Sequence record: PZ452611.1
Length of the DNA: 64,000 nucleotides
Strand: one strand, 5' to 3'
DNA from: a phage
The translations under genes and the position numbers were made by a program. The notes beneath the pieces are model-generated. The model was not told where the DNA came from, did not search any database, and saw only the letters and a list, made by a program, of their open reading frames with translations. How positions within the stretch are numbered: the first letter of the stretch is position 1; each line of letters begins with the position of its first letter. Shown one piece after another: positions 1-64,000 of this stretch.

Positions 1-39
1 TGTATTGTTGCAGATAACAACTGTTGTATTAACCGTTTA

Positions 40-1701
40 GTGTCAAGAACATATGGAGGTATGGCTGGGTGCATTTGGGAAACAGTTGACAAGTATGACC
101 ATTTCGGTATTGGGTTTGATGATCACTATGAGATGAGAAACACCAAGCTTTGGTTCAGAATGTCAATAACCAATGCCAGCAACTTCTCCACCCCTGAAAA
201 GATGATTATGACTGTAGACCTTGTTGATGGCACAATCATCTATGTTCCTTTAGCTCAATATGCTGTCAGCATCTCAGAGGATAAGAATGTTGCAGAGATT
301 CATATTGATTTCGAGGACTGCGTCGGGATGGATCAGAACAACAACATGATGGGTGTTGATCCTCGACAGGTGAGAAGGATTTTAATACCGCTTATGCCTA
401 AAGACTGGGTAAGTAATAGCACAGACCCGAGAACGGAAAATGTAGAGTGTGAGTTGCGCCTAGATCTGCTCCAGCCAGACACAGGCTGGAAAATGATGCA
501 ACTTAACAATATTCAGGTTAAAGAGCACGACGTTGGGATCTGCACCGCATATGACGATATGTGGAACGTATCTCCTTTAAGGGTGTTGAACAATATCAAG
601 CGTCTGGGCTATACCGGAACCATAAACCATTATGTTGGTATGAGTCATTATTATGACTACACATGGTCAGGAACCCAATGGTCTATAAACAGAACAGGGG
701 CGCTAAACGCTGCAGCTTATAAATGGCACGATGATTTTATGTACAATGCCAAACGACATAACTTCGACGTTATGCAATCTGTAAGTTTTGAGCTTTTCAG
801 CGATGCCTGCCCGTTGGAATGGACCCAAAGAGACTGGAACGATAACTACGCTAAAACAGGGTATACACCCTGTAGCTACCTCCTGTCTCCAACCATTGAA
901 GAGGGTATGAATTTCCTTACTGCAGTATTTAAGAATTTTGCATCAGCCGCTATGAGAAACAACCTGCCAGTGATTATGCAGGTTGGTGAACCGTGGTGGT
1001 GGTACAATACCGATACTCGTAGACCTTGTATTTATGATTACCCTACAAAGCAGGCGTTTTATGATGAGACAGGTGAGTATGCATTAGATATTGGGACTAT
1101 TGACGATCCTAAAACTGGCGGTGTTTACGACAAGTATGTAGCATTTTGTCGTGGTAAGCTTGGCGCCCGTATTGCGGCTATTTCAAAGGCAATAAAGGCA
1201 CACGCTGCATCAGCTCAGATGACAGCTTTACTGTTTTTCCCAACTATTATGGAAACCGAGCTTACGCAAAAGCTGAACCTTGCCGACCAATATAAAAAAG
1301 AAGCAGGTGCTCTTGATTTCTTCTGCACCGAGTGCTACGATTGGGTGATGCAGGGAGGTATTGAAAAGGCAAAAGAGTCTGTAAACATACCTATCGTTAA
1401 GTTAGGTTGGCAACCGTCTGAAATACAATACCTTGCAGGGTTCGTTCCTAGTAAAGAGCTTGCTCCGGTATATGGATACGACCCAACTAGGAATTACCAA
1501 GAATTTTTATGGAGATGTATTTGCGGAAACATGGCAACTATAGAGTATAGATACCCTGAGGTAAAACAGTATGTGTGGGCATACCCGCAAGTAATGTCTG
1601 ACAGCATCACTGTTACCGCTAGAGATTCTACCGTGCTTCATATGGGGCAGGTTGCTCTGAAAGGGTATGTAGAGGATGTTGTCCCGCCAGACTTCTCATA
1701 A
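40..1701 (+). CDS. hypothetical tail-module protein (possibly 5'-truncated by window edge)
   Basis: 553-aa ORF with GTG at 40; frame is open back to position 1, so the true start may lie upstream of the window; contiguous and co-oriented with tail-fibre genes; no catalytic motif recognised. Confidence 0.55.
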   Translation: MSRTYGGMAGCIWETVDKYDHFGIGFDDHYEMRNTKLWFRMSITNASNFSTPEKMIMTVDLVDGTIIYVPLAQYAVSISEDKNVAEIHIDFEDCVGMDQNNNMMGVDPRQVRRILIPLMPKDWVSNSTDPRTENVECELRLDLLQPDTGWKMMQLNNIQVKEHDVGICTAYDDMWNVSPLRVLNNIKRLGYTGTINHYVGMSHYYDYTWSGTQWSINRTGALNAAAYKWHDDFMYNAKRHNFDVMQSVSFELFSDACPLEWTQRDWNDNYAKTGYTPCSYLLSPTIEEGMNFLTAVFKNFASAAMRNNLPVIMQVGEPWWWYNTDTRRPCIYDYPTKQAFYDETGEYALDIGTIDDPKTGGVYDKYVAFCRGKLGARIAAISKAIKAHAASAQMTALLFFPTIMETELTQKLNLADQYKKEAGALDFFCTECYDWVMQGGIEKAKESVNIPIVKLGWQPSEIQYLAGFVPSKELAPVYGYDPTRNYQEFLWRCICGNMATIEYRYPEVKQYVWAYPQVMSDSITVTARDSTVLHMGQVALKGYVEDVVPPDFS

Positions 1702-1713
1702 TCAGGAGATAAA

Positions 1714-2754
1714 ATGTCAAAACCTAGTTTTCCATTAGAGATTTGGGCAGAGGAGGATCAGGTTCTGCCTAACACCCACAGACAGAACAGGCTACGCCCG
1801 ATTGATGATTTGTGGAGAAAAGGTTGGGATCTTGGTCAAAAGCCCTCATGTGAAGAACTTAACTATATTTTCAATATGCTCGGAACTTGGGCAAAATACA
1901 TTGCTGACGAGCAGATCCCCGCTCAAGAAGGCCGTTATCTGGTACGTGATAATAACTTGAGTGATCTTTTGAACATTCCTGTTGCCCGTAGAAACCTTGG
2001 GATTATTACTAAGGAAGAGGCAGACGCCAGGTATGTAAAAGTTACAGGTGATACAATGACAGGCCCATTGGGTTTGCAACGTATCAACTTTAAAGCTGCC
2101 GAGACAGATAAGGCTTGGATAGAGACAACTATTGGCCCGGATAAGACAACTCTCGACTTTGGGTTAAGTGATAATGCTGGGTCGTTTGATGATGGTGGTA
2201 CATCTACGGTAGATGCGTTTCGTTGGAGATTCCAGCCAACTCAGCCGGATATTAATCCAGAGTTCACTTTGATGTACCTTAACGCGATCACGGCTAATCG
2301 TGCGCTGTTGAAAGTGGTAGGCAATGTTGAAGTTGTCGATAACATGAGGTGCAATAACCTTACTATCAGCAATACAGCAACATTCACCAACTGTAATGTG
2401 GCTAGTCAGTTGACGGCTGGGTCAGTATATGTTAATGGTGGTGCAAGTTGTGACAGTATGGTTGTAAGAAGCCAGCACTGTGTTGTCGGTAACAGAAATG
2501 TGGTGCGCTCCGTGAATGGAGTGACGGCTAACGGTAACGGTGATGTAACGATCACTATCCCGCAGACAGGTGTGCAAGACATCAGAATCGGTGCAAGACT
2601 TGTGGACGGCGTTTCTGAATCTCCAATCCGCAACGGCTACGTTGTCACAGGCTGGCATTTCGGTGACAAAAAAGAGATGCGTGGTTCAACCTACTGGGCA
2701 GGACCTTTACAAAAACTTGTAAATGGTCAATGGATCACTGTTAATTATGCATAG
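1714..2754 (+). CDS. tail fibre protein, paralog 1
   Basis: 346-aa ORF, RBS aggag upstream; N-terminal ~130 aa (PLxIWA..., ARxNLG..., GDxMTG) and C-terminal ...QKLVNGQWITVNYA shared with ORF 3769-4812; fibre-like Gly/Asn/Thr/Val-rich middle. Confidence 0.7.
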   Translation: MSKPSFPLEIWAEEDQVLPNTHRQNRLRPIDDLWRKGWDLGQKPSCEELNYIFNMLGTWAKYIADEQIPAQEGRYLVRDNNLSDLLNIPVARRNLGIITKEEADARYVKVTGDTMTGPLGLQRINFKAAETDKAWIETTIGPDKTTLDFGLSDNAGSFDDGGTSTVDAFRWRFQPTQPDINPEFTLMYLNAITANRALLKVVGNVEVVDNMRCNNLTISNTATFTNCNVASQLTAGSVYVNGGASCDSMVVRSQHCVVGNRNVVRSVNGVTANGNGDVTITIPQTGVQDIRIGARLVDGVSESPIRNGYVVTGWHFGDKKEMRGSTYWAGPLQKLVNGQWITVNYA

Positions 2755-2768
2755 ATCGGAGGACTAGC

Positions 2769-3353
2769 ATGAAAATACTTCAAGAGTTTAAACTTTACCA
2801 ACCGGGATCTGGCGAATACCACTCCAACAAGGAAACCAAGGAGCTGACCCCTCAAGAGGTTGAGGATTACACCGCATACACTGGGTATTTTTTACGTAAT
2901 GATGATGGCGATTGGTATGTGCAGTCACGAACATTACGACAAGAAAATCCGGGTTGTATCTTCCTACTTGTTGACGAGAAGGGAATTCTTAAGACATCTA
3001 CAGAAGAACCTGATGCCTTATGGCCTGCTCCAGGTCTTCGTGTGGTTATCGCCAAAAAAGAAGAGGTACCAGAAAACATTATGCTTCACCACGACGCTTT
3101 GCGTTTAGTTGGTGATGAATTTGTCACAGATAATGAATTCTTTGTTCAACAGGCAGAGGGTGTCATAGAGACAGAACTTGCTTGGGCTACTGCTAGAATT
3201 GGTGCCTATCAAGACATGATTGACCTTGAATATGATCTTACTGATGACCAGAAACGTAACATCAGAGATTTGAAAATGTACAGGGTAAAACTTCTTGAAA
3301 TAGATACATCTAAAGCCCCTGACATTTTCTTCCCGGAGCGACCTACCCTCTAA
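2769..3353 (+). CDS. hypothetical protein (possible fibre-associated/assembly protein)
   Basis: 194-aa ORF immediately after fibre paralog 1; RBS ggagga upstream; no recognisable motif. Confidence 0.5.
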   Translation: MKILQEFKLYQPGSGEYHSNKETKELTPQEVEDYTAYTGYFLRNDDGDWYVQSRTLRQENPGCIFLLVDEKGILKTSTEEPDALWPAPGLRVVIAKKEEVPENIMLHHDALRLVGDEFVTDNEFFVQQAEGVIETELAWATARIGAYQDMIDLEYDLTDDQKRNIRDLKMYRVKLLEIDTSKAPDIFFPERPTL

Positions 3354-3364
3354 GAGGAGGTGTT

Positions 3365-3679
3365 GTGGAGTTGGATTTGGCGGCATTGTACGGTATCTGC
3401 ATGGGTACCGTTGTCCCGATCTGTGTATGGGCTTTCAACCAGTGGCACACCAAATGGAAAGGCATTTCCAAGAGGTTGGATGAACTGGAGAAAGACCTCA
3501 TCTTAGTGAAAAACAGCATGGTTACAAAAGATAAACTTGATTCCGTTATCGAGACCCGGTTAAGCAAGCTAGAGGCCGATATTAACGACCTTAAGCAGGA
3601 TGTCAGGACAGATGTCTCCGGTATCCGAGCTGATGTACAAAAGATTTTGCACATGCTCGTAGAGCATAGTAAAAGGTAA
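3365..3679 (+). CDS. small membrane/coiled-coil protein
   Basis: 104-aa ORF, GTG start 5-6 nt after AGGAGG; one hydrophobic helix (ICMGTVVPICVWAF) followed by heptad-like charged segment. Confidence 0.45.
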   Translation: MELDLAALYGICMGTVVPICVWAFNQWHTKWKGISKRLDELEKDLILVKNSMVTKDKLDSVIETRLSKLEADINDLKQDVRTDVSGIRADVQKILHMLVEHSKR

Positions 3680-3688
3680 ACAAAGGTC

Positions 3689-3720
3689 AGAACGGAAAGG
3701 ACTCCGTTCTTGCATTTTGT
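3689..3720 (+). terminator. putative intrinsic terminator
   Basis: stem AGAACGGA / TCCGTTCT with 6-nt loop followed by T-rich tract tgcattttgt, directly after stop of ORF 3365-3679. Confidence 0.5.
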
Positions 3721-3768
3721 TCTCTAAAGTGTTAAAATAGTCCTAAGGAATTTTCTCAGGAGAACGCG

Positions 3769-4812
3769 ATGACTAAACCAGTTATCCCTCTTGATATTTG
3801 GGCCAATCAGGATGTTGTGCTTGAAAATACGGGAGAGTTGAATAAGTCTCAACCAAAAAAAGAAGAGAGATTGAAAGGTTGGGATATGACACAAAGAGTG
3901 GCATGTGAAGTTGTTAACTTTGAACTTCACATGCTTTCTGCGTGGTTAAAGCATCTAACAGAAGATGTTGTCCCAGGATGGGATAATAGATTCTTAAGGG
4001 TCACTAATAATCTAGCAGACGTTCCAGACAAAGCTGCTGCACGTCAAGTTCTCAATGTATACTCGCCTGAAGAAATGGACGATCTGTATGTTGACAAGTC
4101 TGGAGACATAATGACTCAGACTCAAACTTTAGGCCTTCAAAGAATCGAGTTTGCATCTGCGTCAACAGACAATGCGGCAATATATACCACCATAACCTCA
4201 GACAAGACGATGATGGATTTCTGGATTATGGACAACATCGGTGGTGCTGACGGCACAGATCTTGATGATCCTTCTCACCAAATAGACGGGTTCCGTTGGA
4301 GATTTCAGCCTTCTGGTGGGCAGCCTGTGTTTTCGGCTATGAAGCTCAATGCTATAACTGCCAACCGTGCAAGACTGGCTATCCAAGGAAATCTTGAATG
4401 CAACGATGCAAAAAGTTCCTCTGCAAATGCCAATGCAGTTACTATACCAAGAGCCACTGTTAATGGACAACAATCCTGTGGAAGCGCTCAAATAGGTGGA
4501 AGAGTTGATTGTAACGATGAAACAGTCAGGGGTCAATATGCAACAGTTGGTGGAAGAAACGTGGTCCGCAGGGTAAATGGTAACGGCGCAGACAGTAGTG
4601 GTAACCTTACTATCCCTATGCCCAGCAGAGGGGTTGATGATGTAAGGATAGCAAACCGTTTCAAAACCACCTACAGAGAGTCAAGAGTCTACCCTGGACA
4701 TGTGATGTGTTCGGGTAACTACGCTTATAAACACCCTTATCAAGGTGATTACTGGACAGGTGCTATCCAAAAACTTGTAAATGGTCAATGGATCACTATA
4801 TCTTATGCTTAA
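3769..4812 (+). CDS. tail fibre protein, paralog 2
   Basis: 347-aa ORF; same N-terminal architecture as 1714-2754 and C-terminal ...QKLVNGQWITISYA; last ~30 nt of coding sequence identical to paralog 1. Confidence 0.7.
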   Translation: MTKPVIPLDIWANQDVVLENTGELNKSQPKKEERLKGWDMTQRVACEVVNFELHMLSAWLKHLTEDVVPGWDNRFLRVTNNLADVPDKAAARQVLNVYSPEEMDDLYVDKSGDIMTQTQTLGLQRIEFASASTDNAAIYTTITSDKTMMDFWIMDNIGGADGTDLDDPSHQIDGFRWRFQPSGGQPVFSAMKLNAITANRARLAIQGNLECNDAKSSSANANAVTIPRATVNGQQSCGSAQIGGRVDCNDETVRGQYATVGGRNVVRRVNGNGADSSGNLTIPMPSRGVDDVRIANRFKTTYRESRVYPGHVMCSGNYAYKHPYQGDYWTGAIQKLVNGQWITISYA

Positions 4813-4823
4813 AAAGAGGGTAA

Positions 4824-5090
4824 ATGAAACTAACTCAGTTTTTATGGGGACTGGTTGCGGCATCTGATGACCCTACGAAAGTGTCCCAATCTAAGCTATG
4901 GTCAAACATAGGCATGGCGGTGATGACTGGGGTGTTTATTCATATGGGGTACAATGATACGCTTCCTGAGTGGTATGCGTGGATATATGCACCTTCAGTA
5001 GCCTGCCCCCAGCTTATTAGCAAATTCATCTCGCTCCGGTGGGGTTGCCAGCACCCTGACCACGTTAAAAACGAAGAGCAAAAAGCTTAA
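4824..5090 (+). CDS. small membrane protein
   Basis: 88-aa ORF with RBS agaggg; hydrophobic segment NIGMAVMTGVFIHMGY; position after fibre gene. Confidence 0.45.
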   Translation: MKLTQFLWGLVAASDDPTKVSQSKLWSNIGMAVMTGVFIHMGYNDTLPEWYAWIYAPSVACPQLISKFISLRWGCQHPDHVKNEEQKA

Positions 5091-5099
5091 GGAGAAATC

Positions 5100-6845
5100 A
5101 TGGCGCAAGACATGACAAGCTTCGAGCAGGCGGTAGATCAAGTAATTGTTGATTCTGAACGTTTGCACTTGATTGTCAACGGTAACGCTGTGGATGAAGT
5201 TGTCGTAGAGGATGGGACCACTATCCCTACGGTACGAAAAGCCATGCTTGACACCCTTTATTTTAAAACGCCACCAATCCCTTGGGCGTATGGTGCATCC
5301 ACAACAGTTTTTAACCAGTTGTATGAGTTTAAAGGGGATACAGGCACTCAGTGGTGGTACGCCCCAGCAGCATCAAAATCTAACCCGGTTAGAATGCCAG
5401 CAGATCCTTCACAATCTCCAAACTGGAGATTATACACCGACTCTGCAGTAATGGCAAAATACTACGCAAAACTTAACAGCCCAAGGTTCGAAGGTGACCC
5501 GAGAGTACCTACACCTCCAATGGACGATAAGTCAGAGTCCATAGCAAACACAGAGTTTGTTGTTGACTATGTTGATAGCATATTTAAAGCCATGGAGGGG
5601 ATGAAAGTTACTGTAGGATCTTTGGTGGTAAAAGGTCTTACAGAACTCGCTAACACTATAGTTGGTGGCACCCTTACCTTACATGGACCTGTTAATGGGG
5701 CAGATTCTACTGCACGCTTTAGGAATCTAATCCTCACGGCAAATACTTCTACACTTACTTTTGCGTGGAGCGATCCTAAGCATGCAGACTGGAGAAGTAC
5801 AGAGCTGCAACCTCATGAAGTGTCCACCCACAGGGTTATAGCTGACACTATAACTTCTGGGAAACCAGTGGCTAATAATAACGATGTGCATTTTGATGGT
5901 CTGGGTAATAACTTTTTTGACTACGTGTACATTCGTGGTAATGCCATGAAGGCAGCAACCGAACCGACATTGCAGGTCGATGGGACCACCAGGGTTAAGA
6001 ACCTTGAGGTGACAGGTACCGTTACAGGGATAACATACTCTGTCGATGGCACCATGATCTACCCTAGCTATATTGAAAGCACGGGTGATGCATTGATAAA
6101 TGGCGATTTGGAGGTTGGCGGGTCTGTAGTTATTCGAGGTACAGCCTCTATCCAAAATATAGCTCTGAATACTCTAAGAGTCAATGAGCGTGCAACTTTT
6201 GAAGGAGAAGGGCTTACAGCTAATAAAGGTACAATTACCGAGCTGACCACCACCACTTTAACTGCAACAACTGCAAACTCTGAAAACTGCAACATTACCA
6301 GAAACTTACAGGTAAATGGAGATGTTAGTTTAAACGCCGCAGGGACTGGCACCACCTACCTTCACAACCTTGAAATATCCGGCACAGTGACTGGGTGGCT
6401 GCCAGACTTCTCTAATGTCAACTTTGTTTGTAATGGCATCAACTCCAGTGGTAAGATAACCACCTCTCAAGAAATTGAGGCGGGTAAAACCATTACTGCC
6501 CCTACTTTCCACGCAGGAAAGGTAGATTTTGATTTAGAGGAGGTTGACGCGTCCAGTGGGACATGGACACCTAACGGACAGGCCAGTATGTATGTTGTCC
6601 ACGCTAAAGGGGATTTTACAATAGGTCAGTGGCCTGGGACATCAGCGGAAGATAAACCTTATCCATTCACTGCAGTTATCTATGTAATTCAGGATGCTGT
6701 AGGTCACAACGTGACTTTGCACGATAAGTATGCTATCCTGTCGGCAACACCTGTTATTAACAACAAGGCTAACAGTGTTACCCTGCTGCAATTAACATAT
6801 TGTGGTGTTGGTGATATCGTAGACGTAGTAATTGCACAACGTTAA
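5100..6845 (+). CDS. tail fibre / tail spike-like protein
   Basis: 581-aa ORF, RBS aaggag; repeated short beta-strand-like motifs (VTGTVTG, EISGTVTG, LxVNG) and Gly/Thr/Asn-rich composition typical of fibre shafts; located in tail module. Confidence 0.55.
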   Translation: MAQDMTSFEQAVDQVIVDSERLHLIVNGNAVDEVVVEDGTTIPTVRKAMLDTLYFKTPPIPWAYGASTTVFNQLYEFKGDTGTQWWYAPAASKSNPVRMPADPSQSPNWRLYTDSAVMAKYYAKLNSPRFEGDPRVPTPPMDDKSESIANTEFVVDYVDSIFKAMEGMKVTVGSLVVKGLTELANTIVGGTLTLHGPVNGADSTARFRNLILTANTSTLTFAWSDPKHADWRSTELQPHEVSTHRVIADTITSGKPVANNNDVHFDGLGNNFFDYVYIRGNAMKAATEPTLQVDGTTRVKNLEVTGTVTGITYSVDGTMIYPSYIESTGDALINGDLEVGGSVVIRGTASIQNIALNTLRVNERATFEGEGLTANKGTITELTTTTLTATTANSENCNITRNLQVNGDVSLNAAGTGTTYLHNLEISGTVTGWLPDFSNVNFVCNGINSSGKITTSQEIEAGKTITAPTFHAGKVDFDLEEVDASSGTWTPNGQASMYVVHAKGDFTIGQWPGTSAEDKPYPFTAVIYVIQDAVGHNVTLHDKYAILSATPVINNKANSVTLLQLTYCGVGDIVDVVIAQR

Positions 6846-6852
6846 TATATCT

Positions 6853-6882
6853 AACCGCTCCTGACGGGGCGGTTTTCTTATC
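6853..6882 (+). terminator. putative intrinsic terminator
   Basis: AACCGCTCC-tgac-GGGGCGGTT hairpin followed by TTTCTTATCT after stop of ORF 5100-6845. Confidence 0.55.
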
Positions 6883-6893
6883 TGGAGAACACA

Positions 6894-9800
6894 ATGCTTC
6901 CAATCCCTTTGCTAAAACTTGGTCGTCATTTCCTCGATAAGAGGGGTGGAATTAAGGAACTTGCTGTTCTGTCATACCCAATAGACAACAGTGATGGCAC
7001 AAGCAATACAGTATCCTATGTAAATAGCTTAGCTATACTTTTTGATGATGGTCAGCTTAATATTACTGGCTATAATAGGTTCGGAGAGTGTCGGACTGGA
7101 GATCTTGATACAATAAACTATCCTAATGAGGCAGCTTGGAACGTAGACCATGTTTGGAGAGCTGACCGTGCATTTGTAATCCGCACATTCGATAATAAAT
7201 TTTTCTATATTGGTTGCACAGCTGGTCTTATCGGATCGGAGGCAGCAGGTGGAAACGATGTTTGTGTCAGAGAGTGGACACCTTTGCCGGAACAGATCGT
7301 AACAGGGTTGCATTTGGACACCCATCCTGAGAGACTTGTTGAAGTAATGGGTGGCGTAAACAATACCGTGTGGGTAATTGCTGCACCAGAGGCTGATGGT
7401 ATGCTTCACCTGTACGGCTCTGGCAATAATACTTACGGCTCTCTTCATGTTGACAAAAGTCAACACGCTACTCCAGTTAAGATCGGTGAAACATCTGAAA
7501 GTCCAGAGACAGGTCCTTGGAAAAATCCAAGAATTAATTGTGAAGTTCATGACAACTCGGTTATTTTTGGTGGTCCTAACGGATTCTGGATTGCAGGTTA
7601 CGATTTCTTACGAAATAACAGCAAAAACACACTAGTTTATCCAGCCGAGCATGTGACTCTTGACCAGTTTAAAGGCATCCCGGTGGGCGAGACATGGAAA
7701 GGGTTCATGTGTGGACCTAATGGTGCAATTATAGCCACAGAAAGGATGCACAAACCTGATGACCAACAGCTTGTTAATGTGTTTTATGGTCAGGATGTTT
7801 GGGGTGACGACACGTGGAGAAGCCTTAACATCACCTATACCCATGAAGTAATTATGGCTCGCGGGTACGGGACTAGTGGAATTTTCTTCAATAATGGTAC
7901 AAAACAGTACCGTGGTTTCTCCAGAAACCTGTGTAACGATATTGGTGCTCAATCTGCTAATAATAGTCCTAGGGCCAATTTTATTCATTACAGAGCGCTG
8001 GCAACAGCTAAGTTTGTTGAACAGACAGAGCCAGTAAGCTGGACAGAAAGCGTTTATTTTCAAGGGATCCACAGGGAAGGTTTCTTAGGCACATTCTGTG
8101 TGGTAAATGGAAAGCTTTGGTGGTCAGGAATACCACGTGGTAGTTTTTCAGGATCTAATAACCTCTTTGGCGGCAGACTTAACAGCCAAGGGTTCACAGA
8201 GATTCCGGAGAATTGGTATAAAAATGTCCCGGTAGATAGCTGGGGTATCGAAGACATCTTTGATGTCAATGGTGTGAGCAATGTTAGCAACATTTACATC
8301 GGAGATACTGTCAAGATGAAATTGAAACCTCAGCCGGAGGGTGCTACGTTCATTATTGACAAGATTGAGTTGGTAAATGCTGCAGGCACTGTTGTTACAG
8401 ATGCAAACTATCAGTTCTCCACTAACTGGAACCATGGTGGTGCTAACGAAGTTGTGGTCACCCAGTATAACCGTAACATCAACAGACGTGGTTTGTATTC
8501 TATCAAGATCACCTACCATGACAAGCATGGCACTGGAAGAACCTATACGACAAGGACTTTGAACTGGAACACTATAGTTCCTGCGTATCCGTCCAACGGC
8601 AAGTGGCATACTGTCGGTAGAAACAAACAGTTCCATGTTAACGATACTGTATACTTCGGACTGAATGGGACTCAGCCTGCAGTAGAAGGGGATACATCGT
8701 ATATGGTCCGACTCCACAGAATGGATGCTGGATCAGTCACTTATGATGTTACCCAAGAGATTTATGATCAGAGACGAAATACCTACAACAACTTGGTGCA
8801 GACACAGGCCGTATGGGAGTTCAACCCTAACGGCAGAGGTGGTAAAATGTTGCAGGTTAACGAGCAAAACGGAACGTCGTTGACTGTCCACGAACACCCA
8901 GACCCTTGGCCTGATCCTGGAAAACCTCACCCTGGCGCTCGTACACTGAAAATTGTCAGCCATGATGTAGGATATTTCGGAATACGCTGGGAAGCTACAG
9001 TAAGATATGCCGACGGGACAACAAACAACATAGGGATCACTCTTGGTGGCACTAGTGAGGATAACTCACTGAAAATTGCCTACACTCCTAGAGGCATCTC
9101 TATTGACAATATGGATGTTGTTCGCAACGGTTACGGCGATGTGAATGTCAAAGTTACTCTTGGCGAACATCTTGGTGGGGAAAGGATCATCATGTATGCC
9201 TTTGATCATGATCCGCGCACCAATGGGACTTATGCAAATCAGGCATGGAGTTACCTGATAAATGCACCTGAGCCAAATACTAAAGAGTTCTACTATGGTA
9301 TGAAGCGAGATGTGTGCAAGAAAACAGGAACACATGATTGGATTGCTATCTGCGTTAAAGATGAGCGCACAGCTTGGGATGAGCCTGTTAACAGATGGTT
9401 CATAGGTATTCCTACCAGAAGTGATAAGTATGTCGCAGAATATATTGTATGCATGGGCGGTACCAACCTAAACATGTGTTGGAACGAAGATGTAAACAAA
9501 TACTCTGATTATGACTATATGAGGGATTACTCTTGTAATTTGTGGTTTAACCAAACTACAGGTTACCCTCCGCGTCAGGCAAGGGTAAATCCTGCAATCT
9601 TTACAGATACGCAGGTTTTCTTGACAAAACAGGCCAACGAGGTCCAGACCTTCAAGAACAAATACGACCCTAATAAGTGGTTCTATAACTGCTATGGGGC
9701 ATTTTTCTGGGGACCTGGAGAATTACCTGGTGGTGGCTCTTGTTTTGAGGCTGCAACTTACGCCAGTGACAGATTTATGGGCCAGGTCAAGAAATACAAG

Positions 9801-12530
9801 ATAATTCCAGGGCCTGAAACTTTAGGTAACGCTGTCGACCCCTATATCATCATGAGTGATCTAAGATCGAACATGGATGGAACATCCATATCTATGCAAG
9901 TTCCGGTAACAAACGGATACAAGCGTGTTGTGATGATCATTAAGTGCGATCTGATAGGTAAGCAAGTTCTTGCAGAGAACGGAACTTCCACCCACCTATT
10001 TGAGACTGCTCTGCACTATCAGTTTGCTGATTCACCTTTTGCAGGGGATAAGAGAATATCTGACACAGACGCTGTGCGATGCAAGAAATTTATGCTAGGT
10101 GGTGGGTGGTGGTGGTATGAATTTGACTTAACAGACAAATTCACCGACACATCTAAAGTGGTGACAGGACTTCGTCTAGACCTGGGTGAGAACATGCATA
10201 AAAGTGTTTGTGATGGCACCTACGGTGATCCTACGGTATACTTGAAGTATGTTTCTTTTGAGCACCCTGAAGATGTTGTTTATGGTCCAAAACTGAGGCT
10301 GTTTGGCAATTGGATTGCTAAAGACAGAGAAGGGATGGGTAGGAAGGTAAGAGGCTTCCTGGTCGATGCTGGCACAGAGGATATGCTGGTGAATGCGGTG
10401 TGGCCTGAATTACCGGGAACTCAGTGGGACAATTCTGCTAAGTCTATAAACTGGTTCAATATCCACAGAGCTATGTGGGCAACTAACTGCTATCTGTGGA
10501 AAGAGTTGAATGACGGCGCTTTCGGGTTTACTGGTGGCAGAAGAATGGCAATCATTTGCTGGACAACGCTGCAGAGATGTTATGACCATGACTATGAGAT
10601 TGGAGGCAGGGCATGGAAAAATATAAGGGATAGAATCATAACTAACTTTGCAGATCCTAACGGTGGCGGGGCGTATGGTTTCGACTGCAGCAGACTTATC
10701 CATTTGAACGGATCTTCGGCCTATAAGAAAGAAGGCTACTCCGGGTCCATGATTGAATGGGGCTTGGTAAAAGATGCTCGTGTGTTGATGGGTCAGCAAC
10801 TTGCTGCTGCAATAGGACCGAACGCAGTACAATCTGTTAAACCAGCGTGGTTCGATATCCCATTATGGTCCTCTGGAACACCAGGAACTGCTGCAATCAA
10901 CCCTACCACTGGGGATCTGGAAATCTCCTGGGAGGACTTGAAGCAGGTTGGTGGCTGGGATAAGACAGGGTACCAGGTGCAATGGTGGAGAGCTGACGGA
11001 TCTTTAGCCGCTGAGGAGTTTGTTAAGGACAATTTCTACACCATGTCCTCTGCAAAAGCACAGGAATTGTTCGGTCAGGCAGCTCCGTCAACGATCACCA
11101 TGTCTATGTGCTGTAAAGACAACAGGACTGGAGCTTTGGGGCCAAGGGTTGCTAAGGTTTTCTCAGGTATTAAATGGAATCTCCCTGTTCAAAGTGTTTC
11201 ATGGAAGCAAATAGGTGATAACAAGCTGCTGGTTACCCCCGCCTGTCAGTTCAACGCAACTCTTAACGTTGATCCTGCTGTTGCGGCAAACTCAGCTAAA
11301 GCTTCTGACTTCTCTGTGTCTAACACTGCTATGGCAGATGTGAGGAAGATTGACACACTGAACGCCAGAATTACCTGTAAAAACACTTATGGCACATTCC
11401 AGATTATCAACAACTTCACAGATGCTGATTCTAAGGTAGTGAGGACAGCAAGCCAGACTCTGAGTTTAGGAACTCTGGCCTATGCGGCCCTGATCACTGA
11501 ACAGTCGGCAACACTCCAAGGAGGTGGCGTAGGTAAATCTATTGCAACACCAGTATGGAAGCCAAATGAGTGGGTTGTATTTGATCTGGCTGTTGACTTC
11601 TCTAGCGATAATAACTGGACGTGGGTAAGGAATTGCTTACCTCAATTGATGGGTGGTCCAAGCTCTGTCAGCGATAGCCACGATTCTACTGACCCCAGCG
11701 TGTTCCAGGTTGGTAAAACTCACCCAGAGACGGGAGCAACGTTGCCTGACAGGAAGTATGCTTTGGTTTGCATCTCTTACGGAAAAGCAGATGTCACCTT
11801 CTCAGGGACACACACTTATAACGGAACTTACAACTTCTCAAGGAAGTATAGTCTCAAAGCAGGGAACATTATAGACGAGGTTGGTGTGCTGTATAATCCG
11901 GGCAACGGCATAGGGATTGTTGGTGGTAAACTGCAGATGCAGGAACCTTCTATTACCCCTTCCAACGTAGCCGGGATTAGAAAGACTTGGGAAAGTAGTA
12001 ATACCAACATTGCAACAGTGGATGCCACCACAGGACTGGTAACATTTAAAGCTACTGGGAATGTCACCATAAAGTTTGTAGTTACTGATGATGCAGGGCG
12101 CAAAACGTCTTCAACATCTTTTACTGTCAAACAGATGGCACCACAGTGGAGAATGTGGATAGGTACAGCAACAAACGGGGCATACCCTAATCCGGCAGGT
12201 ACTTCTGGTATGAAGACTTTCTCTACAAGCAAACCGATGGAGTACGGCAGCGGTCCTAAGGTAGGGCAGATGGTGTACTTTGGTGCGTATATTCCTGAAA
12301 TTATAGGGCTTCCGAGAAGTCAGCTTCAGTTGCTGTTTGGGGCTGGTGTTGACGATCTTGCCACTTTCGGGTATAGCGACAACATCGAGGCTGCAAGGAG
12401 TTCAGGATGGGTAGGGTTCAGAATGGAGTCTGGAAAGGAAGGCAGGATTCTAGGGACAGCCTCTATAGGTGTTATGTTCCCTGGTGACCAGCAGTATCGT
12501 CTAGAAGCCTACGCAACCTTTTCTCGTTAA
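6894..12530 (+). CDS. large virion-associated protein with Ig-like (Big_2-type) domain; putative tail/adhesin protein
   Basis: 1878-aa ORF; C-terminal segment ...IRKTWESSNTNIATVDATTGLVTFKATGNVTIKFVVTDDAGRKTSSTSFTV matches bacterial Ig-like group 2 pattern; N-terminal region has repeated G-x-x-G beta-propeller-like repeats (tentative); follows fibre genes. Confidence 0.65.
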   Translation: MLPIPLLKLGRHFLDKRGGIKELAVLSYPIDNSDGTSNTVSYVNSLAILFDDGQLNITGYNRFGECRTGDLDTINYPNEAAWNVDHVWRADRAFVIRTFDNKFFYIGCTAGLIGSEAAGGNDVCVREWTPLPEQIVTGLHLDTHPERLVEVMGGVNNTVWVIAAPEADGMLHLYGSGNNTYGSLHVDKSQHATPVKIGETSESPETGPWKNPRINCEVHDNSVIFGGPNGFWIAGYDFLRNNSKNTLVYPAEHVTLDQFKGIPVGETWKGFMCGPNGAIIATERMHKPDDQQLVNVFYGQDVWGDDTWRSLNITYTHEVIMARGYGTSGIFFNNGTKQYRGFSRNLCNDIGAQSANNSPRANFIHYRALATAKFVEQTEPVSWTESVYFQGIHREGFLGTFCVVNGKLWWSGIPRGSFSGSNNLFGGRLNSQGFTEIPENWYKNVPVDSWGIEDIFDVNGVSNVSNIYIGDTVKMKLKPQPEGATFIIDKIELVNAAGTVVTDANYQFSTNWNHGGANEVVVTQYNRNINRRGLYSIKITYHDKHGTGRTYTTRTLNWNTIVPAYPSNGKWHTVGRNKQFHVNDTVYFGLNGTQPAVEGDTSYMVRLHRMDAGSVTYDVTQEIYDQRRNTYNNLVQTQAVWEFNPNGRGGKMLQVNEQNGTSLTVHEHPDPWPDPGKPHPGARTLKIVSHDVGYFGIRWEATVRYADGTTNNIGITLGGTSEDNSLKIAYTPRGISIDNMDVVRNGYGDVNVKVTLGEHLGGERIIMYAFDHDPRTNGTYANQAWSYLINAPEPNTKEFYYGMKRDVCKKTGTHDWIAICVKDERTAWDEPVNRWFIGIPTRSDKYVAEYIVCMGGTNLNMCWNEDVNKYSDYDYMRDYSCNLWFNQTTGYPPRQARVNPAIFTDTQVFLTKQANEVQTFKNKYDPNKWFYNCYGAFFWGPGELPGGGSCFEAATYASDRFMGQVKKYKIIPGPETLGNAVDPYIIMSDLRSNMDGTSISMQVPVTNGYKRVVMIIKCDLIGKQVLAENGTSTHLFETALHYQFADSPFAGDKRISDTDAVRCKKFMLGGGWWWYEFDLTDKFTDTSKVVTGLRLDLGENMHKSVCDGTYGDPTVYLKYVSFEHPEDVVYGPKLRLFGNWIAKDREGMGRKVRGFLVDAGTEDMLVNAVWPELPGTQWDNSAKSINWFNIHRAMWATNCYLWKELNDGAFGFTGGRRMAIICWTTLQRCYDHDYEIGGRAWKNIRDRIITNFADPNGGGAYGFDCSRLIHLNGSSAYKKEGYSGSMIEWGLVKDARVLMGQQLAAAIGPNAVQSVKPAWFDIPLWSSGTPGTAAINPTTGDLEISWEDLKQVGGWDKTGYQVQWWRADGSLAAEEFVKDNFYTMSSAKAQELFGQAAPSTITMSMCCKDNRTGALGPRVAKVFSGIKWNLPVQSVSWKQIGDNKLLVTPACQFNATLNVDPAVAANSAKASDFSVSNTAMADVRKIDTLNARITCKNTYGTFQIINNFTDADSKVVRTASQTLSLGTLAYAALITEQSATLQGGGVGKSIATPVWKPNEWVVFDLAVDFSSDNNWTWVRNCLPQLMGGPSSVSDSHDSTDPSVFQVGKTHPETGATLPDRKYALVCISYGKADVTFSGTHTYNGTYNFSRKYSLKAGNIIDEVGVLYNPGNGIGIVGGKLQMQEPSITPSNVAGIRKTWESSNTNIATVDATTGLVTFKATGNVTIKFVVTDDAGRKTSSTSFTVKQMAPQWRMWIGTATNGAYPNPAGTSGMKTFSTSKPMEYGSGPKVGQMVYFGAYIPEIIGLPRSQLQLLFGAGVDDLATFGYSDNIEAARSSGWVGFRMESGKEGRILGTASIGVMFPGDQQYRLEAYATFSR

Positions 12531-12545
12531 CAAGAGGGGGTAAAT

Positions 12546-12578
12546 AAAAAGGGGCCAAACGGCCCCTTTCTTTTTATA
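12546..12578. terminator. putative bidirectional intrinsic terminator
   Basis: AAAAAGGGGCC-aaac-GGCCCCTTTCTTTTT palindrome flanked by A-tract and T-tract, between convergent ORFs (6894-12530 + and 12580-12780 -). Confidence 0.65.
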
Positions 12579-12579
12579 G

Positions 12580-12780
12580 TTAGTAATACTCCCAACATGC
12601 ACCATCTTCAGACGGCTTGACGCGCTTACCTTTATGGTCAACATAGGTATAGCCACAACCTTCACAAATAACAGGTGCTGCATAGCCTTCCTTCCACTGA
12701 TCCTCAGTGATCAGACCTTCCAAATCTTTGCAGTCAAAGCCAAACAACTCTTCAGAGCAATCTTTACAAAAATCAGCCAT
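12580..12780 (-). CDS. small Cys-rich (zinc-ribbon-like) protein
   Basis: 66-aa ORF with CxxC ... CxxC spacing (CKDC ... CEGC). Confidence 0.45.
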   Translation of the reverse strand: MADFCKDCSEELFGFDCKDLEGLITEDQWKEGYAAPVICEGCGYTYVDHKGKRVKPSEDGACWEYY

Positions 12781-12783
12781 TTC

Positions 12784-13191
12784 TCAGTCCTCGCATTTAA
12801 CAAATTTTTCTACAGATCCACCAAGCACAGCTTGTTGTTTGATGGCACTTTCTTCATCATAGTGGATAGACTTATGTTCCGTACCTCCAAACTTACCTGT
12901 GTGGAAGGTGTGCACCCAAATCTCTTTAGGAAGGGATTTATTCTCTTCTTCCACCAACTCCCACATTCCCCATAAGTGATCTGTGATATCTCTGATGAAA
13001 TATCCCTCGCCGAGGTTTGTATTCACACTATAAGCTGATTCGTGATCTCCACAAATATAACGGAAGGCTGTGTACTCTTTACCTGGTGTGAAGTGGGTAT
13101 CCATTAGTATAGCTGTTAAAGAATAAGGGTCTCGAAAGCCCAAGAACTTTAGTTTAACAATTTCGACATTCACACTTGCAAGATTCTCCAT
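12784..13191 (-). CDS. hypothetical protein
   Basis: 135-aa ORF, tightly packed with neighbours on - strand. Confidence 0.45.
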   Translation of the reverse strand: MENLASVNVEIVKLKFLGFRDPYSLTAILMDTHFTPGKEYTAFRYICGDHESAYSVNTNLGEGYFIRDITDHLWGMWELVEEENKSLPKEIWVHTFHTGKFGGTEHKSIHYDEESAIKQQAVLGGSVEKFVKCED

Positions 13192-13354
13192 GGCAGTCTC
13201 CTCTGTTTGGTTGGTGAGATAATCCTATACAAATCTATTGTTGGTGTCAAGCTTAATTTTAAGAGATCTGAGAGGGTATTTTATTCAGGAAGGTAATCGC
13301 ACAGGGTGGGGCAATTTATGAAGGCACAGGCCTCGTTTGAGGCCTTAAATTCTA

Positions 13355-13735
13355 TTATGACACTTTGACATAGCGCTCTGACAAAGCTGGGAAGCCAAAA
13401 GTAGTGCCTATACTACCATAGGCTATCCACCATTGAAGTTCATCGTGACACCATTTTCCGATCAGGAAGGTGCTGGGATAGCGGGTCAGTATTTTGGCAT
13501 AAGCTTTAGGATCTGCATCTTCTGGGATAATGATGCTTGGAACATCTTTGTTATGACCACAGCAGCAGTTTAGCGTTTTCAAACCTGCTGCCCACAAACT
13601 CATGATAGGCTTAGCCATACACTTATCAAGGCACACACGTTTTTTGCCGTCACGAAGATTTTTAGGCACATCAACGACAACATTTGGGCGCTTGGCACCT
13701 TTAACTTTCCAATTATAAGATTTACACTTGCACAT
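13355..13735 (-). CDS. hypothetical Cys-rich protein
   Basis: 126-aa ORF; multiple Cys clusters (CKCK, NCCCGHN). Confidence 0.45.
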   Translation of the reverse strand: MCKCKSYNWKVKGAKRPNVVVDVPKNLRDGKKRVCLDKCMAKPIMSLWAAGLKTLNCCCGHNKDVPSIIIPEDADPKAYAKILTRYPSTFLIGKWCHDELQWWIAYGSIGTTFGFPALSERYVKVS

Positions 13736-13961
13736 TTAATCAGTCTCCGTCTAGAAAGCCGCACTATACGTTTTTGAGGTATATTTTACTTAAAGTCTTT
13801 ATCACCTGCCACGATTGCATGAATCCACTCATTGTGATGCTCAATAGCGGTGAGATGTAACATGATGTGGTGATCGTCATTGCCAAACATGATATGATAG
13901 GCTTTGGCAGCATTTTGATATAACTTCCACATCAGGTAATGATATCTTCGCCTCATGGCTC

Positions 13962-14432
13962 TTACTCCGGTTCAGGATCTGGGTAATCTTCAATAATAAA
14001 GGGCCATCCGTTCCGCTTAGCCGCAGACTTATACTCTATCTCCTTCATTGCAAACTCTAACTGATTCTTAGCCGGAATACATGCCGGAGAATCATCAATC
14101 CAGATATCTGGGTAGATATCAAACTGCGCCAAGTAGGCTGCCTTCTGCACACCGCCTGTGTAGAACACACCTACGTCCAACTCCTTGCGCCAATACTCAA
14201 TGTCTACGTTGTCTTGAGTGATGAATCGGAAAGTCACAAGGTAGACTGTCCACCCCTCCTTCTTCAGATCCCTGATCAGGCGGGAGAAGATGAAAGGGCT
14301 CGCATTAAACGTTCCATCAAAGTCAATGGCAATGATGTGCGTGCCGTGGCGAGTCTCATACGGATTGCTTGTGGTAAGATTGCTGTAGTTAAAAGGAACT
14401 TCTTCCCCGCAGTAGCTGTAGTCCATATTCAC
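13962..14432 (-). CDS. HAD-superfamily phosphatase-like protein (possible nucleotidase)
   Basis: 156-aa ORF with HAD motif I (IIAIDFDGTF, DxDGT) and C-terminal WIDDSP acidic motif. Confidence 0.55.
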   Translation of the reverse strand: MNMDYSYCGEEVPFNYSNLTTSNPYETRHGTHIIAIDFDGTFNASPFIFSRLIRDLKKEGWTVYLVTFRFITQDNVDIEYWRKELDVGVFYTGGVQKAAYLAQFDIYPDIWIDDSPACIPAKNQLEFAMKEIEYKSAAKRNGWPFIIEDYPDPEPE

Positions 14433-14704
14433 ACCTTCTCGTTGATAAATTTACGGGCGGTTTGGTGAGTTGTTTCTGCCGTCTTCAGAATGATATTAAT
14501 TTTATTGTCAAGATCATTCATCTCTGCAGTTAATTCAGGAATCTCCCCGGCATGCATAGTGAAATCATACATAGACATGCCCAAGATCTCATTGATTCGG
14601 CGGTTGCATTCTGCAGCACGCTGGTTCATTTTCCAAGCTAACACCAAAGCCTCTTGCGTAGCCTCCAGTGCAAAATCTAATACGTCAGCTTCTTCTTTCG
14701 TCAT
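14429..14704 (-). CDS. hypothetical protein
   Basis: 91-aa ORF overlapping stop/start with neighbours (operon-like packing). Confidence 0.4.
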   Translation of the reverse strand: MTKEEADVLDFALEATQEALVLAWKMNQRAAECNRRINEILGMSMYDFTMHAGEIPELTAEMNDLDNKINIILKTAETTHQTARKFINEKV

Positions 14705-14761
14705 CTCAGTCTCTCTTGTTGTATTGTTGGTAGGTGCATGAACACCTTATAACTCACCTTT

Positions 14762-15328
14762 TTATTCAAACTGCAATAGTAAGTCCACCACCGCGCTAGG
14801 TCTGTCAACAAATTCCCCAGGTCCACATGCCCACAGAGGGTATCCGTCCACATACCGCCAAATCCAACCTGCAGTGTGGAGTTCGAGCAGGGCAGTACCG
14901 TCCTTACTGTCAACCACTCTTTCCCACAGTGTTGGGCAGCGAAGCTTGAGAATCGGATCACCTCCCTTATACCCGTCCATGTAGATACCCATTGCAAAGT
15001 TCAGCATCATCTTTTTGTGCACTGATCTCTTACTGAGGGTGCTCATCACTTCCTCTTTGTGAATGTTTGTAAGCTTCTCTTTGGCTACCCGCAGATCGTT
15101 GCAACCATTGTTCAGCAGATCTTCCAGACACTTGATCCGGAGGTCGTGAATGTCTTTGTCGTGTACCGTTGGCACAGGGTCGTAGCGGTATAGCACTGTT
15201 GATACAAGGTTGCTCGGGTGTGGGTCTGACAGCAACCCATAACCCCAATACTCTTCTGTATCTGAAAGGACAAGACACCCAATGTCTCTGTCAAGCTTTC
15301 CTGTGTTGTAAGCCACATTGACCGCCAT
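14762..15328 (-). CDS. hypothetical protein
   Basis: 188-aa ORF on - strand. Confidence 0.45.
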   Translation of the reverse strand: MAVNVAYNTGKLDRDIGCLVLSDTEEYWGYGLLSDPHPSNLVSTVLYRYDPVPTVHDKDIHDLRIKCLEDLLNNGCNDLRVAKEKLTNIHKEEVMSTLSKRSVHKKMMLNFAMGIYMDGYKGGDPILKLRCPTLWERVVDSKDGTALLELHTAGWIWRYVDGYPLWACGPGEFVDRPSAVVDLLLQFE

Positions 15329-15330
15329 GA

Positions 15331-15576
15331 CTATAGCTCCACTAGCAAAGTGCTTTCAAAGTGCCGTTCATGCAGACCGTTGTAAGGGACCACTTCCACA
15401 ACACCATCACGGACATACGGGGCCATCATAGTGGTATAATCTCCAAACGGGTTGGTATTGTCACTAACCACAACCACCTTCTGCCCTTCCTTGGCAGAGT
15501 GCCAAATAGATCTACACTTCATCAGGTGTTCGAGAGCTCCAGGTAAAATTTTGTTACGTTCTTTACGGGTCTTCAT
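15331..15576 (-). CDS. hypothetical protein
   Basis: 81-aa ORF, 4-nt overlap with upstream gene. Confidence 0.4.
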   Translation of the reverse strand: MKTRKERNKILPGALEHLMKCRSIWHSAKEGQKVVVVSDNTNPFGDYTTMMAPYVRDGVVEVVPYNGLHERHFESTLLVEL

Positions 15577-16022
15577 AACAGATATAGCTCCTTATGAAAG
15601 TGGTCTTTTAATTTCTCACTGAGAAACTTCTTGATACCTTCCTCTAAAGTGTTTTCGATGTAGTCCAGCTTAGCTGCTTCGATGGACATATCATAGATTG
15701 CCAGCTCTAAGCTGTCAAGTCCCATCATAGCATGAACCATAAGATTTTCATCTTCAGATACATTCAGGGGACTTCCTATAACATCTGGAGGCAGAATAGT
15801 TTCCCAATTATTCTGGGTGGTAGTTCTCCCGCCATCTACTTTACGGCGCAGTTCGAATGTGTTCTTAGTGTAGAACACTTCATAAGAAACGATACGACTG
15901 TCACTCTCATAATAAACGAAGTTCAGGTAGGAGCCTAGCCGCAGTCGGCAAACTTCCACCCCAAACCATTGTTTCTTATAAGAATTCAGGCTAATGCTGT
16001 CGCATTCACGTTTGCTCAACAC
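15573..16022 (-). CDS. hypothetical protein
   Basis: 149-aa ORF on - strand. Confidence 0.45.
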   Translation of the reverse strand: MLSKRECDSISLNSYKKQWFGVEVCRLRLGSYLNFVYYESDSRIVSYEVFYTKNTFELRRKVDGGRTTTQNNWETILPPDVIGSPLNVSEDENLMVHAMMGLDSLELAIYDMSIEAAKLDYIENTLEEGIKKFLSEKLKDHFHKELYLL

Positions 16023-16038
16023 GGCTATCTCCTTTTTG

Positions 16039-16272
16039 TTAATCTTCGTAAATCAGGATTTCTGCTTTAGGTTTTCGTGCTTTCAGGTCCAGCTCTATCC
16101 AGTGCACCATAGCTGTTTCAAGAAAAACAGCTTGGATGCATCCGTCCTCAGCGTGCCCCACCAACATAACGAGATCTTCACCTTCGTCATCTGCATCACG
16201 AACATAAAGAATCTCTCCAGATTCGAAGTCTTTCACAACCTGATTGCTGGATAATTTACGAATTTTTGCCAT
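16039..16272 (-). CDS. hypothetical protein
   Basis: 77-aa ORF. Confidence 0.4.
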   Translation of the reverse strand: MAKIRKLSSNQVVKDFESGEILYVRDADDEGEDLVMLVGHAEDGCIQAVFLETAMVHWIELDLKARKPKAEILIYED

Positions 16273-16273
16273 A

Positions 16274-16537
16274 TCAGAAACCCTCTAAAAAGCTCTTGTA
16301 GAAAATAATTTCAGTGTCCACACCTGTCACGATCTTATCGTTTCGGATCTCATCTGTGAGGTAGGTATCGAAACGTAGTACTTGTGTGGTATTGTCACAC
16401 ATCCACTCAGCTGTGACCATTGCGAAAATCTTAGCATCTTCATTATCTGGTGTGAATGTTACCACCTCGCCGCACTTAAACTTTTCGATAGGTTGAGTGT
16501 TAGCTTTCGGTTCTGCGATAGTGATTTTCGTGGTCAT
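16274..16537 (-). CDS. hypothetical protein
   Basis: 87-aa ORF. Confidence 0.4.
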   Translation of the reverse strand: MTTKITIAEPKANTQPIEKFKCGEVVTFTPDNEDAKIFAMVTAEWMCDNTTQVLRFDTYLTDEIRNDKIVTGVDTEIIFYKSFLEGF

Positions 16538-16803
16538 TACTCTTCCTCCATAGTTTCACCAAATACTTCGATACGAGCATCGAGCTCGGTTGCTTTCAGC
16601 TCCCCAACAAAATCTTTTAGTTCTTTCTCGTCCAGATCGTAAGCCCACACACAAGAAGAACATGCAGATTTCACAATCAGCAGCGTAGATACACGGCCTG
16701 ACTCTGTGATCATGCTCACAATGGTTCCAACAGGGAACGTGTTGATAGCTTTTTTAACTGGTCGTTCAGCTTTGATTACTACCTCTGTTGCCATAAATAA
16801 CAT
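16537..16803 (-). CDS. hypothetical protein
   Basis: 88-aa ORF. Confidence 0.4.
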   Translation of the reverse strand: MLFMATEVVIKAERPVKKAINTFPVGTIVSMITESGRVSTLLIVKSACSSCVWAYDLDEKELKDFVGELKATELDARIEVFGETMEEE

Positions 16804-16809
16804 CCTCTC

Positions 16810-18291
16810 TTACTTAGCGTACTCAATTAATTCCACAGTTTTCCCAAAGCTCGGGATATAATTTTTATTATACCCCTCGGTGAGAACCCATAAAGTATCG
16901 TACTTTTTCCACTTGTTGTCAACAGCCTTTTGTTCAAAGTTATGCTCAAAGTATAGGTCTGTCAATACGATGACATCTTTTGCATTCGGTATGTTGGCAT
17001 CCAGATACTCGAACACGCAAGCAGCTGTTGTGCCCCATGTTGAGTGGACCTCATAGTTGATCATCTCATCTATGTTACCGCGAGTGTATACTTTAACCTC
17101 TCCAACCTCAGTTGACCAACAGAACATTGTAACCTTAAACTCTTTATACAGATTGCACAATCCGGTGATTTCATTGAACATTTTCTTTAAAGTTCTTTGA
17201 GAGATCGAGCCAGAAACGTCTAAAGCTACCACAATATCTATGGTGTTTTCCGGATTACGACCAGGAACAATAACGTGCTGGTTCTTGTTTATAGCCCCAA
17301 CTTTTCGCATTGTGCTGGTCAAAGACCCAGATCGGCGACCAGGTTTTCTGTAGGTCAGTTCAGCCTTTCGTTTAGACAACATGCGTTGCTTGATGATGTC
17401 TATATAATTGATTACAGGCTTACCTTTATTCTTGACAAACTCACGAACCGCCTCAGGGCAACGGCCTCCGGAAGCTTGCATTGCTGCCTCCAGCATGTCA
17501 CCAGAGTCCTGCATGGCCTGATCTTTATCAGATTGACTGATTACAGGTTGTGGCTGATCATACCCCATAGCCTTTCCAAGATCATCACTGGTGCCACCGT
17601 TACCACTCATGTGATCATCGGTTTGTCGCTTATCTCCTTGAGAGTTCTCACCTTTACCGCTCTTACTTTTACCGTTATTCTGATCTCTTTGCTTATCAAG
17701 AACTGCATAGACGTTCTCAGCAATCCATCCATGAAACTTCATGTCGCAGTAGCAGCTGGCTAAGAATCCAAAAGGCTTACCTTTCACGAACGTAGTGCTT
17801 TTCCCCTTCGGGAAGAAAACACAAGGGGGCTTGCTAAAGTCAACCACAAGACCTGTGTTGATAACGTGATCACAAGCAATATTGAACAGTTCCGGCTCAA
17901 AGCTTTTACCACGGACCAGGTGATCACAGATAATATGTCCCACCTCATGTGACAGAAGGAAGGCCACCTCTTTCACAGATTTTGGGGAATAGAAAACTTC
18001 AGCCATCTCAAACTGCTCGTCAGTTAGAGAAGCCTTAAGAATAGCCTTGCGTTCATCAGCCAATCCCATAATGAACTCAGGACTGTAATAAATGCGTTTA
18101 TGGTCGGTTGCCATGGTGGAGCACCATGTGTGGTTTTCTACGAACTGCAACCCTGACAGTAGTGTGCCATAAAACGGCAGCTTTTCAAGGAGATACATAC
18201 GTGCAGCCTGCAACATTCTCAGGGCATCATCTTTCTGTGAGGCAATAATTTCTGAACTTCTGCTATCCATTAAAACTCCAGAAGGGGCCAT
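16810..18291 (-). CDS. vWA-domain protein with N-terminal HExxH metallopeptidase-like domain
   Basis: 493-aa ORF; HEVGHIICDH (HExxH zinc-binding motif) in N-terminal half; C-terminal VVALDVSGSIS (DxSxS MIDAS motif of von Willebrand A domains). Confidence 0.6.
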   Translation of the reverse strand: MAPSGVLMDSRSSEIIASQKDDALRMLQAARMYLLEKLPFYGTLLSGLQFVENHTWCSTMATDHKRIYYSPEFIMGLADERKAILKASLTDEQFEMAEVFYSPKSVKEVAFLLSHEVGHIICDHLVRGKSFEPELFNIACDHVINTGLVVDFSKPPCVFFPKGKSTTFVKGKPFGFLASCYCDMKFHGWIAENVYAVLDKQRDQNNGKSKSGKGENSQGDKRQTDDHMSGNGGTSDDLGKAMGYDQPQPVISQSDKDQAMQDSGDMLEAAMQASGGRCPEAVREFVKNKGKPVINYIDIIKQRMLSKRKAELTYRKPGRRSGSLTSTMRKVGAINKNQHVIVPGRNPENTIDIVVALDVSGSISQRTLKKMFNEITGLCNLYKEFKVTMFCWSTEVGEVKVYTRGNIDEMINYEVHSTWGTTAACVFEYLDANIPNAKDVIVLTDLYFEHNFEQKAVDNKWKKYDTLWVLTEGYNKNYIPSFGKTVELIEYAK

Positions 18292-18303
18292 TGGCCCCTG
18301 TCA

Positions 18304-19347
18304 TTATTTAACGTGTTTGAAAATACCTGCCAACTCGGTCATTGTCATGCGGGTGGTCTTCATAAGATCTGTCATAGCTTTCTCCATAATTGGAGATACT
18401 ACCATAAAGTTTCCTTTAGTGAAACCTTTATTCCAGTCGGTCACCAACAGTGGTTTAAGTCCAGCTCCGAGACGTTCACCAGTTAAAGCACAGCATTTGC
18501 GAATATACGAACTCTTAAATTGGCTGAACGACAGATCAACTTTCATACCTGCATCGTAGAACGTTTGACAATAGAAAGTGTAAGCCTTAGCAATCTCAAC
18601 ATCATCAGGCAGTGCAGGAACCTCTTCTGCAATCTCCTCTTCAACCTCCTGAGGCTCTTTTTCTTCTTCAGAGGTCTGTTCTTCAATTTCTTCTGTCACA
18701 GTCTCGTTTACGATGTCTGAAATGTGTTTGTTGGCTGCACGATCAGCCATGAAATTTTTAAAATCCTGCATCGGTGACATATCTTCTTCCTCTTCGTCAA
18801 ATAGTGCTAGTTTATCTTCTTCTGTCCCGTATTGCAAGATGAAATCTTCAAAAGTATAATCACCTTTCAATTTCTCCATACGCTCTTCGCTCAGGTGGAG
18901 CATCATCTGCTGGACAATTTTTCGATCAGTTTTGTCTTTAATCAGGATTGCAGTCTTTTTATCTACCAGACAGTCTTTCAGAGCATTGCACCTCAACCCT
19001 ACCACACAACAATTGTCAATTGCGTAAGGACCTTCATCATCTATACGCTCCAAAGATGGGTAGAAAGGATTTCCCAGTCCGTTCTCATCTGTGTGCATGT
19101 CGAAAGGTATAAGGGTGTAGTCGCATACCCCCTCCCCTAAAAGTTTTTTACCAAATAGGAGGTATTCTTCCCACGACAGGTCGAACTCTATATCTCGTTT
19201 CCGTGCGTTATTCTGTTTGCGTCTATATTTTTTGAGCAAGCGCTCTAACTCTTCTGGTGTATAATATTTTTCAAGATTCATGAGTTGTCTCTCGTGCTCT
19301 GTAAGTGAAGAAATCGTATCAATTGTCTCAACAGATGTCAACATCAA
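18304..19347 (-). CDS. HNH_3-like (His-Me finger) homing-endonuclease-like protein with acidic linker
   Basis: 347-aa ORF; SLERIDDEGPYAIDNCCVVGLRCNALK resembles the xRIDxxGxYxxxNxxxxxxxxN core of HNH_3 proteins, and shares RIDD-G-Y-DN with ORF 41963-42586; central poly-Glu stretch; start codon uncertain (TTG/ATG at 19347/19344). Confidence 0.45.
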   Translation of the reverse strand: MMLTSVETIDTISSLTEHERQLMNLEKYYTPEELERLLKKYRRKQNNARKRDIEFDLSWEEYLLFGKKLLGEGVCDYTLIPFDMHTDENGLGNPFYPSLERIDDEGPYAIDNCCVVGLRCNALKDCLVDKKTAILIKDKTDRKIVQQMMLHLSEERMEKLKGDYTFEDFILQYGTEEDKLALFDEEEEDMSPMQDFKNFMADRAANKHISDIVNETVTEEIEEQTSEEEKEPQEVEEEIAEEVPALPDDVEIAKAYTFYCQTFYDAGMKVDLSFSQFKSSYIRKCCALTGERLGAGLKPLLVTDWNKGFTKGNFMVVSPIMEKAMTDLMKTTRMTMTELAGIFKHVK

Positions 19348-19354
19348 AAACGTG

Positions 19355-19383
19355 TTGACTTTACTCTAAATCTCCGATATAGT
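19355..19383 (+). promoter_or_regulatory. sigma70-like promoter for + strand replication-module operon
   Basis: TTGACT - 17 nt - TATAGT about 40 nt upstream of ORF 19424 in a divergent intergenic region. Confidence 0.55.
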
Positions 19384-19423
19384 GCACCCATTCGAAAGAA
19401 AACCAACATAGGAGCACTCACTC

Positions 19424-20323
19424 ATGGCAAATCTTAACAGTTTTAGTACTCGGTGGCAACAGGATATAACAACCAATCTCTCAGCTGGAGACATCCTTTC
19501 TGCAATTTACGAGGCTTTAGATGCTAAAGCTACTTCAAAAGCGGTTTGTACCAACCCACTAATTCCTATAGTGATGAAGGTTATTGAGCGTAGATTGGTA
19601 TCTGGGTCTGATAAGTGGACATATTTAGATAATGAAGGACACACCTATTCCAACGGGTATGTCGATATAAAAGTAGAATACGCGGTATCATACCGCCGGA
19701 GCGGTTCTGTGACTTTCAACTTTTCTGGAGGTTTCCGATCTCTGGCAACTTCACCTTTTGTTTCCTCAGAAGAGAAGTTTGAACTTCCGTTCCTTTGGAT
19801 GATGGCTAACGCGACAGGAAAAACTCCCGTGAGTATTCGCGTAAAATACAACTACAACGGGTCCAGTAAGATCTATGCCGAGAGTATCTCAGCAAGTTTT
19901 TATTTTGTGATGGGAGATGGAATCCTCAAGCATATAAAGATGTGCGATATGCACGATGTTATAAATGAAGTGACTGATAAGAATGTTCTGGTGAAGGACC
20001 TCAACAATTTCTATACACCTGGGGACTATTACGTCAACCTCCCACTGTGCATCTTTAATGCCGCACACCCTTTGGGTGAATACCTGATCGTTAATAGTGA
20101 CATTGCTAACAACATTTTTGAACTGGCAAGAGTACAAAATGAGGTATTGACATCCTGCAAGAGTGGTGATAAATTCACTGATGAAGAGATGGGCGTTTTA
20201 GAAATGATGGGGTATAAATGCAGTCTTTGGGTAGATGAGGTGTTTAATGACTACATTTACGGACAGGATATTTACCCGTTAAAGAAGTATACTGATACAA
20301 GTTTAATTTATGCGGGGATTTGA
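19424..20323 (+). CDS. hypothetical protein
   Basis: 299-aa ORF, RBS aggag 8 nt upstream. Confidence 0.5.
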   Translation: MANLNSFSTRWQQDITTNLSAGDILSAIYEALDAKATSKAVCTNPLIPIVMKVIERRLVSGSDKWTYLDNEGHTYSNGYVDIKVEYAVSYRRSGSVTFNFSGGFRSLATSPFVSSEEKFELPFLWMMANATGKTPVSIRVKYNYNGSSKIYAESISASFYFVMGDGILKHIKMCDMHDVINEVTDKNVLVKDLNNFYTPGDYYVNLPLCIFNAAHPLGEYLIVNSDIANNIFELARVQNEVLTSCKSGDKFTDEEMGVLEMMGYKCSLWVDEVFNDYIYGQDIYPLKKYTDTSLIYAGI

Positions 20324-20598
20324 CTATGATGAAGGCATGTGGTAATGTATATTACGTCGGTGAGCATGTTCAGGCAGACAGTGTGTGGAAATCTATTAAG
20401 TCCACCACTGACGATGCCTTTCTGAGCGGGTTATGTTTTCCCAGCCCAGGGGACACTCTCCCTTACCCTGGAGATTTTGTTGTCAACAAGATGGACGGTT
20501 ATACCGTGTGCCTGATGGTTGAAAAAATCTTTTTAGACACTAGACACAATCACCGTCTTGTGTTAAAATTTCAAGAATGTAAAATGACAATTGCCTAA
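20320..20598 (+). CDS. hypothetical protein
   Basis: 92-aa ORF with ATGA start/stop overlap with upstream gene. Confidence 0.4.
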   Translation: MTMMKACGNVYYVGEHVQADSVWKSIKSTTDDAFLSGLCFPSPGDTLPYPGDFVVNKMDGYTVCLMVEKIFLDTRHNHRLVLKFQECKMTIA

Positions 20599-20611
20599 GG
20601 AGACCTTACCG

Positions 20612-20968
20612 ATGTCTAAAGTTACTTATCGTGCAGCTATTTACTGCAATGAACACCCAATCAATAATGATGGTCACTGCCTTTTTAAAGAAAATCAGTT
20701 GGGCTGTATTGTCCTCCCTGATGAAGGGGAAGGTTATCTGATTGCATTGACAGGGTTTGAGCCTGAAGCTCTGGAAGCCAATCTGGACTACCTGGTAGAA
20801 GAGGGTGCTGCAGACCTGGTTGCCAATGGCCTCCCCGTAAGCCTTGACGAAGTGGAGCGCTTCATGGGTAATTACCGTGTAGTGCGTGAGTTTACTATTG
20901 AGGTTGAAACTCCAGAGTGGGGCAGCCCTGAAACTAATGTCGAAGAAAAAGAAGAGGAGGTAGAATAA
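20612..20968 (+). CDS. hypothetical acidic protein
   Basis: ORF 20591-20968; ATG at 20612 preceded by AAGGAG chosen over the upstream TTG. Confidence 0.45.
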   Translation: MSKVTYRAAIYCNEHPINNDGHCLFKENQLGCIVLPDEGEGYLIALTGFEPEALEANLDYLVEEGAADLVANGLPVSLDEVERFMGNYRVVREFTIEVETPEWGSPETNVEEKEEEVE

Positions 20969-21225
20969 TGAAAGTGCAGATCTTGACTAATGCCGAGAAG
21001 ATGTTTATTGAAGATACACCTTTTGAAGCTGGTGAGCTACAGTTTGTTTATTTTGTTGACTTAGATAAGGTGTTTCCTGCACTGAATCTGGGTCTGGATG
21101 AAGTTCCTCATAAGGTTTTGTGCCAAGTTGTTCGTGCCTTAGCGGCAGATGGAGAGTTCCACACCCTTCAAGATATCCAGACCTACGGGTATCTTGAACT
21201 ACAACGAGAAGAAGAGGTGGACTGA
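20968..21225 (+). CDS. hypothetical protein
   Basis: 85-aa ORF, RBS gaggag upstream. Confidence 0.45.
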   Translation: MKVQILTNAEKMFIEDTPFEAGELQFVYFVDLDKVFPALNLGLDEVPHKVLCQVVRALAADGEFHTLQDIQTYGYLELQREEEVD

Positions 21226-21227
21226 TA

Positions 21228-21608
21228 ATGGCCCGGTGGAAGACAACAGTTGACCTGCATGATCAGTGGTTAGGACGCATCACTGAAGACGGGAAACTAG
21301 TGGAGTGGGACAATAAGCATGTTAGCGAGTTGGCAAGCATTGTGGCTGGCAAGTTACGCTCCAAGTTCCCTGAACAACTGGATCCTGATAGTTCAAAGTT
21401 CGATCCTGAGTTGGAGGATGTTGTATACTACTTCGACACCGTTGATGACTACGACGCGTGGTTTGCAGCACGGGAGCTTTACCCACAAGGCTCTGCTATG
21501 CGTCAGATGGAAGAAGATTATCCTCCGTGTGAGCAATTCAATAGTGCAATGACTTGCCTCTATGATTGGGCAGATAAGAACCTTGTCTGGATTCGGACTG
21601 CATTTTAG
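21228..21608 (+). CDS. hypothetical protein
   Basis: 126-aa ORF. Confidence 0.45.
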   Translation: MARWKTTVDLHDQWLGRITEDGKLVEWDNKHVSELASIVAGKLRSKFPEQLDPDSSKFDPELEDVVYYFDTVDDYDAWFAARELYPQGSAMRQMEEDYPPCEQFNSAMTCLYDWADKNLVWIRTAF

Positions 21609-21652
21609 TGGGCAGGAATGGCGGCAAGGATGCTGCTTAAGGAGTAGTAGAG

Positions 21653-21922
21653 ATGTTATACCAGCAATATGAACTTCGTGCAGAAAAAGAGTTAAATTTT
21701 GACAAAGATATTCACAGATATTATTATGGGAAAGTTAGAGGGCAAGCAAGAAAGTGTACTCCAACACTCTTTTATGCCAGCAGACGACTAGCGCCAGAAG
21801 AGGCAACAGCAGAAAGGGTTGCGTACAACTGGAGAGTCACGTATGATATTGACAGATCCGATGTGATATCTGTTTTGGAAAACTTTGAAAACACTTACAC
21901 ACAAGTAGAGGACTTTTACTAA
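21653..21922 (+). CDS. hypothetical protein
   Basis: 89-aa ORF, RBS aaggag upstream. Confidence 0.45.
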   Translation: MLYQQYELRAEKELNFDKDIHRYYYGKVRGQARKCTPTLFYASRRLAPEEATAERVAYNWRVTYDIDRSDVISVLENFENTYTQVEDFY

Positions 21923-23106
21923 TGTCAAGAAACGTATTCGAAAGTGGTCAAATCACTGTCCGTGAGTTGCCAGCTATTATTCAGTTTGCCCAACGTCATA
22001 GCCGATCTGTCCTAATTTTGGGACCAATGGGTGTGGGTAAAAGCCAGGTGATGAAGCAGATCGCTGATAATATGTTCGGTGAGCGAGATGACAACCTTGT
22101 TGACGTGCGACTGTCAGATAAAGATCCTGCCGACTTATCTGGGCTACCTATCCCTGTAGAAGCGGATGGAACTACACGTACAGTGTTTGCAATTCCAGAA
22201 TTTTGGCCTGCGGATCCTGACTGGAGCGGAATTATCTTTCTGGATGAGCTCACTCATGCAGATAACTACCTGCAAAAGGTTGCAATGCAAATTATGCTTG
22301 ACCACAAGTGCGGTACCTATGCATTCCCTAAGGGTTCTGTTTTTGTGGCTGCTGGTAACCGTTCTACAGATGGTGCGGTTCTTTCGGCGCTCGAAGCCCC
22401 TCTGGCTAACCGTTTTATCATTGTAGAGGTTACAAGCAATGCAGAGGTGTTTATTGAGGACTACGCATTCCTTAATGGGGTGCACTCCTCTGTAATTGGA
22501 TATCTGAAAAGAGTTCCATCAGCTATCGATAATTATGAGGCCATGGCTGAGATTAATTGTCCATCTTTTGCCACACCGCGATCTTGGGTTGCTGCATCTG
22601 ATATCTTGCACGATTTTGACAGCGGTATTATTTCTGACGCTATGGCCCGTGTTCTTCTGCAAGGTGCTATTGGTCACACTGCAGCGGTAGAGATCTGGAC
22701 TTACCACACCAAGAAACGCAACTTACCGGAAATCGGTCGGATTATGGCAGGAGGTTGCAAAGAATACGTAGGTCCTAAACAGCCAGACATCTTGTGGATT
22801 CTTGGATCTGAAGGTTGCATCGCTATTCGTAATATGATGGAAAATGCAAGTATCTCCGACGAAGATCTTGTTAGCTGTGTGGCAAACTTTCTCGATTTCC
22901 TTTGGGAAAACTTCAAGGACGAGAACCGAGATTTTGTATTTTCAGTCTTTATGGCGATGATGAAACCTAATGCCTTAGGAAATGCCTTGCTTATCGGTAA
23001 AGGTCGTGACAAGATCGTTGCTCAGCTGATCAAAGCATACCCAAACCTGATGAAGATTGTAAAAGAGTTTGGTGAAGAGTTTAGCGCCATTTTGGCTAAA
23101 GCTTAA
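21922..23106 (+). CDS. AAA+ ATPase, MoxR/CbbQ-like
   Basis: 394-aa ORF; Walker A LILGPMGVGKSQ, Walker B IIFLDELTHA, downstream sensor/Arg-finger-like region (AAGNRSTDGAVL); size and motif spacing typical of MoxR-class ATPases. Confidence 0.65.
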   Translation: MSRNVFESGQITVRELPAIIQFAQRHSRSVLILGPMGVGKSQVMKQIADNMFGERDDNLVDVRLSDKDPADLSGLPIPVEADGTTRTVFAIPEFWPADPDWSGIIFLDELTHADNYLQKVAMQIMLDHKCGTYAFPKGSVFVAAGNRSTDGAVLSALEAPLANRFIIVEVTSNAEVFIEDYAFLNGVHSSVIGYLKRVPSAIDNYEAMAEINCPSFATPRSWVAASDILHDFDSGIISDAMARVLLQGAIGHTAAVEIWTYHTKKRNLPEIGRIMAGGCKEYVGPKQPDILWILGSEGCIAIRNMMENASISDEDLVSCVANFLDFLWENFKDENRDFVFSVFMAMMKPNALGNALLIGKGRDKIVAQLIKAYPNLMKIVKEFGEEFSAILAKA

Positions 23107-23115
23107 GGAGGTTGT

Positions 23116-23496
23116 ATGGCTAAAGTAGGTAAGCGGGGAAACTACCTGGTGGTATTGACCGAGGAGCCGGAGAAGGAGTACGAATGCAGCTCCACTTGCG
23201 TGATCGATATCCGAGAAAAAGATGTAGATGAAATCTGGTTTAAAATATTGGACGCTTGCGACAGCAGTGATTATTTCTTCATCTATGTCAACGATAAGGC
23301 TGGGTTCTTCCATGACGACGGAGAGTTGCCGTATGAAATCTATGAACTTGTAGAGGCTTGCCATCGTGGAGATGCGGAGTTGTTTGGCTTACGGCTGAAA
23401 AGCGGTAAATTCTTCTATCAAGATGAGTGCATGAATCTTCATAACTTTGTAGAGGGAACTTGCAACGATGGAGAGATTTTGGCACACTACGATTAA
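23116..23496 (+). CDS. hypothetical protein
   Basis: 126-aa ORF, RBS aaggagg upstream. Confidence 0.45.
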   Translation: MAKVGKRGNYLVVLTEEPEKEYECSSTCVIDIREKDVDEIWFKILDACDSSDYFFIYVNDKAGFFHDDGELPYEIYELVEACHRGDAELFGLRLKSGKFFYQDECMNLHNFVEGTCNDGEILAHYD

Positions 23497-23509
23497 TTTC
23501 TAAGACCTC

Positions 23510-23536
23510 CCCCGCTTCGGCGGGGATTTTCTATTT
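23510..23536 (+). terminator. putative intrinsic terminator
   Basis: CCCCGC-ttcg-GCGGGG tetraloop hairpin followed by ATTTTCTATTT. Confidence 0.6.
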
Positions 23537-23545
23537 GGAGTTATT

Positions 23546-24046
23546 GTGAAAATTAAGATCTTTGCTATTATTTTGAGCGCATTTTTATCGCTGCCTGTTG
23601 TTGCAGCACCAAAACAAAAAGTATACCATACTTGCAAGCCATCAGATACTAAGGAAAACATTCTAGCATGCAATATCTACAGGGAAGCTAGAGGGGATGG
23701 CACGATGGGTATGCTGGCATCTGGGTTTGCCACCCTAAACAGGAAATCTCACCCCAAATACCCAGACACCATAAGAAAGATTGTCTACCAACCTAACCAG
23801 TTTTCGTGGACAAACCACGGCAAAACTTTTAAGGTGACAGAAAAAGATTCATGGGATCACGCTAAAAGTCTTGCAAAGATGCTTCTAAAGGTCTATAATA
23901 ACAACCATGTTGCATACATGGCTATGGACATAACAGGTGGAGCAACACACTACCATACAACCAAAGTACGACCGAAATGGGCAAAAAAGATGCAGAGGAC
24001 AGCTCAATTCGGGAGCCATATCTACTACAAGGAGCGCAATAAATGA
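23546..24046 (+). CDS. SleB-like cell-wall hydrolase with N-terminal signal peptide
   Basis: 166-aa ORF (GTG start after ggag); N-terminal MKIKIFAIILSAFLSLPVVAAP signal-like segment; NIYREARGDG...LNRKSHPKYPDTIRKIVYQPNQFSW matches the conserved core of the SleB/Hydrolase_2 family. Confidence 0.55.
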   Translation: MKIKIFAIILSAFLSLPVVAAPKQKVYHTCKPSDTKENILACNIYREARGDGTMGMLASGFATLNRKSHPKYPDTIRKIVYQPNQFSWTNHGKTFKVTEKDSWDHAKSLAKMLLKVYNNNHVAYMAMDITGGATHYHTTKVRPKWAKKMQRTAQFGSHIYYKERNK

Positions 24047-26025
24047 TTGTAAACAGTAATGAAACTAAAGCAGTGCTAACCGGAAATATGGAGGTCACCA
24101 GGGGCTCAATTTCTCTTAACAAAGAGACTTTTGGGCTAATCATTAAAGGGATTTACGAAGATAAGGTGCTGGCAAGCTGCCGTGAACCAATCTTCAATGC
24201 TGTGGACTCTCATGTTGAGTCTGGACGGGGTGATGTGCCGATCATTATTCACTCTCCTACAGACCTTGAACCATACTTCTTTGTGCAGGACGTTGGATTG
24301 GGCATGTCAGAAGAGATGGTCCGCAACACTTTCATGAACCTCGGTGAGTCAACCAAGCGCAACAGCAACGCTCTGGTTGGCAATAAAGGTGTTGGTTCAA
24401 AGGCTCCGTTCAGCATGGTGGACACTTTCGATGTTATCAGTGTGCACAATGGTATTGAAAGCACATATCTATTGTTCTTGGATCAGGGTATCCCAAACGT
24501 TACCAAGATCCGCGAGCGGAAGACTGAAGAGCACAACGGGGTAAAAGTTCAGTTCCATGTTAAGAAAGAGCATGTCCTGAAATATCGCACTGCTATTGCA
24601 TCGTGCTTACGCTATGCGAAGTTTCCGTTCATCGTCACCGATCCCATGACCAGTAAGATGTTAGAAGGTGACAAGGTTGAGGCACAGTATCATTACGAGA
24701 AGGATGGCTGGAAAATGACCATCCTGAAAGGTTATACCAGTTCTGATGAGAGCCGTGTTGTGATGGGTCACCAACCTTACCGCTCCAAGTTCCTGGAGAC
24801 ATTGACCGATTACCCTGCAATCTGCGTGGAAATTCCTATTGGGGATTGCAATATTAACCCTGGGCGTGAATGGACCATAGAGGGCCATGACGACGGTGGA
24901 TTCCAGGATCGCCTGGAGGCATTTGTCAAAGAAGGTATACGTCTTCGCGGGGCAGAAGTTGTTGCAGAACTGGAGACGGCAAAAACCTCCGCAGAAGCAC
25001 GTGAAATGATGAAGAATAGTGGAGTGTTCGGACACATCTTCGGCAAGAACTTTATGTGGAACCGTTGGGAAGAAACAGGGCTTGGCGACTTAGGCGATTG
25101 TGAAATTTTCGCTGGCGGCTTAAATAAAGGCCGCATAGGCTATGCTCGTTACGGAAAGTCGGAGTTCTTACGAGGTGTATACCTTGTATTTAACGACGGA
25201 GACGGCAAATATAACCGGAATAAGTGTAACTACTTAAGCGAGATCACCGGACGCAACGTTTTCTATTGCCGGAACACGGATCTGGTGAAAGAGTTTAAAG
25301 AGGCGGCACACCATCCGTTCTTTGCAGATACGGTCAAATTGTTATCGGAGCTTCCACGCCGACCTGCGAAGAAAGGTGAAACCAAAACTCGTTACGAGCC
25401 AGGCTACTGGGTTAAGAAGCTTAGAGAGGATGGCTACTTCCATCGTGAGCGCCTCACGAAGGCAGAGTTCAAGAAGATTAAGCATTGCATCCCTTATGAG
25501 GGGGATATCCAACGGGGAAGCTGCTGGCTGGGCCAGATGAGTAACATCTACCAGCAAAATTATGACCGTGTGCGTGCTGCACTCCAGATTCCTGAAGGTG
25601 AAGATCTGTACCTGGTATCAGAATCTCGTCTGCTTTGGACTGATCCTGATTGCCAGTATGTTACAGAGAAGAATGTGGAACATTTGTTGAAAGAGGATGC
25701 TTGGAAATTCTTACTGACTCGCGCAGCAAATGAAACTTCATATGACAGCCTGTATAGACAATTAGGGAAAATTATCCCCATGCAGGATTTTGGAAATTAT
25801 CGGCCACATTTCCACAAGTGGGAAGGTAACACCGCGTGGAAGCACAGTGAGCTAAATCATCGTGCCAAAATCTTAATCGCCAACCGGGTTAAGTGCGGGA
25901 AGGCCTATATTGCAAGATTGGAAAAGAAATATCCACTTTTGAAGCATGTGGGCTTGAAATATTGGGACACTCCTGCTATGATTGAATACCGTGAACTGAT
26001 CGATACAAAGAATAACATCAAATAA
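24043..26025 (+). CDS. rIIA: rIIA-like protein
   Basis: 660-aa ORF; N-terminal GHKL/HATPase-like region (REPIFNAVDSH...DVGLGM...GNKGVGSKAPFSMVDTF) with the layout recalled for phage T4 rIIA; immediately followed by an rIIB-like gene. Confidence 0.7.
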   Translation: MIVNSNETKAVLTGNMEVTRGSISLNKETFGLIIKGIYEDKVLASCREPIFNAVDSHVESGRGDVPIIIHSPTDLEPYFFVQDVGLGMSEEMVRNTFMNLGESTKRNSNALVGNKGVGSKAPFSMVDTFDVISVHNGIESTYLLFLDQGIPNVTKIRERKTEEHNGVKVQFHVKKEHVLKYRTAIASCLRYAKFPFIVTDPMTSKMLEGDKVEAQYHYEKDGWKMTILKGYTSSDESRVVMGHQPYRSKFLETLTDYPAICVEIPIGDCNINPGREWTIEGHDDGGFQDRLEAFVKEGIRLRGAEVVAELETAKTSAEAREMMKNSGVFGHIFGKNFMWNRWEETGLGDLGDCEIFAGGLNKGRIGYARYGKSEFLRGVYLVFNDGDGKYNRNKCNYLSEITGRNVFYCRNTDLVKEFKEAAHHPFFADTVKLLSELPRRPAKKGETKTRYEPGYWVKKLREDGYFHRERLTKAEFKKIKHCIPYEGDIQRGSCWLGQMSNIYQQNYDRVRAALQIPEGEDLYLVSESRLLWTDPDCQYVTEKNVEHLLKEDAWKFLLTRAANETSYDSLYRQLGKIIPMQDFGNYRPHFHKWEGNTAWKHSELNHRAKILIANRVKCGKAYIARLEKKYPLLKHVGLKYWDTPAMIEYRELIDTKNNIK

Positions 26026-26035
26026 GGAGACCAAG

Positions 26036-27241
26036 ATGATTTTCATCTACGAACATTTCAAAACCCGTAAAGAAGCACGAGACCGCCGTGCAGAACTTGA
26101 GAAGAAGGGTTTCACATGTGCCATTGAGAAAGGCGACACAACCTGGACACTGGCAGTTGGTGCCCCAGAGTTGTTCGATCCTGACCGTGACAGCGTCTGC
26201 TACACCCGTGAGGATTTTGAAACCCGCGAAGAGGCCCGTTTATTTCGATACGGTCTGGAAGATAACGGTAAGTACGCTATGATCTTAGATTTAGGCGAAG
26301 GTTCCGTTAAACGTTGGGGCGTGGTATACCCACTGTGTGTTGTTCACGGTGTGGGGTTCACTGGGGTAGCAATCAAGTCAGAAGAACCTTTAGTAGAAGT
26401 CAAAGATCCGGTGCTGGAGGTGGTGAGCAGTGTGTCTCAGCAACAGACTCGAAGCATCGAGCCTTTGGTAGTTATTTGTGGTGAACTCCTCCAGATCACC
26501 TGCAACGAAGGCATTTTTGAAATTCGCCGCAGCGAAAGTGAGGAAGTTTACCAGAAAGTCTTCGACCATATCTCTGTTCAGGAATATGATGAGGCAATTG
26601 GTGAAATCCTTGTCTGGCTGGAACGCAAGAATGAGTTCACCACACTTGCAGACAACCTGATCATGAAAGATGGTAAGCTCTACTACTACGGTGTAGAGAT
26701 GCGATCCACCATTGCAAAGAAAATTGAGAAAGATTATGCAGACGGAACGCTGGATGACCGCTATGTGAAATTCCTCGTTCGCCTGCTACGCAATCCTTCT
26801 GCAAAATCTGTAAACATGCTCTACGATTTTATGCAGGCCAACGATATCCAGATTGCAGAAGATGGTCGAATCATTTGCTACAAAGGGGTTCAGTTTAACG
26901 GCAGCAAGTGGGTGGATTGGCACAGTGGTAAAGTTCCACAATACCAGGGTGCTTTTGTATCCATGCCTCGTAACTTTGTAGAGGATGATCCGGAAGCTGC
27001 GTGCTCCTATGGCTTACACTGCGCCAGCAAAGAGTATGCAAAGAGCTACGGCACTGTAATGACTGTTATGGTTGATCCTGCAGATGTGGTTAGTGTGCCA
27101 TACCAACACAATAGCGCTAAGTGCCGTGCATGCCGCTATGAGATTGTGGTAGCTCCGGAAGCACGCAAAGATGGAGACCCTATTGAATATGTAGTTGATC
27201 GTGACGGTAACACTATCGACATTCTTTACGAGGAGGCGTAA
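26036..27241 (+). CDS. rIIB: rIIB-like protein
   Basis: 401-aa ORF; C-terminal segments LYDFMQANDIQIAEDG, GLHCASKEYA and VDPADVVSVPYQHNSAKCRACRYEIV parallel conserved rIIB blocks as recalled from T4 rIIB. Confidence 0.7.
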   Translation: MIFIYEHFKTRKEARDRRAELEKKGFTCAIEKGDTTWTLAVGAPELFDPDRDSVCYTREDFETREEARLFRYGLEDNGKYAMILDLGEGSVKRWGVVYPLCVVHGVGFTGVAIKSEEPLVEVKDPVLEVVSSVSQQQTRSIEPLVVICGELLQITCNEGIFEIRRSESEEVYQKVFDHISVQEYDEAIGEILVWLERKNEFTTLADNLIMKDGKLYYYGVEMRSTIAKKIEKDYADGTLDDRYVKFLVRLLRNPSAKSVNMLYDFMQANDIQIAEDGRIICYKGVQFNGSKWVDWHSGKVPQYQGAFVSMPRNFVEDDPEAACSYGLHCASKEYAKSYGTVMTVMVDPADVVSVPYQHNSAKCRACRYEIVVAPEARKDGDPIEYVVDRDGNTIDILYEEA

Positions 27242-28611
27242 TGGAAAAAGGGCAGTATGATGTAGGCACAGATGCTGCCCTCGTTGCAATCATGAGCGGT
27301 GAGAATGTCTTCGTTTCAGGACCCGCAGGTTGTGGGAAGACGTACCTCATCAACATGATCCAGTCAATGTATGGAGACTCTTGCATAACGGTTGCCCCGA
27401 CAGGGGTAGCCGCTTTAAACGTTAATGGAGCAACAGCACACCGAACCTTCGATCTTGCAGCAGGTGTGAGCATGGAGTCGGACTGGACCGCAATAAGGGC
27501 AAAAACAGCAAAGCCTTTGAAAAGCAAGGCATTTACCATCCTAATTATCGATGAAATCTCTATGATCCGTGCTGATAAGTTTATAGAGATGGATAGGAAA
27601 CTCCGCTTCCTTCGAAAAAATGACAAACCTTTCGGGGGCATACAGGTCATATTGTTTGGCGATTTTTACCAGGCACCTCCTGTTGTCTCTTCTATGGAGA
27701 AGGAAGCCTACTTCAACTTCTACCATACGGACCTGTGTTGCTATACCGAATCTTGGAAAGAGCTTGACCTCCACAACATAGCCCTAATAGATCAGTTCCG
27801 ACAGGAGTCTATTCGATTTGCTACAATGCTCAACTGTGTTCGTGAGGGTCGTCGCATAAAAGAGGTTGTAGCAGAACTTAATGCTCGCTGTTACAAAGGA
27901 GGTGTACCAACAGACGCTCTCACAATTTGCGCCACCAACAAACAAGCAGAGGAAGTGAACAGAAGGTTCTATGATGCCATCAACGCCCCAGAGAAGGTAT
28001 ACACTGGTGAAATGAAGGGTAAGTTTCCCTCCACCCTGCCAGTTGAGCAGGAGATGAAGTTGAAAATTGGCATGAAAGTTATGATAACCGCCAACGATGT
28101 TGACCCGACGCACAAAGTACCTTATTATGTTAACGGAACACGTGCTACAATTGTTAAATTTAAGAACAAGGCGGTGGTGGTAGAGCTTGAAGATGGAACA
28201 CAGGTTGACATAGAGCAGAGGTTGTGGGAGAATAACGAGTATAAGCCATCTCAGAGATACAACATTGCAGAAAGGAAGATGGAGAAGTTTATAGAGAGGG
28301 TAGTGATTGGGTCATACAAGCAACTTCCTCTGAAATCTGGGTACGCCGTAACATCTCATAAAAGTCAAGGACTTACACTAGATTGTTACAACCTAGACCT
28401 TGGAAAGAACGGAGCTTTCTCTCCTGGGATGACGTATGTCGCTTTGAGTAGAGTTAAGACAATACAAGGAATAAACTTGTTGCGTCCACTAAGAGAGGTT
28501 GACATTATTGTTGACCCGCGAGTCGTAGAGTTTTACAATACAACATTCCCTGACTTAGACAAAATTGTCAGGAAAGATTTTGAAACCAGAGCAGAAGAGG
28601 GGGACGTATGA
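27241..28611 (+). CDS. SF1B DNA helicase, Dda/RecD/Pif1-like
   Basis: 456-aa ORF; Walker A GPAGCGKTY, Walker B ILIIDEISMI, helicase motif VTSHKSQGLTLD, C-terminal LSRVKT. Confidence 0.7.
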   Translation: MEKGQYDVGTDAALVAIMSGENVFVSGPAGCGKTYLINMIQSMYGDSCITVAPTGVAALNVNGATAHRTFDLAAGVSMESDWTAIRAKTAKPLKSKAFTILIIDEISMIRADKFIEMDRKLRFLRKNDKPFGGIQVILFGDFYQAPPVVSSMEKEAYFNFYHTDLCCYTESWKELDLHNIALIDQFRQESIRFATMLNCVREGRRIKEVVAELNARCYKGGVPTDALTICATNKQAEEVNRRFYDAINAPEKVYTGEMKGKFPSTLPVEQEMKLKIGMKVMITANDVDPTHKVPYYVNGTRATIVKFKNKAVVVELEDGTQVDIEQRLWENNEYKPSQRYNIAERKMEKFIERVVIGSYKQLPLKSGYAVTSHKSQGLTLDCYNLDLGKNGAFSPGMTYVALSRVKTIQGINLLRPLREVDIIVDPRVVEFYNTTFPDLDKIVRKDFETRAEEGDV

Positions 28612-28949
28612 GTTTGTGGAGAAATATCGTTAACTACGTGTGCGGCAATCCAACTCCTGAAGAGAAGGATGTTGTGATTCACGATTTTACTAAAAGATCT
28701 TGTGAAAAAGATCTACTGCTAACAAAGGTGACTGATAAAGATCCTGCAGTAGGAGACTGGGCAGGTTTTGCGTTTACATCGGACAAATACACCTTTAACA
28801 AAGGTGACTACCTTGTTGTGGATTTTAACGAAGACATTGAGGGTGCTGAACCTTACTATCAAACCCTTATTGTTGCAGGGTGTGTTGATCTCTCTGCAGG
28901 CATGCACAGTTTGATTCTTTTTGAGCTTGACTCTGAAGACCTTGAGTAG
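28608..28949 (+). CDS. hypothetical protein
   Basis: 113-aa ORF overlapping stop of helicase gene. Confidence 0.45.
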   Translation: MSLWRNIVNYVCGNPTPEEKDVVIHDFTKRSCEKDLLLTKVTDKDPAVGDWAGFAFTSDKYTFNKGDYLVVDFNEDIEGAEPYYQTLIVAGCVDLSAGMHSLILFELDSEDLE

Positions 28950-29010
28950 TAAGATGTGAGTATAAAGGGGAGGCACTCCTCCCCACAAAAACTAAGGAGA
29001 GCACCAAACG

Positions 29011-30336
29011 ATGAGTAAAACCAAATTAGAACTTACCTGGATAGGTAAAAACGAGCGCAAAAAGTTAGAGCAGCACATTTTGTTAGAAGATTCTAGCAAG
29101 TCTTACCACAGCCAGAAAGTGACCGAAAACGATATTTTTGATAATAAACTGATTTTTGGAGATAACTTATTAGCATTGAAGGCGCTAGAGCAAGAGTATG
29201 CAGGCAAAGTGAAGTGTGTTTACATAGACCCACCATTCAATACCGGGAGGGCTTTTGAGCACTACGATGATAGCCTGGAGCATTCCGTTTGGCTGGGCTT
29301 AATGAGGGATAGGTTAGAAATAATTCGTAATCTTCTAAGTGATGATGGGGTAATATTCGTTCACTTAGATGATTGCGAAATGGCGTATTTAAAAGTTTTG
29401 ATGGACGAGATTTTTGGTCGTGCAAATCAGTTAAATACCATATCGATGACCACAAATTCCCCTTCGGGATTTAAGGCAACAGGAGCCACAGTTTTCTCCA
29501 CAGCAAACTTTTTGCTTGTATATGCAAAAGATCGCACCCAGAAACCGCTTAACAAAATCTATATACCTAAAGGGTATGATACAGGATATAACAAATACCT
29601 ATTAAACCCGGATGACCATTATAAAAATTGGACGTGGTGCGGTATTGCCGATGCGTTTGCAAAGGCCAATGGCTATAAAGATGCAAAAGAAGCTAAGAAA
29701 AAACTGCCTGACACATTCGATGATGAATTAGCACAATTCGCAATTGATAATGCAGAACGTGTATTTCAATCTGTTGCAATTGGTGGTGGCGCTAAAATAA
29801 AGAGAAAAGAAACTATCGAGAAGTCAAAGAAAGATAGGGATAAGGTTTATGTACATCCGAATGAGGATGTTGAAGGATTTTATATCGCAAATGGTAGGCA
29901 AATGGTCTTTTACTCCAACAGGCTTTTGGAAATTGACGGTGAGATGCAACCTGCGGAACTAATAACTGATGTTTGGACAGACATTAGTTGGAATGGAATA
30001 GCAAATGAAGGCGGCGTTAGTTTCAAAAATGGAAAAAAACCAGAAGCGCTTTTGAAGCGGATTCTCGAAATGTGTACGCGAGAAGGTGATTTGGTATTGG
30101 ATTCATTCGGCGGTTCGGGAACTACTGCTGCTGTAGCCCACAAGATGAAAAGACGTTGGATCTTGATCGAACTGGGTGATCATTGTCATACCCATATTAT
30201 CCCTCGCTTGCAAAAAGTGATTGATGGTGAAGATCAAGGTGGTATTTCTAAGTCTGCAAGCTGGCAAGGTGGCGGTGGCTTCCGCTATTACAAACTTACC
30301 CAGACCTTAATTACGAAAGATAATTCTGATCAATAA
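29011..30336 (+). CDS. DNA methyltransferase, beta-class amino-MTase (N6-adenine or N4-cytosine)
   Basis: 441-aa ORF; catalytic motif IV VYIDPPFNTG precedes AdoMet motif I VLDSFGGSGTT near C-terminus (circular permutation characteristic of beta-class N6A/N4C MTases); RBS aaggag. Confidence 0.7.
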   Translation: MSKTKLELTWIGKNERKKLEQHILLEDSSKSYHSQKVTENDIFDNKLIFGDNLLALKALEQEYAGKVKCVYIDPPFNTGRAFEHYDDSLEHSVWLGLMRDRLEIIRNLLSDDGVIFVHLDDCEMAYLKVLMDEIFGRANQLNTISMTTNSPSGFKATGATVFSTANFLLVYAKDRTQKPLNKIYIPKGYDTGYNKYLLNPDDHYKNWTWCGIADAFAKANGYKDAKEAKKKLPDTFDDELAQFAIDNAERVFQSVAIGGGAKIKRKETIEKSKKDRDKVYVHPNEDVEGFYIANGRQMVFYSNRLLEIDGEMQPAELITDVWTDISWNGIANEGGVSFKNGKKPEALLKRILEMCTREGDLVLDSFGGSGTTAAVAHKMKRRWILIELGDHCHTHIIPRLQKVIDGEDQGGISKSASWQGGGGFRYYKLTQTLITKDNSDQ

Positions 30337-30349
30337 AGAGTACAATCAA

Positions 30350-30655
30350 ATGATGAAACGTTATAAACCATACACTTTTGAAATCGATTTCGAACTTGAC
30401 GATATGTTTACTGTGGAAGCTCAGGCAGTTGTTCAGTTGCCAGATCCGGAGTGCCGGGATTCTGATGTTGACTGTTACGGATTTAGACAAATCACCGATG
30501 TGCATGTTTACCACAACGGTGAAGAGGTGGACTTCCACCAACTGCCAAACGATATGCGCCACTCAATTTACAAACGTGCAGCCCGTGAACTAGAGTCCTA
30601 TCTGGATGCAGCGACGACAGCAGCTGCATTTGCTGAAGAAGTGGGAGGTTTCTGA
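30350..30655 (+). CDS. hypothetical protein
   Basis: 101-aa ORF. Confidence 0.45.
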   Translation: MMKRYKPYTFEIDFELDDMFTVEAQAVVQLPDPECRDSDVDCYGFRQITDVHVYHNGEEVDFHQLPNDMRHSIYKRAARELESYLDAATTAAAFAEEVGGF

Positions 30656-31050
30656 TGATTACAGGTGTGAAGATTATCCAATACCACTTAACCAAATTGG
30701 AAGATGCTGAAAAAGAGCTTGCAGAAGTTCTGAATAGTGGATATACTTTGCTATCATGCGCCTGCTCAGACACATACGCTGTGTGGACACTTATCCGGAA
30801 GGAAGAGCCTGCGGGGATCTTGGTGCCAAACCCTAAGATCATTAGTGAGGTGGATGACTACGCTCAGGACGGCCTGCCAGAAGGCTGGGAAGTATGGGAA
30901 GGTGGTGAAAACCCTGCACCAGGTAAGTGGGTAAAATACAAACTGCGTAGTGGCGCACAGTACGCTGACTATTCTGATGACCTGGACTGGAGTCATTCTT
31001 CACCAGAATCATCTGCAAGTTCCTATGATATCATAGCTTTTAAGGAATAA
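30655..31050 (+). CDS. hypothetical protein
   Basis: 131-aa ORF with ATGA overlap. Confidence 0.45.
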   Translation: MITGVKIIQYHLTKLEDAEKELAEVLNSGYTLLSCACSDTYAVWTLIRKEEPAGILVPNPKIISEVDDYAQDGLPEGWEVWEGGENPAPGKWVKYKLRSGAQYADYSDDLDWSHSSPESSASSYDIIAFKE

Positions 31051-31062
31051 GGAGAAGGTGGT

Positions 31063-31545
31063 ATGTCAGATTTTATGTGGAAAGTTGGTTATTCCTCCCC
31101 TGAAATGTGTAAGGCCTGTTTTGTGAAAATAGGTCGCGAGGATATCGACAAAGTGATTCTTAAGTTTCGTGATGTGGCTGTAATCGGCAACCGAGTGCTT
31201 AAGCACTTAAAGAATCTGAAGCTCACCAAAAAGAAGTTCTTTGGACTTTTCGAAGAGAAGGTTGATGCTTGGACCCATTGCATTCAGGAAGCTAAATCTC
31301 ACTACAGTGCTATCATTACCCCAGAACGGGTAGCCAAGATGGAAGGATTCATCAACAGCACAGAGTTTGAGTGCCTGAAAGCTGCACTTGATAGTTATCC
31401 GAAATGCCTCAAGCACTTGGACAAGTATGTAGAAAAGGATGGGGAAATGTATCTAACCCTGGACGCATATTATGAGATGCAAGAAATTTTAAATTTAGAT
31501 TTGACATTGGTATCCACCGAGTATACAATAGGTATCCGGGTTTAA
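31063..31545 (+). CDS. hypothetical protein
   Basis: 160-aa ORF, RBS aggag upstream. Confidence 0.45.
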   Translation: MSDFMWKVGYSSPEMCKACFVKIGREDIDKVILKFRDVAVIGNRVLKHLKNLKLTKKKFFGLFEEKVDAWTHCIQEAKSHYSAIITPERVAKMEGFINSTEFECLKAALDSYPKCLKHLDKYVEKDGEMYLTLDAYYEMQEILNLDLTLVSTEYTIGIRV

Positions 31546-31551
31546 CACTAG

Positions 31552-31578
31552 GCCCTGCCCGAAAGGGTGGGGCTTTTT
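31552..31578 (+). terminator. putative intrinsic terminator (repeated element, copy 1)
   Basis: GCCCTGCCC-gaaa-GGGTGGGGC hairpin (G-U wobble pairs) followed by TTTTT; identical 22-nt core recurs at 42602-42629. Confidence 0.55.
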
Positions 31579-31596
31579 GCATTAGGAGACAGCAAA

Positions 31597-32361
31597 TTGA
31601 AATTCATCTACAAAGAACACTACCACAAAGGTGTTGTGTGGAGTCTATTTGACGGGTCTGGTGGTGCAGTTATTGACTGGGCAAAAGCTGGGTACCTGTG
31701 CCTGTGCTTTAATGCAGAAGGTGCTGACCACGGCAGTTATGCAGAGGTGATAACCGATCATCCTAACATTCACTATGTGGATTATTGGATTGACCCATGG
31801 TTCCCTCAGGAAACTTTTTGCATGTATCCAGCTCCAGACTTTATTCTTGCATTTCCTCCGTGCACGCATTTAGCGGTATCAGGTGCTGCACATTTTAAGA
31901 AAAAGCTGGCTAAGGATCCTTTGATCCAAATTAATGCTGTAAAGGATGCTCGGGTTGCGGAAGAGTTGGGAGAGATTTACGATTGCCCGTGGCATGTAGA
32001 GAATCCTGTAGGGGTTATGTCCACACTGTGGCGAAAACCTGATTACCGTTTTCATCCTTCGGATTATGGTGGGTATTTACCGGAGGATGATGTAAACCCC
32101 TGGTTTCCTGAATTTATAGCTCCACGTGATGCCTATCCAAAAATAACTTGCGGCTGGATAGGCAATGGATTTATAATCCCGGCCACAAAACCTGTCCCGC
32201 AAATAGTTGACGCGGTTAGCGGGTATTCCATGCAACACGCCAAGCTGGGTGGAAAGAGTGCAAGAACGAAGATGATCCGAAGCCTCACGCCACGTGGCTG
32301 GGCAAAAGCCGTATTCTTAGCAAACGAGCCTGTAGTAAGGAGCAGAATTAATGGGAAGTAA
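31597..32361 (+). CDS. short C5-cytosine-methyltransferase-like protein
   Basis: ORF 31567-32361; TTG at 31597 follows AGGAGA by 7 nt (upstream GTG sits inside the terminator hairpin); motifs LFDGSGG (AdoMet motif I-like), FPPCTHLAVSG (motif IV-like, catalytic Cys), HVENPVG (motif VI ENV-like); only ~255 aa. Confidence 0.5.
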   Translation: MKFIYKEHYHKGVVWSLFDGSGGAVIDWAKAGYLCLCFNAEGADHGSYAEVITDHPNIHYVDYWIDPWFPQETFCMYPAPDFILAFPPCTHLAVSGAAHFKKKLAKDPLIQINAVKDARVAEELGEIYDCPWHVENPVGVMSTLWRKPDYRFHPSDYGGYLPEDDVNPWFPEFIAPRDAYPKITCGWIGNGFIIPATKPVPQIVDAVSGYSMQHAKLGGKSARTKMIRSLTPRGWAKAVFLANEPVVRSRINGK

Positions 32362-34429
32362 ATTTATGGCATCTGCATACAACCGTTTCGGTGAGCCAAA
32401 CCCGAAAGCAACTAAGTATAAAAGTGGGGGAAGTGTGAAACGAGACTATCGTGATGAAAAAGAGGTTGAAACTGTAGAGACTGTTTTAGAAAATACTAAA
32501 ATCGTCCCTGTCCCACAACAAAATATCGGTCTGATGGCTGCACAATATTTTGGTGTGCGATCAGCATTGTCCCAAGAAGACGGTGTGACAGTTACTGCAA
32601 CATATTTCCCATATTACGACCGCTACGGGAATCTGTCCGGTTTCAAAAAGCGTGACTGGACGATCCCCAAAGAGCAACGTGGGCACTTTACGACGGTTGG
32701 GATCGTAAAGGCTAACTCCCAAATGTTTGGGCAAAAGCTGTGTGCATCTTCTAACAACCGTAAGCAGATTAACGTTTGTGAGGGGGAAGGCGATGTTATT
32801 GCAGCATGGCAGGCTGCATATCAGATACAAGTAAAAGGGATTCTCACCAACGCTAAAGCCCCGGCAAAGGTGAAACAGTGGGCTAAAGAGGTCCAGGACG
32901 GGATCGATGCAGTTATCAACGGGGGTGATCTGGCAGGAAAACCCTGCCTGCCTTTTGTTGGAATTAACTGTGGATGTGCAAACGCAGTAGATACTTTTGC
33001 AAACAATGAGAAATTTATCCGTAGCTACGGAACAGTGGTCCTTGCAATGGACAACGATGCAGCTAACGAGGTAGAGAAGCAAAAACACGTTATCAAAGGT
33101 GTTGAAGCCACACATAATATCGCGGCATTTTTGATGGCGGATAACGTTTACCACGTGGAATACCCCAGTGAGGTAAACGACCCTGACGGTGTAAAAGATA
33201 TCCGTGACATGCTGAAGGCTAAAAAGCTGGAAGATATTGTCAACATGTTCCGTCACCCAGTCAAATATGTGCCCGATGCTGTATCTGATTTAGAAGACTT
33301 CTCCATTGAATCTCTTCGTAAGAAGACTTCTAATGGCGTAGATATCAGCGCGGAGTTCCCTAAATTGCAGAAGATGCTGAAAGGACTCCACAAAGGCACC
33401 TTGATGATGCTGACAGGCCCATCTGGCGGTGGTAAAACAACTGTAGCCAAGAAACTAGAACACTGCATTGCAAAATACTTGATGGATCCGACATGCCCTA
33501 AAGCCGATGATTATGAAGAGGATGATCGCCTGTGTCTGATTCACCTTGAAGAGGACCCTGAGGAAGCAATTAACTCTCTATACGCCAACCAGTTGGGGTT
33601 TGATGTTAAAGAGTTTGTTGAAGACCCTAGTCAGTTCCTGACTGATCAGGAGCATGCTGAGATTCACCAATCTTGGGCCAAGGCTGGAAAAATCAAAGTG
33701 TTCAAGCATTTTGGGTCTATTCCTGTAGATGAGTTGATCACTAAGCTTAAACAAATGGTGTGTCTGTATCACTGCCGTTACATTGTGCTGGATCACCTGT
33801 CCATGGTAATTTCAGGGCTTAATGTTAAGGATGAGCGCAAAGAACTTGACATGGCTATGACGCAACTAGCCGCGTTCTGCAAGCAGTTTAATGTATTTAT
33901 CTTGGTGATCGCTCACCTGAAACGCATAGAGATTGTGCCTCCAAAGGACAAGGATGGGAATCCGTTACCTTTCTGGTATCCTGTACGAAAAGAGAACCTT
34001 CGGGGTAGTGCCGGATTGGAGCAACTTAGCTGGGTAGTTGTTGGGGTGGAGGCAGAAGAGATGGTGGATCGTTCCCGTGGACGTGTCCGACTGGTAGGTC
34101 TTAAAAACCGCCCAGCAAAAACGTTAGGCATTGCGGATACCTTAGTTATGGATCCCCACACAGGTAAGTTCCATGATGCCAGCAACTGGTACTGGGACAA
34201 AGAAATGCAGATGTTCACAGACGGCGAAGGTGGGGAGGTTGTTTGGAGACCTCAAGCTATGTTTGAGGATCAAGGGCACGCAGTTGTAGAAACACCTGTA
34301 GGTAGGGTTGTGGCTGATAAGGTTGTAACTCCTACTGTTAACCCTGTTGACACACAAGAAGACCTCCCGTATGATGATCCGTCCTCTGACCATGTTCCCG
34401 GTTTTGAGGATGATGAAACACCTTTTTAA
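32351..34429 (+). CDS. DNA primase-helicase (Toprim domain fused to DnaB/gp4-like helicase)
   Basis: 692-aa ORF; Toprim motifs CEGEGDV and LAMDNDAAN; helicase Walker A LTGPSGGGKTT, Walker B IVLDHLSMV, motif H4-like RGSAGLEQ. Confidence 0.7.
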   Translation: MGSKFMASAYNRFGEPNPKATKYKSGGSVKRDYRDEKEVETVETVLENTKIVPVPQQNIGLMAAQYFGVRSALSQEDGVTVTATYFPYYDRYGNLSGFKKRDWTIPKEQRGHFTTVGIVKANSQMFGQKLCASSNNRKQINVCEGEGDVIAAWQAAYQIQVKGILTNAKAPAKVKQWAKEVQDGIDAVINGGDLAGKPCLPFVGINCGCANAVDTFANNEKFIRSYGTVVLAMDNDAANEVEKQKHVIKGVEATHNIAAFLMADNVYHVEYPSEVNDPDGVKDIRDMLKAKKLEDIVNMFRHPVKYVPDAVSDLEDFSIESLRKKTSNGVDISAEFPKLQKMLKGLHKGTLMMLTGPSGGGKTTVAKKLEHCIAKYLMDPTCPKADDYEEDDRLCLIHLEEDPEEAINSLYANQLGFDVKEFVEDPSQFLTDQEHAEIHQSWAKAGKIKVFKHFGSIPVDELITKLKQMVCLYHCRYIVLDHLSMVISGLNVKDERKELDMAMTQLAAFCKQFNVFILVIAHLKRIEIVPPKDKDGNPLPFWYPVRKENLRGSAGLEQLSWVVVGVEAEEMVDRSRGRVRLVGLKNRPAKTLGIADTLVMDPHTGKFHDASNWYWDKEMQMFTDGEGGEVVWRPQAMFEDQGHAVVETPVGRVVADKVVTPTVNPVDTQEDLPYDDPSSDHVPGFEDDETPF

Positions 34430-34487
34430 TGTTTAACCAAGAGTGGGAGGGGTAGTACAACCGCCTCCCCTTTAAGGAGAACTGTAT

Positions 34488-36917
34488 ATGAGCATGTGGT
34501 CTTTCGATTTTGAGTCATCCGGTTTGCTGGAAGACCCAGATCTTTATTATCACTGCGGCCTGTTTAAAGAGTTGAATAAGAACCGTTTTATGCTGTTCCT
34601 TCCTCTGAATGACCGCACACACTACTCCGAGGAGGATATAGAGAAGGCTAAGAACTTTATTCTGGCAAAGAAAACTCTTTATAAGGATTTTGAAGTTCGC
34701 ATAGCAGATTTTTCAGAGTTGGAAGGTTGGCTTACAGGCAATTCTGACTGGTCACCCACAGCTTTGAACTGCCACAACTGCTACAGCTACGACTTTATGC
34801 TGATGGAGAGATTGTCCGGTATTCATTTTGATATGTTCCGTGATCCTAAGTGCATGGGGACTATCAACGACCACCAGGTTAATCTGTTTGATACGTTGGC
34901 GATGAGCCGAATCTTGTGGCCTGATCGCCCTTTACCAAAAGGTTGTCCGGACTCTGTATTCAACCCGGTTACTAAGAAAATGCAGCCTGTTGGTCCTCAC
35001 GGCCTTATGGCATGGGGCTACGCCCTTGGTAACCAGAAAGTTCAAATTGATGACTGGCGCGATCTTCCGTTGTGGAAGTATGTGGATCGTGTATTCGAGG
35101 ACGTTATCATCCAGGAGCTGCTCTGGAAAGAGCTGGTAGCGGAATCAAAAGGTGTATTCTACGGCAAATCTGACATGCAGAACTTTATGTACGATCCAGC
35201 CAAAGAGAAGCCGAAAGGGTTCAAGAAGATCACCTGGAAGAACGCATTACGTCGAGGCATGCTGCAGCACTTCCTGATGGAGCTGCAGGCCCGTCAGGGT
35301 GTATACTTCGACATAGATGGAGCTATTGCTTTACGTGACCGTTGCGATGCGTGGATGAAAGAAATCGCTGATCGTGTTGAACCACAACTACCTTTAAAAG
35401 AGCTGTCAATGTCTCAGCGGCCCAAGTTCCCTGAAAAGCCGTTTAACCAAGACGGGACAATCTCTAATAATGGTTGGAAATGGTTAAAAGATAAGCTTGG
35501 CTATCCTGTAGACATGAGTGCTTTAGAGTTCAAAGCCCCGCCTAAGCGAGCATTTACCTCTACAGGAGATGTCAGCAAGATGGGGATAAAATGGTGTGAA
35601 GAGATGGGCTGCAAAGACCCCGATAAGATGGCTGATTTCTTGAGAGGCTATATTAAGGGCACCTCCACACCACAACCCTTACCTAAAGAGCTGATGGATC
35701 AGGCAATAAGTGATCTGCAGCAGAAGCGAATGCCTGACTGCAAGATACCTATGAAAATCAGCAATCAGGACGACATCAAGCGATACCTAATCAGTGCTGG
35801 TTGGCTCCCAACAATGTGGAGAACTAAAGATGTAACTAAAGACAGCAAGAAGAAAGCTTTACCTGATGCAGATGTTGATGCACGAGTATATGCATATATG
35901 GACGAGCTTTTGGAGTCAGAGTATTGTGACCTAATTATCAACTTCTGGAACAAAACTGATGCTAAGTTCCAGACAACCGTGCACAAGTTCCGAAGCTTTC
36001 CTAACTCCGAAAGGATTAAAAAGGAAGTATTCGGGAAAATACGTAGAAAAGCCAGGGCACTTATTACTTCTCCGCAACTGAAAGATACGTTTGGACACCT
36101 GTGTCCGAATCTTGAAAAATTGAACGGAGAGATGGCTAAAGATATCGTCTTGTGGTTATCATTGCGAAACCGCAGATCGGTCCTTGATCCAATCAAGGAG
36201 GATAAGGTTGATACTGGTCTTCTTAATCACCCACGTTTGAAGATTGACCATAAGCTTCCTGCTAAAAGCTCTGGATTAACAAACACTTCCAGACAGAAAC
36301 ACAGTATTTGTGCAAACATGCCTAAACCATCTCCTAAAGTGGTTATGGGTAAAGAGATGCGTAGTCTGTGGGGTGTTCCTCCGGGATACTTTGAGATCGG
36401 TATTGACGGGTCCAACTTAGAGCAGCTTATCGGGGCTTGGGGTGCCTTTGAGTTCGACAACGGCTTGTATTATGATGTTGTAAGTAACGGAGACGCACAC
36501 CAAAACAATGCTGAGGCATATACAAAAGTAGCAGGCAGAGAGGTGTCCCGTAACGACGGTAAACCTATCACGTATGGGGTTATGTACGGGGCACAAAAAG
36601 ATAAAGTTGCAGATATGCTGGACATCTCCCCAGAGTTGGGACAAAGGGTAATCGATGCACTCTGGGATGCCAACCCAGGTCTTAAGGGGCGCAAAGAGGA
36701 TCTGGAGAAATTCTGGGAAGCAACAGGTAAGAAGTTTATCTACTCTTTTGATGGTCATGCTATCTGGACCCGATCTAAACACTCTTTACTTAATGCATAC
36801 CAACAAAATGGCGGTGCATCGTTGTGTGACTTAGTTGGAATACTCATGCACCACCAGATGGTGAAGCGTGGGTGGTACGATGAAGGTGTTCGTCGTATTA
36901 TTTATTACCATAAATAA
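34488..36917 (+). CDS. DNA polymerase, family A, with N-terminal 3'-5' exonuclease domain
   Basis: 809-aa ORF, RBS aaggag; Exo I FDFESSG, Exo II HNCYSYDF; Pol motif A IDGSNLEQL, motif B RNDGKPITYGVMYGA (K...YG..YG), C-terminal YDE. Confidence 0.75.
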   Translation: MSMWSFDFESSGLLEDPDLYYHCGLFKELNKNRFMLFLPLNDRTHYSEEDIEKAKNFILAKKTLYKDFEVRIADFSELEGWLTGNSDWSPTALNCHNCYSYDFMLMERLSGIHFDMFRDPKCMGTINDHQVNLFDTLAMSRILWPDRPLPKGCPDSVFNPVTKKMQPVGPHGLMAWGYALGNQKVQIDDWRDLPLWKYVDRVFEDVIIQELLWKELVAESKGVFYGKSDMQNFMYDPAKEKPKGFKKITWKNALRRGMLQHFLMELQARQGVYFDIDGAIALRDRCDAWMKEIADRVEPQLPLKELSMSQRPKFPEKPFNQDGTISNNGWKWLKDKLGYPVDMSALEFKAPPKRAFTSTGDVSKMGIKWCEEMGCKDPDKMADFLRGYIKGTSTPQPLPKELMDQAISDLQQKRMPDCKIPMKISNQDDIKRYLISAGWLPTMWRTKDVTKDSKKKALPDADVDARVYAYMDELLESEYCDLIINFWNKTDAKFQTTVHKFRSFPNSERIKKEVFGKIRRKARALITSPQLKDTFGHLCPNLEKLNGEMAKDIVLWLSLRNRRSVLDPIKEDKVDTGLLNHPRLKIDHKLPAKSSGLTNTSRQKHSICANMPKPSPKVVMGKEMRSLWGVPPGYFEIGIDGSNLEQLIGAWGAFEFDNGLYYDVVSNGDAHQNNAEAYTKVAGREVSRNDGKPITYGVMYGAQKDKVADMLDISPELGQRVIDALWDANPGLKGRKEDLEKFWEATGKKFIYSFDGHAIWTRSKHSLLNAYQQNGGASLCDLVGILMHHQMVKRGWYDEGVRRIIYYHK

Positions 36918-37184
36918 CATTGTGGCTTCATAGAGTAATCTATGTCGAATAACCTCTTTAACTGCGGGAAGCCTAAACCTTATGGCAAGGTAATCCGCAA
37001 CGAAGCGCTCAAAAGAGCGAACGCTCAGAGGCCATTCCGAAAGGAAGTAGACCAGCAAGTGCGGTCGAAATGGGAGGATTCCTGTGGTTGCTTATCATAG
37101 GAATATGAGATGGTCCGATCCTACGTGAAAACGTATGGCTATGCACGTAATGGTGCGGGGTAGCTTAACGACCTACCTGAACTA

Positions 37185-37541
37185 TTGGATGAGTACCAAC
37201 TTCAAGTGCCTGACACACCGAAGTATAAGACTGTGTACACCTTCGACACAATTGAAGAACTGGAAGCATTTAAGGCAGAGCAGGAAGCCAAACTTCATGT
37301 GTTCGACGGTCATAAGTACAAAAAGGCACGCAAGGATGAGGACGGAAACGAAGTGGTTGACAGAGACGGAAACACGGTGTACGATCCTATCCTGAACGAT
37401 AACGGAAAGCTTGAACTTATCTGGAGCCCTGTGGGTGAAATGGTGGTGCATTGCTTCTGGCAAGCTTCTAAAATGATGGGAGTCCCGTTCCAGATCACAG
37501 GTGAATACTTGTGTGGTAGTAACTGGGGTGATTGTCACTAA
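37185..37541 (+). CDS. hypothetical protein
   Basis: 118-aa ORF (TTG start, no clear RBS). Confidence 0.35.
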   Translation: MDEYQLQVPDTPKYKTVYTFDTIEELEAFKAEQEAKLHVFDGHKYKKARKDEDGNEVVDRDGNTVYDPILNDNGKLELIWSPVGEMVVHCFWQASKMMGVPFQITGEYLCGSNWGDCH

Positions 37542-37590
37542 TGTAAACTATCAGCACAAGGAGGTGCTGTTGAGCAAAGAGGAGACTTTT

Positions 37591-37875
37591 ATGGTAGTAG
37601 AGCCAACAAAAACATTTACATCCATGACCATTCCTGTTATTATGCAGGTGGAGTGTGTTCAGGTATCTCAAGTGTGGCCTGGCACCAAAATCCCAACAGG
37701 GCCTGATTTCTTTCAGGTTGGGAAAGTGTACAATGTCTGGAAGGCACCAGATTGTTACCCTTTCATTAAAGATGAACGTGGGATGCTGTGGTATCTTGGA
37801 AATGACTTGACACTGCACCTTGGGAATGCTATTATTGCAGTATTCAGATTTAACAAGAAGGAGACCGATCAATGA
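37591..37875 (+). CDS. hypothetical protein
   Basis: ORF 37501-37875; internal ATG (M31) preceded by GAGGAG chosen as start. Confidence 0.4.
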   Translation: MVVEPTKTFTSMTIPVIMQVECVQVSQVWPGTKIPTGPDFFQVGKVYNVWKAPDCYPFIKDERGMLWYLGNDLTLHLGNAIIAVFRFNKKETDQ

Positions 37876-38099
37876 CGACTTTGGTTAAAGCTACCTTTGT
37901 AGAAGAAAAGATGACAGACATGTCATTCTTTAAAGAAGGAAAGACCTACGAGGTTTATTACGATAAAGCTCGTGCAAACAAAATGATTAAAGACGAGGAA
38001 GGGGTTGACTGGTATATCTCTCACCTGGCAAACGGTGAGTATCATATCTACGGAACCACTTTGCTTGCCAAGTTTGTAGTTGTTGAAGAGGACCTATGA
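37872..38099 (+). CDS. hypothetical protein
   Basis: 75-aa ORF with ATGA overlap. Confidence 0.45.
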   Translation: MTTLVKATFVEEKMTDMSFFKEGKTYEVYYDKARANKMIKDEEGVDWYISHLANGEYHIYGTTLLAKFVVVEEDL

Positions 38100-38290
38100 A
38101 AGTAAAGTATCTTGCTGAAGGTATGAATAGGTATTTTACCCTTGGTGAAGAATATTGGCCCTTTACAAACAACGGCGATGTCTACGTGAAAGATAATTTC
38201 GGCACGCCGTGGTTTCTGCACTCTAATGGGCTGGGATACTCCATTTACTGCGGTGCAGTGAACAACACAACTCTTGCAGAGTTCGTTTAG
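38096..38290 (+). CDS. hypothetical protein
   Basis: 64-aa ORF with ATGA overlap. Confidence 0.4.
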   Translation: MKVKYLAEGMNRYFTLGEEYWPFTNNGDVYVKDNFGTPWFLHSNGLGYSIYCGAVNNTTLAEFV

Positions 38291-38300
38291 AGGAGGTAGG

Positions 38301-38672
38301 ATGTTAGTAAAAGGTACCCACACAGTCAAACAACGTATTGAAGTTGAGATTGATGATTGTGAGCTGAAGCATATTTTACGGTCATGCTCCAACGTTTTGC
38401 TCCTTAGTATTCTTCAGGAGCGAGCGGAGAATGAGTTCTTAAATGCATTGGCAGGCCGTCCCGGTGACTTCTGTGTGCGTAAGCGTGGTGACAACAAGTC
38501 ATGGTTGTGGGAAATCGATGCCGACTGGGATTACCACAAAAATGAGGGTATAGATGAGCCTATTCGTGAACTGACTGAAAACGAAGTTCAGATGTACGAA
38601 GATGTTTGCCAGTGGGCAAAAAGTCAACAAACCTACCTTGATCCTTGGTGGATGATTGAAAATAGTCGTTGA
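38301..38672 (+). CDS. hypothetical protein
   Basis: ORF 38274-38672; ATG at 38301 preceded by GAGGAGG. Confidence 0.45.
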   Translation: MLVKGTHTVKQRIEVEIDDCELKHILRSCSNVLLLSILQERAENEFLNALAGRPGDFCVRKRGDNKSWLWEIDADWDYHKNEGIDEPIRELTENEVQMYEDVCQWAKSQQTYLDPWWMIENSR

Positions 38673-38748
38673 CAAGAAGTAAGGTTAGATGTAAGATACT
38701 CCTCACAAACAGAGTATTGATTGTTAAATAATTAAGGAGACCTCTAAG

Positions 38749-39003
38749 ATGAAAATCATGTTGAAACCAGAATGCGTTGCAAACGACCGAGCTTTTAAAG
38801 ATTGCACACTTGGCGCTACTTATGAAGCAGAGTTTTGTGAGAACCCTTTGGTAAAAGCCCTTTTGGAAGAAGGGGCCCCTCTATCACAAGAAGAGCTTGA
38901 TGAGCTGGAAAACTCAGCACAGTGCCTTACCTTTAAAGATGATGAAGGAGACTCTGTCTGGTGCACTGTTAACGAAGTAGTTTTTGTAAAAACTGAACAT
39001 TAA
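38749..39003 (+). CDS. hypothetical small protein (tandem paralog A)
   Basis: 84-aa ORF, RBS aaggag; shares AF(K/R)DCT ... D(E/N)GD(S/C)V(W/F)CT pattern with next gene. Confidence 0.5.
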   Translation: MKIMLKPECVANDRAFKDCTLGATYEAEFCENPLVKALLEEGAPLSQEELDELENSAQCLTFKDDEGDSVWCTVNEVVFVKTEH

Positions 39004-39006
39004 TAC

Positions 39007-39035
39007 TTGACAACAGCGATAGGACCTAATACAAT
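39007..39035 (+). promoter_or_regulatory. sigma70-like promoter overlapping an inverted repeat
   Basis: TTGACA - 17 nt - TACAAT; spacer/-10 embedded in palindrome TAGGACC...GGTCCTA. Confidence 0.5.
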
Positions 39036-39066
39036 GGTCCTATCAAAACGAAAGGGGACCACAGCA

Positions 39067-39327
39067 ATGACCAAACAATATCAACGAATTAAAGCCAAGG
39101 TTAAGCCAGACTACCTAGAGAAGGACTCTGCTTTTCGGGACTGCACAGCTGACAAAGTTTACACAGGGGCCGTCCTGTTGAACGATGAACTTGAAGTAGA
39201 TATTCTGGGTAAAGAGGCCGTTATCGAGGATGACAACGGTGACTGTGTTTTCTGCACCACACGGGAGCTAGAAGTCTTAGAATACTTCGGTGAAATCTTC
39301 AACTCCTTAGACGACGAGGAAGCGTGA
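39067..39327 (+). CDS. hypothetical small protein (tandem paralog B)
   Basis: ORF 39007-39327; ATG at 39067 (M21) lies downstream of the promoter and an RBS-like aaagggga; paralogous to 38749-39003. Confidence 0.5.
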   Translation: MTKQYQRIKAKVKPDYLEKDSAFRDCTADKVYTGAVLLNDELEVDILGKEAVIEDDNGDCVFCTTRELEVLEYFGEIFNSLDDEEA

Positions 39328-39716
39328 TGAAAAATATTTGGGATATTGATATCTTTGAAGCCTCTAAGCTTGACGGTGCTGATGGAGTGATTATGGTGTC
39401 TGATGGCAAGGCAACACTAACTTCCGGAGACATCATCTATGCCTTGGACGAGCTGGCGCTTCTGAAATCTACCGGTAACACTTTAGAGGAGCGTCTTCAA
39501 GGCTTCGCCTTCAAAGAAGGCACAAATACCGCCATGATGTGCACCACACGGACAGTTCAGGTGGGTAACGGTGTCTATATGATCATTGCTGTGTGTCCTA
39601 AATTCAGCAACGTCAACAAAGATGATACTGACGCTGTCAACGATGTGGTTGTTCTCTTCGTTGGTGACGCTATGGCAGATCTGATGAATGCAGGAGAGGC
39701 AGCAAATGAAGACTGA
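39324..39716 (+). CDS. hypothetical protein
   Basis: 130-aa ORF with ATGA overlap. Confidence 0.45.
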   Translation: MMKNIWDIDIFEASKLDGADGVIMVSDGKATLTSGDIIYALDELALLKSTGNTLEERLQGFAFKEGTNTAMMCTTRTVQVGNGVYMIIAVCPKFSNVNKDDTDAVNDVVVLFVGDAMADLMNAGEAANED

Positions 39717-40008
39717 AAACATCACCCCCGCAGGGTTCTTAAAAGTATACCGTGAACTGCTATACACTACAGAGGACAGTGTTCTAGAGTATCCAGAATA
39801 TCTTTTGCTGTATAAGTATCTGCAGGAGGCTGGTGAAAATCTGCCAGTTAGTGCAGAAGGTGGTCCGAACTGGATATACAGCGCATGGAGAAAGGTTGAC
39901 ATTCTCCCAGACCCAGGTAAAGATATGGTAGTTTGGCAGCTTATCAACAACATCGGGATTCCAATCTTTGATGAAGCTGTTAAAATCTATTTTGAACTTG
40001 ACGATTAA
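39706..40008 (+). CDS. hypothetical protein
   Basis: ORF 39688-40008; ATG at 39706 preceded by aggaga. Confidence 0.4.
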   Translation: MKTENITPAGFLKVYRELLYTTEDSVLEYPEYLLLYKYLQEAGENLPVSAEGGPNWIYSAWRKVDILPDPGKDMVVWQLINNIGIPIFDEAVKIYFELDD

Positions 40009-40025
40009 TATCAGGAGACCTTAAG

Positions 40026-40271
40026 ATGGCTGAAGTAGTTGCTCGCGCAGGACAGAAAGTACGTTGTGTGGAAGTAGGTTTTGGTGGCAAAGGGTGTCAA
40101 AACTTGACTCAAGGTAAGGAATACGCTGTTATTTCTGGTGGTGGCGACGAGAGTATTGTGTTCGAGGGCCACATCCTGGATGCTGAAAACTTTGAAATCT
40201 TTGACGACGATGGAGATCCGATCACCTGCCTGCTGGACGGGAATTGGGGAACTTTCGAAGTGATTGGCTAA
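40026..40271 (+). CDS. hypothetical protein
   Basis: 81-aa ORF, RBS aggaga. Confidence 0.45.
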   Translation: MAEVVARAGQKVRCVEVGFGGKGCQNLTQGKEYAVISGGGDESIVFEGHILDAENFEIFDDDGDPITCLLDGNWGTFEVIG

Positions 40272-40354
40272 CAAATACCTATTGTAATTTACAGAAGGGG
40301 ATGCTAAAATAGTGTCTCCTTCTATGTTGTTCAAATAAAATCGGAGATTCCATA

Positions 40355-40720
40355 ATGGAACAAATGAACGATCAAGCGTCGGTTGCGATGAACGAGCAAG
40401 AACAACCTCAAGAATTTTTCTTAGGGTTAAGTAAAGATCAAGTGTCTCTTCTGCTAGTGCTTTCTTCTTTCATGGGAAGACTTCAGGAGCTCACACAACA
40501 GCCAGAGGCTGAACAATTATTCCAAGCTTTGCGTGAAGAAGAAAAATATCGTCGTTTGGACTATGCCTTAGGTTGGGTAGCTCAACAACGGGATATGCTG
40601 ATGGCCCTCTCTGGGACCACAAGTTTTGCAATGGGCCTGTTGGCTCAAGTTCAGGACAAATTAATTCAAGCAGGGTTCGCACACACGGCAAGCACTAACG
40701 AAGAACAAGGAGACAAATAA
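40355..40720 (+). CDS. hypothetical protein
   Basis: 121-aa ORF, RBS ggaga. Confidence 0.45.
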   Translation: MEQMNDQASVAMNEQEQPQEFFLGLSKDQVSLLLVLSSFMGRLQELTQQPEAEQLFQALREEEKYRRLDYALGWVAQQRDMLMALSGTTSFAMGLLAQVQDKLIQAGFAHTASTNEEQGDK

Positions 40721-41991
40721 TGAGCGTTATTCAACAATTCGCTAACCCAATGAATCCGCGTGAAACTGTTTTACTGGCTCACGGCATGATTAAACGTGTT
40801 AGCATCAAGCCTATCAAAGGTGCTGATCCTACAACAGGTATTAAAACCACTGTGTGGCAAGGTAAGAAAATTGAATCCAGCCACACCATCTCTTTACTGA
40901 TTTCTGAACTGGATTCCTCTGATAACCTGCTTCAAGGTGGTGAAGAGGTCTGGATCAGCATGGGTGATAAGCTGCTTAAACCAGGTCATCAAGACTCTGT
41001 CTCTGTTAAGATTGATGACAAGTGGGAAACCGTAACGCCAGGATGGATCGTAAATATCCCTTTGAAGGCAAACGAGCATAACGGTAAGACCTATTACAAA
41101 GGCTCACTGGCTAAGATGGTTAAGCTGGGCGCAGGAGAGGCTCCAGCAGCGACTCAGCAGCAAAAACAGCAACAAGGTGCACAATCACAAGGCCAGAAGC
41201 AGAAACCTCAGCAGAATGCCAATCAGGACGTTTTACGCATCTATGGCGATGTGACTCAGATTGTTGGCAACGTGGTTACTGTTAATGACCACAAGATTGG
41301 CGAAGGTGCCATGGTTGTCACTGATGAGCAGCTTAAAGACCTGGTGGTAGGTGGTCGTGTTGCAGCCATTGTTGACAAAGACACTGGAAACATTATCAGT
41401 GGTTTCAAAGCCTATCCACCTAAGGCAGAGAACGGCACTCAAGGCTCTGGTGGCAAGCGTAAATCCTCTTACGACCCTATCGGTGTGGAAACGGGGCATA
41501 GCATCAATGCGTTGCAAATCATCCTGGATCGCGGGTTTAAGGTAGACGACCCACTAGGAGTGGCTAAAACACTGCACGTAGTCACCATTGAGCTTAAGAA
41601 AGAGTATGCTCAAGCCACCAACCGAACTGAAGATGAAGTAGGTGCCAGTGTCGGTAATGCGGTGTTGAACGCTTGTCGCCGTATTGACAAGAAAACGAAA
41701 GTTGATGATTTTGCAGCGGCAATTACTGCAGAAGCAAAAGATGTCTTGACTAATCTGGCTGAGCCGTTGTACGATTGGATCAAGAACGGTGCTGGGTCAA
41801 CCGACCATCAAGAACCTCAGGCTGCCAAACAGGAAGCAGCTCCACAGCAAAACACTGTAGACGCTCCTCCTGTAAATGATGAGGAAGATGACCCGATGGA
41901 TCAGAATCCGGCGCAGTATGACTTCTGTGATGACATACCTTTCGCTCCGGTAGGTTTGCAATATGGCAAAAGTAGAATCCACGCATTGTAA
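40720..41991 (+). CDS. putative DNA-binding protein (possibly SSB-like)
   Basis: 423-aa ORF; Gln-rich linker ([20 protein letters not shown]) and near-C-terminal acidic D-F-C-D-D-I-P-F resembling the DDDIPF tip of bacterial SSBs; lies in replication module; assignment tentative. Confidence 0.4.
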
Positions 41992-42586
41992 GAGGTGCAT
42001 CAAGTGCGGGGAGGTGAAAGACCTCTCCGAGTTCTACAAACACCAAAAGATGTCTGACGGTCATCTTAATAAGTGCAAAGAGTGTTGCAAGAAGGCCAGT
42101 AGGGAGGCTGACCAATTTTCCTACGACTCTTCAGAAAAAGGTGTAATACGCGTGCTGTACAAGGCTCAAAAGTGCAACAGCAAGCAAAGAGGTCACCCGC
42201 CTCCGACTTACACCAAAAAAGAGTTTAAGGAGTGGCTATACCTAAACGGTTACAAAGAGTTGTATGATCAATGGGTAGCCAGCGGATACGACAAAAGGAA
42301 AAAGCCTTCTTGTGATAGGATAGATGATTTCAAAGGGTACTCTTTTGATAATATCCGTTTAACTACCTGGGGAGAAAATAAAGACAAGCAGACGGAGGAT
42401 ATTCTGTTGCATAGAAGCACCAGCGGTAGACGGTGTAAAAATGTAAGGAGACTGGACATGAATGGCAACGTTCTTAAAGAATGGGTATCCCACAATTCTT
42501 GTAGAAGAGAAACCGGAATATGTGTTGATTACTACATTCATGAAAAAATTCCAGCTCCCGATGGATACCTCTATGAATACTTTTAG
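41963..42586 (+). CDS. HNH_3-like homing-endonuclease-like protein with N-terminal Cys cluster
   Basis: 207-aa ORF; N-terminal CKRCIKC...CKECC zinc-binding-like cluster; [25 protein letters not shown] matches HNH_3-type core and the motif in ORF 18304-19347. Confidence 0.5.
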
Positions 42587-42601
42587 CACCTAACTGACAT
42601 A

Positions 42602-42629
42602 GCCCTGCCCGAAAGGGTGGGGCATTTTT
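42602..42629 (+). terminator. putative intrinsic terminator (repeated element, copy 2)
   Basis: same GCCCTGCCCGAAAGGGTGGGGC core as 31552-31578, followed by ATTTTTG. Confidence 0.55.
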
Positions 42630-42648
42630 GTATAAGGAGATCTGAAAA

Positions 42649-43065
42649 ATGACATTAGAAGATATCATTGTTAAACCTGAGAACTATGACCAATACAACC
42701 TGTCAACTCAATCTGTAGACCTCGGATGCGCCACAGTCAGTGCATGGCTGGTTAACGGAAAAGAGCTTGACGAGTGCCTGGAAGCACACATGTCGGTGAA
42801 TAAATTTCTTGATGAAAATACCCACTGGCTAGAGGGTGCAGGAGTATATGCTTCATGGTTGGAGAGTATGGGATTCGACTACCAATCTGAAGAGGGGTGG
42901 TGGAGCTATTTAGCTATCTGCCCAGAGACGCTGCAATGCTTCATGAAATATTCTGAAGATTTGGAGTACCGGGCGGTGGTTGATAGTGCCATTGCCCGTT
43001 ATAGCCGTAAACCTTTTTCCCACGACATTAAAACTGTGGAAGAGTTTGTTGAAGTTTTCTGTTGA
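42649..43065 (+). CDS. hypothetical protein
   Basis: 138-aa ORF, RBS aaggaga. Confidence 0.45.
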   Translation: MTLEDIIVKPENYDQYNLSTQSVDLGCATVSAWLVNGKELDECLEAHMSVNKFLDENTHWLEGAGVYASWLESMGFDYQSEEGWWSYLAICPETLQCFMKYSEDLEYRAVVDSAIARYSRKPFSHDIKTVEEFVEVFC

Positions 43066-43161
43066 CACAGGTTGAAAGGTGTGCAATTATAACTTCATAG
43101 AACGGGAGGACGTGATGAACGAAGAAAACTGGGATGTATAACTAACAGGAGGCCACTGCCC

Positions 43162-43359
43162 ATGATTTATCGAATCCGTGTAAGAGAAGATGCACCAGGC
43201 TGTTACTTTGACTGGCGTGGGTGGTGGTTTCTCCACCCGATGGATGGACTCACAGATAGAATGCTGGATGCTGCCCTTTATACAGATACCGACATAGAAT
43301 ATAATCTCTATCTGAAGGACGGTATAGATAACGGTCTATTTGAAGCAATTCCTGTGTAA
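43162..43359 (+). CDS. hypothetical protein
   Basis: 65-aa ORF, RBS aggagg. Confidence 0.45.
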   Translation: MIYRIRVREDAPGCYFDWRGWWFLHPMDGLTDRMLDAALYTDTDIEYNLYLKDGIDNGLFEAIPV

Positions 43360-43427
43360 GAGACTGTGATAGCCATGTTTTATGATCTTCCTGTAGCACC
43401 ACCACCTGTTGAACCTGGAGAACTAAG

Positions 43428-43853
43428 ATGATCTATGAAATTCCAAAACTGATTCGCGACGATGCCCAAAACGCCCACACCTTTATCATGGGCAAGCGCA
43501 TGGATATTATTTGTCATAAAGATTTCTGGGAAAGTAGTTACTTCACAGAGTATTTTGGTAAACTGGACAATGGTCTGCTGATCCAGTTCTACACCGACGA
43601 GGAAAACAATATCTGCTGGGAGTTCGAAACTGAAGATATCCATAAACTTCTCACCTTCCTCGGTATTAAGGTTGAGGCCAAGTTTGAAGAAGGTGAGTGC
43701 GACGATTGTGGATTCTACGAGGTAACAGATTTCTATCTTCCGAGTGGTGAGAACCTTTACTATGAAAGCCACTTCGGTAACTCCAATATGCCACAGTGCT
43801 GGACTGAGTTTTTTGAAATTGCGGAAGAGGAGCTGGCATACCGTGATTATTGA
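43428..43853 (+). CDS. hypothetical acidic protein
   Basis: 141-aa ORF, RBS ggagaa. Confidence 0.45.
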   Translation: MIYEIPKLIRDDAQNAHTFIMGKRMDIICHKDFWESSYFTEYFGKLDNGLLIQFYTDEENNICWEFETEDIHKLLTFLGIKVEAKFEEGECDDCGFYEVTDFYLPSGENLYYESHFGNSNMPQCWTEFFEIAEEELAYRDY

Positions 43854-44301
43854 TACTGTAGAGGGAGATCTAATCTCTCTTTTCAAGAAAGGGTCGGGCC
43901 ACATGATCCACGGTTGTAACTGCTTTCACACAATGGGTGCAGGCATAGCGAAAGATATTGCCCGTGAGTTCCCTCAAGCACTGGCAGCCGACAAAGAGAC
44001 TGCCTATGGTAATCTGGACAAGCTGGGTATGTTTTCTTGTTGGGAGCATTTTGCCAAGAACAGGGTCGTATATGGAATCAACCTGTATACCCAGTTCTAC
44101 CCAGGGCCCAATGCTGAATACTTCTCAATAATGAAAGGTTTTGAGCGAGTCAACGAGGTATTCAAAGGTGTGTCATTGCCGTTCTACATTCCTAAAATTG
44201 GATGCGGTATTGGCGGTCTAAAGTGGGAACATGTAGAAGATGTAATTAATCTTGCAACCACAGATATTGATGTGGTTGTAGTAGAGTACAAAAAGTGTTG
44301 A
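43843..44301 (+). CDS. macrodomain protein (ADP-ribose binding/processing)
   Basis: ORF 43744-44301; GTG at 43843 overlapping upstream stop; VIIDTVEGDLISLFKKGSGHMIHGCNCFHTMGAGIAKDIA and IPKIGCGIGG match macrodomain N-x-x-N ... G-x-G-(I/V)-A and glycine-rich diphosphate-binding loops. Confidence 0.6.
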   Translation: MIIDTVEGDLISLFKKGSGHMIHGCNCFHTMGAGIAKDIAREFPQALAADKETAYGNLDKLGMFSCWEHFAKNRVVYGINLYTQFYPGPNAEYFSIMKGFERVNEVFKGVSLPFYIPKIGCGIGGLKWEHVEDVINLATTDIDVVVVEYKKC

Positions 44302-44522
44302 CGACCATCTTCTGAGGTGATATAGTTTCCACAACAACTAAGAGAGGAGAGCACTGTGGAGACTAAAATCTTAATTCTTGCTGTGGTAGATACAACCGAA
44401 GGAGCTATATTCGAATCTGCAGGAGGGTATTTCTACCTACCCTACGGAAAAAGAACTGCCGAACCGGGTAAAGATTCAATCATCAAAGTGTTCCCGTGTG
44501 CTTTCTGGCTGGAGATTCTGGC

Positions 44523-44735
44523 ATGAAAACCTGCATGTGTGTGTCCACGCAATCGGATAATCAAGGGCTGTTTGAAGAATATCCAGTAATAGATGGGCCT
44601 AGCATATCCTTGTGCGACTTCCTGACTGGGACACGTGGTGGCTGTACAAAAGTGATGAATATTCAGGCTATTACTTTGCAAAAACATTTACCGGAGAGTT
44701 GGTATTTGTTCTGGAGGACTGAGGAGGGCTTATGA
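44523..44735 (+). CDS. hypothetical small Cys-containing protein
   Basis: ORF 44496-44735; internal ATG at 44523 overlaps stop of an unlisted 56-aa ORF (approx. 44356-44526). Confidence 0.35.
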   Translation: MKTCMCVSTQSDNQGLFEEYPVIDGPSISLCDFLTGTRGGCTKVMNIQAITLQKHLPESWYLFWRTEEGL

Positions 44736-44926
44736 GAAACAAGAAAGAACTTTACTCTGGCGAGTGGATCAACGATCAACAGATTGGAGAGGTAACCTGC
44801 TTCCGATGTTTTACCAGGTACAATATTAAAACTGCACCAAAAAGTGTTCCAAAGACTGATGGTTATTACATAAAAGAACCTTATTGCCCAAAATGTAAAT
44901 GCCGATTATATTGGAGTAACCTGTAA
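44732..44926 (+). CDS. small zinc-ribbon-like protein
   Basis: 64-aa ORF, RBS gaggag; CFRC ... CPKCKC pattern. Confidence 0.45.
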   Translation: MRNKKELYSGEWINDQQIGEVTCFRCFTRYNIKTAPKSVPKTDGYYIKEPYCPKCKCRLYWSNL

Positions 44927-44930
44927 AAGA

Positions 44931-44958
44931 TTGACATCTGAAAACTGCAGTGTATAAT
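44931..44958 (+). promoter_or_regulatory. sigma70 consensus promoter
   Basis: TTGACA - 16 nt - TATAAT immediately after stop of ORF 44732-44926. Confidence 0.6.
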
Positions 44959-44989
44959 ATATGCATAAACTAACAGAGAGTGATGTATT

Positions 44990-45181
44990 ATGGTAATTTT
45001 TAACCGGGATGGTATCATAGTTAGACAGCACCCGTTCCTTGAATACTATCAAATTGAGCAATGGTGCTACGGGGATTGCAGTCACTCCTATGGGCAAAGT
45101 TGGGGATATCGTACAGTTTTTGAATCCACAGACCTTGACAAAGTAAGACAGAAAGTTTTAGAACTTATTAACAACAAGTGA
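44990..45181 (+). CDS. hypothetical protein
   Basis: 63-aa ORF downstream of consensus promoter. Confidence 0.4.
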   Translation: MVIFNRDGIIVRQHPFLEYYQIEQWCYGDCSHSYGQSWGYRTVFESTDLDKVRQKVLELINNK

Positions 45182-45188
45182 GTATGAT

Positions 45189-45521
45189 ATGGTAACATTA
45201 GAAAGACGTAAAGCTATCGCCGCCACACTGGCAGACATCTTTTGGGAGTGCAATTTAAAAGATACTAGATATTGTGGCGCATCTGTAGATGCATTGTTCC
45301 CACGGCCCACTATTGTTGCAATGGGGAACCTGTTAAACGTAGTGTATGGAGCGTGGGACAAAGAAGGTGGATTTTATATCTGGCAACCTGACTACGGGAC
45401 CTGGAAAGAGGTAAGGGGTGCGGATGACTTTGGGCCTGCAGTTGCTAAGATGGATGGCTGGGAAATCTATGTTGGAAACGACATGAAGCTGAAGGGCGAG
45501 ATTGTTTACTGGTTACCTTAA
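45189..45521 (+). CDS. hypothetical protein
   Basis: 110-aa ORF. Confidence 0.45.
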   Translation: MVTLERRKAIAATLADIFWECNLKDTRYCGASVDALFPRPTIVAMGNLLNVVYGAWDKEGGFYIWQPDYGTWKEVRGADDFGPAVAKMDGWEIYVGNDMKLKGEIVYWLP

Positions 45522-45541
45522 GAAAGTGCAGGAGATAAAGT

Positions 45542-45787
45542 ATGAACAAAGGGTGGACATTTGTAGACGGCGTTAAAAACATGCCTCTAGGAAAGTATAT
45601 TGTAGCCATGGCTGATGAGGATGGCAATGTAGATTTCGGAGCTTGCGAGGTTGTTCTTGCAGGATCTGGTAACTATGTGAGTAAAACCGGGATAATTAAC
45701 GGTCAGTTCTACTTTGATCACAACCCTGTTGTAGCGTATATGGCTATGCCAGAGTTTAAGTTCCCAAAGGAGGATGCAGATGTTTAA
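45542..45787 (+). CDS. hypothetical protein
   Basis: 81-aa ORF, RBS aggaga. Confidence 0.45.
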   Translation: MNKGWTFVDGVKNMPLGKYIVAMADEDGNVDFGACEVVLAGSGNYVSKTGIINGQFYFDHNPVVAYMAMPEFKFPKEDADV

Positions 45788-45977
45788 GCTTAAATCTGCA
45801 TGGAACATCGCTGTGGGTGATGAGATCCGTATCCCCGGTGGGAAGACCATTATGAAGATATCTCGTATTGAGTACGAAGGTGACCGTGTATTCCACATCT
45901 TCGCAGAAGATGGTCGAGAAATTTATATACAGGCAGGTTCTCACATTTATATCCGTAAGAAAGGGGACGACAAATGA
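45774..45977 (+). CDS. hypothetical protein
   Basis: 67-aa ORF, RBS aaggagg. Confidence 0.45.
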   Translation: MQMFKLKSAWNIAVGDEIRIPGGKTIMKISRIEYEGDRVFHIFAEDGREIYIQAGSHIYIRKKGDDK

Positions 45978-46303
45978 CAGAGATCATCATTTCAACTGCA
46001 GGGTATGTGTTCCTGACAATCATTGCACTGACTATTTTGGTGACAGTGTATGGGTTTGTTATCCTTCCTATCCTTGAGACATTTAGTTTGTGTCGGTGTT
46101 GGAGAAAAGCTTACGGTCCACAACCATGGAAGGACTGGCCCCACCTAGTGCGCTTAGCGTTCTCTTATGCTTACGATCACTCCAGCAGTGCATGCATAAC
46201 CGGATACCACGCCCACAACTGGAGCTGGGAAGGGTTGAGGAAATGGAATGTTACAAAGACCATACCTCTGCGCATGTACAAACCTAAAAACAAAGACAGC
46301 TGA
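45974..46303 (+). CDS. membrane protein
   Basis: 109-aa ORF; N-terminal two hydrophobic helices (IIISTAGYVFLTIIALTILVTVYGFVILPIL). Confidence 0.45.
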   Translation: MTEIIISTAGYVFLTIIALTILVTVYGFVILPILETFSLCRCWRKAYGPQPWKDWPHLVRLAFSYAYDHSSSACITGYHAHNWSWEGLRKWNVTKTIPLRMYKPKNKDS

Positions 46304-46599
46304 TACTTGAAAATTCCTGGCATATCAAGTATAAGGGGGATTTCTAAAATGGATTTCCTCCTTTTGATATTTCACCGGGCTGGATATTTTAAAATTCTTA
46401 GAAAATCAGAAAATGGATCGAAAACTAAAATGGATTTTTTCAGCACAGGCGCGGAAAATTGTGCCAATCTATCTAGCCGTTTGCACCATATTCGAGATCA
46501 CCGTTCCAGATTTCCCACACATACACACCTCTCCACCATACCTTTCTCCACTCACTCTTAGTGATTTATGACGGAAAACCCATCGCTATCAGTGAGTTG

Positions 46600-46800
46600 C
46601 GGTACAATTTTTCCAGTACTCGATCTACTTTTCATCTCATGGCTTGGATTTTCTGAAAATTTTTCTCGATAAATTTCTCAGTACTCGATCTGTTTTTCGT
46701 TTTCTGAATCGGATTTTCTGGAAATCGTTCCGGAGCTCGACCTGAAATTTTTGGGGACGAAATCGATTTTTCGTTTTCAGAAATGGATTTTTAAAATTTC
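46600..46800. repeat. tandem degenerate ~55-bp direct repeats (3 copies)
   Basis: units containing tt(c)cagtactcgatct...ttttc...ggattttctg(g)aaa repeated head-to-tail; no ORF >60 aa with RBS. Confidence 0.6.
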
Positions 46801-46899
46801 TATATGGGAATATTTTATGGGATACTGTTTTATAGGAAATTGTTACGGAGGGTAATTAGCATGCTAACTAAATTTATGAAATGCGAAAAGTTCTCATTT

Positions 46900-47230
46900 A
46901 GAATTTTGAATGATAATCATTCTCGTTTGCAGAATAACGGGCACCCCCGGTGATTGTCTCCCGGCCCCTACTGCCCCGGCTTGTTATTATAGTAACACAC
47001 AGGACAAAGAAAGCAAGAAGTTTTTGCATAAATTTTTAGACGATAATGATAATCGTTCTCATTTTATGCAGCGCCCATCCCCGGTGGTTGTCTCCCCCGT
47101 CACCGGTGCCTGCCGTCCTTTCGATAGGTATATTGTGCCACCTGGCGGGGCCGCTGTCAACACTTTTCAAAAAATTTTTCTAACCTGATGCGCTAACCGC
47201 TGCAACCTGGCGGGGCCAGCCTGGCAGGAC
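46900..47230. repeat. direct repeats in non-coding region
   Basis: two copies of ~70-bp unit (gataatc(g/a)ttctc(g/a)ttt...cccc(c)ggtg(a/g)ttgtctccc) ~130 bp apart, followed by three acctggcggggcc motifs. Confidence 0.5.
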
Positions 47231-47318
47231 CTAACTGACCAGGTAGGAGAGAATGAAGGCTTATAATCTGGTGGGCCTGTGCTATAGGATAGGTAACAAT
47301 TGAAGAGGAGGTACAAAA

Positions 47319-47501
47319 ATGAAAGGTAATATGATCCCCCTGGAAAATGTAGCGATTAATGACGCTGAGGCTATCGCCCTGGTTGAAAAGGCTATGGCGG
47401 GAGCGTTGGAACATAAAGAAGAGTACGAAAAATGGTGGTTAACCTGGCGGGGGCGGCGGCTGGAGAATTCTGCCCAAAAAATAATTTTAACTAATGGTTG
47501 A
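47319..47501 (+). CDS. hypothetical small protein
   Basis: 60-aa ORF, RBS gaggagg 7 nt upstream; first gene of the early-type cassette region. Confidence 0.45.
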   Translation: MKGNMIPLENVAINDAEAIALVEKAMAGALEHKEEYEKWWLTWRGRRLENSAQKIILTNG

Positions 47502-47527
47502 CAGCTCGGACAGTTCTTGTTATTCTT
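47499..47527 (+). promoter_or_regulatory. sigma70-like promoter
   Basis: TTGACA - 17 nt - TATTCT upstream of the 47581 start. Confidence 0.45.
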
Positions 47528-47580
47528 ATCCTCGCAAGGTGAACAACACCACACTAATTAACAGAGAGGATAAAAAAATC

Positions 47581-47778
47581 ATGAACGCCTACGGAATCAA
47601 AGTACGTCGCAGCACTCGCCAGGTGGTCACCGATCAAATGGTTTGCCAGGTGGACGTAACCATCAACAACGGGCAAGGCCTTTATAAATTTCGTCGCGGT
47701 CATAGCTATACCCTGCAACAGCTTAATCGTTGCGCCCTGACAAAAGGTCAGATCAACCACTGGTTTAATAAAAAATAA
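47581..47778 (+). CDS. hypothetical small basic protein
   Basis: ORF 47494-47778; internal ATG (M30) preceded by agagagg and A-rich spacer, downstream of promoter. Confidence 0.45.
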   Translation: MNAYGIKVRRSTRQVVTDQMVCQVDVTINNGQGLYKFRRGHSYTLQQLNRCALTKGQINHWFNKK

Positions 47779-47782
47779 GTAT

Positions 47783-47811
47783 TGACATATAGTCCGACAC
47801 CAAATACACTA
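47783..47811 (+). promoter_or_regulatory. sigma70-like promoter
   Basis: TTGACA - 17 nt - TACACT. Confidence 0.5.
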
Positions 47812-47842
47812 AAAGCACAAAAGACACTAAGAGGATAAAATC

Positions 47843-48241
47843 ATGAAAACCACTACCTTTAATTTTGATAATGCAGACTTTTCTTTTTCTGATGTCAAGA
47901 ACTGCCGCCGTGATCGTGGATTTTACAAGGCTTATAATCTGGTGGGCCTGGACGATGACAATAATTTGCACGAAGTAGCTGAGATCCGGTATTATGCCGC
48001 CGCCAGTGGGAACACTTACTACTGCGTTTTTTGGATACACGACAACAAGAACAATAAGTACGGCTATACTGGCGGCAAGGCAAGCGGTCACGGTTATGAT
48101 AAAGCTAACGCAGCACTTGAGAGCGCATTAAATGCCATGGGGATCACTGCCGACGGCTGGATCTACGAAGAAGAGTTTTTGTCGGCACTTGCTGACCACC
48201 TAGGCTATAAAAAGCACATTGTAACATGCGCCCACGAATAA
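47843..48241 (+). CDS. hypothetical protein
   Basis: 132-aa ORF, conserved UTR context aagaggataaaatcATG. Confidence 0.5.
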   Translation: MKTTTFNFDNADFSFSDVKNCRRDRGFYKAYNLVGLDDDNNLHEVAEIRYYAAASGNTYYCVFWIHDNKNNKYGYTGGKASGHGYDKANAALESALNAMGITADGWIYEEEFLSALADHLGYKKHIVTCAHE

Positions 48242-48247
48242 AAATCA

Positions 48248-48275
48248 TTGACACGCTGCAAAATTTAAGTAAACT
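48248..48275 (+). promoter_or_regulatory. sigma70-like promoter
   Basis: TTGACA - 16 nt - TAAACT, followed by 5'-UTR hairpin GGCGGG-aatgttt-CCCGCC. Confidence 0.5.
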
Positions 48276-48323
48276 AGACACAAAAGGCGGGAATGTTTCC
48301 CGCCAGCACAAAGGAAAAAGATC

Positions 48324-48728
48324 ATGAATAAGAACGTACGCCGCATCATGAACGAGTTGGCAAACGATGAAAAAATTATTGACATGCATTTGATCAACAT
48401 TTGCCGCCGTTGTGTAACATATAACAACCGCGCCGCAAAAGCGCGTGAGATGAACGCAAAAGGCACCTTAAAGCCATTCCAGGTGGTGGTAAAGGCCATT
48501 AAAGATGTAACTAATACGGCAAACCAGGTACAGGGGAACACCAACGAGAGTACCAATATTGATCCGGCTTACATCATGAAACGGATCCGGACCTGCAAGA
48601 ACAAAGAGCAAGTGTATAATGTCATAGACTGGTTGGATTCTATGGGCGATGTGGTTTACAATAGGTTTTCTGCAGCTATCGAGATCCAGCTTGACAGGTT
48701 GGACGGTAAAGTACTAAAAACTTACTAA
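48324..48728 (+). CDS. hypothetical protein
   Basis: 134-aa ORF. Confidence 0.5.
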   Translation: MNKNVRRIMNELANDEKIIDMHLINICRRCVTYNNRAAKAREMNAKGTLKPFQVVVKAIKDVTNTANQVQGNTNESTNIDPAYIMKRIRTCKNKEQVYNVIDWLDSMGDVVYNRFSAAIEIQLDRLDGKVLKTY

Positions 48729-48808
48729 GTTTATTTTTAGATGGCCTTGACTCCAGGGCCATCGATAAAGTAAACTAATCCCAGTTAAGCGAAAAAGGAG
48801 GCTTGAAG

Positions 48809-48928
48809 ATGAGCACTACACGCCAACACACAAAGGTAACGATTATCGTTTGCATCATTGGTTACATCCTGGCGCAAATGTTGATGGGTAGCGCCAATGA
48901 TTTCGCAAAATTTTTCTTAGACTTTTAA
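48809..48928 (+). CDS. small hydrophobic peptide (39 aa)
   Basis: not in >=60-aa ORF track; ATG preceded by aaaaaggagg; sequence MSTTRQHTKVTIIVCIIGYILAQMLMGSANDFAKFFLDF has one predicted TM helix; coordinates +/-1. Confidence 0.3.
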   Translation: MSTTRQHTKVTIIVCIIGYILAQMLMGSANDFAKFFLDF

Positions 48929-48956
48929 TTGACAAGCTAACTTAAATCAGTATAAT
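48929..48956 (+). promoter_or_regulatory. sigma70 consensus promoter
   Basis: TTGACA - 16 nt - TATAAT. Confidence 0.55.
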
Positions 48957-49008
48957 ACTAAGCACATAAACGGGAAAACTTCCCAGAACACCAAAAGGAG
49001 AAAACATT

Positions 49009-49359
49009 ATGAATACTTCCATCACTATGACCGCCGAAGAAAAAGCCCTGCAGATCGCCGCTCTGAAAAAACAGATTGCAGAACTTGAAGACAAGATCGA
49101 CAATTTTGAAATCGACGAAGACAAATACGACGATAAATATGATGAATGGTTGGACGAGATCTACGGCGAAATTATGATCGGAAACATTTCTTTTCTTCCG
49201 TCGCGTATCCTCAAGGAGCTAGATCCTATCGCTTACCGCTGCGGATTTAGCGACTACATCGACAGCCTGGATATTGAGGACGATGAAGAATACCAGGAAT
49301 TACAGACAGAGCTTGAAGAAGTGAAAGAAGAGCTTGCAGAACTGGAAGAAAACGAGTAA
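49009..49359 (+). CDS. highly acidic coiled-coil protein
   Basis: 116-aa ORF; very high Asp/Glu content (EDDEEYQELQTELEEVKEELAELEENE). Confidence 0.5.
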   Translation: MNTSITMTAEEKALQIAALKKQIAELEDKIDNFEIDEDKYDDKYDEWLDEIYGEIMIGNISFLPSRILKELDPIAYRCGFSDYIDSLDIEDDEEYQELQTELEEVKEELAELEENE

Positions 49360-49448
49360 ATTTATTTTTAGATGGCCTTGACTTCAGGGCCATCAATAAA
49401 GTAAACTTTAGACTGTTAACACTTAACCAATACAGAGGAGTTAAAACC

Positions 49449-49694
49449 ATGGCCGCACTAATTACCAAATATTATGCCCCTACCAACACCAAAAGCGCCC
49501 GTATCATGGTAAAAGGCTTCGGACGTAAAAAGGTGTACACCTGGGATTATTCCCTAGACATGGAAGACAACTACACCAACGCGATGACAGATTTTATTAA
49601 TGAGCTGAACACGCGGATCTTGACAAATTATAAAATTACCGATATTGCCTATATAGGGGAAGGCGGGATCTGTTTTGTCGGTATCGTCAAATAA
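49449..49694 (+). CDS. hypothetical protein
   Basis: 81-aa ORF, RBS agaggag. Confidence 0.5.
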   Translation: MAALITKYYAPTNTKSARIMVKGFGRKKVYTWDYSLDMEDNYTNAMTDFINELNTRILTNYKITDIAYIGEGGICFVGIVK

Positions 49695-49770
49695 ACTGTT
49701 TTTTCGGTGGTCCTGGTAGCAGGGCCATCTATAAAGATAGTTTATCAGCACAATGAAAGGAGAAAGTAAC

Positions 49771-50124
49771 ATGATCAGCGGGGCAAGTTTTATTATTGGC
49801 GCTATTGCTACGGCTTTAATTGTAAACAAGATCCAATCCAAAAACGAAAAAGAGAGCAACGCGCTTACAGAATACCCATTTTGGGTATTCAACGACAATG
49901 AAGACTACATTATCAAGTACAAGGATGAGAAAGGGGACCAGGTAACACCGAGACCGATCCCAGCTTACAAGATGCAAGAAACATTATACCGCTTAAAGGC
50001 TGGCGGCGCAAAAATCGTAGACTTTTGGGGATATGATTGCAAGGATCAGGAGACTATAAAACGTCGTATCCGGGCGATTCAGGCAAATATTGAGATCAGT
50101 AAAGGGGGCGTTTATGAAAATTAA
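49771..50124 (+). CDS. membrane-anchored protein
   Basis: ORF 49753-50124; ATG at 49771 preceded by aaaggagaaagtaac; N-terminal TM helix ISGASFIIGAIATALIV. Confidence 0.5.
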   Translation: MISGASFIIGAIATALIVNKIQSKNEKESNALTEYPFWVFNDNEDYIIKYKDEKGDQVTPRPIPAYKMQETLYRLKAGGAKIVDFWGYDCKDQETIKRRIRAIQANIEISKGGVYEN

Positions 50125-50311
50125 TTTCGAAAAAATTGTAAAGCGCCCCCACGATTCCGAAGAGCTGCCGGAACGCCGCCAGCGTAACAATAAACTGAAT
50201 AAACCGAAAAGGTTCGGGAAGATCTGGAGAAATCACTATGATCGCAAATTACCGGGCCTGCTTTTGGAACGTGAACGACAGGCGGAACGATACCGCCACA
50301 AAGACAAATAG
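50114..50311 (+). CDS. small basic protein
   Basis: ORF 50090-50311; ATG at 50114 preceded by aaaggggg; Arg/Lys-rich. Confidence 0.4.
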   Translation: MKINFEKIVKRPHDSEELPERRQRNNKLNKPKRFGKIWRNHYDRKLPGLLLERERQAERYRHKDK

Positions 50312-50319
50312 CAACCAAC

Positions 50320-50350
50320 GCCCCGCCATTGTGCGGGGCTTTTTATTTCT
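50320..50350 (+). terminator. putative intrinsic terminator
   Basis: GCCCCGC-cattgt-GCGGGGC hairpin followed by TTTTTATTTCT. Confidence 0.6.
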
Positions 50351-50492
50351 ATCCCGCCGATAGCGCCCCTGGTTGGCCCTACAAGCGCCATAAAGGCCCC
50401 TACCTATGCAATCCCCTTTCTTAACCTGAAAACAGCGTCTAGGGCCGTTTTATGGCGTTAAAAATATTATTGACAGTAATTCTATTTAAAGC

Positions 50493-50521
50493 TTGACACC
50501 TTGGGATAGTCCGGATATACT
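50493..50521 (+). promoter_or_regulatory. sigma70-like promoter
   Basis: TTGACA - 17 nt - TATACT; a second TTGACA lies 23 nt upstream. Confidence 0.5.
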
Positions 50522-50556
50522 AACCACATCAAAGCAAGAAGGAAGGAGTAAACGCC

Positions 50557-50817
50557 ATGCGTAAATTAAAAAATTTTGATAAAGTAGATGTTGTCCTGAA
50601 TAATTTTTACTACTGCAATAATAAAGCCGTTTGGTGGCGTGATAGTTCCACCGATAAAGTTAAAGCGCGCTTTCTCCAAGGGCACTGGCAAGGCCGCCCA
50701 GTGATTAAAATCTCGGGGCAATTGGTAGCGTTTAAAAATTGCCGCCGTGTTGATGACGTTGAAGAGATTCTAAACATTTTACGCCACAATAATTTAAAAA
50801 ATAGTGTTGACAAGTAA
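50557..50817 (+). CDS. hypothetical protein
   Basis: 86-aa ORF, RBS aaggaagga. Confidence 0.5.
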   Translation: MRKLKNFDKVDVVLNNFYYCNNKAVWWRDSSTDKVKARFLQGHWQGRPVIKISGQLVAFKNCRRVDDVEEILNILRHNNLKNSVDK

Positions 50818-50834
50818 GTCTCAATAAGTATACT
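50807..50834 (+). promoter_or_regulatory. sigma70-like promoter
   Basis: TTGACA - 16 nt - TATACT followed by hairpin GGCGGG-aaaactt-CCCGCC at ~50845-50863. Confidence 0.5.
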
Positions 50835-50891
50835 TAAACACACAGGCGGGAAAACTTCCCGCCACTAACAAAGAAAATAGGAGAAAATATC

Positions 50892-51515
50892 ATGACCACC
50901 GTTAACATTACCACAGGTTACAATTTAGCTTTCGACGTGCTGACCGACGAACAAAAAGAAAAAGCCGTTGAAATGGTCCGAGAAAGAGAAGAACACAGCG
51001 GGGATAACTTTTTTGCAGAAAGTGTAATTGAAGACTATAAAGAATATGTCTTTCCAGAGTATGGCCTTGAAGATACCAAGGTACATTGGTCCGGCTTTTG
51101 GTGCCAGGGTGACGGCGCGTCAATCAGTGCGGAAAACGTGGATTTAGAAAAATTCTTGCGTAAAGTAAAGGCCCTGACCAAGTTCCGATCAATTCGTCAC
51201 TTGTTCGGCACAATGCACGATGGCGAGCTATCCGCAAGTGTTGAGCGTGATCCATATAGCCGCTATAGTCACGAAAACACTGTAAGCGGGTACATCGATA
51301 CTACATGGCTAGACCTGACCGCCAAACAAGAAAATAAAGTGGAAGATCTGGAAGAGCTGATCACCGAGACGGTACGGGAGCTATCCCGCAAGGTTTACGT
51401 AGACCTGGAGGAGGCCTATCTAGAACAGTTCACTACCGAAAACCTGATCGGCCTTATTGAGGCCAATGATTGGCGGTTTGATGTGGATGAATATGGAGAG
51501 ATGAGTTTTTCATAA
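50892..51515 (+). CDS. hypothetical acidic protein
   Basis: 207-aa ORF; acidic; conserved-looking WSGFWCQGDGAS segment; no family recognised. Confidence 0.5.
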   Translation: MTTVNITTGYNLAFDVLTDEQKEKAVEMVREREEHSGDNFFAESVIEDYKEYVFPEYGLEDTKVHWSGFWCQGDGASISAENVDLEKFLRKVKALTKFRSIRHLFGTMHDGELSASVERDPYSRYSHENTVSGYIDTTWLDLTAKQENKVEDLEELITETVRELSRKVYVDLEEAYLEQFTTENLIGLIEANDWRFDVDEYGEMSFS

Positions 51516-51523
51516 ATAAAGTG

Positions 51524-51551
51524 TTGCAATAATCTAAAAACCTGCTATATT
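51524..51551 (+). promoter_or_regulatory. sigma70-like promoter
   Basis: TTGCAA - 16 nt - TATATT followed by hairpin GGGGCAA-gacgtt-TGCCCC. Confidence 0.45.
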
Positions 51552-51604
51552 AAAACTCAAGGGGCAAGACGTTTGCCCCCACACAAAACAAAGAGGAAAA
51601 CATC

Positions 51605-51985
51605 ATGAAAAACACTACCAAAGCTATTTACACCGTTATGTTTAACCTGGTTACCTTTCGCGAGGATATGAAAGATCTTCCGCGTGAAACAGTGTGCGAC
51701 CATATCGAAAACTATCGCAAACTAATCAAAGAGTTGCCTTTAAAACGTGATCAGTATGCGGCTAACGCCATGCTTAATGCCATGATCAAAAAGATGATCC
51801 AGTGTGATTTAATTCTAGCCTATGATTATGCGGGTGGTCGTTTTGCAGTATACAATCAGCCCGTGCCCGGTATGGGCACCATCGAAGAATTGCACGCGCT
51901 CAATCTAAAACAAGATGTGTGGGATAGTATGCCCCGCGTGGTGGTGTGGGCAGAAAGCGGGAAGATTTACGGCGATAGTTTTTAA
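51605..51985 (+). CDS. hypothetical protein
   Basis: 126-aa ORF with conserved UTR context aaagaggaaaacatcATG. Confidence 0.5.
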   Translation: MKNTTKAIYTVMFNLVTFREDMKDLPRETVCDHIENYRKLIKELPLKRDQYAANAMLNAMIKKMIQCDLILAYDYAGGRFAVYNQPVPGMGTIEELHALNLKQDVWDSMPRVVVWAESGKIYGDSF

Positions 51986-52049
51986 TCAGGTAACAGGCGG
52001 CATATTTGCCGCCTTATTGTTAAACAAAACTGCAAAAGAGGTACATAGA

Positions 52050-52421
52050 ATGGAATTTATTATTTTGGCTGTATTGGTTGCCTTGTTTAACGCCTGGATC
52101 GCTGGCAAGATGGGCAGATCCGCCTTTTTATGGTTTATTATATCTATTTTCCTGGGGGTGGTTGCAACTATTGTATTGGTTATCCTTGCAATTGTTGACA
52201 AGGGGAATAATAGAAAGGGTAAAGTATTTTCAGACCTGTACGACGCTCAAACGTTTGTCAACGCCTATTATAGTGATCTTCCAGTCTCCCTACGCTGCAG
52301 CTTGGCACAACAGGTTTTTGATGAGGCTAAAACCAGAGATCAAGCCCATGAGATATGTTTAACTGAGGCGGATCGCCTATTTGAGAGGAATAGAAAATAT
52401 GTGGGCCAACCGTTTAAATAA
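52050..52421 (+). CDS. membrane protein (two TM helices)
   Basis: ORF 51915-52421; ATG at 52050 preceded by aaaagagg; MEFIILAVLVALFNAWIAG and FLWFIISIFLGVVATIVLVILAIV hydrophobic helices. Confidence 0.5.
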   Translation: MEFIILAVLVALFNAWIAGKMGRSAFLWFIISIFLGVVATIVLVILAIVDKGNNRKGKVFSDLYDAQTFVNAYYSDLPVSLRCSLAQQVFDEAKTRDQAHEICLTEADRLFERNRKYVGQPFK

Positions 52422-52644
52422 TGCCACGTTAATTAATCCCTTTAGTGAAGATTTGAAGCCAGCCGCCTGGCGTGACGGATTCAATAACGAACGCTTTATT
52501 TTCAGGCCTGATCTTGAGGAATTTTATAACAATGGATCGAACAACAGCGGAGATAATTTTTCTTGTGGTGTGTGTCGTGATAGGACTCCTGGGGGCCATT
52601 GTAGATCGCGTCACTACTACCAGAAGGAAAGGGGGAGACGATGA
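52399..52644 (+). CDS. hypothetical protein (frame ambiguous)
   Basis: ORF 52381-52644; ATG at 52399 with gagagg RBS; overlaps alternative-frame 41-aa TM peptide 52532-52657; low-complexity composition. Confidence 0.3.
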   Translation: MWANRLNNATLINPFSEDLKPAAWRDGFNNERFIFRPDLEEFYNNGSNNSGDNFSCGVCRDRTPGGHCRSRHYYQKERGRR

Positions 52645-52900
52645 CAACCAAGGATAAGCCATGCACCGATAAGGTGCGCCGCGTTATGGTATGGCTTGAG
52701 ATTATCGCCCTTGAAATATTGCTAGGCGTAGGGATGTACTTTATCGCTGTAAGTAACTAAGAACGGCCCCCGATCATGGGGGCCTATCTTTTAAAAAAAA
52801 ATTTTCTTCCGGGGTGTTGCAATCCGGTCCGGAATGTGGATAATAACAATCAACGGGGAGCTAATCCCCACCACCACAAAAACCAGAAAGGAGAAACAAA

Positions 52901-53101
52901 ATGAGCAACAATATCCGCGTTATTAACTTCAAAAAAGAAGAAAAAATTGCCGTGCTGATTGACGGTCAAGAAATCTTCAAGGGCGACTATGAAGATCATC
53001 AAACGGCGATTAGTATCACTCGCGTGATTGGTTACCATAATTTCTACCCCCAAGGCGCTGAGGCAGCAGTTAAACGAATCAAAGAGATTGTAGGCCTGTA
53101 A
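52901..53101 (+). CDS. hypothetical protein
   Basis: 66-aa ORF, conserved UTR context gaaaggagaaacaaaATG. Confidence 0.5.
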   Translation: MSNNIRVINFKKEEKIAVLIDGQEIFKGDYEDHQTAISITRVIGYHNFYPQGAEAAVKRIKEIVGL

Positions 53102-53192
53102 AATTTATTTTTAGATGGCCTTGACTTCAGGGCCATCAATAAAGTAAATTTAAACCCTGTTAAAATAATCAGTGCAAAAAGGAGTAATGATC

Positions 53193-53492
53193 ATGTTTAT
53201 ACCCGCCAATAATCTTTATTTCTTTGATGGTCAGATCGTAGACGGTGTGGAAGTGGAGATCACTGGGTGCCCTGGTGGTCAGGCTATGACTTTTCGGAAT
53301 AATGCCTTTGATGATTCTCGTATCGTTATGAGAATGGAAGTTACAAAGCTGGACGACAAGAAAACGCTCATTGACTATTCCGTGAAAGATCATCCAGACT
53401 ACCACATGATCTATGGTGATTTGTGTATTGTTGACCGTGACAAGGTGGGCGGCATTGTGATCGCTATTGTGAACGATGTTTTCTCTGAATAA
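53193..53492 (+). CDS. hypothetical protein
   Basis: ORF 53172-53492; ATG at 53193 8 nt after aaaaggag. Confidence 0.5.
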   Translation: MFIPANNLYFFDGQIVDGVEVEITGCPGGQAMTFRNNAFDDSRIVMRMEVTKLDDKKTLIDYSVKDHPDYHMIYGDLCIVDRDKVGGIVIAIVNDVFSE

Positions 53493-53550
53493 TTCCGGCA
53501 AATGATGCAAAATAAGGCCCCTAGCAGGGCCTGCAGCGATATAATCACAT

Positions 53551-53584
53551 AAAGGCTATGCGGTTGCATGGCCTTTATTATTTT
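53551..53584 (+). terminator. putative intrinsic terminator
   Basis: AAAGGCTATGC-ggtt-GCATGGCCTTT hairpin followed by ATTATTTT. Confidence 0.5.
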
Positions 53585-53716
53585 AGCGTTACAGCGTCCC
53601 CAAGGCGCTTAAAAAATTTTTAAAGAAGTACTTGCATCAAGTCCTACAATATGGATAATAGGACGTGTCAGGGGGGCGGCCCCCAATCATTAACCGGATA
53701 GATAGGAGTTAAAATC

Positions 53717-54001
53717 ATGGCTATTGTCACCGTTGGCGATGTAGTGGAAATGGAAGCAAAATACTTAAAAGCGGGTATGCATATCCTACGGAATGATCAA
53801 GAATTGTTATTAACGATGGTAGACTATAATCCCGGCCAGGATTATCCAAGCATCGACATACTTTTTGAGTATGTTGATGAAGAATTGAAAGAGGATGAGG
53901 CTTATCAGGGTGAATTCTGCAATTTCTTTTGCCCTGATGAGGTTGTAAAAGTTATCTATCAACCTGGCGTACCTTTCCCGCTGCACGCTATCAATAAATA
54001 A
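53717..54001 (+). CDS. hypothetical protein
   Basis: 94-aa ORF, RBS ataggag. Confidence 0.5.
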   Translation: MAIVTVGDVVEMEAKYLKAGMHILRNDQELLLTMVDYNPGQDYPSIDILFEYVDEELKEDEAYQGEFCNFFCPDEVVKVIYQPGVPFPLHAINK

Positions 54002-54055
54002 ACCTGGCGGGGCCGAAAAGGCCCCAATTATGAAAATAAAGAGAGGTAAATCATC

Positions 54056-54289
54056 ATGATGGAACAAATTAAACGCGCTGAGGCTATTAATGGCAATGTG
54101 ATCTATTTTGTCAGCAAAAACGAAAAAGGCGTACCATATGCGGCGGTAATAGTACAACCTGACGGCGATTATTGGTTTACTGTATACGGATCTTATTCTT
54201 TCGGGCGTCCGGTTCATGATAGAATTTTGAAAGTAGCGAATCCGACCGGGAAAAATATCACAGCAGAAAAATTTTTTGAAAATAGTTGA
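54056..54289 (+). CDS. hypothetical protein
   Basis: 77-aa ORF, RBS agagagg. Confidence 0.5.
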   Translation: MMEQIKRAEAINGNVIYFVSKNEKGVPYAAVIVQPDGDYWFTVYGSYSFGRPVHDRILKVANPTGKNITAEKFFENS

Positions 54290-54313
54290 CATGACCATAT
54301 AAGACTGTAATAT
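54286..54313 (+). promoter_or_regulatory. sigma70-like promoter
   Basis: TTGACA - 16 nt - TAATAT followed by hairpin GGGGGGC-aacaa-GCCCC. Confidence 0.45.
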
Positions 54314-54365
54314 ATAAATCAAAGGGGGGCAACAAGCCCCACCAACCACAAAGAGGATAAAAATC

Positions 54366-54545
54366 ATGGCTATTATTGCAAAGACTGAGATCGTAGGCTT
54401 AGATTCTATTCTCCTCGCATATGAGGAAGCTATAGAAATGTATGTGGTTTCCTATGGTGAATATATCCGTGAATATAAATCTATTGATCTGGCTTTTGAA
54501 TGTTATATTCGCCAGGTTAATAAAGCGTACGATGATTATCGTTAA
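54366..54545 (+). CDS. hypothetical small protein (59 aa)
   Basis: not in ORF track (just under 60 aa); conserved UTR context aaagaggataaaaatcATG; coordinates +/-1. Confidence 0.4.
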   Translation: MAIIAKTEIVGLDSILLAYEEAIEMYVVSYGEYIREYKSIDLAFECYIRQVNKAYDDYR

Positions 54546-54635
54546 AATAGCTTGACAACAAACAACCATCTAACAAAGCATAATACATAAGGCGGTGGAA
54601 TGGTCCGCCACCTGGAACAAGAAGAGGAAAACAAG

Positions 54636-54740
54636 ATGAAACAGAAATTAATTGATGCGGTGATCCTGGTTATTGCCCTGGGTATTGGCCTGATTGCAAC
54701 CATGTCTAATATGATCTTGTCTTCCAACGGTATCGGGTGA
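54636..54740 (+). CDS. small hydrophobic peptide (34 aa)
   Basis: ATG preceded by agaagaggaaaacaag; MKQKLIDAVILVIALGIGLIATMSNMILSSNGIG; coordinates approximate. Confidence 0.3.
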   Translation: MKQKLIDAVILVIALGIGLIATMSNMILSSNGIG

Positions 54741-54749
54741 GGTTGGCAA

Positions 54750-54965
54750 ATGATCACTAACAAAACAGGCAAAACAGAATTTTTACGCAACTTACAGATC
54801 GGCAAGCCTGAGATCTGGTATTGCACTAAAACACCACGTGACGAAATGAAAGACTTCACCGCCACGCTGCAACGGGTAAAGATATCCATCACGCAGAAAA
54901 AGGCCTTATTAGTGGTGGAAGGTGAGATCCCCCAAACCGTTGTTATAGTTGAGCGTACAGCATAG
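54750..54965 (+). CDS. hypothetical protein
   Basis: 71-aa ORF. Confidence 0.45.
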   Translation: MITNKTGKTEFLRNLQIGKPEIWYCTKTPRDEMKDFTATLQRVKISITQKKALLVVEGEIPQTVVIVERTA

Positions 54966-55056
54966 TTTAATTTATACCGATACCCGAAAATTAACCAACA
55001 AAGCATAAACAGGCGGTTACCGCCGCCTTAAACGTAGCAGAAAGAGGATAGACACA

Positions 55057-55341
55057 ATGAAAAAGATGATCGCAGTGGTTGCCCTGGTTGTTGGACTTAA
55101 TGCGCCTGTAATGGCTAAAGAGCTGGCAAAAGAGGTTAATCTAACGGATATTCATGCCGTCAATCAAATCGGGGTTACTTATCGCTTATGCCTTGCCGCT
55201 AAAACTTTTAATGACGGTACAACAGAGTACTACGGATTCGAGGGTATCCGGTGCGGTGAGCTTGCTCGCGACCTTAAGGAAGATTCAGACCTGGAGGATC
55301 TGCCCATAACCGTGAACGGGAAAACTTACGTGAACCGTTAA
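55057..55341 (+). CDS. secreted/periplasmic small protein (signal peptide)
   Basis: 94-aa ORF; N-terminal MKKMIAVVALVVGLNAPVMA signal-peptide-like segment; RBS aagagga. Confidence 0.5.
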   Translation: MKKMIAVVALVVGLNAPVMAKELAKEVNLTDIHAVNQIGVTYRLCLAAKTFNDGTTEYYGFEGIRCGELARDLKEDSDLEDLPITVNGKTYVNR

Positions 55342-55343
55342 CC

Positions 55344-55478
55344 ATGAAAAAGATAATCATCACCTTGGGGATTGTGGTGGCAATATTGGCGCTCTTCCCC
55401 CTTATGGTTAGGTATGTGCTGATCAGTGTTATTCTAGTGGTCAGCGATCTGGTGTTATATATTAACTCATTGTTTTAG
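55344..55478 (+). CDS. small hydrophobic peptide (44 aa)
   Basis: ATG directly after stop of upstream gene; MKKIIITLGIVVAILALFPLMVRYVLISVILVVSDLVLYINSLF; coordinates approximate. Confidence 0.3.
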   Translation: MKKIIITLGIVVAILALFPLMVRYVLISVILVVSDLVLYINSLF

Positions 55479-55486
55479 GTGCGATA

Positions 55487-55678
55487 ATGACCACTGATGA
55501 AGCTGTAAAAGTGTTGGCGGTATTGAGATATCATAATCAAACAAAGGTTATAAACGATCCTGATTATGTTGACTCAAAGCGTGAAGATGAGACATTGACC
55601 GCAATATGGATTATTCAAGAATTGCTAAAGCGCATGACAGAGAAAAACCGACCGGACTACATAGGCGAAAAAATATAA
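55487..55678 (+). CDS. hypothetical protein
   Basis: 63-aa ORF. Confidence 0.45.
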   Translation: MTTDEAVKVLAVLRYHNQTKVINDPDYVDSKREDETLTAIWIIQELLKRMTEKNRPDYIGEKI

Positions 55679-55694
55679 TATTTATAAACTACAA

Positions 55695-55726
55695 AACAGG
55701 GCTTGCAATGGTCCTGTTTTTTGTTA
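55695..55726 (+). terminator. putative intrinsic terminator
   Basis: AACAGG...CCTGTT hairpin followed by TTTTTTGTT. Confidence 0.45.
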
Positions 55727-55805
55727 TACTTATTCCACGGCAGGCACCTGGCGACGGGGGGAGACAATCACCGGGGGGTGCCTGTCATATAAGAACTATA
55801 AAAAC

Positions 55806-55834
55806 CGTTGACATCTGCCAGGGGGTGGGGTAAC
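55806..55834 (+). promoter_or_regulatory. sigma70-like promoter
   Basis: TTGACA - 17 nt - TAACAT followed by hairpin GGGCA-aaag-TGCCC. Confidence 0.45.
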
Positions 55835-55890
55835 ATTTATCTTGAAGGGGCAAAAGTGCCCACACAACAACCAGAAGAGAGGAAAACATT

Positions 55891-56163
55891 ATGTCAAGCT
55901 GGATTAATCAAGAAGTCGAATCACGTTTTAATGCTATTTGGGATCTCATCGAAAAAGAGGACGGAACATCAAGCCCTTACCTCAATAATCTTGAATTCCA
56001 TTTTGTGGAAGCGATGAACGCAGAACATGATCACGAAGGTGGTGCGGACGAGTTCGCTAAAAGGTATGGCTTCAACAATGCCAACGAAATGATCGAGGCG
56101 GTTGTACTCCAGGCTGAGGAAGATTATCAATTAAAAACGCTTGAATTCTGCCGCCGCAAGTAA
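55891..56163 (+). CDS. hypothetical acidic protein
   Basis: 90-aa ORF, conserved UTR context. Confidence 0.5.
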   Translation: MSSWINQEVESRFNAIWDLIEKEDGTSSPYLNNLEFHFVEAMNAEHDHEGGADEFAKRYGFNNANEMIEAVVLQAEEDYQLKTLEFCRRK

Positions 56164-56223
56164 TAAGATAATGACACGGGCCAAAAGGCCCACTAATCAG
56201 AACCACACAAAGAGAGAAAGAAA

Positions 56224-56442
56224 ATGACAACCCGTAAAATTAAAGTTGTTTGCATTGAATCTACTGGGGGCGCTTTTGTAGTTGGTCAGGAATATAATGC
56301 GGTTTTAATGGGTACGGATTGGAAGGTTAAAGGCCTTAATGGTTACGAGTACGGCACTACTTGCGGCTTGCGTGGTCGAATCGGATACGTGAGTTTAGAC
56401 AATAAAGAAAAATTTGTTTTCGACACCCTTGTGAGTAAATAG
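56224..56442 (+). CDS. hypothetical protein
   Basis: 72-aa ORF preceded by hairpin GGGCC-aaaa-GGCCC and agagagaaagaaaATG. Confidence 0.5.
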   Translation: MTTRKIKVVCIESTGGAFVVGQEYNAVLMGTDWKVKGLNGYEYGTTCGLRGRIGYVSLDNKEKFVFDTLVSK

Positions 56443-56519
56443 CATGAATTGCTAAAGACTGATCTGCGAACTGCTGTATTATCAACTAATCAAAACGAAC
56501 CACATAAAGAGGAAACATC

Positions 56520-56783
56520 ATGAAACGTCTGGATCAGCTTAAATTAGTTCAGTACATGGCCTACAGAATTCTTGAAGTCCAAAAAGGTAGCAAAAAAGAG
56601 GTTTGCGAGAAAGCTTATAAGATCTTTACCCGCAAAAAAGATGACTGGATGCTACGCCAGACCAAAAAGGCTGACATCTTGGGGTACCTGGAAGAAGAGA
56701 TCCGACTTGAAGAGCAAGAAGAGATCCGCCGCAGTGAGGCAGATTATCAGGCAGCTTGGGAAAACTGGATGAGTAACAAATAA
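56520..56783 (+). CDS. hypothetical protein
   Basis: 87-aa ORF, conserved UTR context aaagaggaaacatcATG. Confidence 0.5.
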   Translation: MKRLDQLKLVQYMAYRILEVQKGSKKEVCEKAYKIFTRKKDDWMLRQTKKADILGYLEEEIRLEEQEEIRRSEADYQAAWENWMSNK

Positions 56784-56852
56784 TACAACAAGTTGCACGA
56801 TCAGGGGGGCAATAAAGCCCCTTGATCACATAAAAATTATGCTATCCTTGGT

Positions 56853-56881
56853 TGACAAGGATCGGCAGTTTTGCTATATTC
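56853..56881 (+). promoter_or_regulatory. sigma70-like promoter
   Basis: TTGACA - 17 nt - TATATT upstream of ORF 56930. Confidence 0.5.
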
Positions 56882-56929
56882 TTTTTTGAAGGGAAGTTGT
56901 AAGAAAATTAACTAAGAGGTAAAAACACC

Positions 56930-57349
56930 ATGAACATTAAATCTAATAATCCGGCATATAGCTTTGATAACGCTTTTTGTCACGGTCCGGCGGCGAAAGG
57001 ATTCGAAATCGATGGTAAACTAATTATTGTCAATGTTGACGGGGAAGAGGTTGCAGTATATCCGGTGGCAGACGTTAAAAGCCGTTTGCAATGCCGCATG
57101 GATGTTACCGCCTACCAGCTTGATCCGGTCCGCATAGTTGCCCTGGTCCTGGAGGAAGAGATCAAAGCCATGCATCATAGCAATAAGTTTATCGGTGACG
57201 CGCAAGATAATATGAAGGTATGCCGCTATAAAGTTAATGAAGTGCTTAAAGAATACGGCTTCAAAGATCTGATGATCAAGCGTGATGAAAAATTCCGTTA
57301 TCGTAACGACCTGGCAAATCGAATCTATGAAATATACGAATCATTATAA
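56930..57349 (+). CDS. hypothetical protein
   Basis: 139-aa ORF, RBS aagagg. Confidence 0.5.
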   Translation: MNIKSNNPAYSFDNAFCHGPAAKGFEIDGKLIIVNVDGEEVAVYPVADVKSRLQCRMDVTAYQLDPVRIVALVLEEEIKAMHHSNKFIGDAQDNMKVCRYKVNEVLKEYGFKDLMIKRDEKFRYRNDLANRIYEIYESL

Positions 57350-57367
57350 TTTCTTAACTAAACTATC

Positions 57368-57396
57368 AGGGGCTTTAAAAGGCCCCTTTCTTTTGT
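57368..57396 (+). terminator. putative intrinsic terminator ending the early-type cluster
   Basis: AGGGGC-tttaaaa-GGCCCCT hairpin followed by TTCTTTTG. Confidence 0.6.
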
Positions 57397-58329
57397 CTGT
57401 ATTTCTCCTACCACAAACGGCCCAGCCTGGCAAGTGGAATAATTGACTAGCCAGCAATTACCAACACTGTACAAATATACATATAAAATAACTATTGCAT
57501 AATCTTTCATCTTGTGGTAGCAGGGCCATTTTTACACGTTTTCCTTCCAAAATTGCACGTAATGCAGCTATTGCATAAAATTTAACCTGATGCACATCTT
57601 CAATAGCTTGTCAACAACTAAAAATCTTTATAAGTCATACACTTACATAACCACAAAAGCGTGTTCTACGTGAAAAATCGAGTATAACTATAGCCGCCAG
57701 ATCTCAGAATTTACGTACGCTCACCATTCTATAGTCTGCTAAGTATTTATTCCAACCATAGAATAACAGAATAGTCAATACCTGCATAAAATAATTATTC
57801 GTGTAAACTGCATAACATAAATCAGCCGGGGTGTCAACATTTTTCGTAAACGGCTCGAAATTATCACTGTGAGCTATCATAAACAGAGAAATCTTTAGTC
57901 GTCTAATGTTTACTGTACGTTACTATACTAACTGGAATCATTAGATGACTAATAAAAAGATAAGAAATCATTAACAATGCAATTGTTTTATTCATAACAA
58001 TAAGGCAACTATGCAAACGAATGGCATGGCGCGACGGAGTCGCGACATAATATAAAAGCAGTAACCATCACCCCCGTGATAGTTTGTCTGCAAACTATTA
58101 ATCAGATCATAGTTGCCTTGTATTTAGTTAATCATGACATAAACTCAGGCATAGCCTTCGTCTCGAGGATGTTAACAAGCAAGGCAACTATAGATCTTCT
58201 AATAGTTGCCCTGCTTTTATATTATGTCATAGAAACACCCGAAGGGGTGACCAAAGGTCACCTGGCATAGCCAGTGAAATATTGTAAACAAGTTAATTAT
58301 TATCATGCAAACGAATGGCATGGCTTATC

Positions 58330-58500
58330 ATCTCTGTGTAAATAGTTTGTTTGTAAACAGTTTATACGTGAACAGTTAGCTGTGTAAACTATCAGGCATG
58401 TAAGCTATTGAGCATGTAAACAGTAAAGGTCGTGAACAGTAAGCGAGCGAATAGTAATGGCGTGAACAATGACAGCGTAAACAGTCAGGCATGTCAATTA
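58330..58500. repeat. iteron-like array (about 11 direct repeats, period ~15-16 bp)
   Basis: GT(A/G)AAC(A/T)(G/A)T cores (gtgtaaatagt, ttgtaaacagt, cgtgaacagt, gtgtaaactat, atgtaagctat, atgtaaacagt, cgtgaacagt, gcgaatagt, cgtgaacaat, gcgtaaacagt, atgtcaatta) at regular ~15-16 bp spacing in a non-coding stretch. Confidence 0.65.
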
Positions 58501-59953
58501 TGTTCAGTGTGTCACCATTATGTCATATTGTGTCAGACAAGTTTTTCTCCTCTTTGTCAAGTGCTGCATGAAAAATTTACAATCTGGTATGGTAGCATTT
58601 TTGCGGCCCTGTTTACATTCAGTACTGTATGTATAAGCCTTGTTGTGTGGGCGCTTAGACGTCTAGACGGTTGGAAGTCTGCAGGTCAATATCTAATCTA
58701 TTGGTTGCTAACTATATCCCACACAAATAGTAAGAAATGCAATTGTTATATGCGTAAACTGTAACTCATGTTATCAATCCCTGTATGGATCGCCAGTGGT
58801 GCGCATAATAGGTATTATGTTAAATTGCCAGTAATGATAACTATTCTCACAGTGATAGGTATTCTCATTCAACCCCACAAGATAGGTTGCAAATGTTGTG
58901 CCACTGTGTGAACGGCCTCGCCTATTAATTTGCCTCACTGCCTCGATATTTGAGAATTATTATAAGAATGAGAAGTATTCCCATTTCGTCCGCCTGGCAG
59001 CACTCCTGTAGGTCAGGTCAAAATCGGGAGAGAACTGGACCTGTTCAGATATTTCTGGCTGGCTCTTCAGGTCTGTGTGGGAAAAGCCGACCCCTCCGGC
59101 GGCGGGGAGGGGGTCAATTAAAAAATTTACGGGGCATATGAAGCGCTCTTCAGGTAAGGCATGTATTATGGGATGAAACCCTCTTCAGGAAATGATATTT
59201 GTGGGTGTGATATTTGCTGGAAAGCTAGATATGACTGGACTCCTGGCGGGGCAGGGGTAGTACAGACAGGGGAAATATGGGGGATGTAGTTGGGTAAATT
59301 GATCAGGCAGGTAGAGTATGGAATATGTTACGAGTATGTTAAATATGGAGGGTGAATATCTGCAGGATTTGTGTGTAAAATCAAAGACTTAAGTGGTGTT
59401 GTGGTATTTTCTATAAATAATTCAAGTTTAATAGGTGATATTTGTCCCTATCCACTTTGTGTGGTAAACAGATTCAGATGAGATTGGTTTACGAGTGTAT
59501 ACATAATATACAAATTAAAGATACAAGAAACCCCCCTCCCCCTTCGGCTACCATTCACCTTTTCCTCTGACTGGTACTTAAACACTTATTCAGACTCTTC
59601 AGGTTATCACCCATATATCATATGGCAGTGACTGGTGTCCTCCGGCCCCTCTTTCGTCACCCGTCCGCTTCGCCATGCTAATGCCATAGCCAATGGTTCG
59701 GTTGTTCACCCTGTTCACTCAGGTGTATCTCCATACCCCTTCAAACCGAAGAGAACAGAAAACCCGAATTACTCGGTAAAAGAAAAGAGAAGAACTTAAT
59801 TTTATCAGGATAAGCAAGAATGTCAAGGCATGACTGCTCACTAAACAAGCAAACAGTCATGTGTGGGAGGTAAGTGATTGTGGTGGTAGGAAATTTAGTT
59901 GAAAGATGTGTTATAGGTGCTCCCAGCACTTTAGCCGGGTAGCTAATTGTGTG

Positions 59954-60169
59954 TCAGTCCAGCGGTTCATCCTCTACTTCACTGAAATCAATGTTCATGG
60001 TCTCTTCCCAACCATCGATCTCAGCACAAGAGTGAAGTTCTTTAGGGTTTACTCCCAAAGCCTCAGCAACAGAGTCTATATTTAACACCTCTGGCAGGTA
60101 TGATTCATCGAATTCAAGGTAAATCAGGCCACGAGTGTTGTCAGCCCCACCAAATATTTCTATCTTCAT
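59954..60169 (-). CDS. hypothetical acidic protein
   Basis: ORF 59954-60235; internal ATG (M23) preceded by agaggag chosen as start. Confidence 0.4.
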   Translation of the reverse strand: MKIEIFGGADNTRGLIYLEFDESYLPEVLNIDSVAEALGVNPKELHSCAEIDGWEETMNIDFSEVEDEPLD

Positions 60170-60289
60170 GAAATCTCCTCTGGAAATGAGAGTGTGAACA
60201 GGGTTTATACGTTCCAATGCACTGGAATTATGCACGTTTGCCTCTTCAGGCCATGCTTTAGCATGAGGAACCTGTGTGGGCTCGGTGCT

Positions 60290-60595
60290 TCATAGTCTAC
60301 CACCCCTGAACTCTTCGTGCTCAGGCATAATAGAGAACCAGATATCTACGATGTCCTCCCACGTCAGGTCATCAGCCTCAGGATCTATCTGGAGCGAAGA
60401 TGGAGAATCTTCAGAATCGAAGTTTTCCTCTTTCGCTGGCTCAGCCAAGGGACATATAGTCACTCCTTTGGATGTCTCTTCAGATGCATGTGTGTTTATC
60501 ATGTTCCACCCGTGAGTATTCCTGCAACAGCTGCTATGGACGTAATGATCATCAGGATCACCACCAAAACTTCGGACAATGTTTTCATTGTGCAC
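60290..60595 (-). CDS. hypothetical acidic protein
   Basis: 101-aa ORF on - strand, GTG start with poorly spaced RBS; uncertain. Confidence 0.3.
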   Translation of the reverse strand: MHNENIVRSFGGDPDDHYVHSSCCRNTHGWNMINTHASEETSKGVTICPLAEPAKEENFDSEDSPSSLQIDPEADDLTWEDIVDIWFSIMPEHEEFRGGRL

Positions 60596-60862
60596 TCCAT
60601 ATTCTCTAGACTATGTGTTGATACTATCACTGGAGCGGTAATGTGTCAACAGAAACGCCGCGAGGGTTTGGTTAAAATCCGAGCGTATGGTGATTTGGGT
60701 CAAAACGGACGTGCGTTCTCGCTACGCTCGAAAGAGAGATTTGTTTGTAGACCGTCCTTAAACGCTCTGTAACGAGATTATCTGTCCAAGGTATGCAATC
60801 GTGCACCAGATAAAGAAAAGGACGCCACAGAGCGTCCTAGGTGTCTTAAATTTGATATTTTG

Positions 60863-61174
60863 CTATACCCATGAGGGTTTATCAAGGTTGGAGTAGCTGA
60901 AAGGTGTCAAAAGGTGATTGTCAAAATCTCTCAAACTATCCAGATCTTTTTCCTCGTCCTGGCACCATCTGTGCCTACATTTATTGTTGTAGTGCATAGA
61001 ATGCATAGCGTTCTGCAACTTAACAGGTACAAGTGATTCAGGAGTAGATAGTATTGTTGGGTATGCCAGAACCACCTCAAACAGTGGAAACACATCGAAA
61101 CTAAAGTCTACCTCTGCAGAGGTTGATGGCATATAGGAGTATTTAGCCGCCTTTGTAGACATAATCCACCTCAC
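60863..61174 (-). CDS. hypothetical protein
   Basis: 103-aa ORF with ATGA overlap to upstream gene. Confidence 0.45.
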   Translation of the reverse strand: MRWIMSTKAAKYSYMPSTSAEVDFSFDVFPLFEVVLAYPTILSTPESLVPVKLQNAMHSMHYNNKCRHRWCQDEEKDLDSLRDFDNHLLTPFSYSNLDKPSWV

Positions 61175-61503
61175 ACAGGTTTGATAATACCTTTACCGAA
61201 TAACTCTTCGTATCTAATCCTATCCGGATCCCACTCCTGGATAATTTCGAAGACAATATCCAACCCTGGGATGATCACTTCTCCAGTGTCAAGCTTAGCA
61301 AGAACAAAACCGGAAGGTTGAATGGTTTCCCAGTTACGGCGATCAGAGTAGAGTACTTCGAAAATATCACCAACCTCAACCCGTTTCTGTTGCTCAAGAT
61401 GCTCCAGGTTCTCTTTCATGCGGATGCAGCGGATTTTTCGTGCAGGCCATAGACCGCCTGCATCACGTTCATTTAGCTCTTTTACAGTAATCGGTATACC
61501 CAT
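61171..61503 (-). CDS. hypothetical protein
   Basis: 110-aa ORF, RBS ggagat upstream on - strand. Confidence 0.5.
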   Translation of the reverse strand: MGIPITVKELNERDAGGLWPARKIRCIRMKENLEHLEQQKRVEVGDIFEVLYSDRRNWETIQPSGFVLAKLDTGEVIIPGLDIVFEIIQEWDPDRIRYEELFGKGIIKPV

Positions 61504-61519
61504 CCCAAATCTCCTTCAT

Positions 61520-61552
61520 AGATAGTAAAAAGAGGGGCCCAAGCCCCCCTCT
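61520..61552 (-). terminator. putative intrinsic terminator / attenuator (minus strand)
   Basis: on - strand AGAGGGG...CCCCTCT hairpin followed by TTTTTACT, between ORFs 61559-61864 and 61171-61503. Confidence 0.45.
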
Positions 61553-61558
61553 TTGTCA

Positions 61559-61864
61559 TTATTCTACAGAGCGTTTGAACAGAATGTCTGCCTCGGACAT
61601 GTGCTCAACCTCTTCTTCGATTTTAGCTCGACGTTTTTCAGCCTCATAGCGAATATCGAACTCAGTAGCCACCAGAGATTTGATGAATTTAGGAGAATAC
61701 AGATGATCCTGCTTCTCAACGAGAATGATATCCTTAATGGCATCTTTCAGATCTTTAATCTGAAGTTGGAGTTCCACCAGTTCTTCGATTGTTTTGCGAA
61801 GGCGATCACGCTCTGCAGTGTCAGAAGGAAGAGAGGTGAACAGTTCAACTTTAGATTTAGCCAT
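61559..61864 (-). CDS. hypothetical coiled-coil protein
   Basis: 101-aa ORF, RBS taaggag upstream on - strand. Confidence 0.5.
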   Translation of the reverse strand: MAKSKVELFTSLPSDTAERDRLRKTIEELVELQLQIKDLKDAIKDIILVEKQDHLYSPKFIKSLVATEFDIRYEAEKRRAKIEEEVEHMSEADILFKRSVE

Positions 61865-61892
61865 AGTAAGAGTCTCCTTATGTTGTTTTAAA

Positions 61893-62144
61893 TTAACGTT
61901 CTACAAAAATACCGTTCAGTTCAATAACCAGGAATTTCTGGTCTTCACTATCGTCTCGTGCCAGCACCTCACAGACGTATCGGTCATCTCCATCATCATC
62001 GCAGTCAAATACAAGACTGAGAACTTTATCATGATAAACCTTCGCCACTACCGCCTCGTAAGTATTGCCGATTGTGAATCCAAGATAATCTCCAATGCAT
62101 TTGACAACAACATGATCGCCAGCATTCAAGTCAATCTTCGTCAT
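61893..62144 (-). CDS. hypothetical acidic protein
   Basis: ORF 61893-62210; internal ATG (M23) preceded by aaggag chosen as start. Confidence 0.45.
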   Translation of the reverse strand: MTKIDLNAGDHVVVKCIGDYLGFTIGNTYEAVVAKVYHDKVLSLVFDCDDDGDDRYVCEVLARDDSEDQKFLVIELNGIFVER

Positions 62145-62299
62145 TACTGCGCTCCTTGGGTAATAATATTGTATGTAAAACTTTAACCAGAGATGTGAAT
62201 AACGCCCCAAAACACACCGATAGCGCTAAAACAGACAAGGCCATCATTAAAGCTTCAGTAAAATCAGTCACTCCTCACCTCTTGTTAGTCACTATACTG

Positions 62300-62563
62300 T
62301 CATTTATCCTTGCCGTCAAGAACTTTTTTAAATCTTTCAGGGATATCGCCTGTTCTTAGATAGCTCATGACCTCACAAGGTTCCCACTTGAATTTCTTAC
62401 AAAGCAGGGCGGCTGAGATTGTTTCATTGCGAAAAGAAAGGATATTAATATCCCATTCTGAGAACCCCAACTTCCGAAGGGTAGCTACAGAAATCCTCAC
62501 CGCAACCCAGCAGCAAAAACATGCAACAAACGCCACTGCTATAACCCACATCAGGATGTTCAT
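62300..62563 (-). CDS. membrane protein
   Basis: 87-aa ORF; N-terminal TM helix ILMWVIAVAFVACFCCWVAV; RBS aaggtg. Confidence 0.5.
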   Translation of the reverse strand: MNILMWVIAVAFVACFCCWVAVRISVATLRKLGFSEWDINILSFRNETISAALLCKKFKWEPCEVMSYLRTGDIPERFKKVLDGKDK

Positions 62564-62652
62564 ATAAGCACCTTACTGAAATACAAGACACAGTGTTAAG
62601 GTTACTGACCAGCAAATAATTAATAGTGCCGTTGCAACCTTGGCAAGATTTA

Positions 62653-62940
62653 TCATAGTGCCTCTAAGATTTCATATCCTTCTGGTCGGAATACAAGCCA
62701 CTCCGTGGCTCCGTTTGGTCGATACGCTTTATACAGAACAACCTGATCTCGGCACATGCACATGGCTACATAGTTTTCATCCACACCTGCAGCCTGCATT
62801 GCATCTTCTTCTCCGGCAACTGCTTTGCTTACAACTTCCTTGGTAGGCAGGTGTGCGATCAGCTCGTCACCATCATTAATTCCAAAATGGCGGAGTTCTC
62901 CATTGGTATCTTTAATCTTAATCTTAACCAGATCTTTCAT
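62653..62940 (-). CDS. hypothetical protein
   Basis: 95-aa ORF, RBS ggagga. Confidence 0.5.
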   Translation of the reverse strand: MKDLVKIKIKDTNGELRHFGINDGDELIAHLPTKEVVSKAVAGEEDAMQAAGVDENYVAMCMCRDQVVLYKAYRPNGATEWLVFRPEGYEILEAL

Positions 62941-63269
62941 TAGTCTTCCTCCAGGTTCAAAGGCCCTAAGATTTCATATGCCAGATTAGAAGTTACCAGA
63001 GGGTCTTCTGCATCTTTAGTATTATACCACCCGTGGATAACTAGAGCTCCACCACGCTGCATGTCAAACTGGAACTGTTTTGCCATGTACTCATCAATCT
63101 CTAGGATTTCCATGAGGTATTTAATGTTTGGAAGATACGCAGTCACTACAGTTCCTTCCACCAATCCTTCAGGCCAACCCACGTCCGGATGACAATCTGG
63201 AACTAGAGTGGTCAGCTTAATGGTGTACGCTTTTTCTGCACGAGCCTTCAGTAACGGGTCAATCTTCAT
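62940..63269 (-). CDS. hypothetical protein
   Basis: 109-aa ORF, RBS gaggagg, ATGA overlap. Confidence 0.5.
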   Translation of the reverse strand: MKIDPLLKARAEKAYTIKLTTLVPDCHPDVGWPEGLVEGTVVTAYLPNIKYLMEILEIDEYMAKQFQFDMQRGGALVIHGWYNTKDAEDPLVTSNLAYEILGPLNLEED

Positions 63270-63619
63270 TATTCGTCCTCCTCTTCGGTGCCTGCTTCCA
63301 GTAATAAGTTAAGAATATCTTCTGCACAAGGCTCATAGAACTCTTGACCTTCATTATCGATGATTTTGTAGTCATCCCCGCGAATAATCAGAGGATCACT
63401 CTCAAAATTATCGAGACCTTTAACAACGACAACACGATCGATTGCCATCATTGTAAGAACTTTATCGACATCTTCCTCTGCTACACCATACTGCAGTAGA
63501 ATGTCTTTGGTAGGAGGAACAGCATCTACCACAACACCGTTACCAAAACCTTCCGGCAAGTTAGCTAAAATATCTTCCGGAACCACACTAACATCAAAAC
63601 CAGTAATTTCTACTTTCAT
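63269..63619 (-). CDS. hypothetical acidic protein
   Basis: 116-aa ORF, RBS gaagagg, ATGA overlap. Confidence 0.5.
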   Translation of the reverse strand: MKVEITGFDVSVVPEDILANLPEGFGNGVVVDAVPPTKDILLQYGVAEEDVDKVLTMMAIDRVVVVKGLDNFESDPLIIRGDDYKIIDNEGQEFYEPCAEDILNLLLEAGTEEEDE

Positions 63620-63880
63620 TTACAGCACCTCTTCGTCAACTACTTCATAAAAATGGCCTGGGATTGCAATAGCGTTCTCACCTTCACCTACAAACACAGT
63701 TCCGTCAAGAATCAACATCATAAGAATTTCTGGAATATCCTCTTCCGGAACGTTGCCAAAACCTTTAATCAGTGTGTAGGTTGGAAGATTTACCTCTAAG
63801 ATGTCACCATCTTTAGAGCGGAAATCAACACCATCCTGAATCTCTGCCATTTCAAGGTTTTTCAGTTTAATCTTCATCAA
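63620..63880 (-). CDS. hypothetical protein
   Basis: 86-aa ORF, RBS gggagac upstream on - strand; first gene of a leftward operon. Confidence 0.5.
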   Translation of the reverse strand: MMKIKLKNLEMAEIQDGVDFRSKDGDILEVNLPTYTLIKGFGNVPEEDIPEILMMLILDGTVFVGEGENAIAIPGHFYEVVDEEVL

Positions 63881-63924
63881 TCAGTCTCCCGTCTTGTTAA
63901 GATGAAGGTATTATTTCACACAGG

Positions 63925-63960
63925 GTTGGTGTTGTCAACACCTGTGTGCAAGAAAATTAC
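63925..63960 (-). promoter_or_regulatory. putative promoter with overlapping palindromic operator (minus strand)
   Basis: on - strand TTGACA - 17 nt - AATAAT upstream of ORF 63620-63880; -35 hexamer sits at the centre of palindrome GGTGTTG-T-CAACACC flanked by CACAGG/CCTGTG. Confidence 0.4.
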
Positions 63961-64000
63961 TGAAACAGTGCAGATAAATTACCTTCTGGTGGGAACTTAT

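Follow-up and report, generated by a model that had tools for sequence, protein, structure and literature searches.

A repeated intergenic element of coliphage rV5 joins promoter-like boxes, a conserved RNA hairpin and the borders of exchangeable gene cassettes

The window analysed here is a stretch of 64,000 nucleotides (sequence record PZ452611.1), and its source genome is that of the E. coli phage rV5 (Vequintavirus, Vequintavirinae). Among ORF194 to ORF178 an intergenic module of ~50 bases recurs at four sites that span 4.4 kb. All four copies are in gene orientation, and they are the only ones in the whole 138-kb genome. The features discussed below are the following.

48725-48780, + strand: copy 1, between ORF194 and ORF193 (pattern match, RNA fold, covariance-model score 77.8 bits)
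48728-48737 / 48767-48776 (lower), 48740-48749 / 48754-48763 (upper) and 48750-48753 (loop), + strand: stems and loop of copy 1 (RNA fold)
48747-48776, + strand: promoter-like boxes of copy 1, TTGACT, 18-nt spacer, TAAACT (consensus scan, 9/12)
48777-49360, + strand: cassette bracketed by copies 1 and 2, with ORF193 (48809-48928), P192 (48929-48956) and ORF192 (49009-49359)
48929-48956, + strand: promoter P192, TTGACA-N16-TATAAT, 12/12 consensus (rV5 paper, Table S4)
49356-49411, + strand: copy 2, between ORF192 and ORF191 (pattern match, consensus scan, RNA fold, covariance-model score 74.8 bits)
49357-49368 / 49398-49410 (lower) and 49371-49380 / 49385-49394 (upper), + strand: stems of copy 2 (RNA fold)
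49378-49383 and 49402-49407, + strand: promoter boxes of copy 2
49691-49746, + strand: copy 4, a hairpin-only relative between ORF191 and ORF190 (covariance-model score 71.7 bits)
49692-49703 / 49733-49744 (lower) and 49706-49715 / 49720-49729 (upper), + strand: stems of copy 4 (RNA fold)
53099-53154, + strand: copy 3, between ORF179 and the ORF178/177 gene (covariance-model score 77.9 bits)
53101-53111 / 53141-53151 (lower) and 53114-53123 / 53128-53137 (upper), + strand: stems of copy 3 (RNA fold)
53121-53126 and 53145-53150 (TAAATT), + strand: promoter boxes of copy 3

An earlier note on this DNA had described three near-identical copies, and these are real. Their core, GATGGCCTTGACTYCAGGGCCATC, occurs on the + strand at 48740, 49371 and 53114, where shuffled sequences lead one to expect none, and the 47-nt units around it (48730-48776, 49361-49407 and 53104-53150) differ from their consensus at 0-2 positions. 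The coordinates given for copies 1 and 2 were exact; copy 3 lies 1 nt to the right of the interval 53103-53149 first assigned to it. A divergent copy had also been proposed near 49700, and it too is genuine (copy 4, 49693-49743, 69% identity with copy 2). The fifth proposed copy, near 57510, is rejected: it has in common with copy 4 only a 15-nt fragment, TGGTAGCAGGGCCAT, without a hairpin (z = +1.6). As the note had observed, copies directly follow stop codons and precede the next gene. They begin 1-3 nt past the stop codon of ORF194, ORF192 or ORF179, and 35-45 nt separate their ends from the next start codon. A search of positions 46000-58000 with Rfam covariance models (E <= 1) gave no relevant match.

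In copies 1-3, the AT-rich tract TTTATTTTTA, which includes the upstream stop codon, is followed by TTGACT-N18-TAAAYT. The TTGAC of the -35 box is constant among these copies, the sixth -35 base and the base after it vary, and the -10 box reads TAAACT or, in copy 3, TAAATT. The boxes match the consensus at 9/12 positions with a suboptimal 18-nt spacer, and a consensus scan often yields matches this good by chance (of the 40 found, 28.7 would be expected). TTGACT-N18-TAAAYT is therefore a plausible but only moderate sigma-70 promoter. PhagePromoter annotations in phage Gotham mark the orthologs of copies 2 and 3 as 'promoter', and the -10 motif AAGTAAACT is common to copy 1, the published promoter P194 and a Justusliebigvirus promoter. 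The rV5 paper lists 33 promoters, and the element sites are absent from that list. Copy 4 has no TTGAC -35 box (the best candidate by eye matches at most 3/6 positions), and ORF190 starts ~45 nt downstream of it. The boxes described in the earlier note are thus confirmed for copies 1-3 and not for copy 4.

The 7-bp stem that had been noticed is present, but it is only the centre of a far larger hairpin. In the predicted fold of the sense RNA, a 10-bp upper stem takes in the TTG of the -35 box and closes a 4-nt loop, ACUY. A 2x3 internal loop separates it from a 10-12-bp A-U lower stem, in which the T-rich 5' flank pairs with the A-rich -10 region. Folding energies of the four sense RNAs range from -21 to -27 kcal/mol and their z scores from -5.8 to -8.2 (copy 1, -26.1 kcal/mol, z = -8.2; copy 2, -20.9 kcal/mol, z = -5.8; copy 3, -23.6 kcal/mol, z = -6.6; copy 4, with the same two tiers, -27 kcal/mol, z = -7.7). 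For the antisense strand the values are only -10 to -16 kcal/mol, which leaves a sense-antisense difference of 5-17 kcal/mol, and the fold of the single-stranded DNA is weak (-8 to -10 kcal/mol).

Pairing is well preserved among related phages. In an alignment of 28 distinct copies taken from relatives, the paired cells amount to 94.6%, compared to 36-55% after the partner columns have been slid. Pairing in the upper helix is complete (100%), and the variation at three of its pairs is solely via G·U. Five pairs of the lower helix have changed on both sides (one of them is G-C in 13 copies, A-U in 9 and G-U in 3), although T-rich and A-rich tracts such as those of this stem pair partly through composition alone. 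The covariation reflects few independent events, mainly the separation of copies 1-3 from copy 4 and, beyond it, a few changes within lineages, and its significance in a shuffle test is overstated because the alignment rows are related. In copy 4 and in copy 1 of L019 the fold is retained while the promoter boxes are lost or mis-spaced; pairing in copy 4 is kept by wobble and compensatory changes. According to blastn, the four sites are held at orthologous positions across 121 records, and in alignments of five to nine relatives the per-column conservation of the element is 0.95-1.00 versus 0.71-0.87 for the adjacent 5' UTR. These patterns argue that the hairpin is under selection and, consequently, that the elements are not mere remnants. 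Selection does not hold every copy in place. A 5-nt deletion ruins both the hairpin and the promoter spacing of copy 1 in Gotham, where ORF193 is still present, so copy 1 is dispensable in at least one lineage.

One element copy and the cassette bracketed by copies 1 and 2 add up to a unit of 631 bp. Exactly this length is missing between copies 1 and 2 in at least five genomes or contigs (ECP26, ECP32, phiWec189, ime and L014), which do not group together. A hybrid element with the upstream flank of copy 1 and the downstream flank of copy 2 remains in ECP26, phiWec189, ime and L014, and BLAST finds the same single unbroken junction in ECP32. For each of the four cassette-less genomes compared, the nearest relative carries the cassette, and the two flanks differ in their nearest relative. 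The cassette-less state has arisen repeatedly or has spread among lineages. The proteins of the flanking genes, including the products of ORF193 and ORF192, match only PHROG families of unknown function.

An exchange with another phage subfamily ends in the element as well. In Justusliebigvirus KKE7M, a 468-bp segment consisting of P192, ORF192 and the element, with 95.9% identity to FFH2, stands in place of another gene. An alignment of KKE7M, pEC-M2929 and FFH2 identifies P192 as the left recombination junction of this acquired cassette, which stops exactly in the element at its other end. Both junctions fall within shared promoter sequence (the -35 box and spacer of P192, and AATAAAGTAAA). 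Indels are numerous in the region, and others of them have their junctions at SD-ATG boxes or -35 boxes. Comparative genomics thus supports cassette shuffling and indicates that recombination within the element has added, removed and exchanged small genes among related phages. The suggestion that the copies are remnants of such shuffling survives in part: the precise 631-bp loss and the KKE7M transfer place the element at cassette boundaries in relatives, but the selection acting on the hairpin speaks against remnants alone.

Similar cassette linkers, termed promoter-early stem-loops (PeSLs), are known from the T4-like phages RB49/phi1, PST/T4 and nt-1/KVP40 (Arbiol et al. 2010, PMC2839356; Comeau et al. 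2014, PMC4122927). PeSLs and the rV5 element are both repeated intergenic motifs of ~50 nt in a variable or hyperplastic early region with small genes of unknown function. In both, a stop codon in an AT-rich tract precedes sigma-70-like -35 and -10 boxes (in rV5, those of copies 1-3) and a stable stem-loop, and junctions of indels or gene swaps between close relatives fall in the motif. A PeSL subclass whose stem-loop lies over the -35 box has been described, and copies 1-3 are built likewise. The rV5 element differs in its hosts, since it belongs to Vequintavirinae, with one copy in Stephanstirmvirinae, rather than to T4-like genomes. It has no sequence similarity to PeSLs, and blastn with the element returned only Vequintavirus records and KKE7M, with no T4-like phages. 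PeSLs number dozens per genome rather than four, and their stem is a short pairing of a G-run with a C-run, whereas in rV5 a covarying 22-bp, two-tier hairpin surrounds the whole promoter. This promoter (TTGACT-N18-TAAACT, 9/12) is weaker than those of RB49 PeSLs. Promoter activity, terminator activity and mini-circles have been shown by experiment for PeSLs, whereas the rV5 element is known here from its sequence.

The hairpin itself resembles those in the early region of phage T7, whose RNase III processing sites were reportedly described by Dunn and Studier in 1983. Its early intergenic regions were folded for comparison at the positions that we take to be sites R0.3, R0.5, R1, R1.1 and R1.3. 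In both phages, the hairpins begin at the upstream stop codon, lie in short early messages made by host polymerase, and consist of a lower stem, an internal loop and an upper stem of ~10 bp that includes G·U pairs. Both are also promoter-adjacent, which in T7 includes the minor E. coli promoters B and C, although the T7 promoters lie beside the hairpin and the rV5 promoter lies inside it. The two sets have no sequence similarity, and the internal loop is 2x3 in rV5 versus ~4x5 in T7. An idealised E. coli RNase III substrate has 22 bp, and with such internal loops only a single strand is cut, which leaves a stabilising hairpin at the 3' end (PMC3867540). The rV5 element resembles this substrate in its length of about two helical turns and its central loop, and it has the features of an RNase III signal: an irregular hairpin of ~20-22 bp with a near-central internal loop and a conserved sense-strand structure. 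Cleavage is proven for the T7 signals, and the rV5 hairpin is likened to them by its predicted fold. By this analogy, the role of the hairpin is most likely processing or stabilisation rather than canonical termination, and cleavage by RNase III, as in the T7 early intergenic hairpins, may be proposed tentatively.

The reading favoured here, with a probability of about 0.55, is that the element is a PeSL-like composite module comprising a promoter, an RNA 3'-end or processing hairpin, and a portable recombination site. The same ~50 nt of the rV5 early region would carry three overlapping signals. In duplex DNA, copies 1-3 would act as sigma-70 early promoters, with a T-rich UP-like tract, TTGAC, an 18-nt spacer and TAAAYT. 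Transcription is predicted to start ~7 nt downstream of the -10 box and hence past the hairpin, so that the element's own transcripts would not contain it. In transcripts that arrive from the preceding gene's promoter, the entire module would fold, from the stop codon on, into a two-tier hairpin of 22 bp, and this hairpin would mark the short message's 3' end. Recombination in the module, whose junctions are observed in relatives, would delete, insert and exchange small genes of unknown function. Its near-identical direct copies of at least 47 bp and promoter boxes common to other phages would make it a substrate for homologous recombination. One module may thus be an early promoter as DNA and, once transcribed, fold into a long conserved hairpin, as a variant of PeSL cassettes outside T4-like phages.

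The earlier note had proposed a combined terminator and promoter. This corresponds to the classical PeSL reading, in which the stem-loop terminates or attenuates transcription to insulate each small gene and the embedded promoter restarts it. In rV5, each hairpin does follow a single gene with its own upstream promoter and lies at the 3' end of that unit, and the annotators of phage Murica marked the orthologs of copies 3 and 4 as 'terminator'. PeSL stem-loops without obvious U-tracts lowered lacZ expression downstream of them to a degree similar to rrnB T1 (PMC2839356). Promoter-coupled terminators are reported to be widespread in bacteria (Fletcher et al. 2026, bioRxiv preprint, 10.64898/2026.08.19.745784); between tandem genes, their stem-loop sequence doubles as the -35 box, and the -10 box follows shortly after it. 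However, these are true intrinsic terminators with a T-tract from the stem to the -10 box. In rV5 this position is A-rich (AATAAAG), and the tract rich in T is found on the upstream side of the stem, so that the element does not belong to this class despite the coincidence of stem-loop and -35 box. Nor does it have a U-tract directly after a GC-rich stem, as in an intrinsic (Rho-independent) terminator. The tail after the stem is AAUAAAG or UAUAAAG, and a scan of both strands called none of the four sites terminator-like. Without a U-tract, the element is not a canonical terminator, and of the proposal it is the promoter half that finds support. Its 22-bp stem with a central internal loop also exceeds the 7-13-bp stems of the terminators called in the region, and efficient termination at copy 4, which lacks a -35 box, would silence ORF190-187. 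Insulation by termination is consequently possible but rather doubtful.

The note had alternatively considered protein-binding regulatory modules. In that case, a dimeric phage or host protein on the inverted repeat GATGGCC-N10-GGCCATC would cover the -35 box and switch the early promoters off or on. The repeat brackets this box as is typical for repressors, and across ~15 GenBank and metagenomic genomes and contigs both arms of copies 1-3 are invariant apart from a single C-to-T change in FFH2; the loop, by contrast, is variable. Fletcher et al. (10.64898/2026.08.19.745784) state that terminator palindromes can double as transcription-factor sites. An operator is nevertheless improbable. Copy 4 and FFH2 copy 1 change the 5' arm only (A to G, C to T and T to C), and these substitutions preserve RNA pairing by G·U but break the DNA dyad. 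The strand asymmetry in folding energy and the covariation that continues beyond the palindrome into the 10-12-bp A-U stem also point away from DNA symmetry; the half-site centres are separated by 17 bp, a distance that does not correspond to complete helical turns, and no candidate regulator was identified. The G·U pattern and the weak single-stranded DNA fold likewise make it very improbable that the hairpin, or a cruciform formed from it, is the specific target of a recombination or structure-specific nuclease, for instance one of the EndoVII-like phage proteins. The element would then actively signal mobility at a specific site instead of offering passive homology. Such a role was raised as an idea by Arbiol et al. 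for the GGGC/GCCC stems of PeSLs (PMC2839356), rV5 encodes two EndoVII-like proteins (ORF97 and ORF213), and the repeated origin or spread of the cassette-less state would suit it. However, the KKE7M junctions lie in ordinary promoter boxes outside the stem, and the other indels, at SD-ATG or -35 boxes, fit general homologous recombination on short homologies. Scarcely credible is a neutral origin, in which the copies are leftovers of a duplicated intergenic segment with functionless hairpin and boxes. The small number of copies in the genome and the decay of copy 1 in Gotham would agree with it, but the orthologous positions, the conservation above that of the adjacent 5' UTR and the compensatory and wobble changes would not.

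Two other types of mobile gene arrangement bear comparison with the composite module. Morons of lambdoid phages are small accessory genes that carry their own expression signals; no repeated linker sequences bound them, whereas the rV5 cassette is bounded by element copies. Integron attC sites resemble the element as hairpin-forming cassette boundaries. They depend on an integrase and form their hairpins in single-stranded DNA, whereas in rV5 there is no linked integrase, the junctions vary and the pairing points to RNA.

The repeated element reported in the earlier note is real. Its 24-nt core occurs three times on the + strand where no occurrence is expected by chance, and three 47-nt units differ from their consensus at 0-2 positions. 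A divergent copy proposed near 49700 is also accepted, with 69% identity. Every copy starts 1-3 nt past a stop codon and ends 35-45 nt ahead of the next start codon.

48730-48776, + strand, copy 1 (47-nt unit)
49361-49407, + strand, copy 2 (47-nt unit)
49693-49743, + strand, copy 4 (divergent)
53104-53150, + strand, copy 3 (47-nt unit)

A 6-kb query around the element matches Escherichia phage V5/rV5 (DQ832317, 137,947 bp; genus Vequintavirus) at 100% identity with three small gaps, and more than 110 other Vequintavirus records at 90-95%. The window is the reverse complement of a circularly permuted rV5 genome. The element lies within a long series of small early genes read rightward (ORF194 to ORF177), part of the '10-1-238-164' transcription unit put forward by Kropinski et al. 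(PMC3606486).

A fifth copy proposed near 57510 was rejected, as this site has just 15 nt in common with copy 4 and does not fold. The sequence at 57514-57530, TGGTAGCAGGGCCAT, reproduces the loop and 3' arm of copy 4 exactly and lies in a 2.6-kb non-coding stretch, ~130 nt past terminator t164. It is kept in the relatives Murica and ime and in contig L014, in each case with neither partner arm nor fold, and may be what remains of an old recombination event. Neither a fuzzy search across the whole rV5 genome nor a covariance-model search revealed further members; the covariance model R1 found no extra copies when run on the window, on the Justusliebigvirus loci and on rV5 50-100 kb.

The earlier claim that the element carries a promoter holds for the most part. 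The boxes TTGACT-N18-TAAACT/TAAATT score 9/12; chance matches of such quality are common, and the score alone is weak evidence. The -10 context AAGTAAACT is common to the element and the published promoter P194, whose TTGACA box is perfect, and is found also in a Justusliebigvirus promoter. Within copies 1-3, TTGAC is invariant; the last base of the -35 hexamer can be T, A or G, and the base after it also varies. A T-tract lies upstream of the boxes in a placement like that of an UP element. Judged from these sequence features, copies 1-3 are likely to function as promoters.

The same region holds another class of promoter plus stem-loop, in which at least six sigma-70-like promoters are followed, 7-15 nt past the -10 box, by a GC-rich hairpin (for example, GGCGGGAAAACTTCCCGCC) that falls in the 5' UTR. 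This layout is also seen in the Justusliebigvirus phages KKE7M and pEC-M2929. Examples between 48248 and 54340 in the window are:

48286-48304, second class of module
48971-48985, second class of module
50845-50863, second class of module
51560-51580, second class of module
52851-52873, second class of module
54326-54340, second class of module

Sense-strand RNAs from all copies of the element adopt one common fold. The upper stem of 10 bp (GAUGGCCUUG/CAGGGCCAUC), which contains one U·G pair and takes in the -35 TTG, carries a 4-nt apical loop (ACUY). Beyond a 2x3-nt internal loop, an A-U-rich lower stem of 10-12 bp pairs a T-rich tract containing the upstream stop codon with an A-rich tract containing the -10 box. 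Folding energies lie between -20.9 and -27 kcal/mol (z-scores -5.8 to -8.2). The stem of 7 bp described previously is therefore present, but as the core of a two-tier structure of 22 bp that encloses the whole promoter-like sequence, and not as a simple hairpin. The antisense strand reaches -10 to -16 kcal/mol at most. Single-stranded DNA reaches only -8 to -10 kcal/mol, which makes a DNA hairpin or cruciform a weak reading.

To assess conservation of the fold, 28 distinct copies were aligned; they come from rV5, KKE7M, six relatives in GenBank and six Vequintavirus contigs from metagenomes. When this structure is applied to the alignment, 94.6% of cells are paired; displacing the 3' partners by 1-3 columns lowers the figure to 36-55%. 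Pairing in the upper helix is complete (100%), and the variation seen at three of its pairs is one-sided and in every case involves G·U (A-U/G·U, C-G/U·G, U·G/C-G). In the lower helix, five pairs have changed on both sides, with tallies at one of G-C 13, A-U 9 and G-U 3, at another of U-A 19 and C-G 4, and at another of A-U 20 and U-A 7. This covariation is support rather than proof, since the sequences are related and independent events are few. A protein-binding module, which the earlier note had also suggested, is probably not the right explanation: variation through G·U only, together with the difference between strands, favours an RNA structure of the sense strand over a palindrome that a protein would read in DNA. 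The hairpin is also conserved independently of the promoter, because it persists where the boxes are lost or mis-spaced. Copy 4 retains the entire fold (-27 kcal/mol) with the apical sequence CCUGGUAGCAGG, which has no TTGAC, and in copy 1 of contig L019 indels set the boxes 20 nt apart in RNA that still folds at -22.6 kcal/mol. The fold is lost solely in copy 1 of Gotham, through a 5-nt deletion.

What this RNA hairpin does can be approached from its context. Each hairpin is located at the 3' end of a one-gene unit with its own upstream promoter, and a predicted role in forming 3' ends is for this reason plausible. The earlier proposal of a terminator is, in its canonical form, probably wrong. 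The stem is followed by AAUAAAG in place of a U-tract, and a terminator scan was negative at all copies on both strands. Furthermore, copy 4 has no -35 box; the best candidate by eye matches at most 3/6, and the ORF190 start lies ~45 nt downstream. Efficient termination at copy 4 would silence ORF190-187. The element, which starts at the stop codon, resembles an idealised E. coli RNase III substrate: its helix spans two turns and is interrupted centrally by an internal loop. In substrates of this kind, internal loops lead to single-strand cuts that leave protective 3' hairpins (PMC3867540). The early intergenic regions of phage T7 fold in the same way as the element and adjoin promoters, among them the E. 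coli promoters B and C. The exact coordinates of the T7 RNase III sites are those of Dunn and Studier 1983. From the missing U-tract, the context of copy 4 and the likeness to RNase III substrates and T7, we infer that processing or stabilisation is favoured over termination as the role of the hairpin.

The suggestion that the copies reflect cassette shuffling is largely borne out, and for both deletion and transfer between subfamilies the evidence consists of direct junctions. In ECP26, phiWec189, ime and contig L014, ORF194 is followed by a single element and then by ORF191. This element is a hybrid whose upstream flank matches copy 1 and whose downstream flank matches copy 2, and 631 bp carrying ORF193, the published promoter P192 and ORF192 are gone. 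ECP32 has the same unbroken junction; most other records match as two pieces ~625 bp apart. The four genomes without the cassette that were compared do not group together; each has a cassette-bearing genome as its closest match (for example, L077 for phiWec189, at 98.7%, and L022 for ime, at 98.5% downstream), and nearest relatives differ between the two flanks of the element.

Outside the genus the element is found once, in KKE7M (Justusliebigvirus, subfamily Stephanstirmvirinae). There, a 468-bp segment with 95.9% identity to FFH2 runs from the P192 -35 box through ORF192 to the end of the element. Sister phages of KKE7M do not have this segment, and pEC-M2929 holds an unrelated 264-nt gene in its place. 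A three-way alignment places the left junction within the shared sequence ATTGACAAGATAACTAAAATC and the right junction within shared AATAAAGTAAA, which is the -10 portion of the element. Elsewhere in the region, indels have their joins at SD-ATG boxes or at -35 boxes, so that conserved expression signals act generally as linkers here, with the element being the longest.

Presence/absence differences relative to FFH2, Murica and L019 also occur in the rV5 record (L001) at ~8476, ~11500 and ~12630 (window ~50475, ~53500 and ~54630). One in the region joins at the box AAGAGGAAAACAnnATGAAA, which spans a ribosome-binding site and start codon, and an L019 insertion of ~540 bp has -35 boxes (ATTGACA) at its joins. 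Past the gene downstream of copy 3, some genomes have a 351-nt gene and others do not, with no obvious shared signal at the junction. Besides the ORF192 cassette, KKE7M and rV5 have the following small early genes in common, with very uneven identities of 74-94%. This sharing suggests repeated early-gene exchange between the subfamilies to which Justusliebigvirus and Vequintavirus belong.

KKE7M 4757-5090, counterpart of ORF184
KKE7M 6274-6467, counterpart of ORF174
KKE7M 12117-12396, counterpart of ORF173/172

The element behaves like the promoter-early stem-loops (PeSLs) of T4-like phages. PeSLs combine an early promoter with a stem-loop, recur in hyperplastic regions, where they separate small genes without known function, and mediate indels and swaps (PMC2839356, PMC4122927). 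Their experimental hallmarks are promoter and terminator activity and mini-circles. The element shares most of their sequence-level defining features. However, it is not homologous to known PeSLs and belongs to a different phage lineage, and its covarying, promoter-enclosing hairpin of 22 bp contrasts with their short G/C stems. It also resembles promoter-coupled terminators recently reported in bacteria but does not have their T-tract.

A bolder reading, to which we assign a probability of about 0.3, is that one 50-nt sequence may serve as a sigma-70 promoter in DNA, as an RNase III-type processing and stabilising hairpin in read-through RNA, and as a transferable block of homology by which promoter-gene-hairpin cassettes move from one subfamily to another (Vequintavirinae to Stephanstirmvirinae). 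If so, the same bases would define where one message ends and the next begins, and PeSL-type modular shuffling would extend past T4-like phages and be tied to RNA processing instead of termination. To our knowledge, PeSL-type regulatory cassettes have been described in T4-like phages only. A sequence-unrelated counterpart in rV5-like phages suggests a general route by which large lytic phages could shuffle small accessory genes with expression unbroken. Small accessory genes of this sort are often host-takeover or anti-defence genes. For the engineering of therapeutic Vequintavirus phages, the element would also mark places where insertion or deletion is safe.

Database annotation of the element is contradictory. 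No copies are among the 33 promoters and 20 terminators listed for rV5, the Gotham record labels the sites 'promoter' (PhagePromoter), and the Murica record labels copies 3 and 4 'terminator'. Amid these labels, the conserved RNA hairpin offers a concrete, testable hypothesis. The Rfam search turned up no relevant family, and nothing usable was found in the literature as a prior description of the element or as Vequintavirus transcript maps. An IMG/VR pattern search returned three Vequintavirus stretches only. A metagenome scan with the free 24-nt core returned 66 loci, mostly chance AT-rich matches, among which the real element is confined to Vequintavirus-like contigs. A host origin was rejected, as the element has no match in 5,426 complete E. 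coli genomes and its single 'plasmid' match, PLSDB entry CP057073.1 (137,565 bp), which carries all three copies, is probably a phage genome that was entered as a plasmid. Hosts are probably mislabelled in seventeen 'Campylobacter phage' records (MG0656xx), which show >93% identity to this E. coli phage region.

Three direct repeats of ~47-60 nt (46606-46791; spacing 65-74 nt; 74-75% identical) sit in the ~350-nt non-coding gap between ORF199 and ORF198, where Tandem Repeats Finder reports short sub-repeats only. In the DQ832317 annotation, a 285-nt 'terminator' feature coincides with ORF196 (L001 5492-5776) and another terminator (L001 6116-6161) is placed inside ORF195; both are probably annotation slips. 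A few single-base indels separate the window from DQ832317. At 53193-53492 the window has one continuous 99-codon gene, as in relatives (300-nt CDS), where GenBank rV5 has two overlapping ORFs, ORF178 and ORF177.

Follow-up and report, generated by a model that had tools for sequence, protein, structure and literature searches.

The 64,000-nucleotide window analysed here, the whole stretch of DNA under study, corresponds to Escherichia phage rV5 (Vequintavirus) on the reverse strand. A preliminary description of the window pointed to five short hydrophobic ORFs, and all of them were found on its + strand. All five belong to the accessory "early" genes of rV5, an array with many sigma-70 promoters; promoters and terminators give the ORFs an operon context. 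Packing is tight: the ORFs either overlap their neighbours or are separated from them by short gaps. The genes and features discussed below are as follows.

48727–48777, +: repeated hairpin element of 51 nt in the intergenic region immediately 5′ of gp193, one of four copies
48796–48801, +: AGGAGG, the Shine-Dalgarno (SD) sequence of gp193, with a 7-nt spacing to the ATG (−11.6 kcal/mol)
48809–48928, +: gp193 (GenBank ORF193), 39 aa, annotated; predicted N-in single-pass membrane peptide
52050–52421, +: gp183, 123 aa, annotated "conserved membrane protein", with 1–2 predicted TM helices
52399–52644, +: annotated ORF182, 81 aa, conserved as protein only in its N-terminal part (∼52399–52545, ∼49 aa)
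52516–52521, +: SD-like GAGGAA (−6.2 kcal/mol), ∼10–12 nt from ATG 52532, an unusually long spacer
52532–52657, +: hidden ORF, 41 aa, frame +1 relative to ORF182; charged tail after the TM core IIFLVVCVVIGLLGAIV; N-out/C-in topology predicted
52557–52561, +: T5 run
52591–52595, +: G5 run
52641–52760, +: gp181 (ORF181), 39 aa, annotated; basic N-terminus and two Glu within the TM core
52765–52784, +: intrinsic terminator-like hairpin with an 8-bp GC-rich stem and a T-rich tail, ending the gp184–gp181 unit
54636–54740, +: gp173 core, 34 aa (46 aa from 54600 in GenBank)
54750–54965, +: gp172, 71 aa, constant downstream neighbour of gp173
55057–55341, +: gp171, 94 aa, carrying a Sec-type signal peptide; usually paired with gp170, which it precedes
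55344–55478, +: gp170 (ORF170), 44 aa, annotated; two hydrophobic stretches
55693–55720, +: terminator-like hairpin after gp169, an 11-bp stem then TTGTTATACT, at the end of the gp173/gp170 unit

The five ORFs had been presented as new, small enough to fall below the annotation threshold, yet four of them, gp193, gp181, gp173 and gp170, are already GenBank genes. Table S3 of the 2013 rV5 paper lists each of them as "membrane protein, 1 TMD", with TM calls by TMHMM/Phobius (PMC3606486). Their products, with gp173 taken as 34 aa, matched PHROG HMMs from end to end with E-values of 8e-23 to 2e-32. The families are 16391 (gp193), 13629 (gp181), 14631 (gp173) and 16005 (gp170), and function is unassigned in all four. 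The fifth member is the hidden ORF, which is read in frame +1 relative to ORF182. It is almost never annotated, Gotham being the sole phage whose record includes it, and the PHROG search matched it to no family. The mass spectrometry of rV5 covered virions only.

The first coordinates were exact for the 39-, 41-, 34- and 44-aa ORFs. The remaining one, described as a 24-aa ORF, turned out to be an internal ATG at 52686 (placed one base off) of the 39-aa gp181. We scored ribosome binding sites by SD:anti-SD energy. The 39-aa start of gp181 has −10.7 kcal/mol versus −4.1 kcal/mol for the internal ATG, and its start codon is kept in all relatives. In Murica, a terminator is annotated in the same position as the hairpin downstream of gp181.

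All five products are small (34–44 aa, within the ≤50 aa of small membrane proteins) and have one membrane-spanning hydrophobic segment, with an uncharged hydrophobic core of 17–20 residues and charged flanks. The best 19-residue Kyte-Doolittle mean of each ORF is between 2.08 and 2.94. All six frames of the window together contain 256 ATG-ORFs of 24–50 aa, of which only 5.5% have a mean of 2.0 or more. On the + strand between 44 and 60 kb there are 34 ORFs of this size; six have such a mean, and the candidates are five of those six. A single TM helix had been predicted for each ORF; gp170, however, has two hydrophobic stretches and may therefore be a hairpin instead.

A good ribosome binding site had also been claimed for each ORF. 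This is true of gp193, whose SD is retained in all relatives as AGGAGG or GGGGG, of gp181, and of gp173, whose −6.0 kcal/mol is the local norm (average of 18 neighbouring genes, −6.6 kcal/mol). It does not apply to the hidden ORF, with its long spacing, or to gp170, which has no SD upstream (+0.3 kcal/mol). The ATG of gp170 lies 2 nt past the stop of gp171, and its translation is coupled to this upstream stop. In ESCO5 the two genes overlap as ATGA, and in SYGMH1, where gp171 is missing, gp170 has its own RBS. The 51-nt element upstream of gp193 folds with −26 kcal/mol (z −6.8); its other copies are upstream of gp191, gp190 and gp178.

Conservation in related phages had been suggested as a check, and the ORFs were found intact in 113–155 phage records. 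gp193 and gp181 are full length in 113/113 and 119/119 records. The hidden ORF is present in ∼119 Vequintavirus records, always in a frame different from that of the ORF182 N-part. gp173 is exactly 34 aa in the window and in 13 relatives, and the profile of PHROG 14631 is also 34 long. It has two allelic N-halves and a common C-terminus, ATMANMILSS(N/H)GIG. Beyond Vequintavirus, gp173 and gp170 also occur in Stephanstirmvirinae. gp173 homologues were found there in ESCO5, muut and 92CQ, each followed directly 3′ by a gp172 that is 87–93% identical. gp170 was found in 155 records, phapecoctaviruses included. Its length is always 44 aa, and its hydrophobicity is kept even at 52–64% identity. Gene gain and loss follow a mosaic pattern: gp173 occurs in two allelic forms, and Murica has gp171 and lacks gp170. 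Missing from a viable phage, gp170 is dispensable in nature.

The p-values given here are approximate, because the relatives are close (85–96% nucleotide identity) and non-independent. Synonymous/nonsynonymous counts were 14/10 for gp193 (p=3e-5, own frame only), 14/9 for gp181 (p=1e-4), 25/26 for gp173 (p=1e-4), 17/18 for the hidden ORF (p=0.002, hidden frame only) and 20/36 for gp170 (p=0.04, weak purifying selection). Pooled pN/pS was 0.19–0.42 in the proposed frames and at least 0.68 out of frame, and the synonymous excess is confined to the proposed frames. At the same divergence, two control genes, the non-hydrophobic small GenBank ORF187 and ORF180, are broken in relatives. Judged from the sequences, the intact ORFs, the frame-specific synonymous excess and the broken controls together amount to more than chance.

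The hidden ORF belongs to a cluster, gp183–gp182–hidden ORF–gp181, headed by gp183, which is essentially an ORFan with 7 relatives among 1.84 billion representative proteins. The selected frame changes within ORF182. From 52399 to 52531 its own frame has counts of 14/18 (p=8e-4, approximate as above). Past 52532 it is neutral, with 7/29, against the 17/18 of the hidden frame over the same bases. In 7 of 10 relatives ORF182 is 8 codons shorter at its 3′ end. The annotated tail of ORF182 thus appears to be unconstrained read-through of the overlap.

Frameshifts in close relatives had been named as evidence that would speak against these ORFs. For the hidden ORF the outcome was divided: start and stop are identical in the 10/10 complete relatives inspected, whereas the frame is shifted in 2 other GenBank records and in 4 metagenome lineages. 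The tail is changed in JeffSchatz and CampD#. In the four metagenome lineages, natural 1-nt deletions join the ORF182 N-part and the hidden frame into one reading frame and truncate the hidden ORF. Deletion in the T5 run gives one type of 85-aa fusion (P0006, found in 7 contigs from several samples, and P0007), and deletion in the G5 run gives a second type (P0005 and P0011). In total, the hidden frame is altered at homopolymer runs in 6 of ∼20 sequences inspected, so the stand-alone form is not indispensable. Because independent lineages fused both, the products of ORF182 and the hidden ORF are probably functionally linked, and the hidden peptide would probably act together with the ORF182 N-domain.

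The same fusions could be read in another way, with ORF182 and the hidden ORF as one recoded gene. A programmed +1 frameshift at UUU_U (52522–52525, the TTTT directly 3′ of GAGGAA) or at the T5 run would give a membrane-anchored product of ∼86 aa, composed of the ORF182 N-domain, the TM helix and the tail, and there would be no separate 41-aa peptide. The change of selected frame from ORF182 to +1 at ∼52532 is consistent with this, and the SD of the hidden ORF is spaced poorly for independent initiation. In both T runs UUU can re-pair at +1 in the P site, but the 0-frame A-site codons, UAU and UCU, are neither stops nor rare, and therefore no known +1-slippage stimulator is present at the T runs. 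An SD-like GAGG does lie 2 nt upstream of the 52522–52525 run. The prfB frameshift site likewise has an SD-like element just upstream. Nature has fixed this junction by 1-nt deletion in four lineages and made the opposite shift in none; however, the T5 and G5 fusions lack different segments of the helix and thus do not match one and the same frameshift product. An AF2 model of one fusion was uninformative (pLDDT 50). Against recoding, ATG 52532 is invariant. From this ATG to the T5 run the hidden frame is already better conserved (T-T-A/T-E-I versus S-G/D-R in the ORF182 frame), which excludes T5 as the main shift site. We consider a recoded gene improbable.

It is less probable still that functional proteins are encoded by only some of the ORFs or by none, the others being kept by close kinship or acting as translated spacers or leader ORFs coupling ribosomes to downstream genes (gp173 to gp172, or the hidden ORF to gp181). 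The relatives are indeed only 85–96% identical and the genes are packed with short gaps or overlaps, but ORF187 and ORF180 are disrupted at equal divergence and the synonymous excess is limited to the proposed frames. The selection signal of gp170 is weak, Murica does without this gene, and some lineages have a truncated hidden ORF. Nevertheless, gp170 keeps its length and hydrophobicity at 52–64% identity, and gp173 keeps its 34-aa length, TM character and C-terminal motif over two strongly diverged alleles and two subfamilies.

Very unlikely is a part in lysis control, with the peptides as holin, antiholin, pinholin or spanin-like components and ORF182/hidden ORF as a pair like lambda Rz/Rz1. 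In favour of it, holins are typically small TM proteins whose tails are charged, the gp183 homologue next door is a "putative holin" in BASEL records, and Rz1 within Rz offers a parallel for a +1-frame gene that overlaps its host gene. However, genes 170–193 belong to the early array, downstream of sigma-70 promoters, and both gp89, the lysin, and gp129, the putative holin, lie far away (PMC3606486). The hidden ORF has neither a lipobox (V-V, V-M or A-M before Cys) nor a basic signal-peptide N-region, ORF182 is without a TM segment (its 19-residue hydropathy is −0.15 at best), and gp170 is absent from a viable phage.

We consider it likely that the five ORFs are real genes for inner-membrane micro-proteins of 34–44 residues and that the hidden ORF is a separate gene. 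That they encode small membrane peptides, as first proposed, is well supported by the hydrophobic cores, the charged flanks, the in-frame purifying selection, the intact ORFs and, for four of them, TMHMM/Phobius. Once translated, the peptides would enter the inner membrane through the SRP/YidC/SecYEG routes of bacterial small membrane proteins, gp193, gp181, gp173 and gp170 as N-in/C-out and the hidden peptide as N-out/C-in. Most likely they are accessory micro-proteins with membrane proteins of the host or the phage as binding partners. Their action would be non-catalytic, by helix-helix contact with these larger proteins, and they would be factors for host takeover or exclusion that the phage can do without. 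Both function and targets are wholly inferred, and the data single out no specific target. None of the five peptides had a functional match in Pfam, NCBIfam or PHROGs, and Pfam/NCBIfam gave no match for gp183 or gp171. The division, transport and superinfection-exclusion roles named in the preliminary description are drawn purely from analogy.

We compared the peptides with several known systems. T4 Imm (membrane) and Sp (periplasmic) form a superinfection-exclusion pair. Similarly, gp170 (membrane, 44 aa) and gp171 (secreted, 94 aa) are adjacent and translationally coupled, resembling two early genes aimed jointly at the envelope. Against such a pairing, gp170 occurs without gp171 in SYGMH1 and gp171 without gp170 in Murica. 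Homologues of gp171 are at least 71% identical, except for the partial, divergent P0058 (52% over 67% of the query). Its AF2 model, confident in only 1 of 5 runs, has a beta-sheet plus helix fold, and Foldseek found no match to this model in PDB at an E-value of ≤0.001. Similarity to Imm or Spackle was thus found neither in sequence, with no Pfam/NCBIfam match for the peptides, gp183 and gp171, nor in fold, with no PDB match for gp171.

Lambda Rz/Rz1 is an overlapped or embedded gene pair, and the hidden ORF likewise encodes a small membrane-targeted protein in the +1 frame of ORF182. Unlike in lambda, there is no lipobox Cys in the hidden ORF and no TM segment in ORF182, where the outer gene should have one at its N-terminus, and the locus is outside the lysis cassette; an Rz/Rz1-type spanin pair was rejected on these three points. 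Type I toxins such as Hok, TisB, Ibs and Ldr (discussed in PMC12648545) are also very hydrophobic peptides of 20–50 aa, which gp170 resembles above all. In contrast, the rV5 genes form part of early polycistronic units, and the phage is lytic. This class (Hok/Gef, Ldr, Ibs, TisB, ShoB) was rejected too, as no Pfam/NCBIfam match and no antisense-RNA partner was evident; an Rfam search of 47500–60500 found no family.

Bacterial small membrane proteins, for example AcrZ, MgrB and YohP, have ≤50 aa and one TM helix, and they insert by SRP/YidC/SecYEG after ribosome release (PMC12648545). The rV5 peptides resemble them in size (34–44 aa), in the single hydrophobic helix, whose cytoplasmic end is basic, and in having no catalytic domain, and by analogy they would be expected to act by binding larger membrane proteins. 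They differ in being phage-encoded and limited to one phage genus (two subfamilies for gp173 and gp170), and searches of Pfam and NCBIfam showed no small protein of the host that resembles them in sequence. Gp11 of Staphylococcus phage PhiNM1 is an early small membrane protein that binds MurG and DivIC (PMC11237401). The rV5 peptides have no homology to Gp11, and at least gp170 is dispensable in nature. Like Gp11, the rV5 peptides are small membrane proteins of the early region with no recognisable domain, which makes a comparable role plausible.

The reverse strand of Escherichia phage V5/rV5 (genus Vequintavirus; DQ832317) matched bases 48000–56000 at ~100% identity. The five candidate ORFs belong to genes 164–238, a long array of small genes running leftward. 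This region was described as containing mainly small ORFs, and a transcription unit "10-1-238-164" with sigma-70-type promoters was proposed for it (PMC3606486). In an 11-kb comparison with the GenBank record, the window showed one mismatch and five single-base indels, all outside the five candidates. All five short ORFs of the preliminary description were confirmed in the window:

48809–48928, plus strand: ORF193, GenBank CDS
52532–52657, plus strand: hidden ORF in the +1 frame of ORF182, without annotation in rV5
52641–52760, plus strand: ORF181, GenBank CDS
54600–54740, plus strand: ORF173, GenBank CDS
55344–55478, plus strand: ORF170, GenBank CDS

They had been presented as new finds below the length threshold, but four of the five are already GenBank CDSs, and the rV5 paper lists their products gp193, gp181, gp173 and gp170 in its Table S3, based on TMHMM and Phobius, as "membrane protein, 1 TMD" (PMC3606486). 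Each of these four matched end to end one PHROG family without assigned function. The 24-aa ORF of the preliminary description is not a separate gene but an internal ATG (52686) of ORF181. The observation was largely correct, but mostly known already. New here are a hidden overlapping gene that has natural fusions, corrections to gene models, and modules found across subfamilies.

The best 19-residue windows of the five peptides have a mean hydropathy of 2.08–2.94. A value of at least 2.0 was found in 5.5% of the 256 ATG-ORFs of 24–50 aa in the six frames of the window. On the plus strand between 44 and 60 kb it was found in 6 of 34 such ORFs, and five of these six are the candidates. A good RBS had been claimed for each, which holds for some of them. 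The RBS is strong for gp193 (−11.6 kcal/mol) and gp181 (−10.7 kcal/mol), and ordinary for gp173 (−6.0 kcal/mol; mean of 18 neighbouring genes −6.6). The hidden ORF has an SD, GAGGAA (−6.2 kcal/mol), but it is located far from the ATG, ~10–12 nt 5′ of it. gp170 has no SD (+0.3); its ATG is 2 nt past the stop codon of gp171, which indicates translational coupling.

The comparison set comprised nine other vequintaviruses (85–96% identity) and three Stephanstirmvirinae phages, plus four short extra loci and six metagenome contigs. Conservation in related phages, which had been proposed as a check, was evident. The start, stop and length of gp193 are unchanged in all relatives, and full-length copies were present in 113/113 phage records by tblastn; gp181 was full length in 119/119. 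Synonymous variants were in excess in the proposed frame only, with synonymous/nonsynonymous counts of 14/10 for gp193 (p = 3e-5), 14/9 for gp181 (p = 1e-4), 25/26 for gp173 (p = 1e-4) and 20/36 for gp170 (p = 0.04), where all selection p-values are approximate, from a simple neutral expectation and non-independent sequences. Pooled pN/pS was 0.19–0.42 in frame versus at least 0.68 out of frame. As negative controls we used the non-hydrophobic ORF187 (50345–50461) and ORF180 (52801–52926). In relatives they are interrupted by frameshifts or internal stops, or the start codon is missing, so the conservation test discriminates at this divergence; the relatives do not annotate either one. The five hydrophobic small ORFs are real, unlike ORF187 and ORF180, two GenBank entries that, judged from sequence, are probably not genes.

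The putative new gene overlaps ORF182 (52399–52644). There were no indels in 52360–52790 among ten complete genomes, so the frames could be compared directly. In the ORF182 frame ~49 residues (MWANRLNN...EEFYNNGSNN) are conserved, followed by radical change, and in 7 of 10 relatives the frame stops 8 codons sooner. From ATG 52532 onward, the +1 frame has an identical start and stop in 10/10 genomes, and its substitutions are conservative (MDRTT(A/T)EIIFL(V/A)(V/M)CVV...). 5′ of 52532, the synonymous/nonsynonymous count was 14/18 in the ORF182 frame (approximate p = 8e-4) and 3/29 in the hidden frame. 3′ of 52532, it was 17/18 in the hidden frame (approximate p = 0.002) and 7/29 in the ORF182 frame. 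Selection is thus on the ORF182 frame 5′ of this position and on the hidden frame 3′ of it. A concatenated query located both the ORF182 N-part and the hidden ORF in 119 records, vequintaviruses only, always in different frames. Searches of PHROG, Pfam and NCBIfam with the hidden ORF gave no match, and among 5.8 billion protein clusters searched it had only four relatives, including a hypothetical protein of 41 aa from phage Gotham. On this comparative evidence, ORF182 is a protein in which ~49 residues are conserved and the tail is unconstrained, and it is overlapped by a putative gene for a 41-aa membrane peptide. We rejected a 60-aa version of the hidden ORF (GTG 52472 or ATG 52475, JGI call), since 5′ of 52532 the hidden frame shows no constraint. 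In JeffSchatz and "Campylobacter phage D#" an additional G converts the acidic tail of the hidden peptide to RR.

When the ORF182 N-part was used as query, four clusters were retrieved, all of 85-aa proteins. The underlying DNA carries a 1-nt deletion in the T5 run (52557–52561) in two backgrounds and in the G5 run (52591–52595) in two further backgrounds. Each deletion puts the hidden frame in register with the ORF182 N-part, creating a fusion, and shortens the stand-alone peptide. In one contig the N-half of the hidden peptide is also fused to gp181. In the contigs checked, neighbouring gene calls had normal lengths; other indels were located at apparently intergenic or RBS-adjacent positions. 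The T5-run fusion P0006 was seen on 7 contigs from several samples and is apparently the sole frame-breaking indel in coding sequence, so sequencing error is an unlikely cause of it; single-contig variants may be due to such error. The AF2 model of P0006 (pLDDT 50) shows the TM helix alone.

These natural fusions speak for a joint action of the TM segment with the ORF182 N-domain. The two could form a split or recoded gene, through low-level +1 frameshifting at GAGGAA-UUU-U in most vequintaviruses or as two assembling polypeptides, with the fusion hard-wired in several wild lineages by homopolymer deletions. We consider this unlikely; if true, the homopolymer tracts would be an evolutionary switch between a split and a fused early membrane effector. 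Programmed +1 frameshifting at this site as the means of linking the hidden frame with the ORF182 N-part is a minority reading that fits the same fusions, but there is no slow A-site codon and ATG 52532 is invariant, and for these reasons we rate it as quite improbable. A separate overlapping gene starting at ATG 52532 is the reading we retain.

rV5 and 13/13 homologues all have a gp173 of exactly 34 aa, so the 34-aa version in the preliminary description is the conserved form. The 46-aa GenBank version was rejected as the conserved unit because its extra 12 upstream codons are found only in rV5, bov25_3 and Phage 203. Three gene models are corrected: gp173 is 34 aa, the ORF182 tail is non-coding, and a hidden 41-aa gene overlaps ORF182. 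gp173 has two allelic N-halves, MKQKLIDAVILVIALGIGLI and MLEKIFTVVVVGMALSVGVV, with the C-terminus ATMANMILSS(N/H)GIG common to both. The second allele is also present, mostly without annotation, in ESCO5 (Phapecoctavirus), muut (Justusliebigvirus) and 92CQ; in these phages and rV5 a gp172 homologue is located directly 3′ of gp173.

gp170 is 44 aa in every homologue (155 records, phapecoctaviruses included). It is usually 3′ of gp171, with the junction TAAccATG or ATGA; SYGMH1 lacks gp171 and its gp170 has its own RBS, and Murica lacks gp170. gp173-gp172 and gp171-gp170 are two conserved modules common to different subfamilies, and gp173 and gp170 are mobile, dispensable cassettes. gp171 (55057–55341) has a Sec-type signal peptide (MKKMIAVVALVVGLNAPVMA|KE) and two conserved cysteines, which mark it as a secreted early protein. 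It is ~80% identical in phapecoctaviruses. A sequence search of the PDB with gp171 gave no match. Its AF2 model has three strands and a helix (pLDDT 79, confident in 1/5 models), and Foldseek of that model against the PDB gave no significant match, leaving a Spackle-like role unsupported.

Several DNA elements surround these genes:

52765–52784: strong terminator-like hairpin, 3′ of gp181
55693–55720: hairpin at the end of the unit holding gp173 and gp170
48727–48777, 49358–49408, 49693–49743 and 53101–53151: 51-nt structured repeat, with a partial copy near 57515

One base past the gp193 stop begins a perfect consensus sigma-70 promoter. The repeat copies are intergenic, 5′ of gp193, gp191, gp190 and gp178. 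They fold into a two-tier hairpin of ~21 bp (−20 to −26 kcal/mol, z ~−6 to −7), and a diverged copy keeps both stems via compensatory changes. The repeat contains TTGACT-N18-TAAACT. Its U-run is on the 5′ side and its A-run on the 3′ side, so it is not a plus-strand terminator. It could serve for RNase III processing, as do the sites between early genes of T7, or as a phage-specific promoter/operator. An Rfam search of the region, repeat included, found no known RNA family. gp189 (50090–50311) is a T7 gene 1.1 homologue (PF08200; PMC3606486, and contig annotations agree), which fits the early-gene identity of the array.

Other annotations in the region were also noted. GenBank ORF188 overlaps gp189 in another frame and is probably intact solely through this overlap. 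In 53172–53492 the window is two single bases short (53243, 53280) of DQ832317, which makes ORF178 and ORF177 one 106-aa ORF; relatives annotate a single ~99-aa ORF there, and a sequencing artefact probably explains the GenBank split. The 2.6-kb stretch at ~57352–59957, termed non-coding in the rV5 paper (PMC3606486), contains direct repeats of ~25 nt at 58384–58778 (GTAAACTATCAGGCATGTAAGCTAT-like) that could be iterons or an origin. About 20 "Campylobacter phage" records (MG0656xx, UNVERIFIED) are vequintaviruses 92–94% identical to rV5, almost certainly mislabelled E. coli phages.

Searches of Pfam, NCBIfam and PHROGs with the five peptides and their neighbours matched only PHROGs without assigned function. 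gp183, the membrane protein heading the gp183-gp182-hidden ORF-gp181 cluster, had 7 relatives among 1.84 billion representative proteins, none informative. We found no published expression data for vequintaviruses in the literature. Phage early regions hold many tiny genes without assigned function, some of which have turned out to inhibit host envelope machinery with precision. No new principle comes from this analysis; its outcome is a short, defined list of candidates that could be screened by two-hybrid, localisation and toxicity assays. The phage group is one in use for O157 biocontrol and therapy.

From the charge distribution, gp193, gp181, gp173 and gp170 should be N-in/C-out and the hidden peptide N-out/C-in. 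Proteins this small are inserted after ribosome release, via SRP to YidC or SecYEG (PMC12648545). In the best-supported reading, the five would be accessory inner-membrane micro-proteins that bind larger host or phage membrane proteins helix to helix. Bacterial small membrane proteins and phage PhiNM1 Gp11 (PMC11237401) are examples of this mode of action.

Follow-up and report, generated by a model that had tools for sequence, protein, structure and literature searches.

Short repeat arrays flank the 160-bp terminal repeat of phage T7, which also has pac sequences. Ends of the T7 type require duplication of the terminal repeat, and a DNA intermediate with a hairpin end has been reported (Chung, Nardone & Hinkle 1990). 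In phage T5, 'Repeat Region 3', or injection stop signal, combines nested palindromes, spaced inverted repeats, and paired and nine short direct repeats (Davison, bioRxiv 10.1101/866236). The termini of phage ICP1 lie in a 1.3-kb ORF-less space, with a late rolling-circle origin placed beside them; replication and packaging were proposed to be linked, and packaging was called headful (pac) (Barth et al. 2020, PMC7145576). KPP-1, a Klebsiella member of the subfamily to which rV5 belongs, has a 514-bp direct terminal repeat (DTR) and T7-type packaging.

Phage rV5, a myovirus with a genome of 138 kb, relies on the RNA polymerase of its host and has T7-like replication proteins; its genome paper drew a 2.6-kb stretch as a grey 'non-coding' box, in which bidirectional terminators were expected and none was found (PMC3606486). 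Few coliphages are isolated more often than rV5-like phages, which also feature in typing sets and in cocktails for therapy. The 'non-coding' box of their genomes has been without explanation since 2013, and we know of no account of how ends are generated in myoviruses with short DTRs.

Here we describe an element inside this box, using a window of 64,000 nucleotides of Escherichia phage V5/rV5 (the whole stretch of DNA that was analysed; record PZ452611.1). No description of the element is given in the rV5, LL12, Korf or BASEL papers. We propose that it is a cis-acting, hairpin-forming DNA within a sub-terminal concatemer-junction control region, the repeats of which would recruit an end-recognition protein, and we put the probability of this reading at about 40%.

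Repeat arrays beside a physical genome end

Over the 1.9 kb around the element, identity is 100% with E. coli O157 typing phage 5 and 99.9% with phage V5/rV5, and about 120 Vequintavirus records match this segment. The element is located in a gene-free gap of 2.6 kb (about 57350–59953) between gp159 (56930–57349, + strand) and gp158 (59954–60235, − strand), the final genes of two convergent blocks. None of gp158, gp159 and gp160 has a Pfam domain, and all three match only PHROGs of unknown function. Pfam and PHROGs searches gave no function for gp161, and a single-sequence AlphaFold2 model of gp159 had a pLDDT of 48.7, too low to use. An intrinsic terminator with an 8-pair stem followed by a T-run (57368–57387, + strand) lies just downstream of gp159 and is also annotated in the Murica and HdK5 records. 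It is followed by an AT-rich spacer without genes (57400–57994), with a GC content of 0.32–0.37 and an excess of C over G (GC skew down to −0.27). The initial annotation had described the region as AT-rich and its ORFs as spurious, and both descriptions hold. GC content is 0.32–0.39 in the noted region versus about 0.40–0.47 nearby. Small ORFs in 57400–58000 were rejected as genes: over 18 orthologs, substitutions show no codon-position bias (16/16/16 and 11/11/13 over the three positions), and the ORFs are broken in most genomes, a 58-aa ORF being intact in 5 and a 45-aa ORF in 1 of the 18. The same 18 orthologs vary at 168 of 641 positions (26%) of the AT-rich spacer.

Missed by that annotation was the fact that the adjacent iteron array adjoins the boundary of a 459-bp DTR, that is, a physical chromosome end. 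The array consists of ten GT[A/G]AA[C/T]AGT-like units in a single orientation, spaced at 15–16 nt (58338–58485, + strand); the copy number ranges from 0 (V18) to about 13 (JES2013). Short TGTCA repeats with a period of about 10 nt (58492–58535, + strand) then continue as far as the cut site, TGTCA|GACAAG. Their number varies, but the cut-site junction is identical in 16/16 orthologs. The DTR itself (58536–58994) constitutes the physical genome ends of rV5-like phages. It was placed by three independent determinations, made in close relatives of rV5 that are 92–95% identical here. The HdK5 record begins and ends with an exact 459-bp repeat, which maps to 58536–58994; the PhageTerm coordinates of LL12 fall exactly on 58536 (GACAAGTTTTTCTCC...) and 58994 (...CATTTCGTCCGCC); and the independently deposited bov11CS3 record starts at 58994. 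Terminal redundancies of 458 bp have been reported for HdK5 and EdH4 (Korf 2019, PMC6563267). A non-permuted DTR with fixed ends is thus found in close relatives of rV5, and the region gives the correct start coordinate for Vequintavirus genome records. From left to right, the order of parts is gp159, terminator, AT-rich spacer, a first repeat site (site A) with the first copy of a 20-nt direct repeat, palindrome, second copy of the direct repeat, about ten iterons, TGTCA repeats and cut site. The end of the palindrome is separated from the DTR boundary by 308 nt in rV5, with repeat arrays only in between, and by roughly 70–350 nt across 16 Vequintavirus orthologs.

Such an arrangement might also be expected of a late replication origin, rolling-circle or secondary, located beside the terminus so that replication feeds packaging. 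In that case, the iterons and the 20-mers would serve as initiator-binding sites and the AT-rich spacer as the region of unwinding, with the palindrome being extruded as a nicked or primed hairpin. Stable triloop hairpins are known from single-strand origins, and the region combines an array of iterons with 600 nt of AT-rich sequence and a palindrome. ICP1, whose polymerase and primase-helicase are homologous to those of rV5, has its late rolling-circle origin beside its termini, and relatives in a second lineage (described below) have 2–3 perfect DnaA boxes about 600–630 nt beyond the palindrome. However, the rV5 gap (57350–59953) contains no DnaA box with up to one mismatch, and no neighbouring gene is initiator-like, the flanking genes being those without Pfam domain described above. 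Tandem iterons do occur together with an AT-rich region, but the palindrome stands between the two. The variable iteron number also argues against an origin, as do the phages FV3 and V18, each of which is without a major part of the element. In addition, the ORF-less region of ICP1 has no comparable palindrome, and the turning points of GC skew fall where the direction of transcription changes. The origin-flanking role put forward in the initial annotation retains the ICP1 parallel of a late origin beside a terminus and finds no origin-specific feature in rV5; a replication-fork barrier, its other suggestion, received no specific support. We regard an origin as rather unlikely.

A hairpin-forming quasi-palindrome and its repeats

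The central part of the element is a quasi-palindrome of 185 nt (58044–58228), with a predicted fold consisting of a long rod and a CCCC-loop side hairpin. It is closed by a perfect 18-nt inverted repeat (58044–58061 and 58211–58228). Further in, GCAAACTAT (58090–58098) pairs with site D (58202–58212), and site B (58109–58120) pairs with site C (58180–58191). GCAAACTAT is the right half of a small palindrome, ATAGTTTG-TCTG-CAAACTAT (58079–58098), and the side-branch hairpin with its CCCC loop is located at 58063–58084. The tip of the palindrome carries a 33-nt insertion (58140–58172) that is present in rV5 and missing in the 15 other aligned orthologs. At the left edge lies a junction, GGCGCGAC-N6-GCGACA (58028–58049, + strand), conserved across four lineages. 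The rV5 junction includes the hairpin CGCGAC-GGA-GTCGCG (58030–58044), which was considered as an N4-type promoter hairpin and rejected because it is not conserved in lineages 2–4. T7-primase-like GTGTC sites occur among the TGTCA repeats and where the palindrome arms end; they are not counted as evidence here.

An 11-mer and its reverse complement had been described as alternating four times in this region. A repeat search recovered all four sites: A (58002–58012, + strand) and C (58181–58191, + strand), both AAGGCAACTAT, and the reverse complements B (ATAGTTGCCTT, 58109–58119) and D (ATAGTTGCCCT, 58202–58212). With up to one mismatch, the 11-mer has 7 matches in the 64 kb versus 1.49 expected, a number reached in 0/100 shuffles, and 4 of the 7 are packed within 211 nt in the element. 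The sites do not alternate independently: B, C and D all fall within the two arms of a single quasi-palindrome, a structure that the initial annotation had overlooked together with the 18-nt inverted repeat, the C4-loop hairpin and the palindrome at 58079–58098. An attenuator-like switch (A:B and C:D versus B:C) was rejected, as B, C and D resolve into one rod and the sites are absent in other lineages. Site A, located outside the palindrome, overlaps the start of the first 20-mer and is kept in every Vequintavirus ortholog examined, FV3 included.

The 20-mer, ATGCAAACGAATGGCATGGC, occurs twice on the + strand, just 5′ of the palindrome (copy 1, 58011–58030) and 77 nt 3′ of it (copy 2, 58305–58324). 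The copies are exactly identical and 294 nt apart, in agreement with the direct repeat first noted. Copy 2 is conserved despite indel-rich surroundings. The 20-mer differs between lineages, yet both copies match within a genome; position 14 is T in both copies of genome L046, and an identical T-to-C change is found in both copies of L032. Four genomes have mixed copies (G,T). The matched copies suggest either gene conversion between them or joint recognition by one factor. A core, GNNAAC[AT][AG]T, is common to the iterons and the palindrome sites, with 25.5 occurrences per kb in 57990–58500 versus 0.95 per kb in the window (about 27-fold enrichment), which supports the functional link to the iterons that had been assumed.

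The same plan is found with different sequence in more distant phages. L004, a syntenic relative 76–88% identical where aligned, has a 21–30-nt direct repeat with copies 243 nt apart, the junction GGCGCGAC...GCGACA, a perfect 17-nt inverted repeat (GACATAATAACGCTGAG) and a C4-loop hairpin with a stem changed in a compensatory way. The C4-loop stem of rV5 covaries with that of lineage 2, ATCAC-CCCC-GTGAT being replaced by AATAACAC-CCCC-GTGTTATT. Phages A73, A5-4 and W70 carry a third version of the module, and a fourth emerged when viral and metagenome contigs were scanned with degenerate patterns; of the 75 matches in these scans, 56 had no perfect paired arm of 12 nt or more and were discarded as probably due to chance. 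All four lineages have perfect closing stems of 16–18 bp that differ in sequence, the interior is replaced wholesale between lineages, and representatives of each have a gp159 homolog upstream of the module. In an alignment that we built from the arms of these four lineages only, 11 of the 18 pairs of the closing stem are changed on both sides and 0 on one side, which 0/500 shuffles reach; 97% of the cells pair and 0/72 are wobbles. Finally, Schickermooser, a Phapecoctavirus, has an analogue without sequence similarity to the rV5 element. It consists of a perfect 15-bp closing stem around two hairpins (DNA fold z −6.5), and is located downstream of a gp159 homolog and 210 nt before a 329-bp DTR.

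Compensatory changes in the closing stem are expected equally for a DNA hairpin and a structured RNA. Likewise, the predicted folds of the 341 nt of 57995–58335 are, on both strands, much more stable than those of shuffled sequence (z −7.95 for the − strand and −7.27 for the + strand), and because both strands fold almost equally well, folding energy cannot separate DNA from RNA. A structured non-coding RNA of about 150–300 nt, transcribed from one strand and with the covarying stems as its helices, would account for these values and for the compensatory changes in the closing stem and the C4-loop hairpin. Two further observations are in its favour: GNRA-type loops (GCGA, GGGA) are found in inserted cassettes and, in two lineages, the C4-loop hairpin is lengthened through G·U pairs on the − strand only, which points to RNA and against the DNA reading. 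However, these wobble pairs favour the − strand whereas loop purines favour the + strand, and the absence of wobbles from the closing stem would be unusual for long RNA helices. The element has no Rfam match at E ≤ 1, a scan of 56500–60500 giving two sub-threshold matches only, both on the gp159 terminator. No conserved sigma-70 promoter was detected on either side of the element, and indels are frequent immediately 3′ of the palindrome. Within the rV5 clade, loops and spacers are as invariant as stems, suggesting constraint on sequence and not on pairing alone, and the wholesale swapping of the interior between lineages is also difficult to reconcile with an RNA. A literature search for transcriptomes of rV5-like phages found no usable report. 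GNA triloops are associated with DNA hairpins. Those of the element versions (GGA, GTA and GAA) and the lack of wobble pairs fit such hairpins, and the perfect, wobble-free stems, together with the missing promoter and Rfam match, lead us to favour DNA over RNA, the latter being doubtful.

Conservation and natural variants

Of the 120 records, 118 contain the 109-nt left half of the palindrome, and in 90 of those 118 it is at least 99% identical; the flanks of the element are only 90–95% identical. The repeats are thus conserved, and the same plan recurs in three more lineages. In an alignment of 16 orthologs, the block 57995–58230 is almost invariant and both sides are variable. The segment 58231–58304 is indel-rich, and the 75 nt before the second 20-mer form the most variable part. 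This segment includes a variable, apparently mobile, GC-rich triple-hairpin cassette (58236–58274), which lies outside the conserved core and is found in only a subset of the aligned orthologs. In L032 and L036 this cassette sits within the apical loop. It also has matches of 90% identity on 13.6-kb E. coli plasmids. Strong constraint and a perfect, covarying closing stem bear out the idea of a structured DNA element.

Two natural deletion variants are informative about the role of the element. FV3, the only phage among the 120 records without the palindrome, has a precise deletion between the 20-mers. It retains one hybrid 20-mer, with the left flank of copy 1 and the right flank of copy 2. 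The 20-mers therefore behave as a recombination substrate, in line with the recombination site that had been listed among the possible roles. V18 keeps the palindrome and is without the second 20-mer and all iterons; its record has a suspicious poly-T at the junction. Provided that the records are correct, each part alone is dispensable. The gaps in FV3 and V18 may instead reflect redundancy, laboratory deletions or assembly errors.

Could the element simply be a palindromic insertion without a role for the phage, selfish or neutral, for instance a miniature mobile element or an excisable cassette, with its near-identity reflecting recent spread? Direct repeats flank it, FV3 resembles an empty or excised site, and the element itself hardly differs between genomes with flanks that diverge by 5–10%. 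Small hairpin cassettes do move in and out of the region and also occur on unrelated plasmids. However, the invariant block (57995–58230) spans site A, copy 1 and the palindrome up to its 3′ arm and does not extend to copy 2, so conservation is not bounded by the direct repeats. The same position and junction in four diverged lineages argue for long vertical residence with compensatory evolution, and FV3 alone among 120 records is without the element. The window contains no further copy, and a BLAST search with the element against 5,426 E. coli genomes returned the 50-nt hairpin cassette only, on small plasmids only. Multiple copies or locations are therefore not seen, and it is the separate 39-nt cassette alone that behaves as mobile. 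A selfish insertion is, in our estimate, improbable.

A bidirectional transcription terminator or insulator between the convergent gene blocks is unlikely, and slimmer still as a prospect: although terminators had been expected in the box, and the C:D hairpin (58177–58216) is followed by TTTTATATTAT on the + strand and two terminator-like sites lie on the − strand (58084–58063 and 58249–58236), both convergent units have terminators of their own, the strong one of gp159 and a terminator-like hairpin 3′ of gp158 (59776–59764), so that transcription should end 0.6 and 1.5 kb short of the element, the T-tracts are not conserved in lineages 2–4, and the matched 20-mers and the 18-bp long-range stem would be left unexplained.

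A role at the concatemer junction and comparison with known systems

The reading that we prefer, an element of the concatemer junction, joins three facts that earlier work had given separately, if at all: the position of the physical ends, the repeat arrays that run up to the cut site, and a covarying palindrome with matched 20-mers in five lineages. Judged by its sequence and position, the element probably helps to make, copy or package the genome ends. It would act in cis, as DNA. The 20-mers and the GNNAACWRT sites are putative binding sites of a phage-encoded, sequence-specific protein, most plausibly an end-recognition (small terminase-type) protein, which would mark the junction and position cutting 200–500 bp away. 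Nicking and strand displacement at the junction would expose the palindrome as a single strand, which could fold into a long hairpin. This hairpin may stall or prime fill-in synthesis, so that the one repeat copy of the concatemer would give rise to the two copies of the mature ends, in the manner of the hairpin model for T7. The element would raise fitness without being strictly essential.

A more specific and speculative version, for which we see a low probability, has the palindrome acting as a telomere-like, self-templating hairpin that primes duplication of the 459-bp repeat in each cycle of replication or packaging. Self-templating would keep the arms perfectly complementary, giving perfect, wobble-free arms that differ among the four lineages, and the matched 20-mers would be the loading sites of the end-recognition protein. 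If true, this would provide a concrete mechanism of end formation for short-DTR myoviruses, across Vequintavirinae and Phapecoctavirus.

Four known systems resemble the rV5 element in part. Iteron-type origins, as in the phage lambda ori and theta plasmids, share with it tandem short repeats beside an AT-rich stretch and related inverted copies nearby. However, rV5 has no adjacent initiator gene and no DnaA boxes, its array adjoins the terminase cut site, and the 15–16-nt period and the copy number of its iterons (0 to about 13) are atypical of such origins. ICP1 has a related replisome and two PhageTerm positions that are 460 bp apart, compared with 459 bp in rV5, but its ORF-less terminus region contains weak repeats only and no long palindrome. 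Repeat Region 3 of T5 is, like the rV5 element, a conserved untranslated region at a terminal-repeat boundary that is cis-acting and of debated function. The two have no sequence similarity: the T5 region is mostly inside a 10-kb repeat and has 8 DnaA boxes, whereas that of rV5 is outside its 459-bp repeat and has none, and two-step DNA injection is not known for rV5.

The junctions of T7 and T3 have in common with that of rV5 a short, non-permuted terminal repeat with short repeat arrays adjoining it, and an inverted repeat near the junction, proposed in T7 to fold back during repeat duplication. The differences are that rV5 is a 138-kb myovirus relying on host RNA polymerase, and that a hairpin intermediate was reported for T7, whereas for rV5 a potential to fold is observed. 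At 150–185 nt, the rV5 palindrome is also much larger; a 20-nt direct repeat brackets it, and FV3 can do without it.

A hairpin cassette and natural variants of the module

Next to the palindrome lies a GC-rich cassette of three hairpins (58236-58274), whose stems and loops read CACCC-GAAG-GGGTG, GGTGACC-AAA-GGTCACC and CTGGC-ATA-GCCAG. The position of this cassette varies with phage lineage (it occupies apical loops in two further relatives, L032 and L036), and its stems covary. It is 90% identical to non-coding DNA of 13.6-kb Escherichia coli plasmids that bear a capsid gene (pE275a_13, NZ_CP035869.1, 10647-10697), and has the appearance of a short mobile element built of hairpins. The tip of the palindrome itself carries a 33-nt insertion (58140-58172), which is absent from the 15 other aligned orthologs and contains a small hairpin, GGC-ATA-GCC.

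Two relatives are natural deletion variants of the module. FV3 (NC_019517.1, ~2055-2085) has lost all sequence between the two 20-mers, and V18 (KY683736.1, ~1870-1940) has lost copy 2 of the direct repeat together with all of the iterons; a T12 run at the V18 deletion junction could be a sequencing artefact. A third relative, A73, carries an additional tandem duplication of 103 nt (5352-5409 and 5455-5512), which includes a third copy of its direct repeat. This duplication coincides exactly with the point at which the gene numbering wraps (A73_1/A73_264), and could be an assembly artefact introduced when the ends were joined.

Repeated and conserved non-coding DNA to the right of the terminal repeat

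Just right of the direct terminal repeat (DTR), the 9-mer CTCTTCAGG occurs in five plus-strand copies (at 59063, 59146, 59181, 59595 and 60242), with six copies in the whole window compared with 0.47 expected. The same 9-mer is found right of the module in A73 and in a lineage 2 relative (L004), and the terminal repeat may therefore have a second group of binding sites on its far side.

The segment at 59500-59850 is 99.5-100% conserved among the five Vequintavirus orthologs compared, which exceeds the conservation of the flanking genes. Within it lies the best sigma-70-like promoter sequence of the gap, on the minus strand (59826-59799; TTGACA-16-TAAAAT, with an extended -10). This segment has no match in Rfam, and its minus-strand RNA does not fold better than shuffled sequences (z = -0.73).

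gp159 and DnaA boxes

Across Vequintavirus, three unclassified relatives and Phapecoctavirus, the 139-residue gp159 (56930-57349) keeps 88-93% identity. It is the final gene before the sub-terminal non-coding region in these phages, including those in which the rest of the gene neighbourhood is different, and is a candidate partner of the palindrome element. A domain search with gp159 found none, and the structure model was unusable.

DnaA boxes are present in several relatives. Three perfect boxes (TGTGGATAA) are clustered in a 40-nt stretch inside the non-coding gap of L004 (5845-5884), ~600 nt past the palindrome; L036 has two (6430-6457), and A73 (6220-6269) and A5-4 have two each, with one mismatch per box. 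The rV5 gap contains no DnaA boxes.

Comparison with the ends of ICP1

For phage ICP1, PhageTerm positions have been reported at 431 (plus strand) and 891 (minus strand), and the phage was classed as headful (PMC7145576). These two positions are 460 bp apart, nearly the length of the DTR in rV5-clade phages (459 bp; 58536-58994 here). Despite the headful call, ICP1 might have a short DTR, as these phages do.

Follow-up and report, generated by a model that had tools for sequence, protein, structure and literature searches.

A phased short-repeat array beside the inferred terminal repeat of Escherichia phage rV5 as a candidate packaging or end-processing platform

The window analyzed here, a stretch of 64,000 nucleotides of phage DNA (PZ452611.1), carries a phased array of short direct repeats within the final 200 bp of unique sequence ahead of the inner edge of a direct terminal repeat (DTR), the ends being placed by homology to phage HdK5. 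From its sequence, the array is best filed as a new, non-homologous DTR-flanking short-repeat array of the T7 SRL/SRR type. We consider, with a probability of roughly 45%, that it serves as an accessory protein-binding platform for terminase or for the processing of genome ends. The preliminary description of this DNA had put forward an origin of replication in a convergent gap; the feature is now moved to what would be, with ends by homology, the concatemer junction of rV5.

Between positions 57400 and 59950, the window is 100% identical to Escherichia phage V5/rV5 (Vequintavirus; NC_011041, minus strand) and 90–95% identical to ~120 Vequintavirus records. Transcription converges in this region, as gp159 (+ strand) ends at 57349 and gp158 (- strand) at 59954. 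No feature is annotated between the two in the rV5 record (57350–59953), and no gene lies within ~1 kb of the array on either side, which bears out the large non-coding convergent interval first described. The published rV5 map marks the gp159–gp158 stretch as 'non-coding', and the rV5 paper does not define an origin. Positions 58000–58800 are the least conserved part of this 2.5-kb region (75–90% identity, compared with 92–95% over its entire length). Identity to HdK5 is 85% over 57366–58420, which includes much of the array, and 93–95% over the DTR and the right flank. No publication describing the rV5 array was found, and its only trace in the records is an unlabelled 'repeat_region' in that of phage isim.

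Table 1 Repeats and inferred genome ends in the non-coding region, in window coordinates.
Feature	Position	Strand	Description
Left anchor ATGCAAACGAATGGCATGGCTTATCAT	58305..58331	+	Second copy of a perfect 20-bp direct repeat; first copy at 58011-58030
A-type array	58338..58492	+	10 direct units, core GT(A/G)AAC(A/T)(A/G)T, unconserved spacer of 6-7 nt, period 15/16 bp
B-type array	58493..58535	+	Five (T)GTCA repeats, period 9-11 bp, directly after the A-type array
Inferred inner terminus/cut TGTCA|GACA	58535..58536	.	Right virion DNA end in the HdK5 orientation
Inferred DTR	58536..58994	.	459 bp, base-for-base match to the HdK5 DTR; single copy here
Inferred outer terminus ...CGTCCGCC|TGGCAGCAC	58994..58995	.	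Left physical end in the HdK5 orientation
CTCTTCAGG repeats on the other DTR flank	59063..59189	+	Three copies; possible counterpart array, not periodic

The motif GTRAACWRT matches exactly 14 times on both strands of the 64-kb window, where 5.4 matches are expected and 100 shuffles never gave more than 11. Seven of these matches fall within 58353–58485, all on the + strand, so the core proposed from the letters alone was correct. Calling units as GTRAACWRT with up to two mismatches, in phase, gave A-type units starting at 58338, 58353, 58368, 58384, 58400, 58416, 58432, 58447, 58462 and 58477 (Table 1). With a transitional unit at 58493, the total comes to 10–11 same-strand cores, matching the roughly eleven repeats of the preliminary description. 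The successive spacings, this last unit included, are 15, 15, 16, 16, 16, 16, 15, 15, 15 and 16 bp; the self-identity of the array peaks at lags of 15–16 and 30–32, and the ~15–16 bp period claimed before is thereby upheld.

Within the rV5 array, mean pairwise identity reaches 0.77 among the 9-nt cores but only 0.29 among the 6-nt spacers. This lack of similarity between spacers explains why Tandem Repeats Finder detects no more than 2.4 copies here (58383–58421). The (T)GTCA repeats that follow start at 58493, 58502, 58511, 58522 and 58532, and the last of them (58532–58535) ends at the inferred terminus. The extent originally given, 58330–58500, thus holds for the A-type part but ends too early, as the (T)GTCA sub-array runs on to 58535. 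Two extra cores of the GTRAACWRT type lie inside the DTR, at 58611 (- strand) and 58754 (+ strand). The only other exact GTGAACAGT near the region, at 61836–61844 inside the 5' part of the gp153 gene, is probably there by chance.

To see how the array varies, rV5 was compared with the homologous segment from 18 further Vequintavirus genomes (n = 19). The anchor ATGCAAACGAATGGCATGGCTTATCAT stands directly left of the array in 18 of the 19, the V18 copy being lost, and the segment measures 103–257 bp in the 18 genomes that keep it. In all 19 the segment ends in TGTCA directly before GACAAGTTTTTCTCC, with the ECP2303 and Aya records stopping at TGTCA, and all 19 possess the TGTCA repeats. A-type units are spaced by 15 bp 36 times, by 16 bp 32 times and by 30–32 bp 11 times across the set (68 of the 80 intervals measure 15 or 16 bp), and the GTCA repeats by 9 bp (16 times), 10 bp (15 times) or 11 bp (8 times). 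Core positions carry 1–2 bits of information and most spacer positions ≤0.25 bit.

The copy number of the A-type unit varies widely, from none in V18, one in bov11CS3 and two in Aya to ~12 in typing phage 4. In a MAFFT alignment of nine rV5-type arrays, close relatives differ by indels of 16, 31 or 32 bp, that is, by whole units, so that the phase of the array is kept. Conserved cores and phase, combined with free spacers and free copy number, show selection on cores and phase. This contrast between core and spacer is, as far as sequence can tell, the signature of a repeated protein-binding site. The earlier reading of the repeats as an array for a DNA-binding protein fits the conserved cores, free spacers, strict phase and retention in 18 of 19 genomes, and such binding may be predicted for rV5.

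The same variability could suggest a by-product, namely a minisatellite formed and rearranged by imprecise cut-and-fill at the terminus, unequal exchange or slippage during replication and having little or no function of its own. The copy number is highly variable, the indels come in whole units, and nowhere in the 2.5-kb region is conservation lower than around the array. In addition, the cut-site sequence itself occurs within the TGTCA units, and neither V18 nor the sister genera possess the array. However, a neutral minisatellite should homogenize or decay over its whole unit, whereas here the cores are conserved and the spacers randomized. Moreover, three divergent array types all keep to the 15/16-bp phase, and 18 of 19 genomes retain the array at precisely the same location, which makes this explanation quite improbable.

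In V18 (NC_041937; locus ~600–700), the whole A-type array and the second anchor are gone and a T12 run stands in their place, although the DTR edge and the TGTCA repeats are still there; V18 is either a deletion mutant of natural origin or the product of a collapsed assembly. Judged from the sister genera and the IMG/VR scan described below, the array appears genus-specific and, given V18 and bov11CS3, would not be strictly essential. Natural Vequintavirus variants with 0 to 12 copies offer ready material for tests of array function.

The position of the array relative to the genome ends was derived from its relatives. The HdK5 record has an exact 459-bp repeat at both ends, its left end mapping to window position 58994 and its right end to 58536. 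Korf et al. deduced terminal redundancies of 458 bp in HdK5 and EdH4 from abrupt PacBio read ends. Window positions 58536–58994 correspond to record positions 1–459 in HdK5, EdH4, ECP2309, bov10K2, bov22_2 and Aya, and the records of HdK5, EdH4 and ECP2309 hold a second copy elsewhere (for HdK5, at the other record end). Across 118 records, this segment is 92–96% identical with almost no change in length.

The breakpoint of the ECP2303 and Aya records is precisely 58535|58536, and those of HdK5 and bov11CS3 start at 58994; at least four groups have produced records whose start or break coincides exactly with one of the two inferred terminus nucleotides. The inner cut, TGTCA|GACA, is a 4+1+4 palindrome (TGTC-A-GACA), half of which is formed by the final TGTCA repeat. 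On this homology, 58536–58994 is probably the DTR of rV5 as well, with fixed ends there. This would imply fixed ends and a 459-bp DTR for the reference phage, whose genome was called circularly permuted in the rV5 paper, and it provides candidate cut sites at the nucleotide level, TGTCA|GACA and GTCCGCC|TGGCAGCAC. One Vequintavirus study obtained a PhageTerm 'headful' call. The public rV5 record, whose start is arbitrary, is linearized at another place and contains one DTR copy only. Having the right ends is important in genome annotation, in phage engineering and for packaging-based vectors. As the array abuts the inner DTR boundary, a packaging or terminus site, which the preliminary description had mentioned in passing, is better supported than an origin.

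Sister genera share the ends. Mydovirus KPP-1 has a DTR of 514 bp, established by twofold coverage and PhageTerm ('T7 type'), and Phapecoctavirus Schickermooser a 329-bp DTR at the syntenic place. In both, the two DTR edges fall at nucleotides homologous to the rV5 boundaries. At the inner edge, where the KPP-1 DTR edge is homologous, TGTCA|GACAAGTT..TTGTCAAG aligns with TGCTA|AACACAAT..TTGTCAAG; at the outer edge, GTCCGCC|TGGCAGCAC of rV5 aligns with GTCCGTC|TAGCAC of KPP-1 and GCGTTA|AGCAC of Schickermooser. Neither a GTAAAC-type nor a TGTCA array is present beside the DTR of KPP-1 or Schickermooser, and the syntenic non-coding region of Septuagintavirus A73 lacks an array of the rV5 type. 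A pattern scan of IMG/VR revealed no second phage lineage with three phased cores; its matches were one further Vequintavirus contig and, in giant-virus contigs, unrelated perfect tandem repeats of 15–16 bp.

Under the packaging or end-processing reading, the concatemer would run from the gp159 side through the anchor, ten GTRAACWRT repeats, five TGTCA repeats, the cut TGTCA|GACA, the 459-bp DTR and the second cut to the gp158 side. The repeated cores would be putative binding sites of an oligomerizing phage DNA-binding protein, the likeliest candidate being the small terminase subunit or an accessory factor of packaging or end processing. Once bound, this protein might load beside the inner cut and help to direct or enhance both cleavage by the terminase and processing of the DTR. 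The TGTCA repeats, spaced by about one helical turn, could act as a proximal positioning element that guides the complex onto the cut, and the GTRAAC repeats, spaced by 1.5 turns, as a dispensable enhancer that tolerates changes in copy number rather than as an essential core. In T7-like phages, a concatemer junction contains one DTR copy, the terminase makes specific cuts and the second copy is synthesized (PMC10438801), and in T3/T7 packaging specificity maps within 5% of the genome termini (PMC3276506).

The A-type array cannot be the core recognition site of this terminase lineage, because V18, bov11CS3 and Aya carry only 0–2 copies and KPP-1 and Schickermooser do without it. With a period of 15–16 bp, neighboring sites also point to opposite sides of the helix, an arrangement not easily fitted to simple wrapping around a ring of terminase small subunits. 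None of the 15 open reading frames (ORFs) of at least 300 aa in the window matched a terminase Pfam family; introns interrupt the large-subunit gene, as stated in the rV5 paper. When ten small ORFs on the flanks were scanned with Pfam and PHROG for a cognate DNA-binding protein, the only result was gp153, assigned to PHROG 639 'transcriptional regulator' and located ~1.6 kb away.

A more specific version, which we regard as possible but rather doubtful, is that a DTR-type terminase of a large myovirus uses the paired arrays as its loading ramp, with the natural copy number tuning efficiency. The small terminase subunit or an accessory protein would polymerize on the GTRAACWRT repeats at 1.5 turns and hand over to the TGTCA repeats at one turn, the last TGTCA site would be cut, and the copy number (0 to ~12) would tune the efficiency of packaging or end processing. 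If true, the Vequintavirinae would have their first defined cis-acting packaging element, and the unexplained terminal arrays of the T7 type could be approached in a tractable system.

The closest structural parallel is found in T7. We re-derived its left end as a 160-bp DTR followed by 13 copies of the CCTAAAG type with a period of 12–13 bp (nt 175–338); additional copies occur within the DTR as well as on the right flank. These short-repeat arrays flanking the terminal repeat were reportedly named SRL and SRR by Dunn and Studier in 1983. To our knowledge, their role has never been settled, and nothing usable on the function of SRL and SRR was found in the literature.

The T7 and rV5 arrays are alike in having ~10–13 same-strand copies of a 7–9 nt core, spacers that bear no relation to one another, a short and constant period falling between whole helical turns, and a span of ~160 bp. 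Both begin within ~15 bp of the inner DTR boundary, and both systems have extra core copies within the DTR. The rV5 array shows the copy number, core, spacers and constant short period (in the range of 12–16 bp) expected of a T7-type array and, by homology, its position on the unique side of the DTR edge. In contrast, the two have no sequence similarity, and their periods differ (12–13 bp in T7, 15–16 bp in rV5). Unlike T7, rV5 has a second sub-array (TGTCA) with a helical period that ends in the cut site, and the right flank, which in T7 repeats the core of the left, carries a different, sparse and non-periodic repeat in rV5, CTCTTCAGG. Lastly, rV5 is a 138-kb myovirus and T7 a podovirus. Phage SP6, whose DTR is 174 bp long, has copies of the CCTTAGT type with a period of ~12 bp at roughly nt 225–350. 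This array sits a few tens of base pairs inward of its left terminal repeat, a layout comparable to that of rV5, but core and period differ and the phage family is unrelated. DTR-flanking short-repeat arrays, long known in T7-like podoviruses, would recur without homology in a genus of therapeutic phages.

Repeated motifs beside a terminase cut are also known from the R sites of lambda cosB, the pac hexamers of P1 and the pacL/pacR boxes of SPP1, which comprise 3–7 copies, are essential and show conservation in step with their terminase. The TGTCA sub-array of rV5, with its period of ~10.5 bp and its end in the cut, is most like these sites, and the array as a whole stands directly beside the inferred terminase cut. 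The A-type array differs from them in that it has up to ~12 copies, varies in copy number and does not occur in relatives that share the ends.

A replication origin, in which iterons would be bound by a phage initiator that melts the adjacent DNA and loads the gp230 primase-helicase, was the leading proposal of the preliminary description and now appears very improbable. Origin iterons, such as those of lambda ori, P1 oriR and the iteron plasmids, are directly repeated cores with variable spacers in a non-coding stretch, usually ~2 helical turns (~21–23 bp) apart, with an AT-rich unwinding element and the initiator gene within or beside them. The rV5 array resembles them in its direct, putatively protein-binding cores, its variable spacers and its regular arrangement inside a large gene-free region. 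However, its period of 15–16 bp corresponds to ~1.5 turns instead of whole turns. There is no gene within ~1 kb, and the flanking ORFs have no match to an initiator family. When local AT content was compared with that of the window, no discrete AT-rich block or unwinding stretch was seen in the array or its flanks (61% in the array and 64–67% in the flanks, for a window average of 56%).

The rV5 paper places a change of GC/AT skew at record positions 104425–105475 (~58492–59542 in the window), which would be compatible with an origin, but its authors ascribe this change to the switch in transcription direction. T7 has secondary origins adjoining its end-proximal promoters phiOL (at nt 405) and phiOR, so that an origin near a terminus would not be absurd. 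Against it, the replication genes of rV5 are 20–30 kb away, viable relatives carry anything from 0 to ~12 copies, and KPP-1 and Schickermooser, compared in the region of the ends, have the same termini without the array. The literature yielded nothing usable on an origin, on iterons or on a pac site described for rV5-like phages.

A role linked to the genome end other than packaging can be imagined, namely in ejection or first-step transfer, end protection, DTR synapsis for concatemers, or as a transcription roadblock. The array would be the first unique DNA after the left DTR, it is surrounded by converging transcription, terminator-like hairpins and promoter-like sites, and the injection-stop region of T5, rich in repeats, offers a parallel. 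The dispensability suggested by V18 and bov11CS3 speaks against an essential entry signal, and we consider such roles unlikely.

Other readings of the repeats were discarded. A scan for sigma-70 promoters and for terminators gave nothing in the array beyond weak promoter-like matches, and the spacing of the cores does not fit a -35/-10 geometry. The sole ORF across the array (58432–58764, 110 aa, GTG start) cannot be conserved, because relatives differ by indels of 16 and 31 bp. A CRISPR-like array was rejected, with cores of only 9 nt and spacers of 6–7 nt. An Rfam scan of 57000–60300 at E ≤ 1 returned nothing in the array and two sub-threshold matches, both over the gp159 terminator. Two resemblances, both short, were noted: the iteron of the P4 alpha protein, TGTTCACC, is similar to GTGAACA in reverse complement, and the TGTCA repeats are similar to the PhoB box.

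Several further elements were observed around the array and the DTR. The symmetric module directly to the left of the array (58000–58330) contains a perfect 20-bp direct repeat, ATGCAAACGAATGGCATGGC, at 58011 and 58305, a perfect 18-nt inverted repeat (58044–58061 and 58211–58228), four ATAGTTGCC sites of alternating orientation and two terminator-like hairpins placed face to face. An AACCATC...GATGGTT hairpin like that of this module was seen by eye in Schickermooser and KPP-1. The module could be a bidirectional terminator, a source of small RNAs or another binding site.

A near-consensus sigma-70 promoter on the - strand (59799–59826; TTGACA, 16 nt, TG-TAAAAT) lies on the gp158 side and is directed at the DTR, and a TTGTCA-18-TACAAT element on the + strand (58554–58583), the TTGTCAAG part of which is conserved in KPP-1, lies just inside the inner DTR edge. 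The two recall the T7 promoters that flank the concatemer junction.

Just outside the outer DTR edge (59050–59500), the + strand is strongly G-rich, with a GC skew of +0.4 to +0.53, GGGG runs and TGTGGG motifs. Five of the six matches to CTCTTCAGG in the window are found at 59063, 59146, 59181, 59595 and 60242, all on the + strand, for 0.47 expected in the whole window. Their positions are conserved in HdK5, and single copies occur in KPP-1 and A73. The syntenic region of A73 (locus 5050–5110 and 5690–5870) has repeats of its own, ACA(A/G)GTTGGA in four copies and CTCTGTGG.CAA in about seven copies every ~20–25 bp, and a duplicated block of ~55 bp.

Finally, ~18 'Campylobacter phage' records of the MG0656xx series (A13b, C15, A147 and others) are 93–96% identical to Escherichia coli Vequintavirus in this region. 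Some are marked UNVERIFIED, and they are probably mislabelled or contaminant assemblies.
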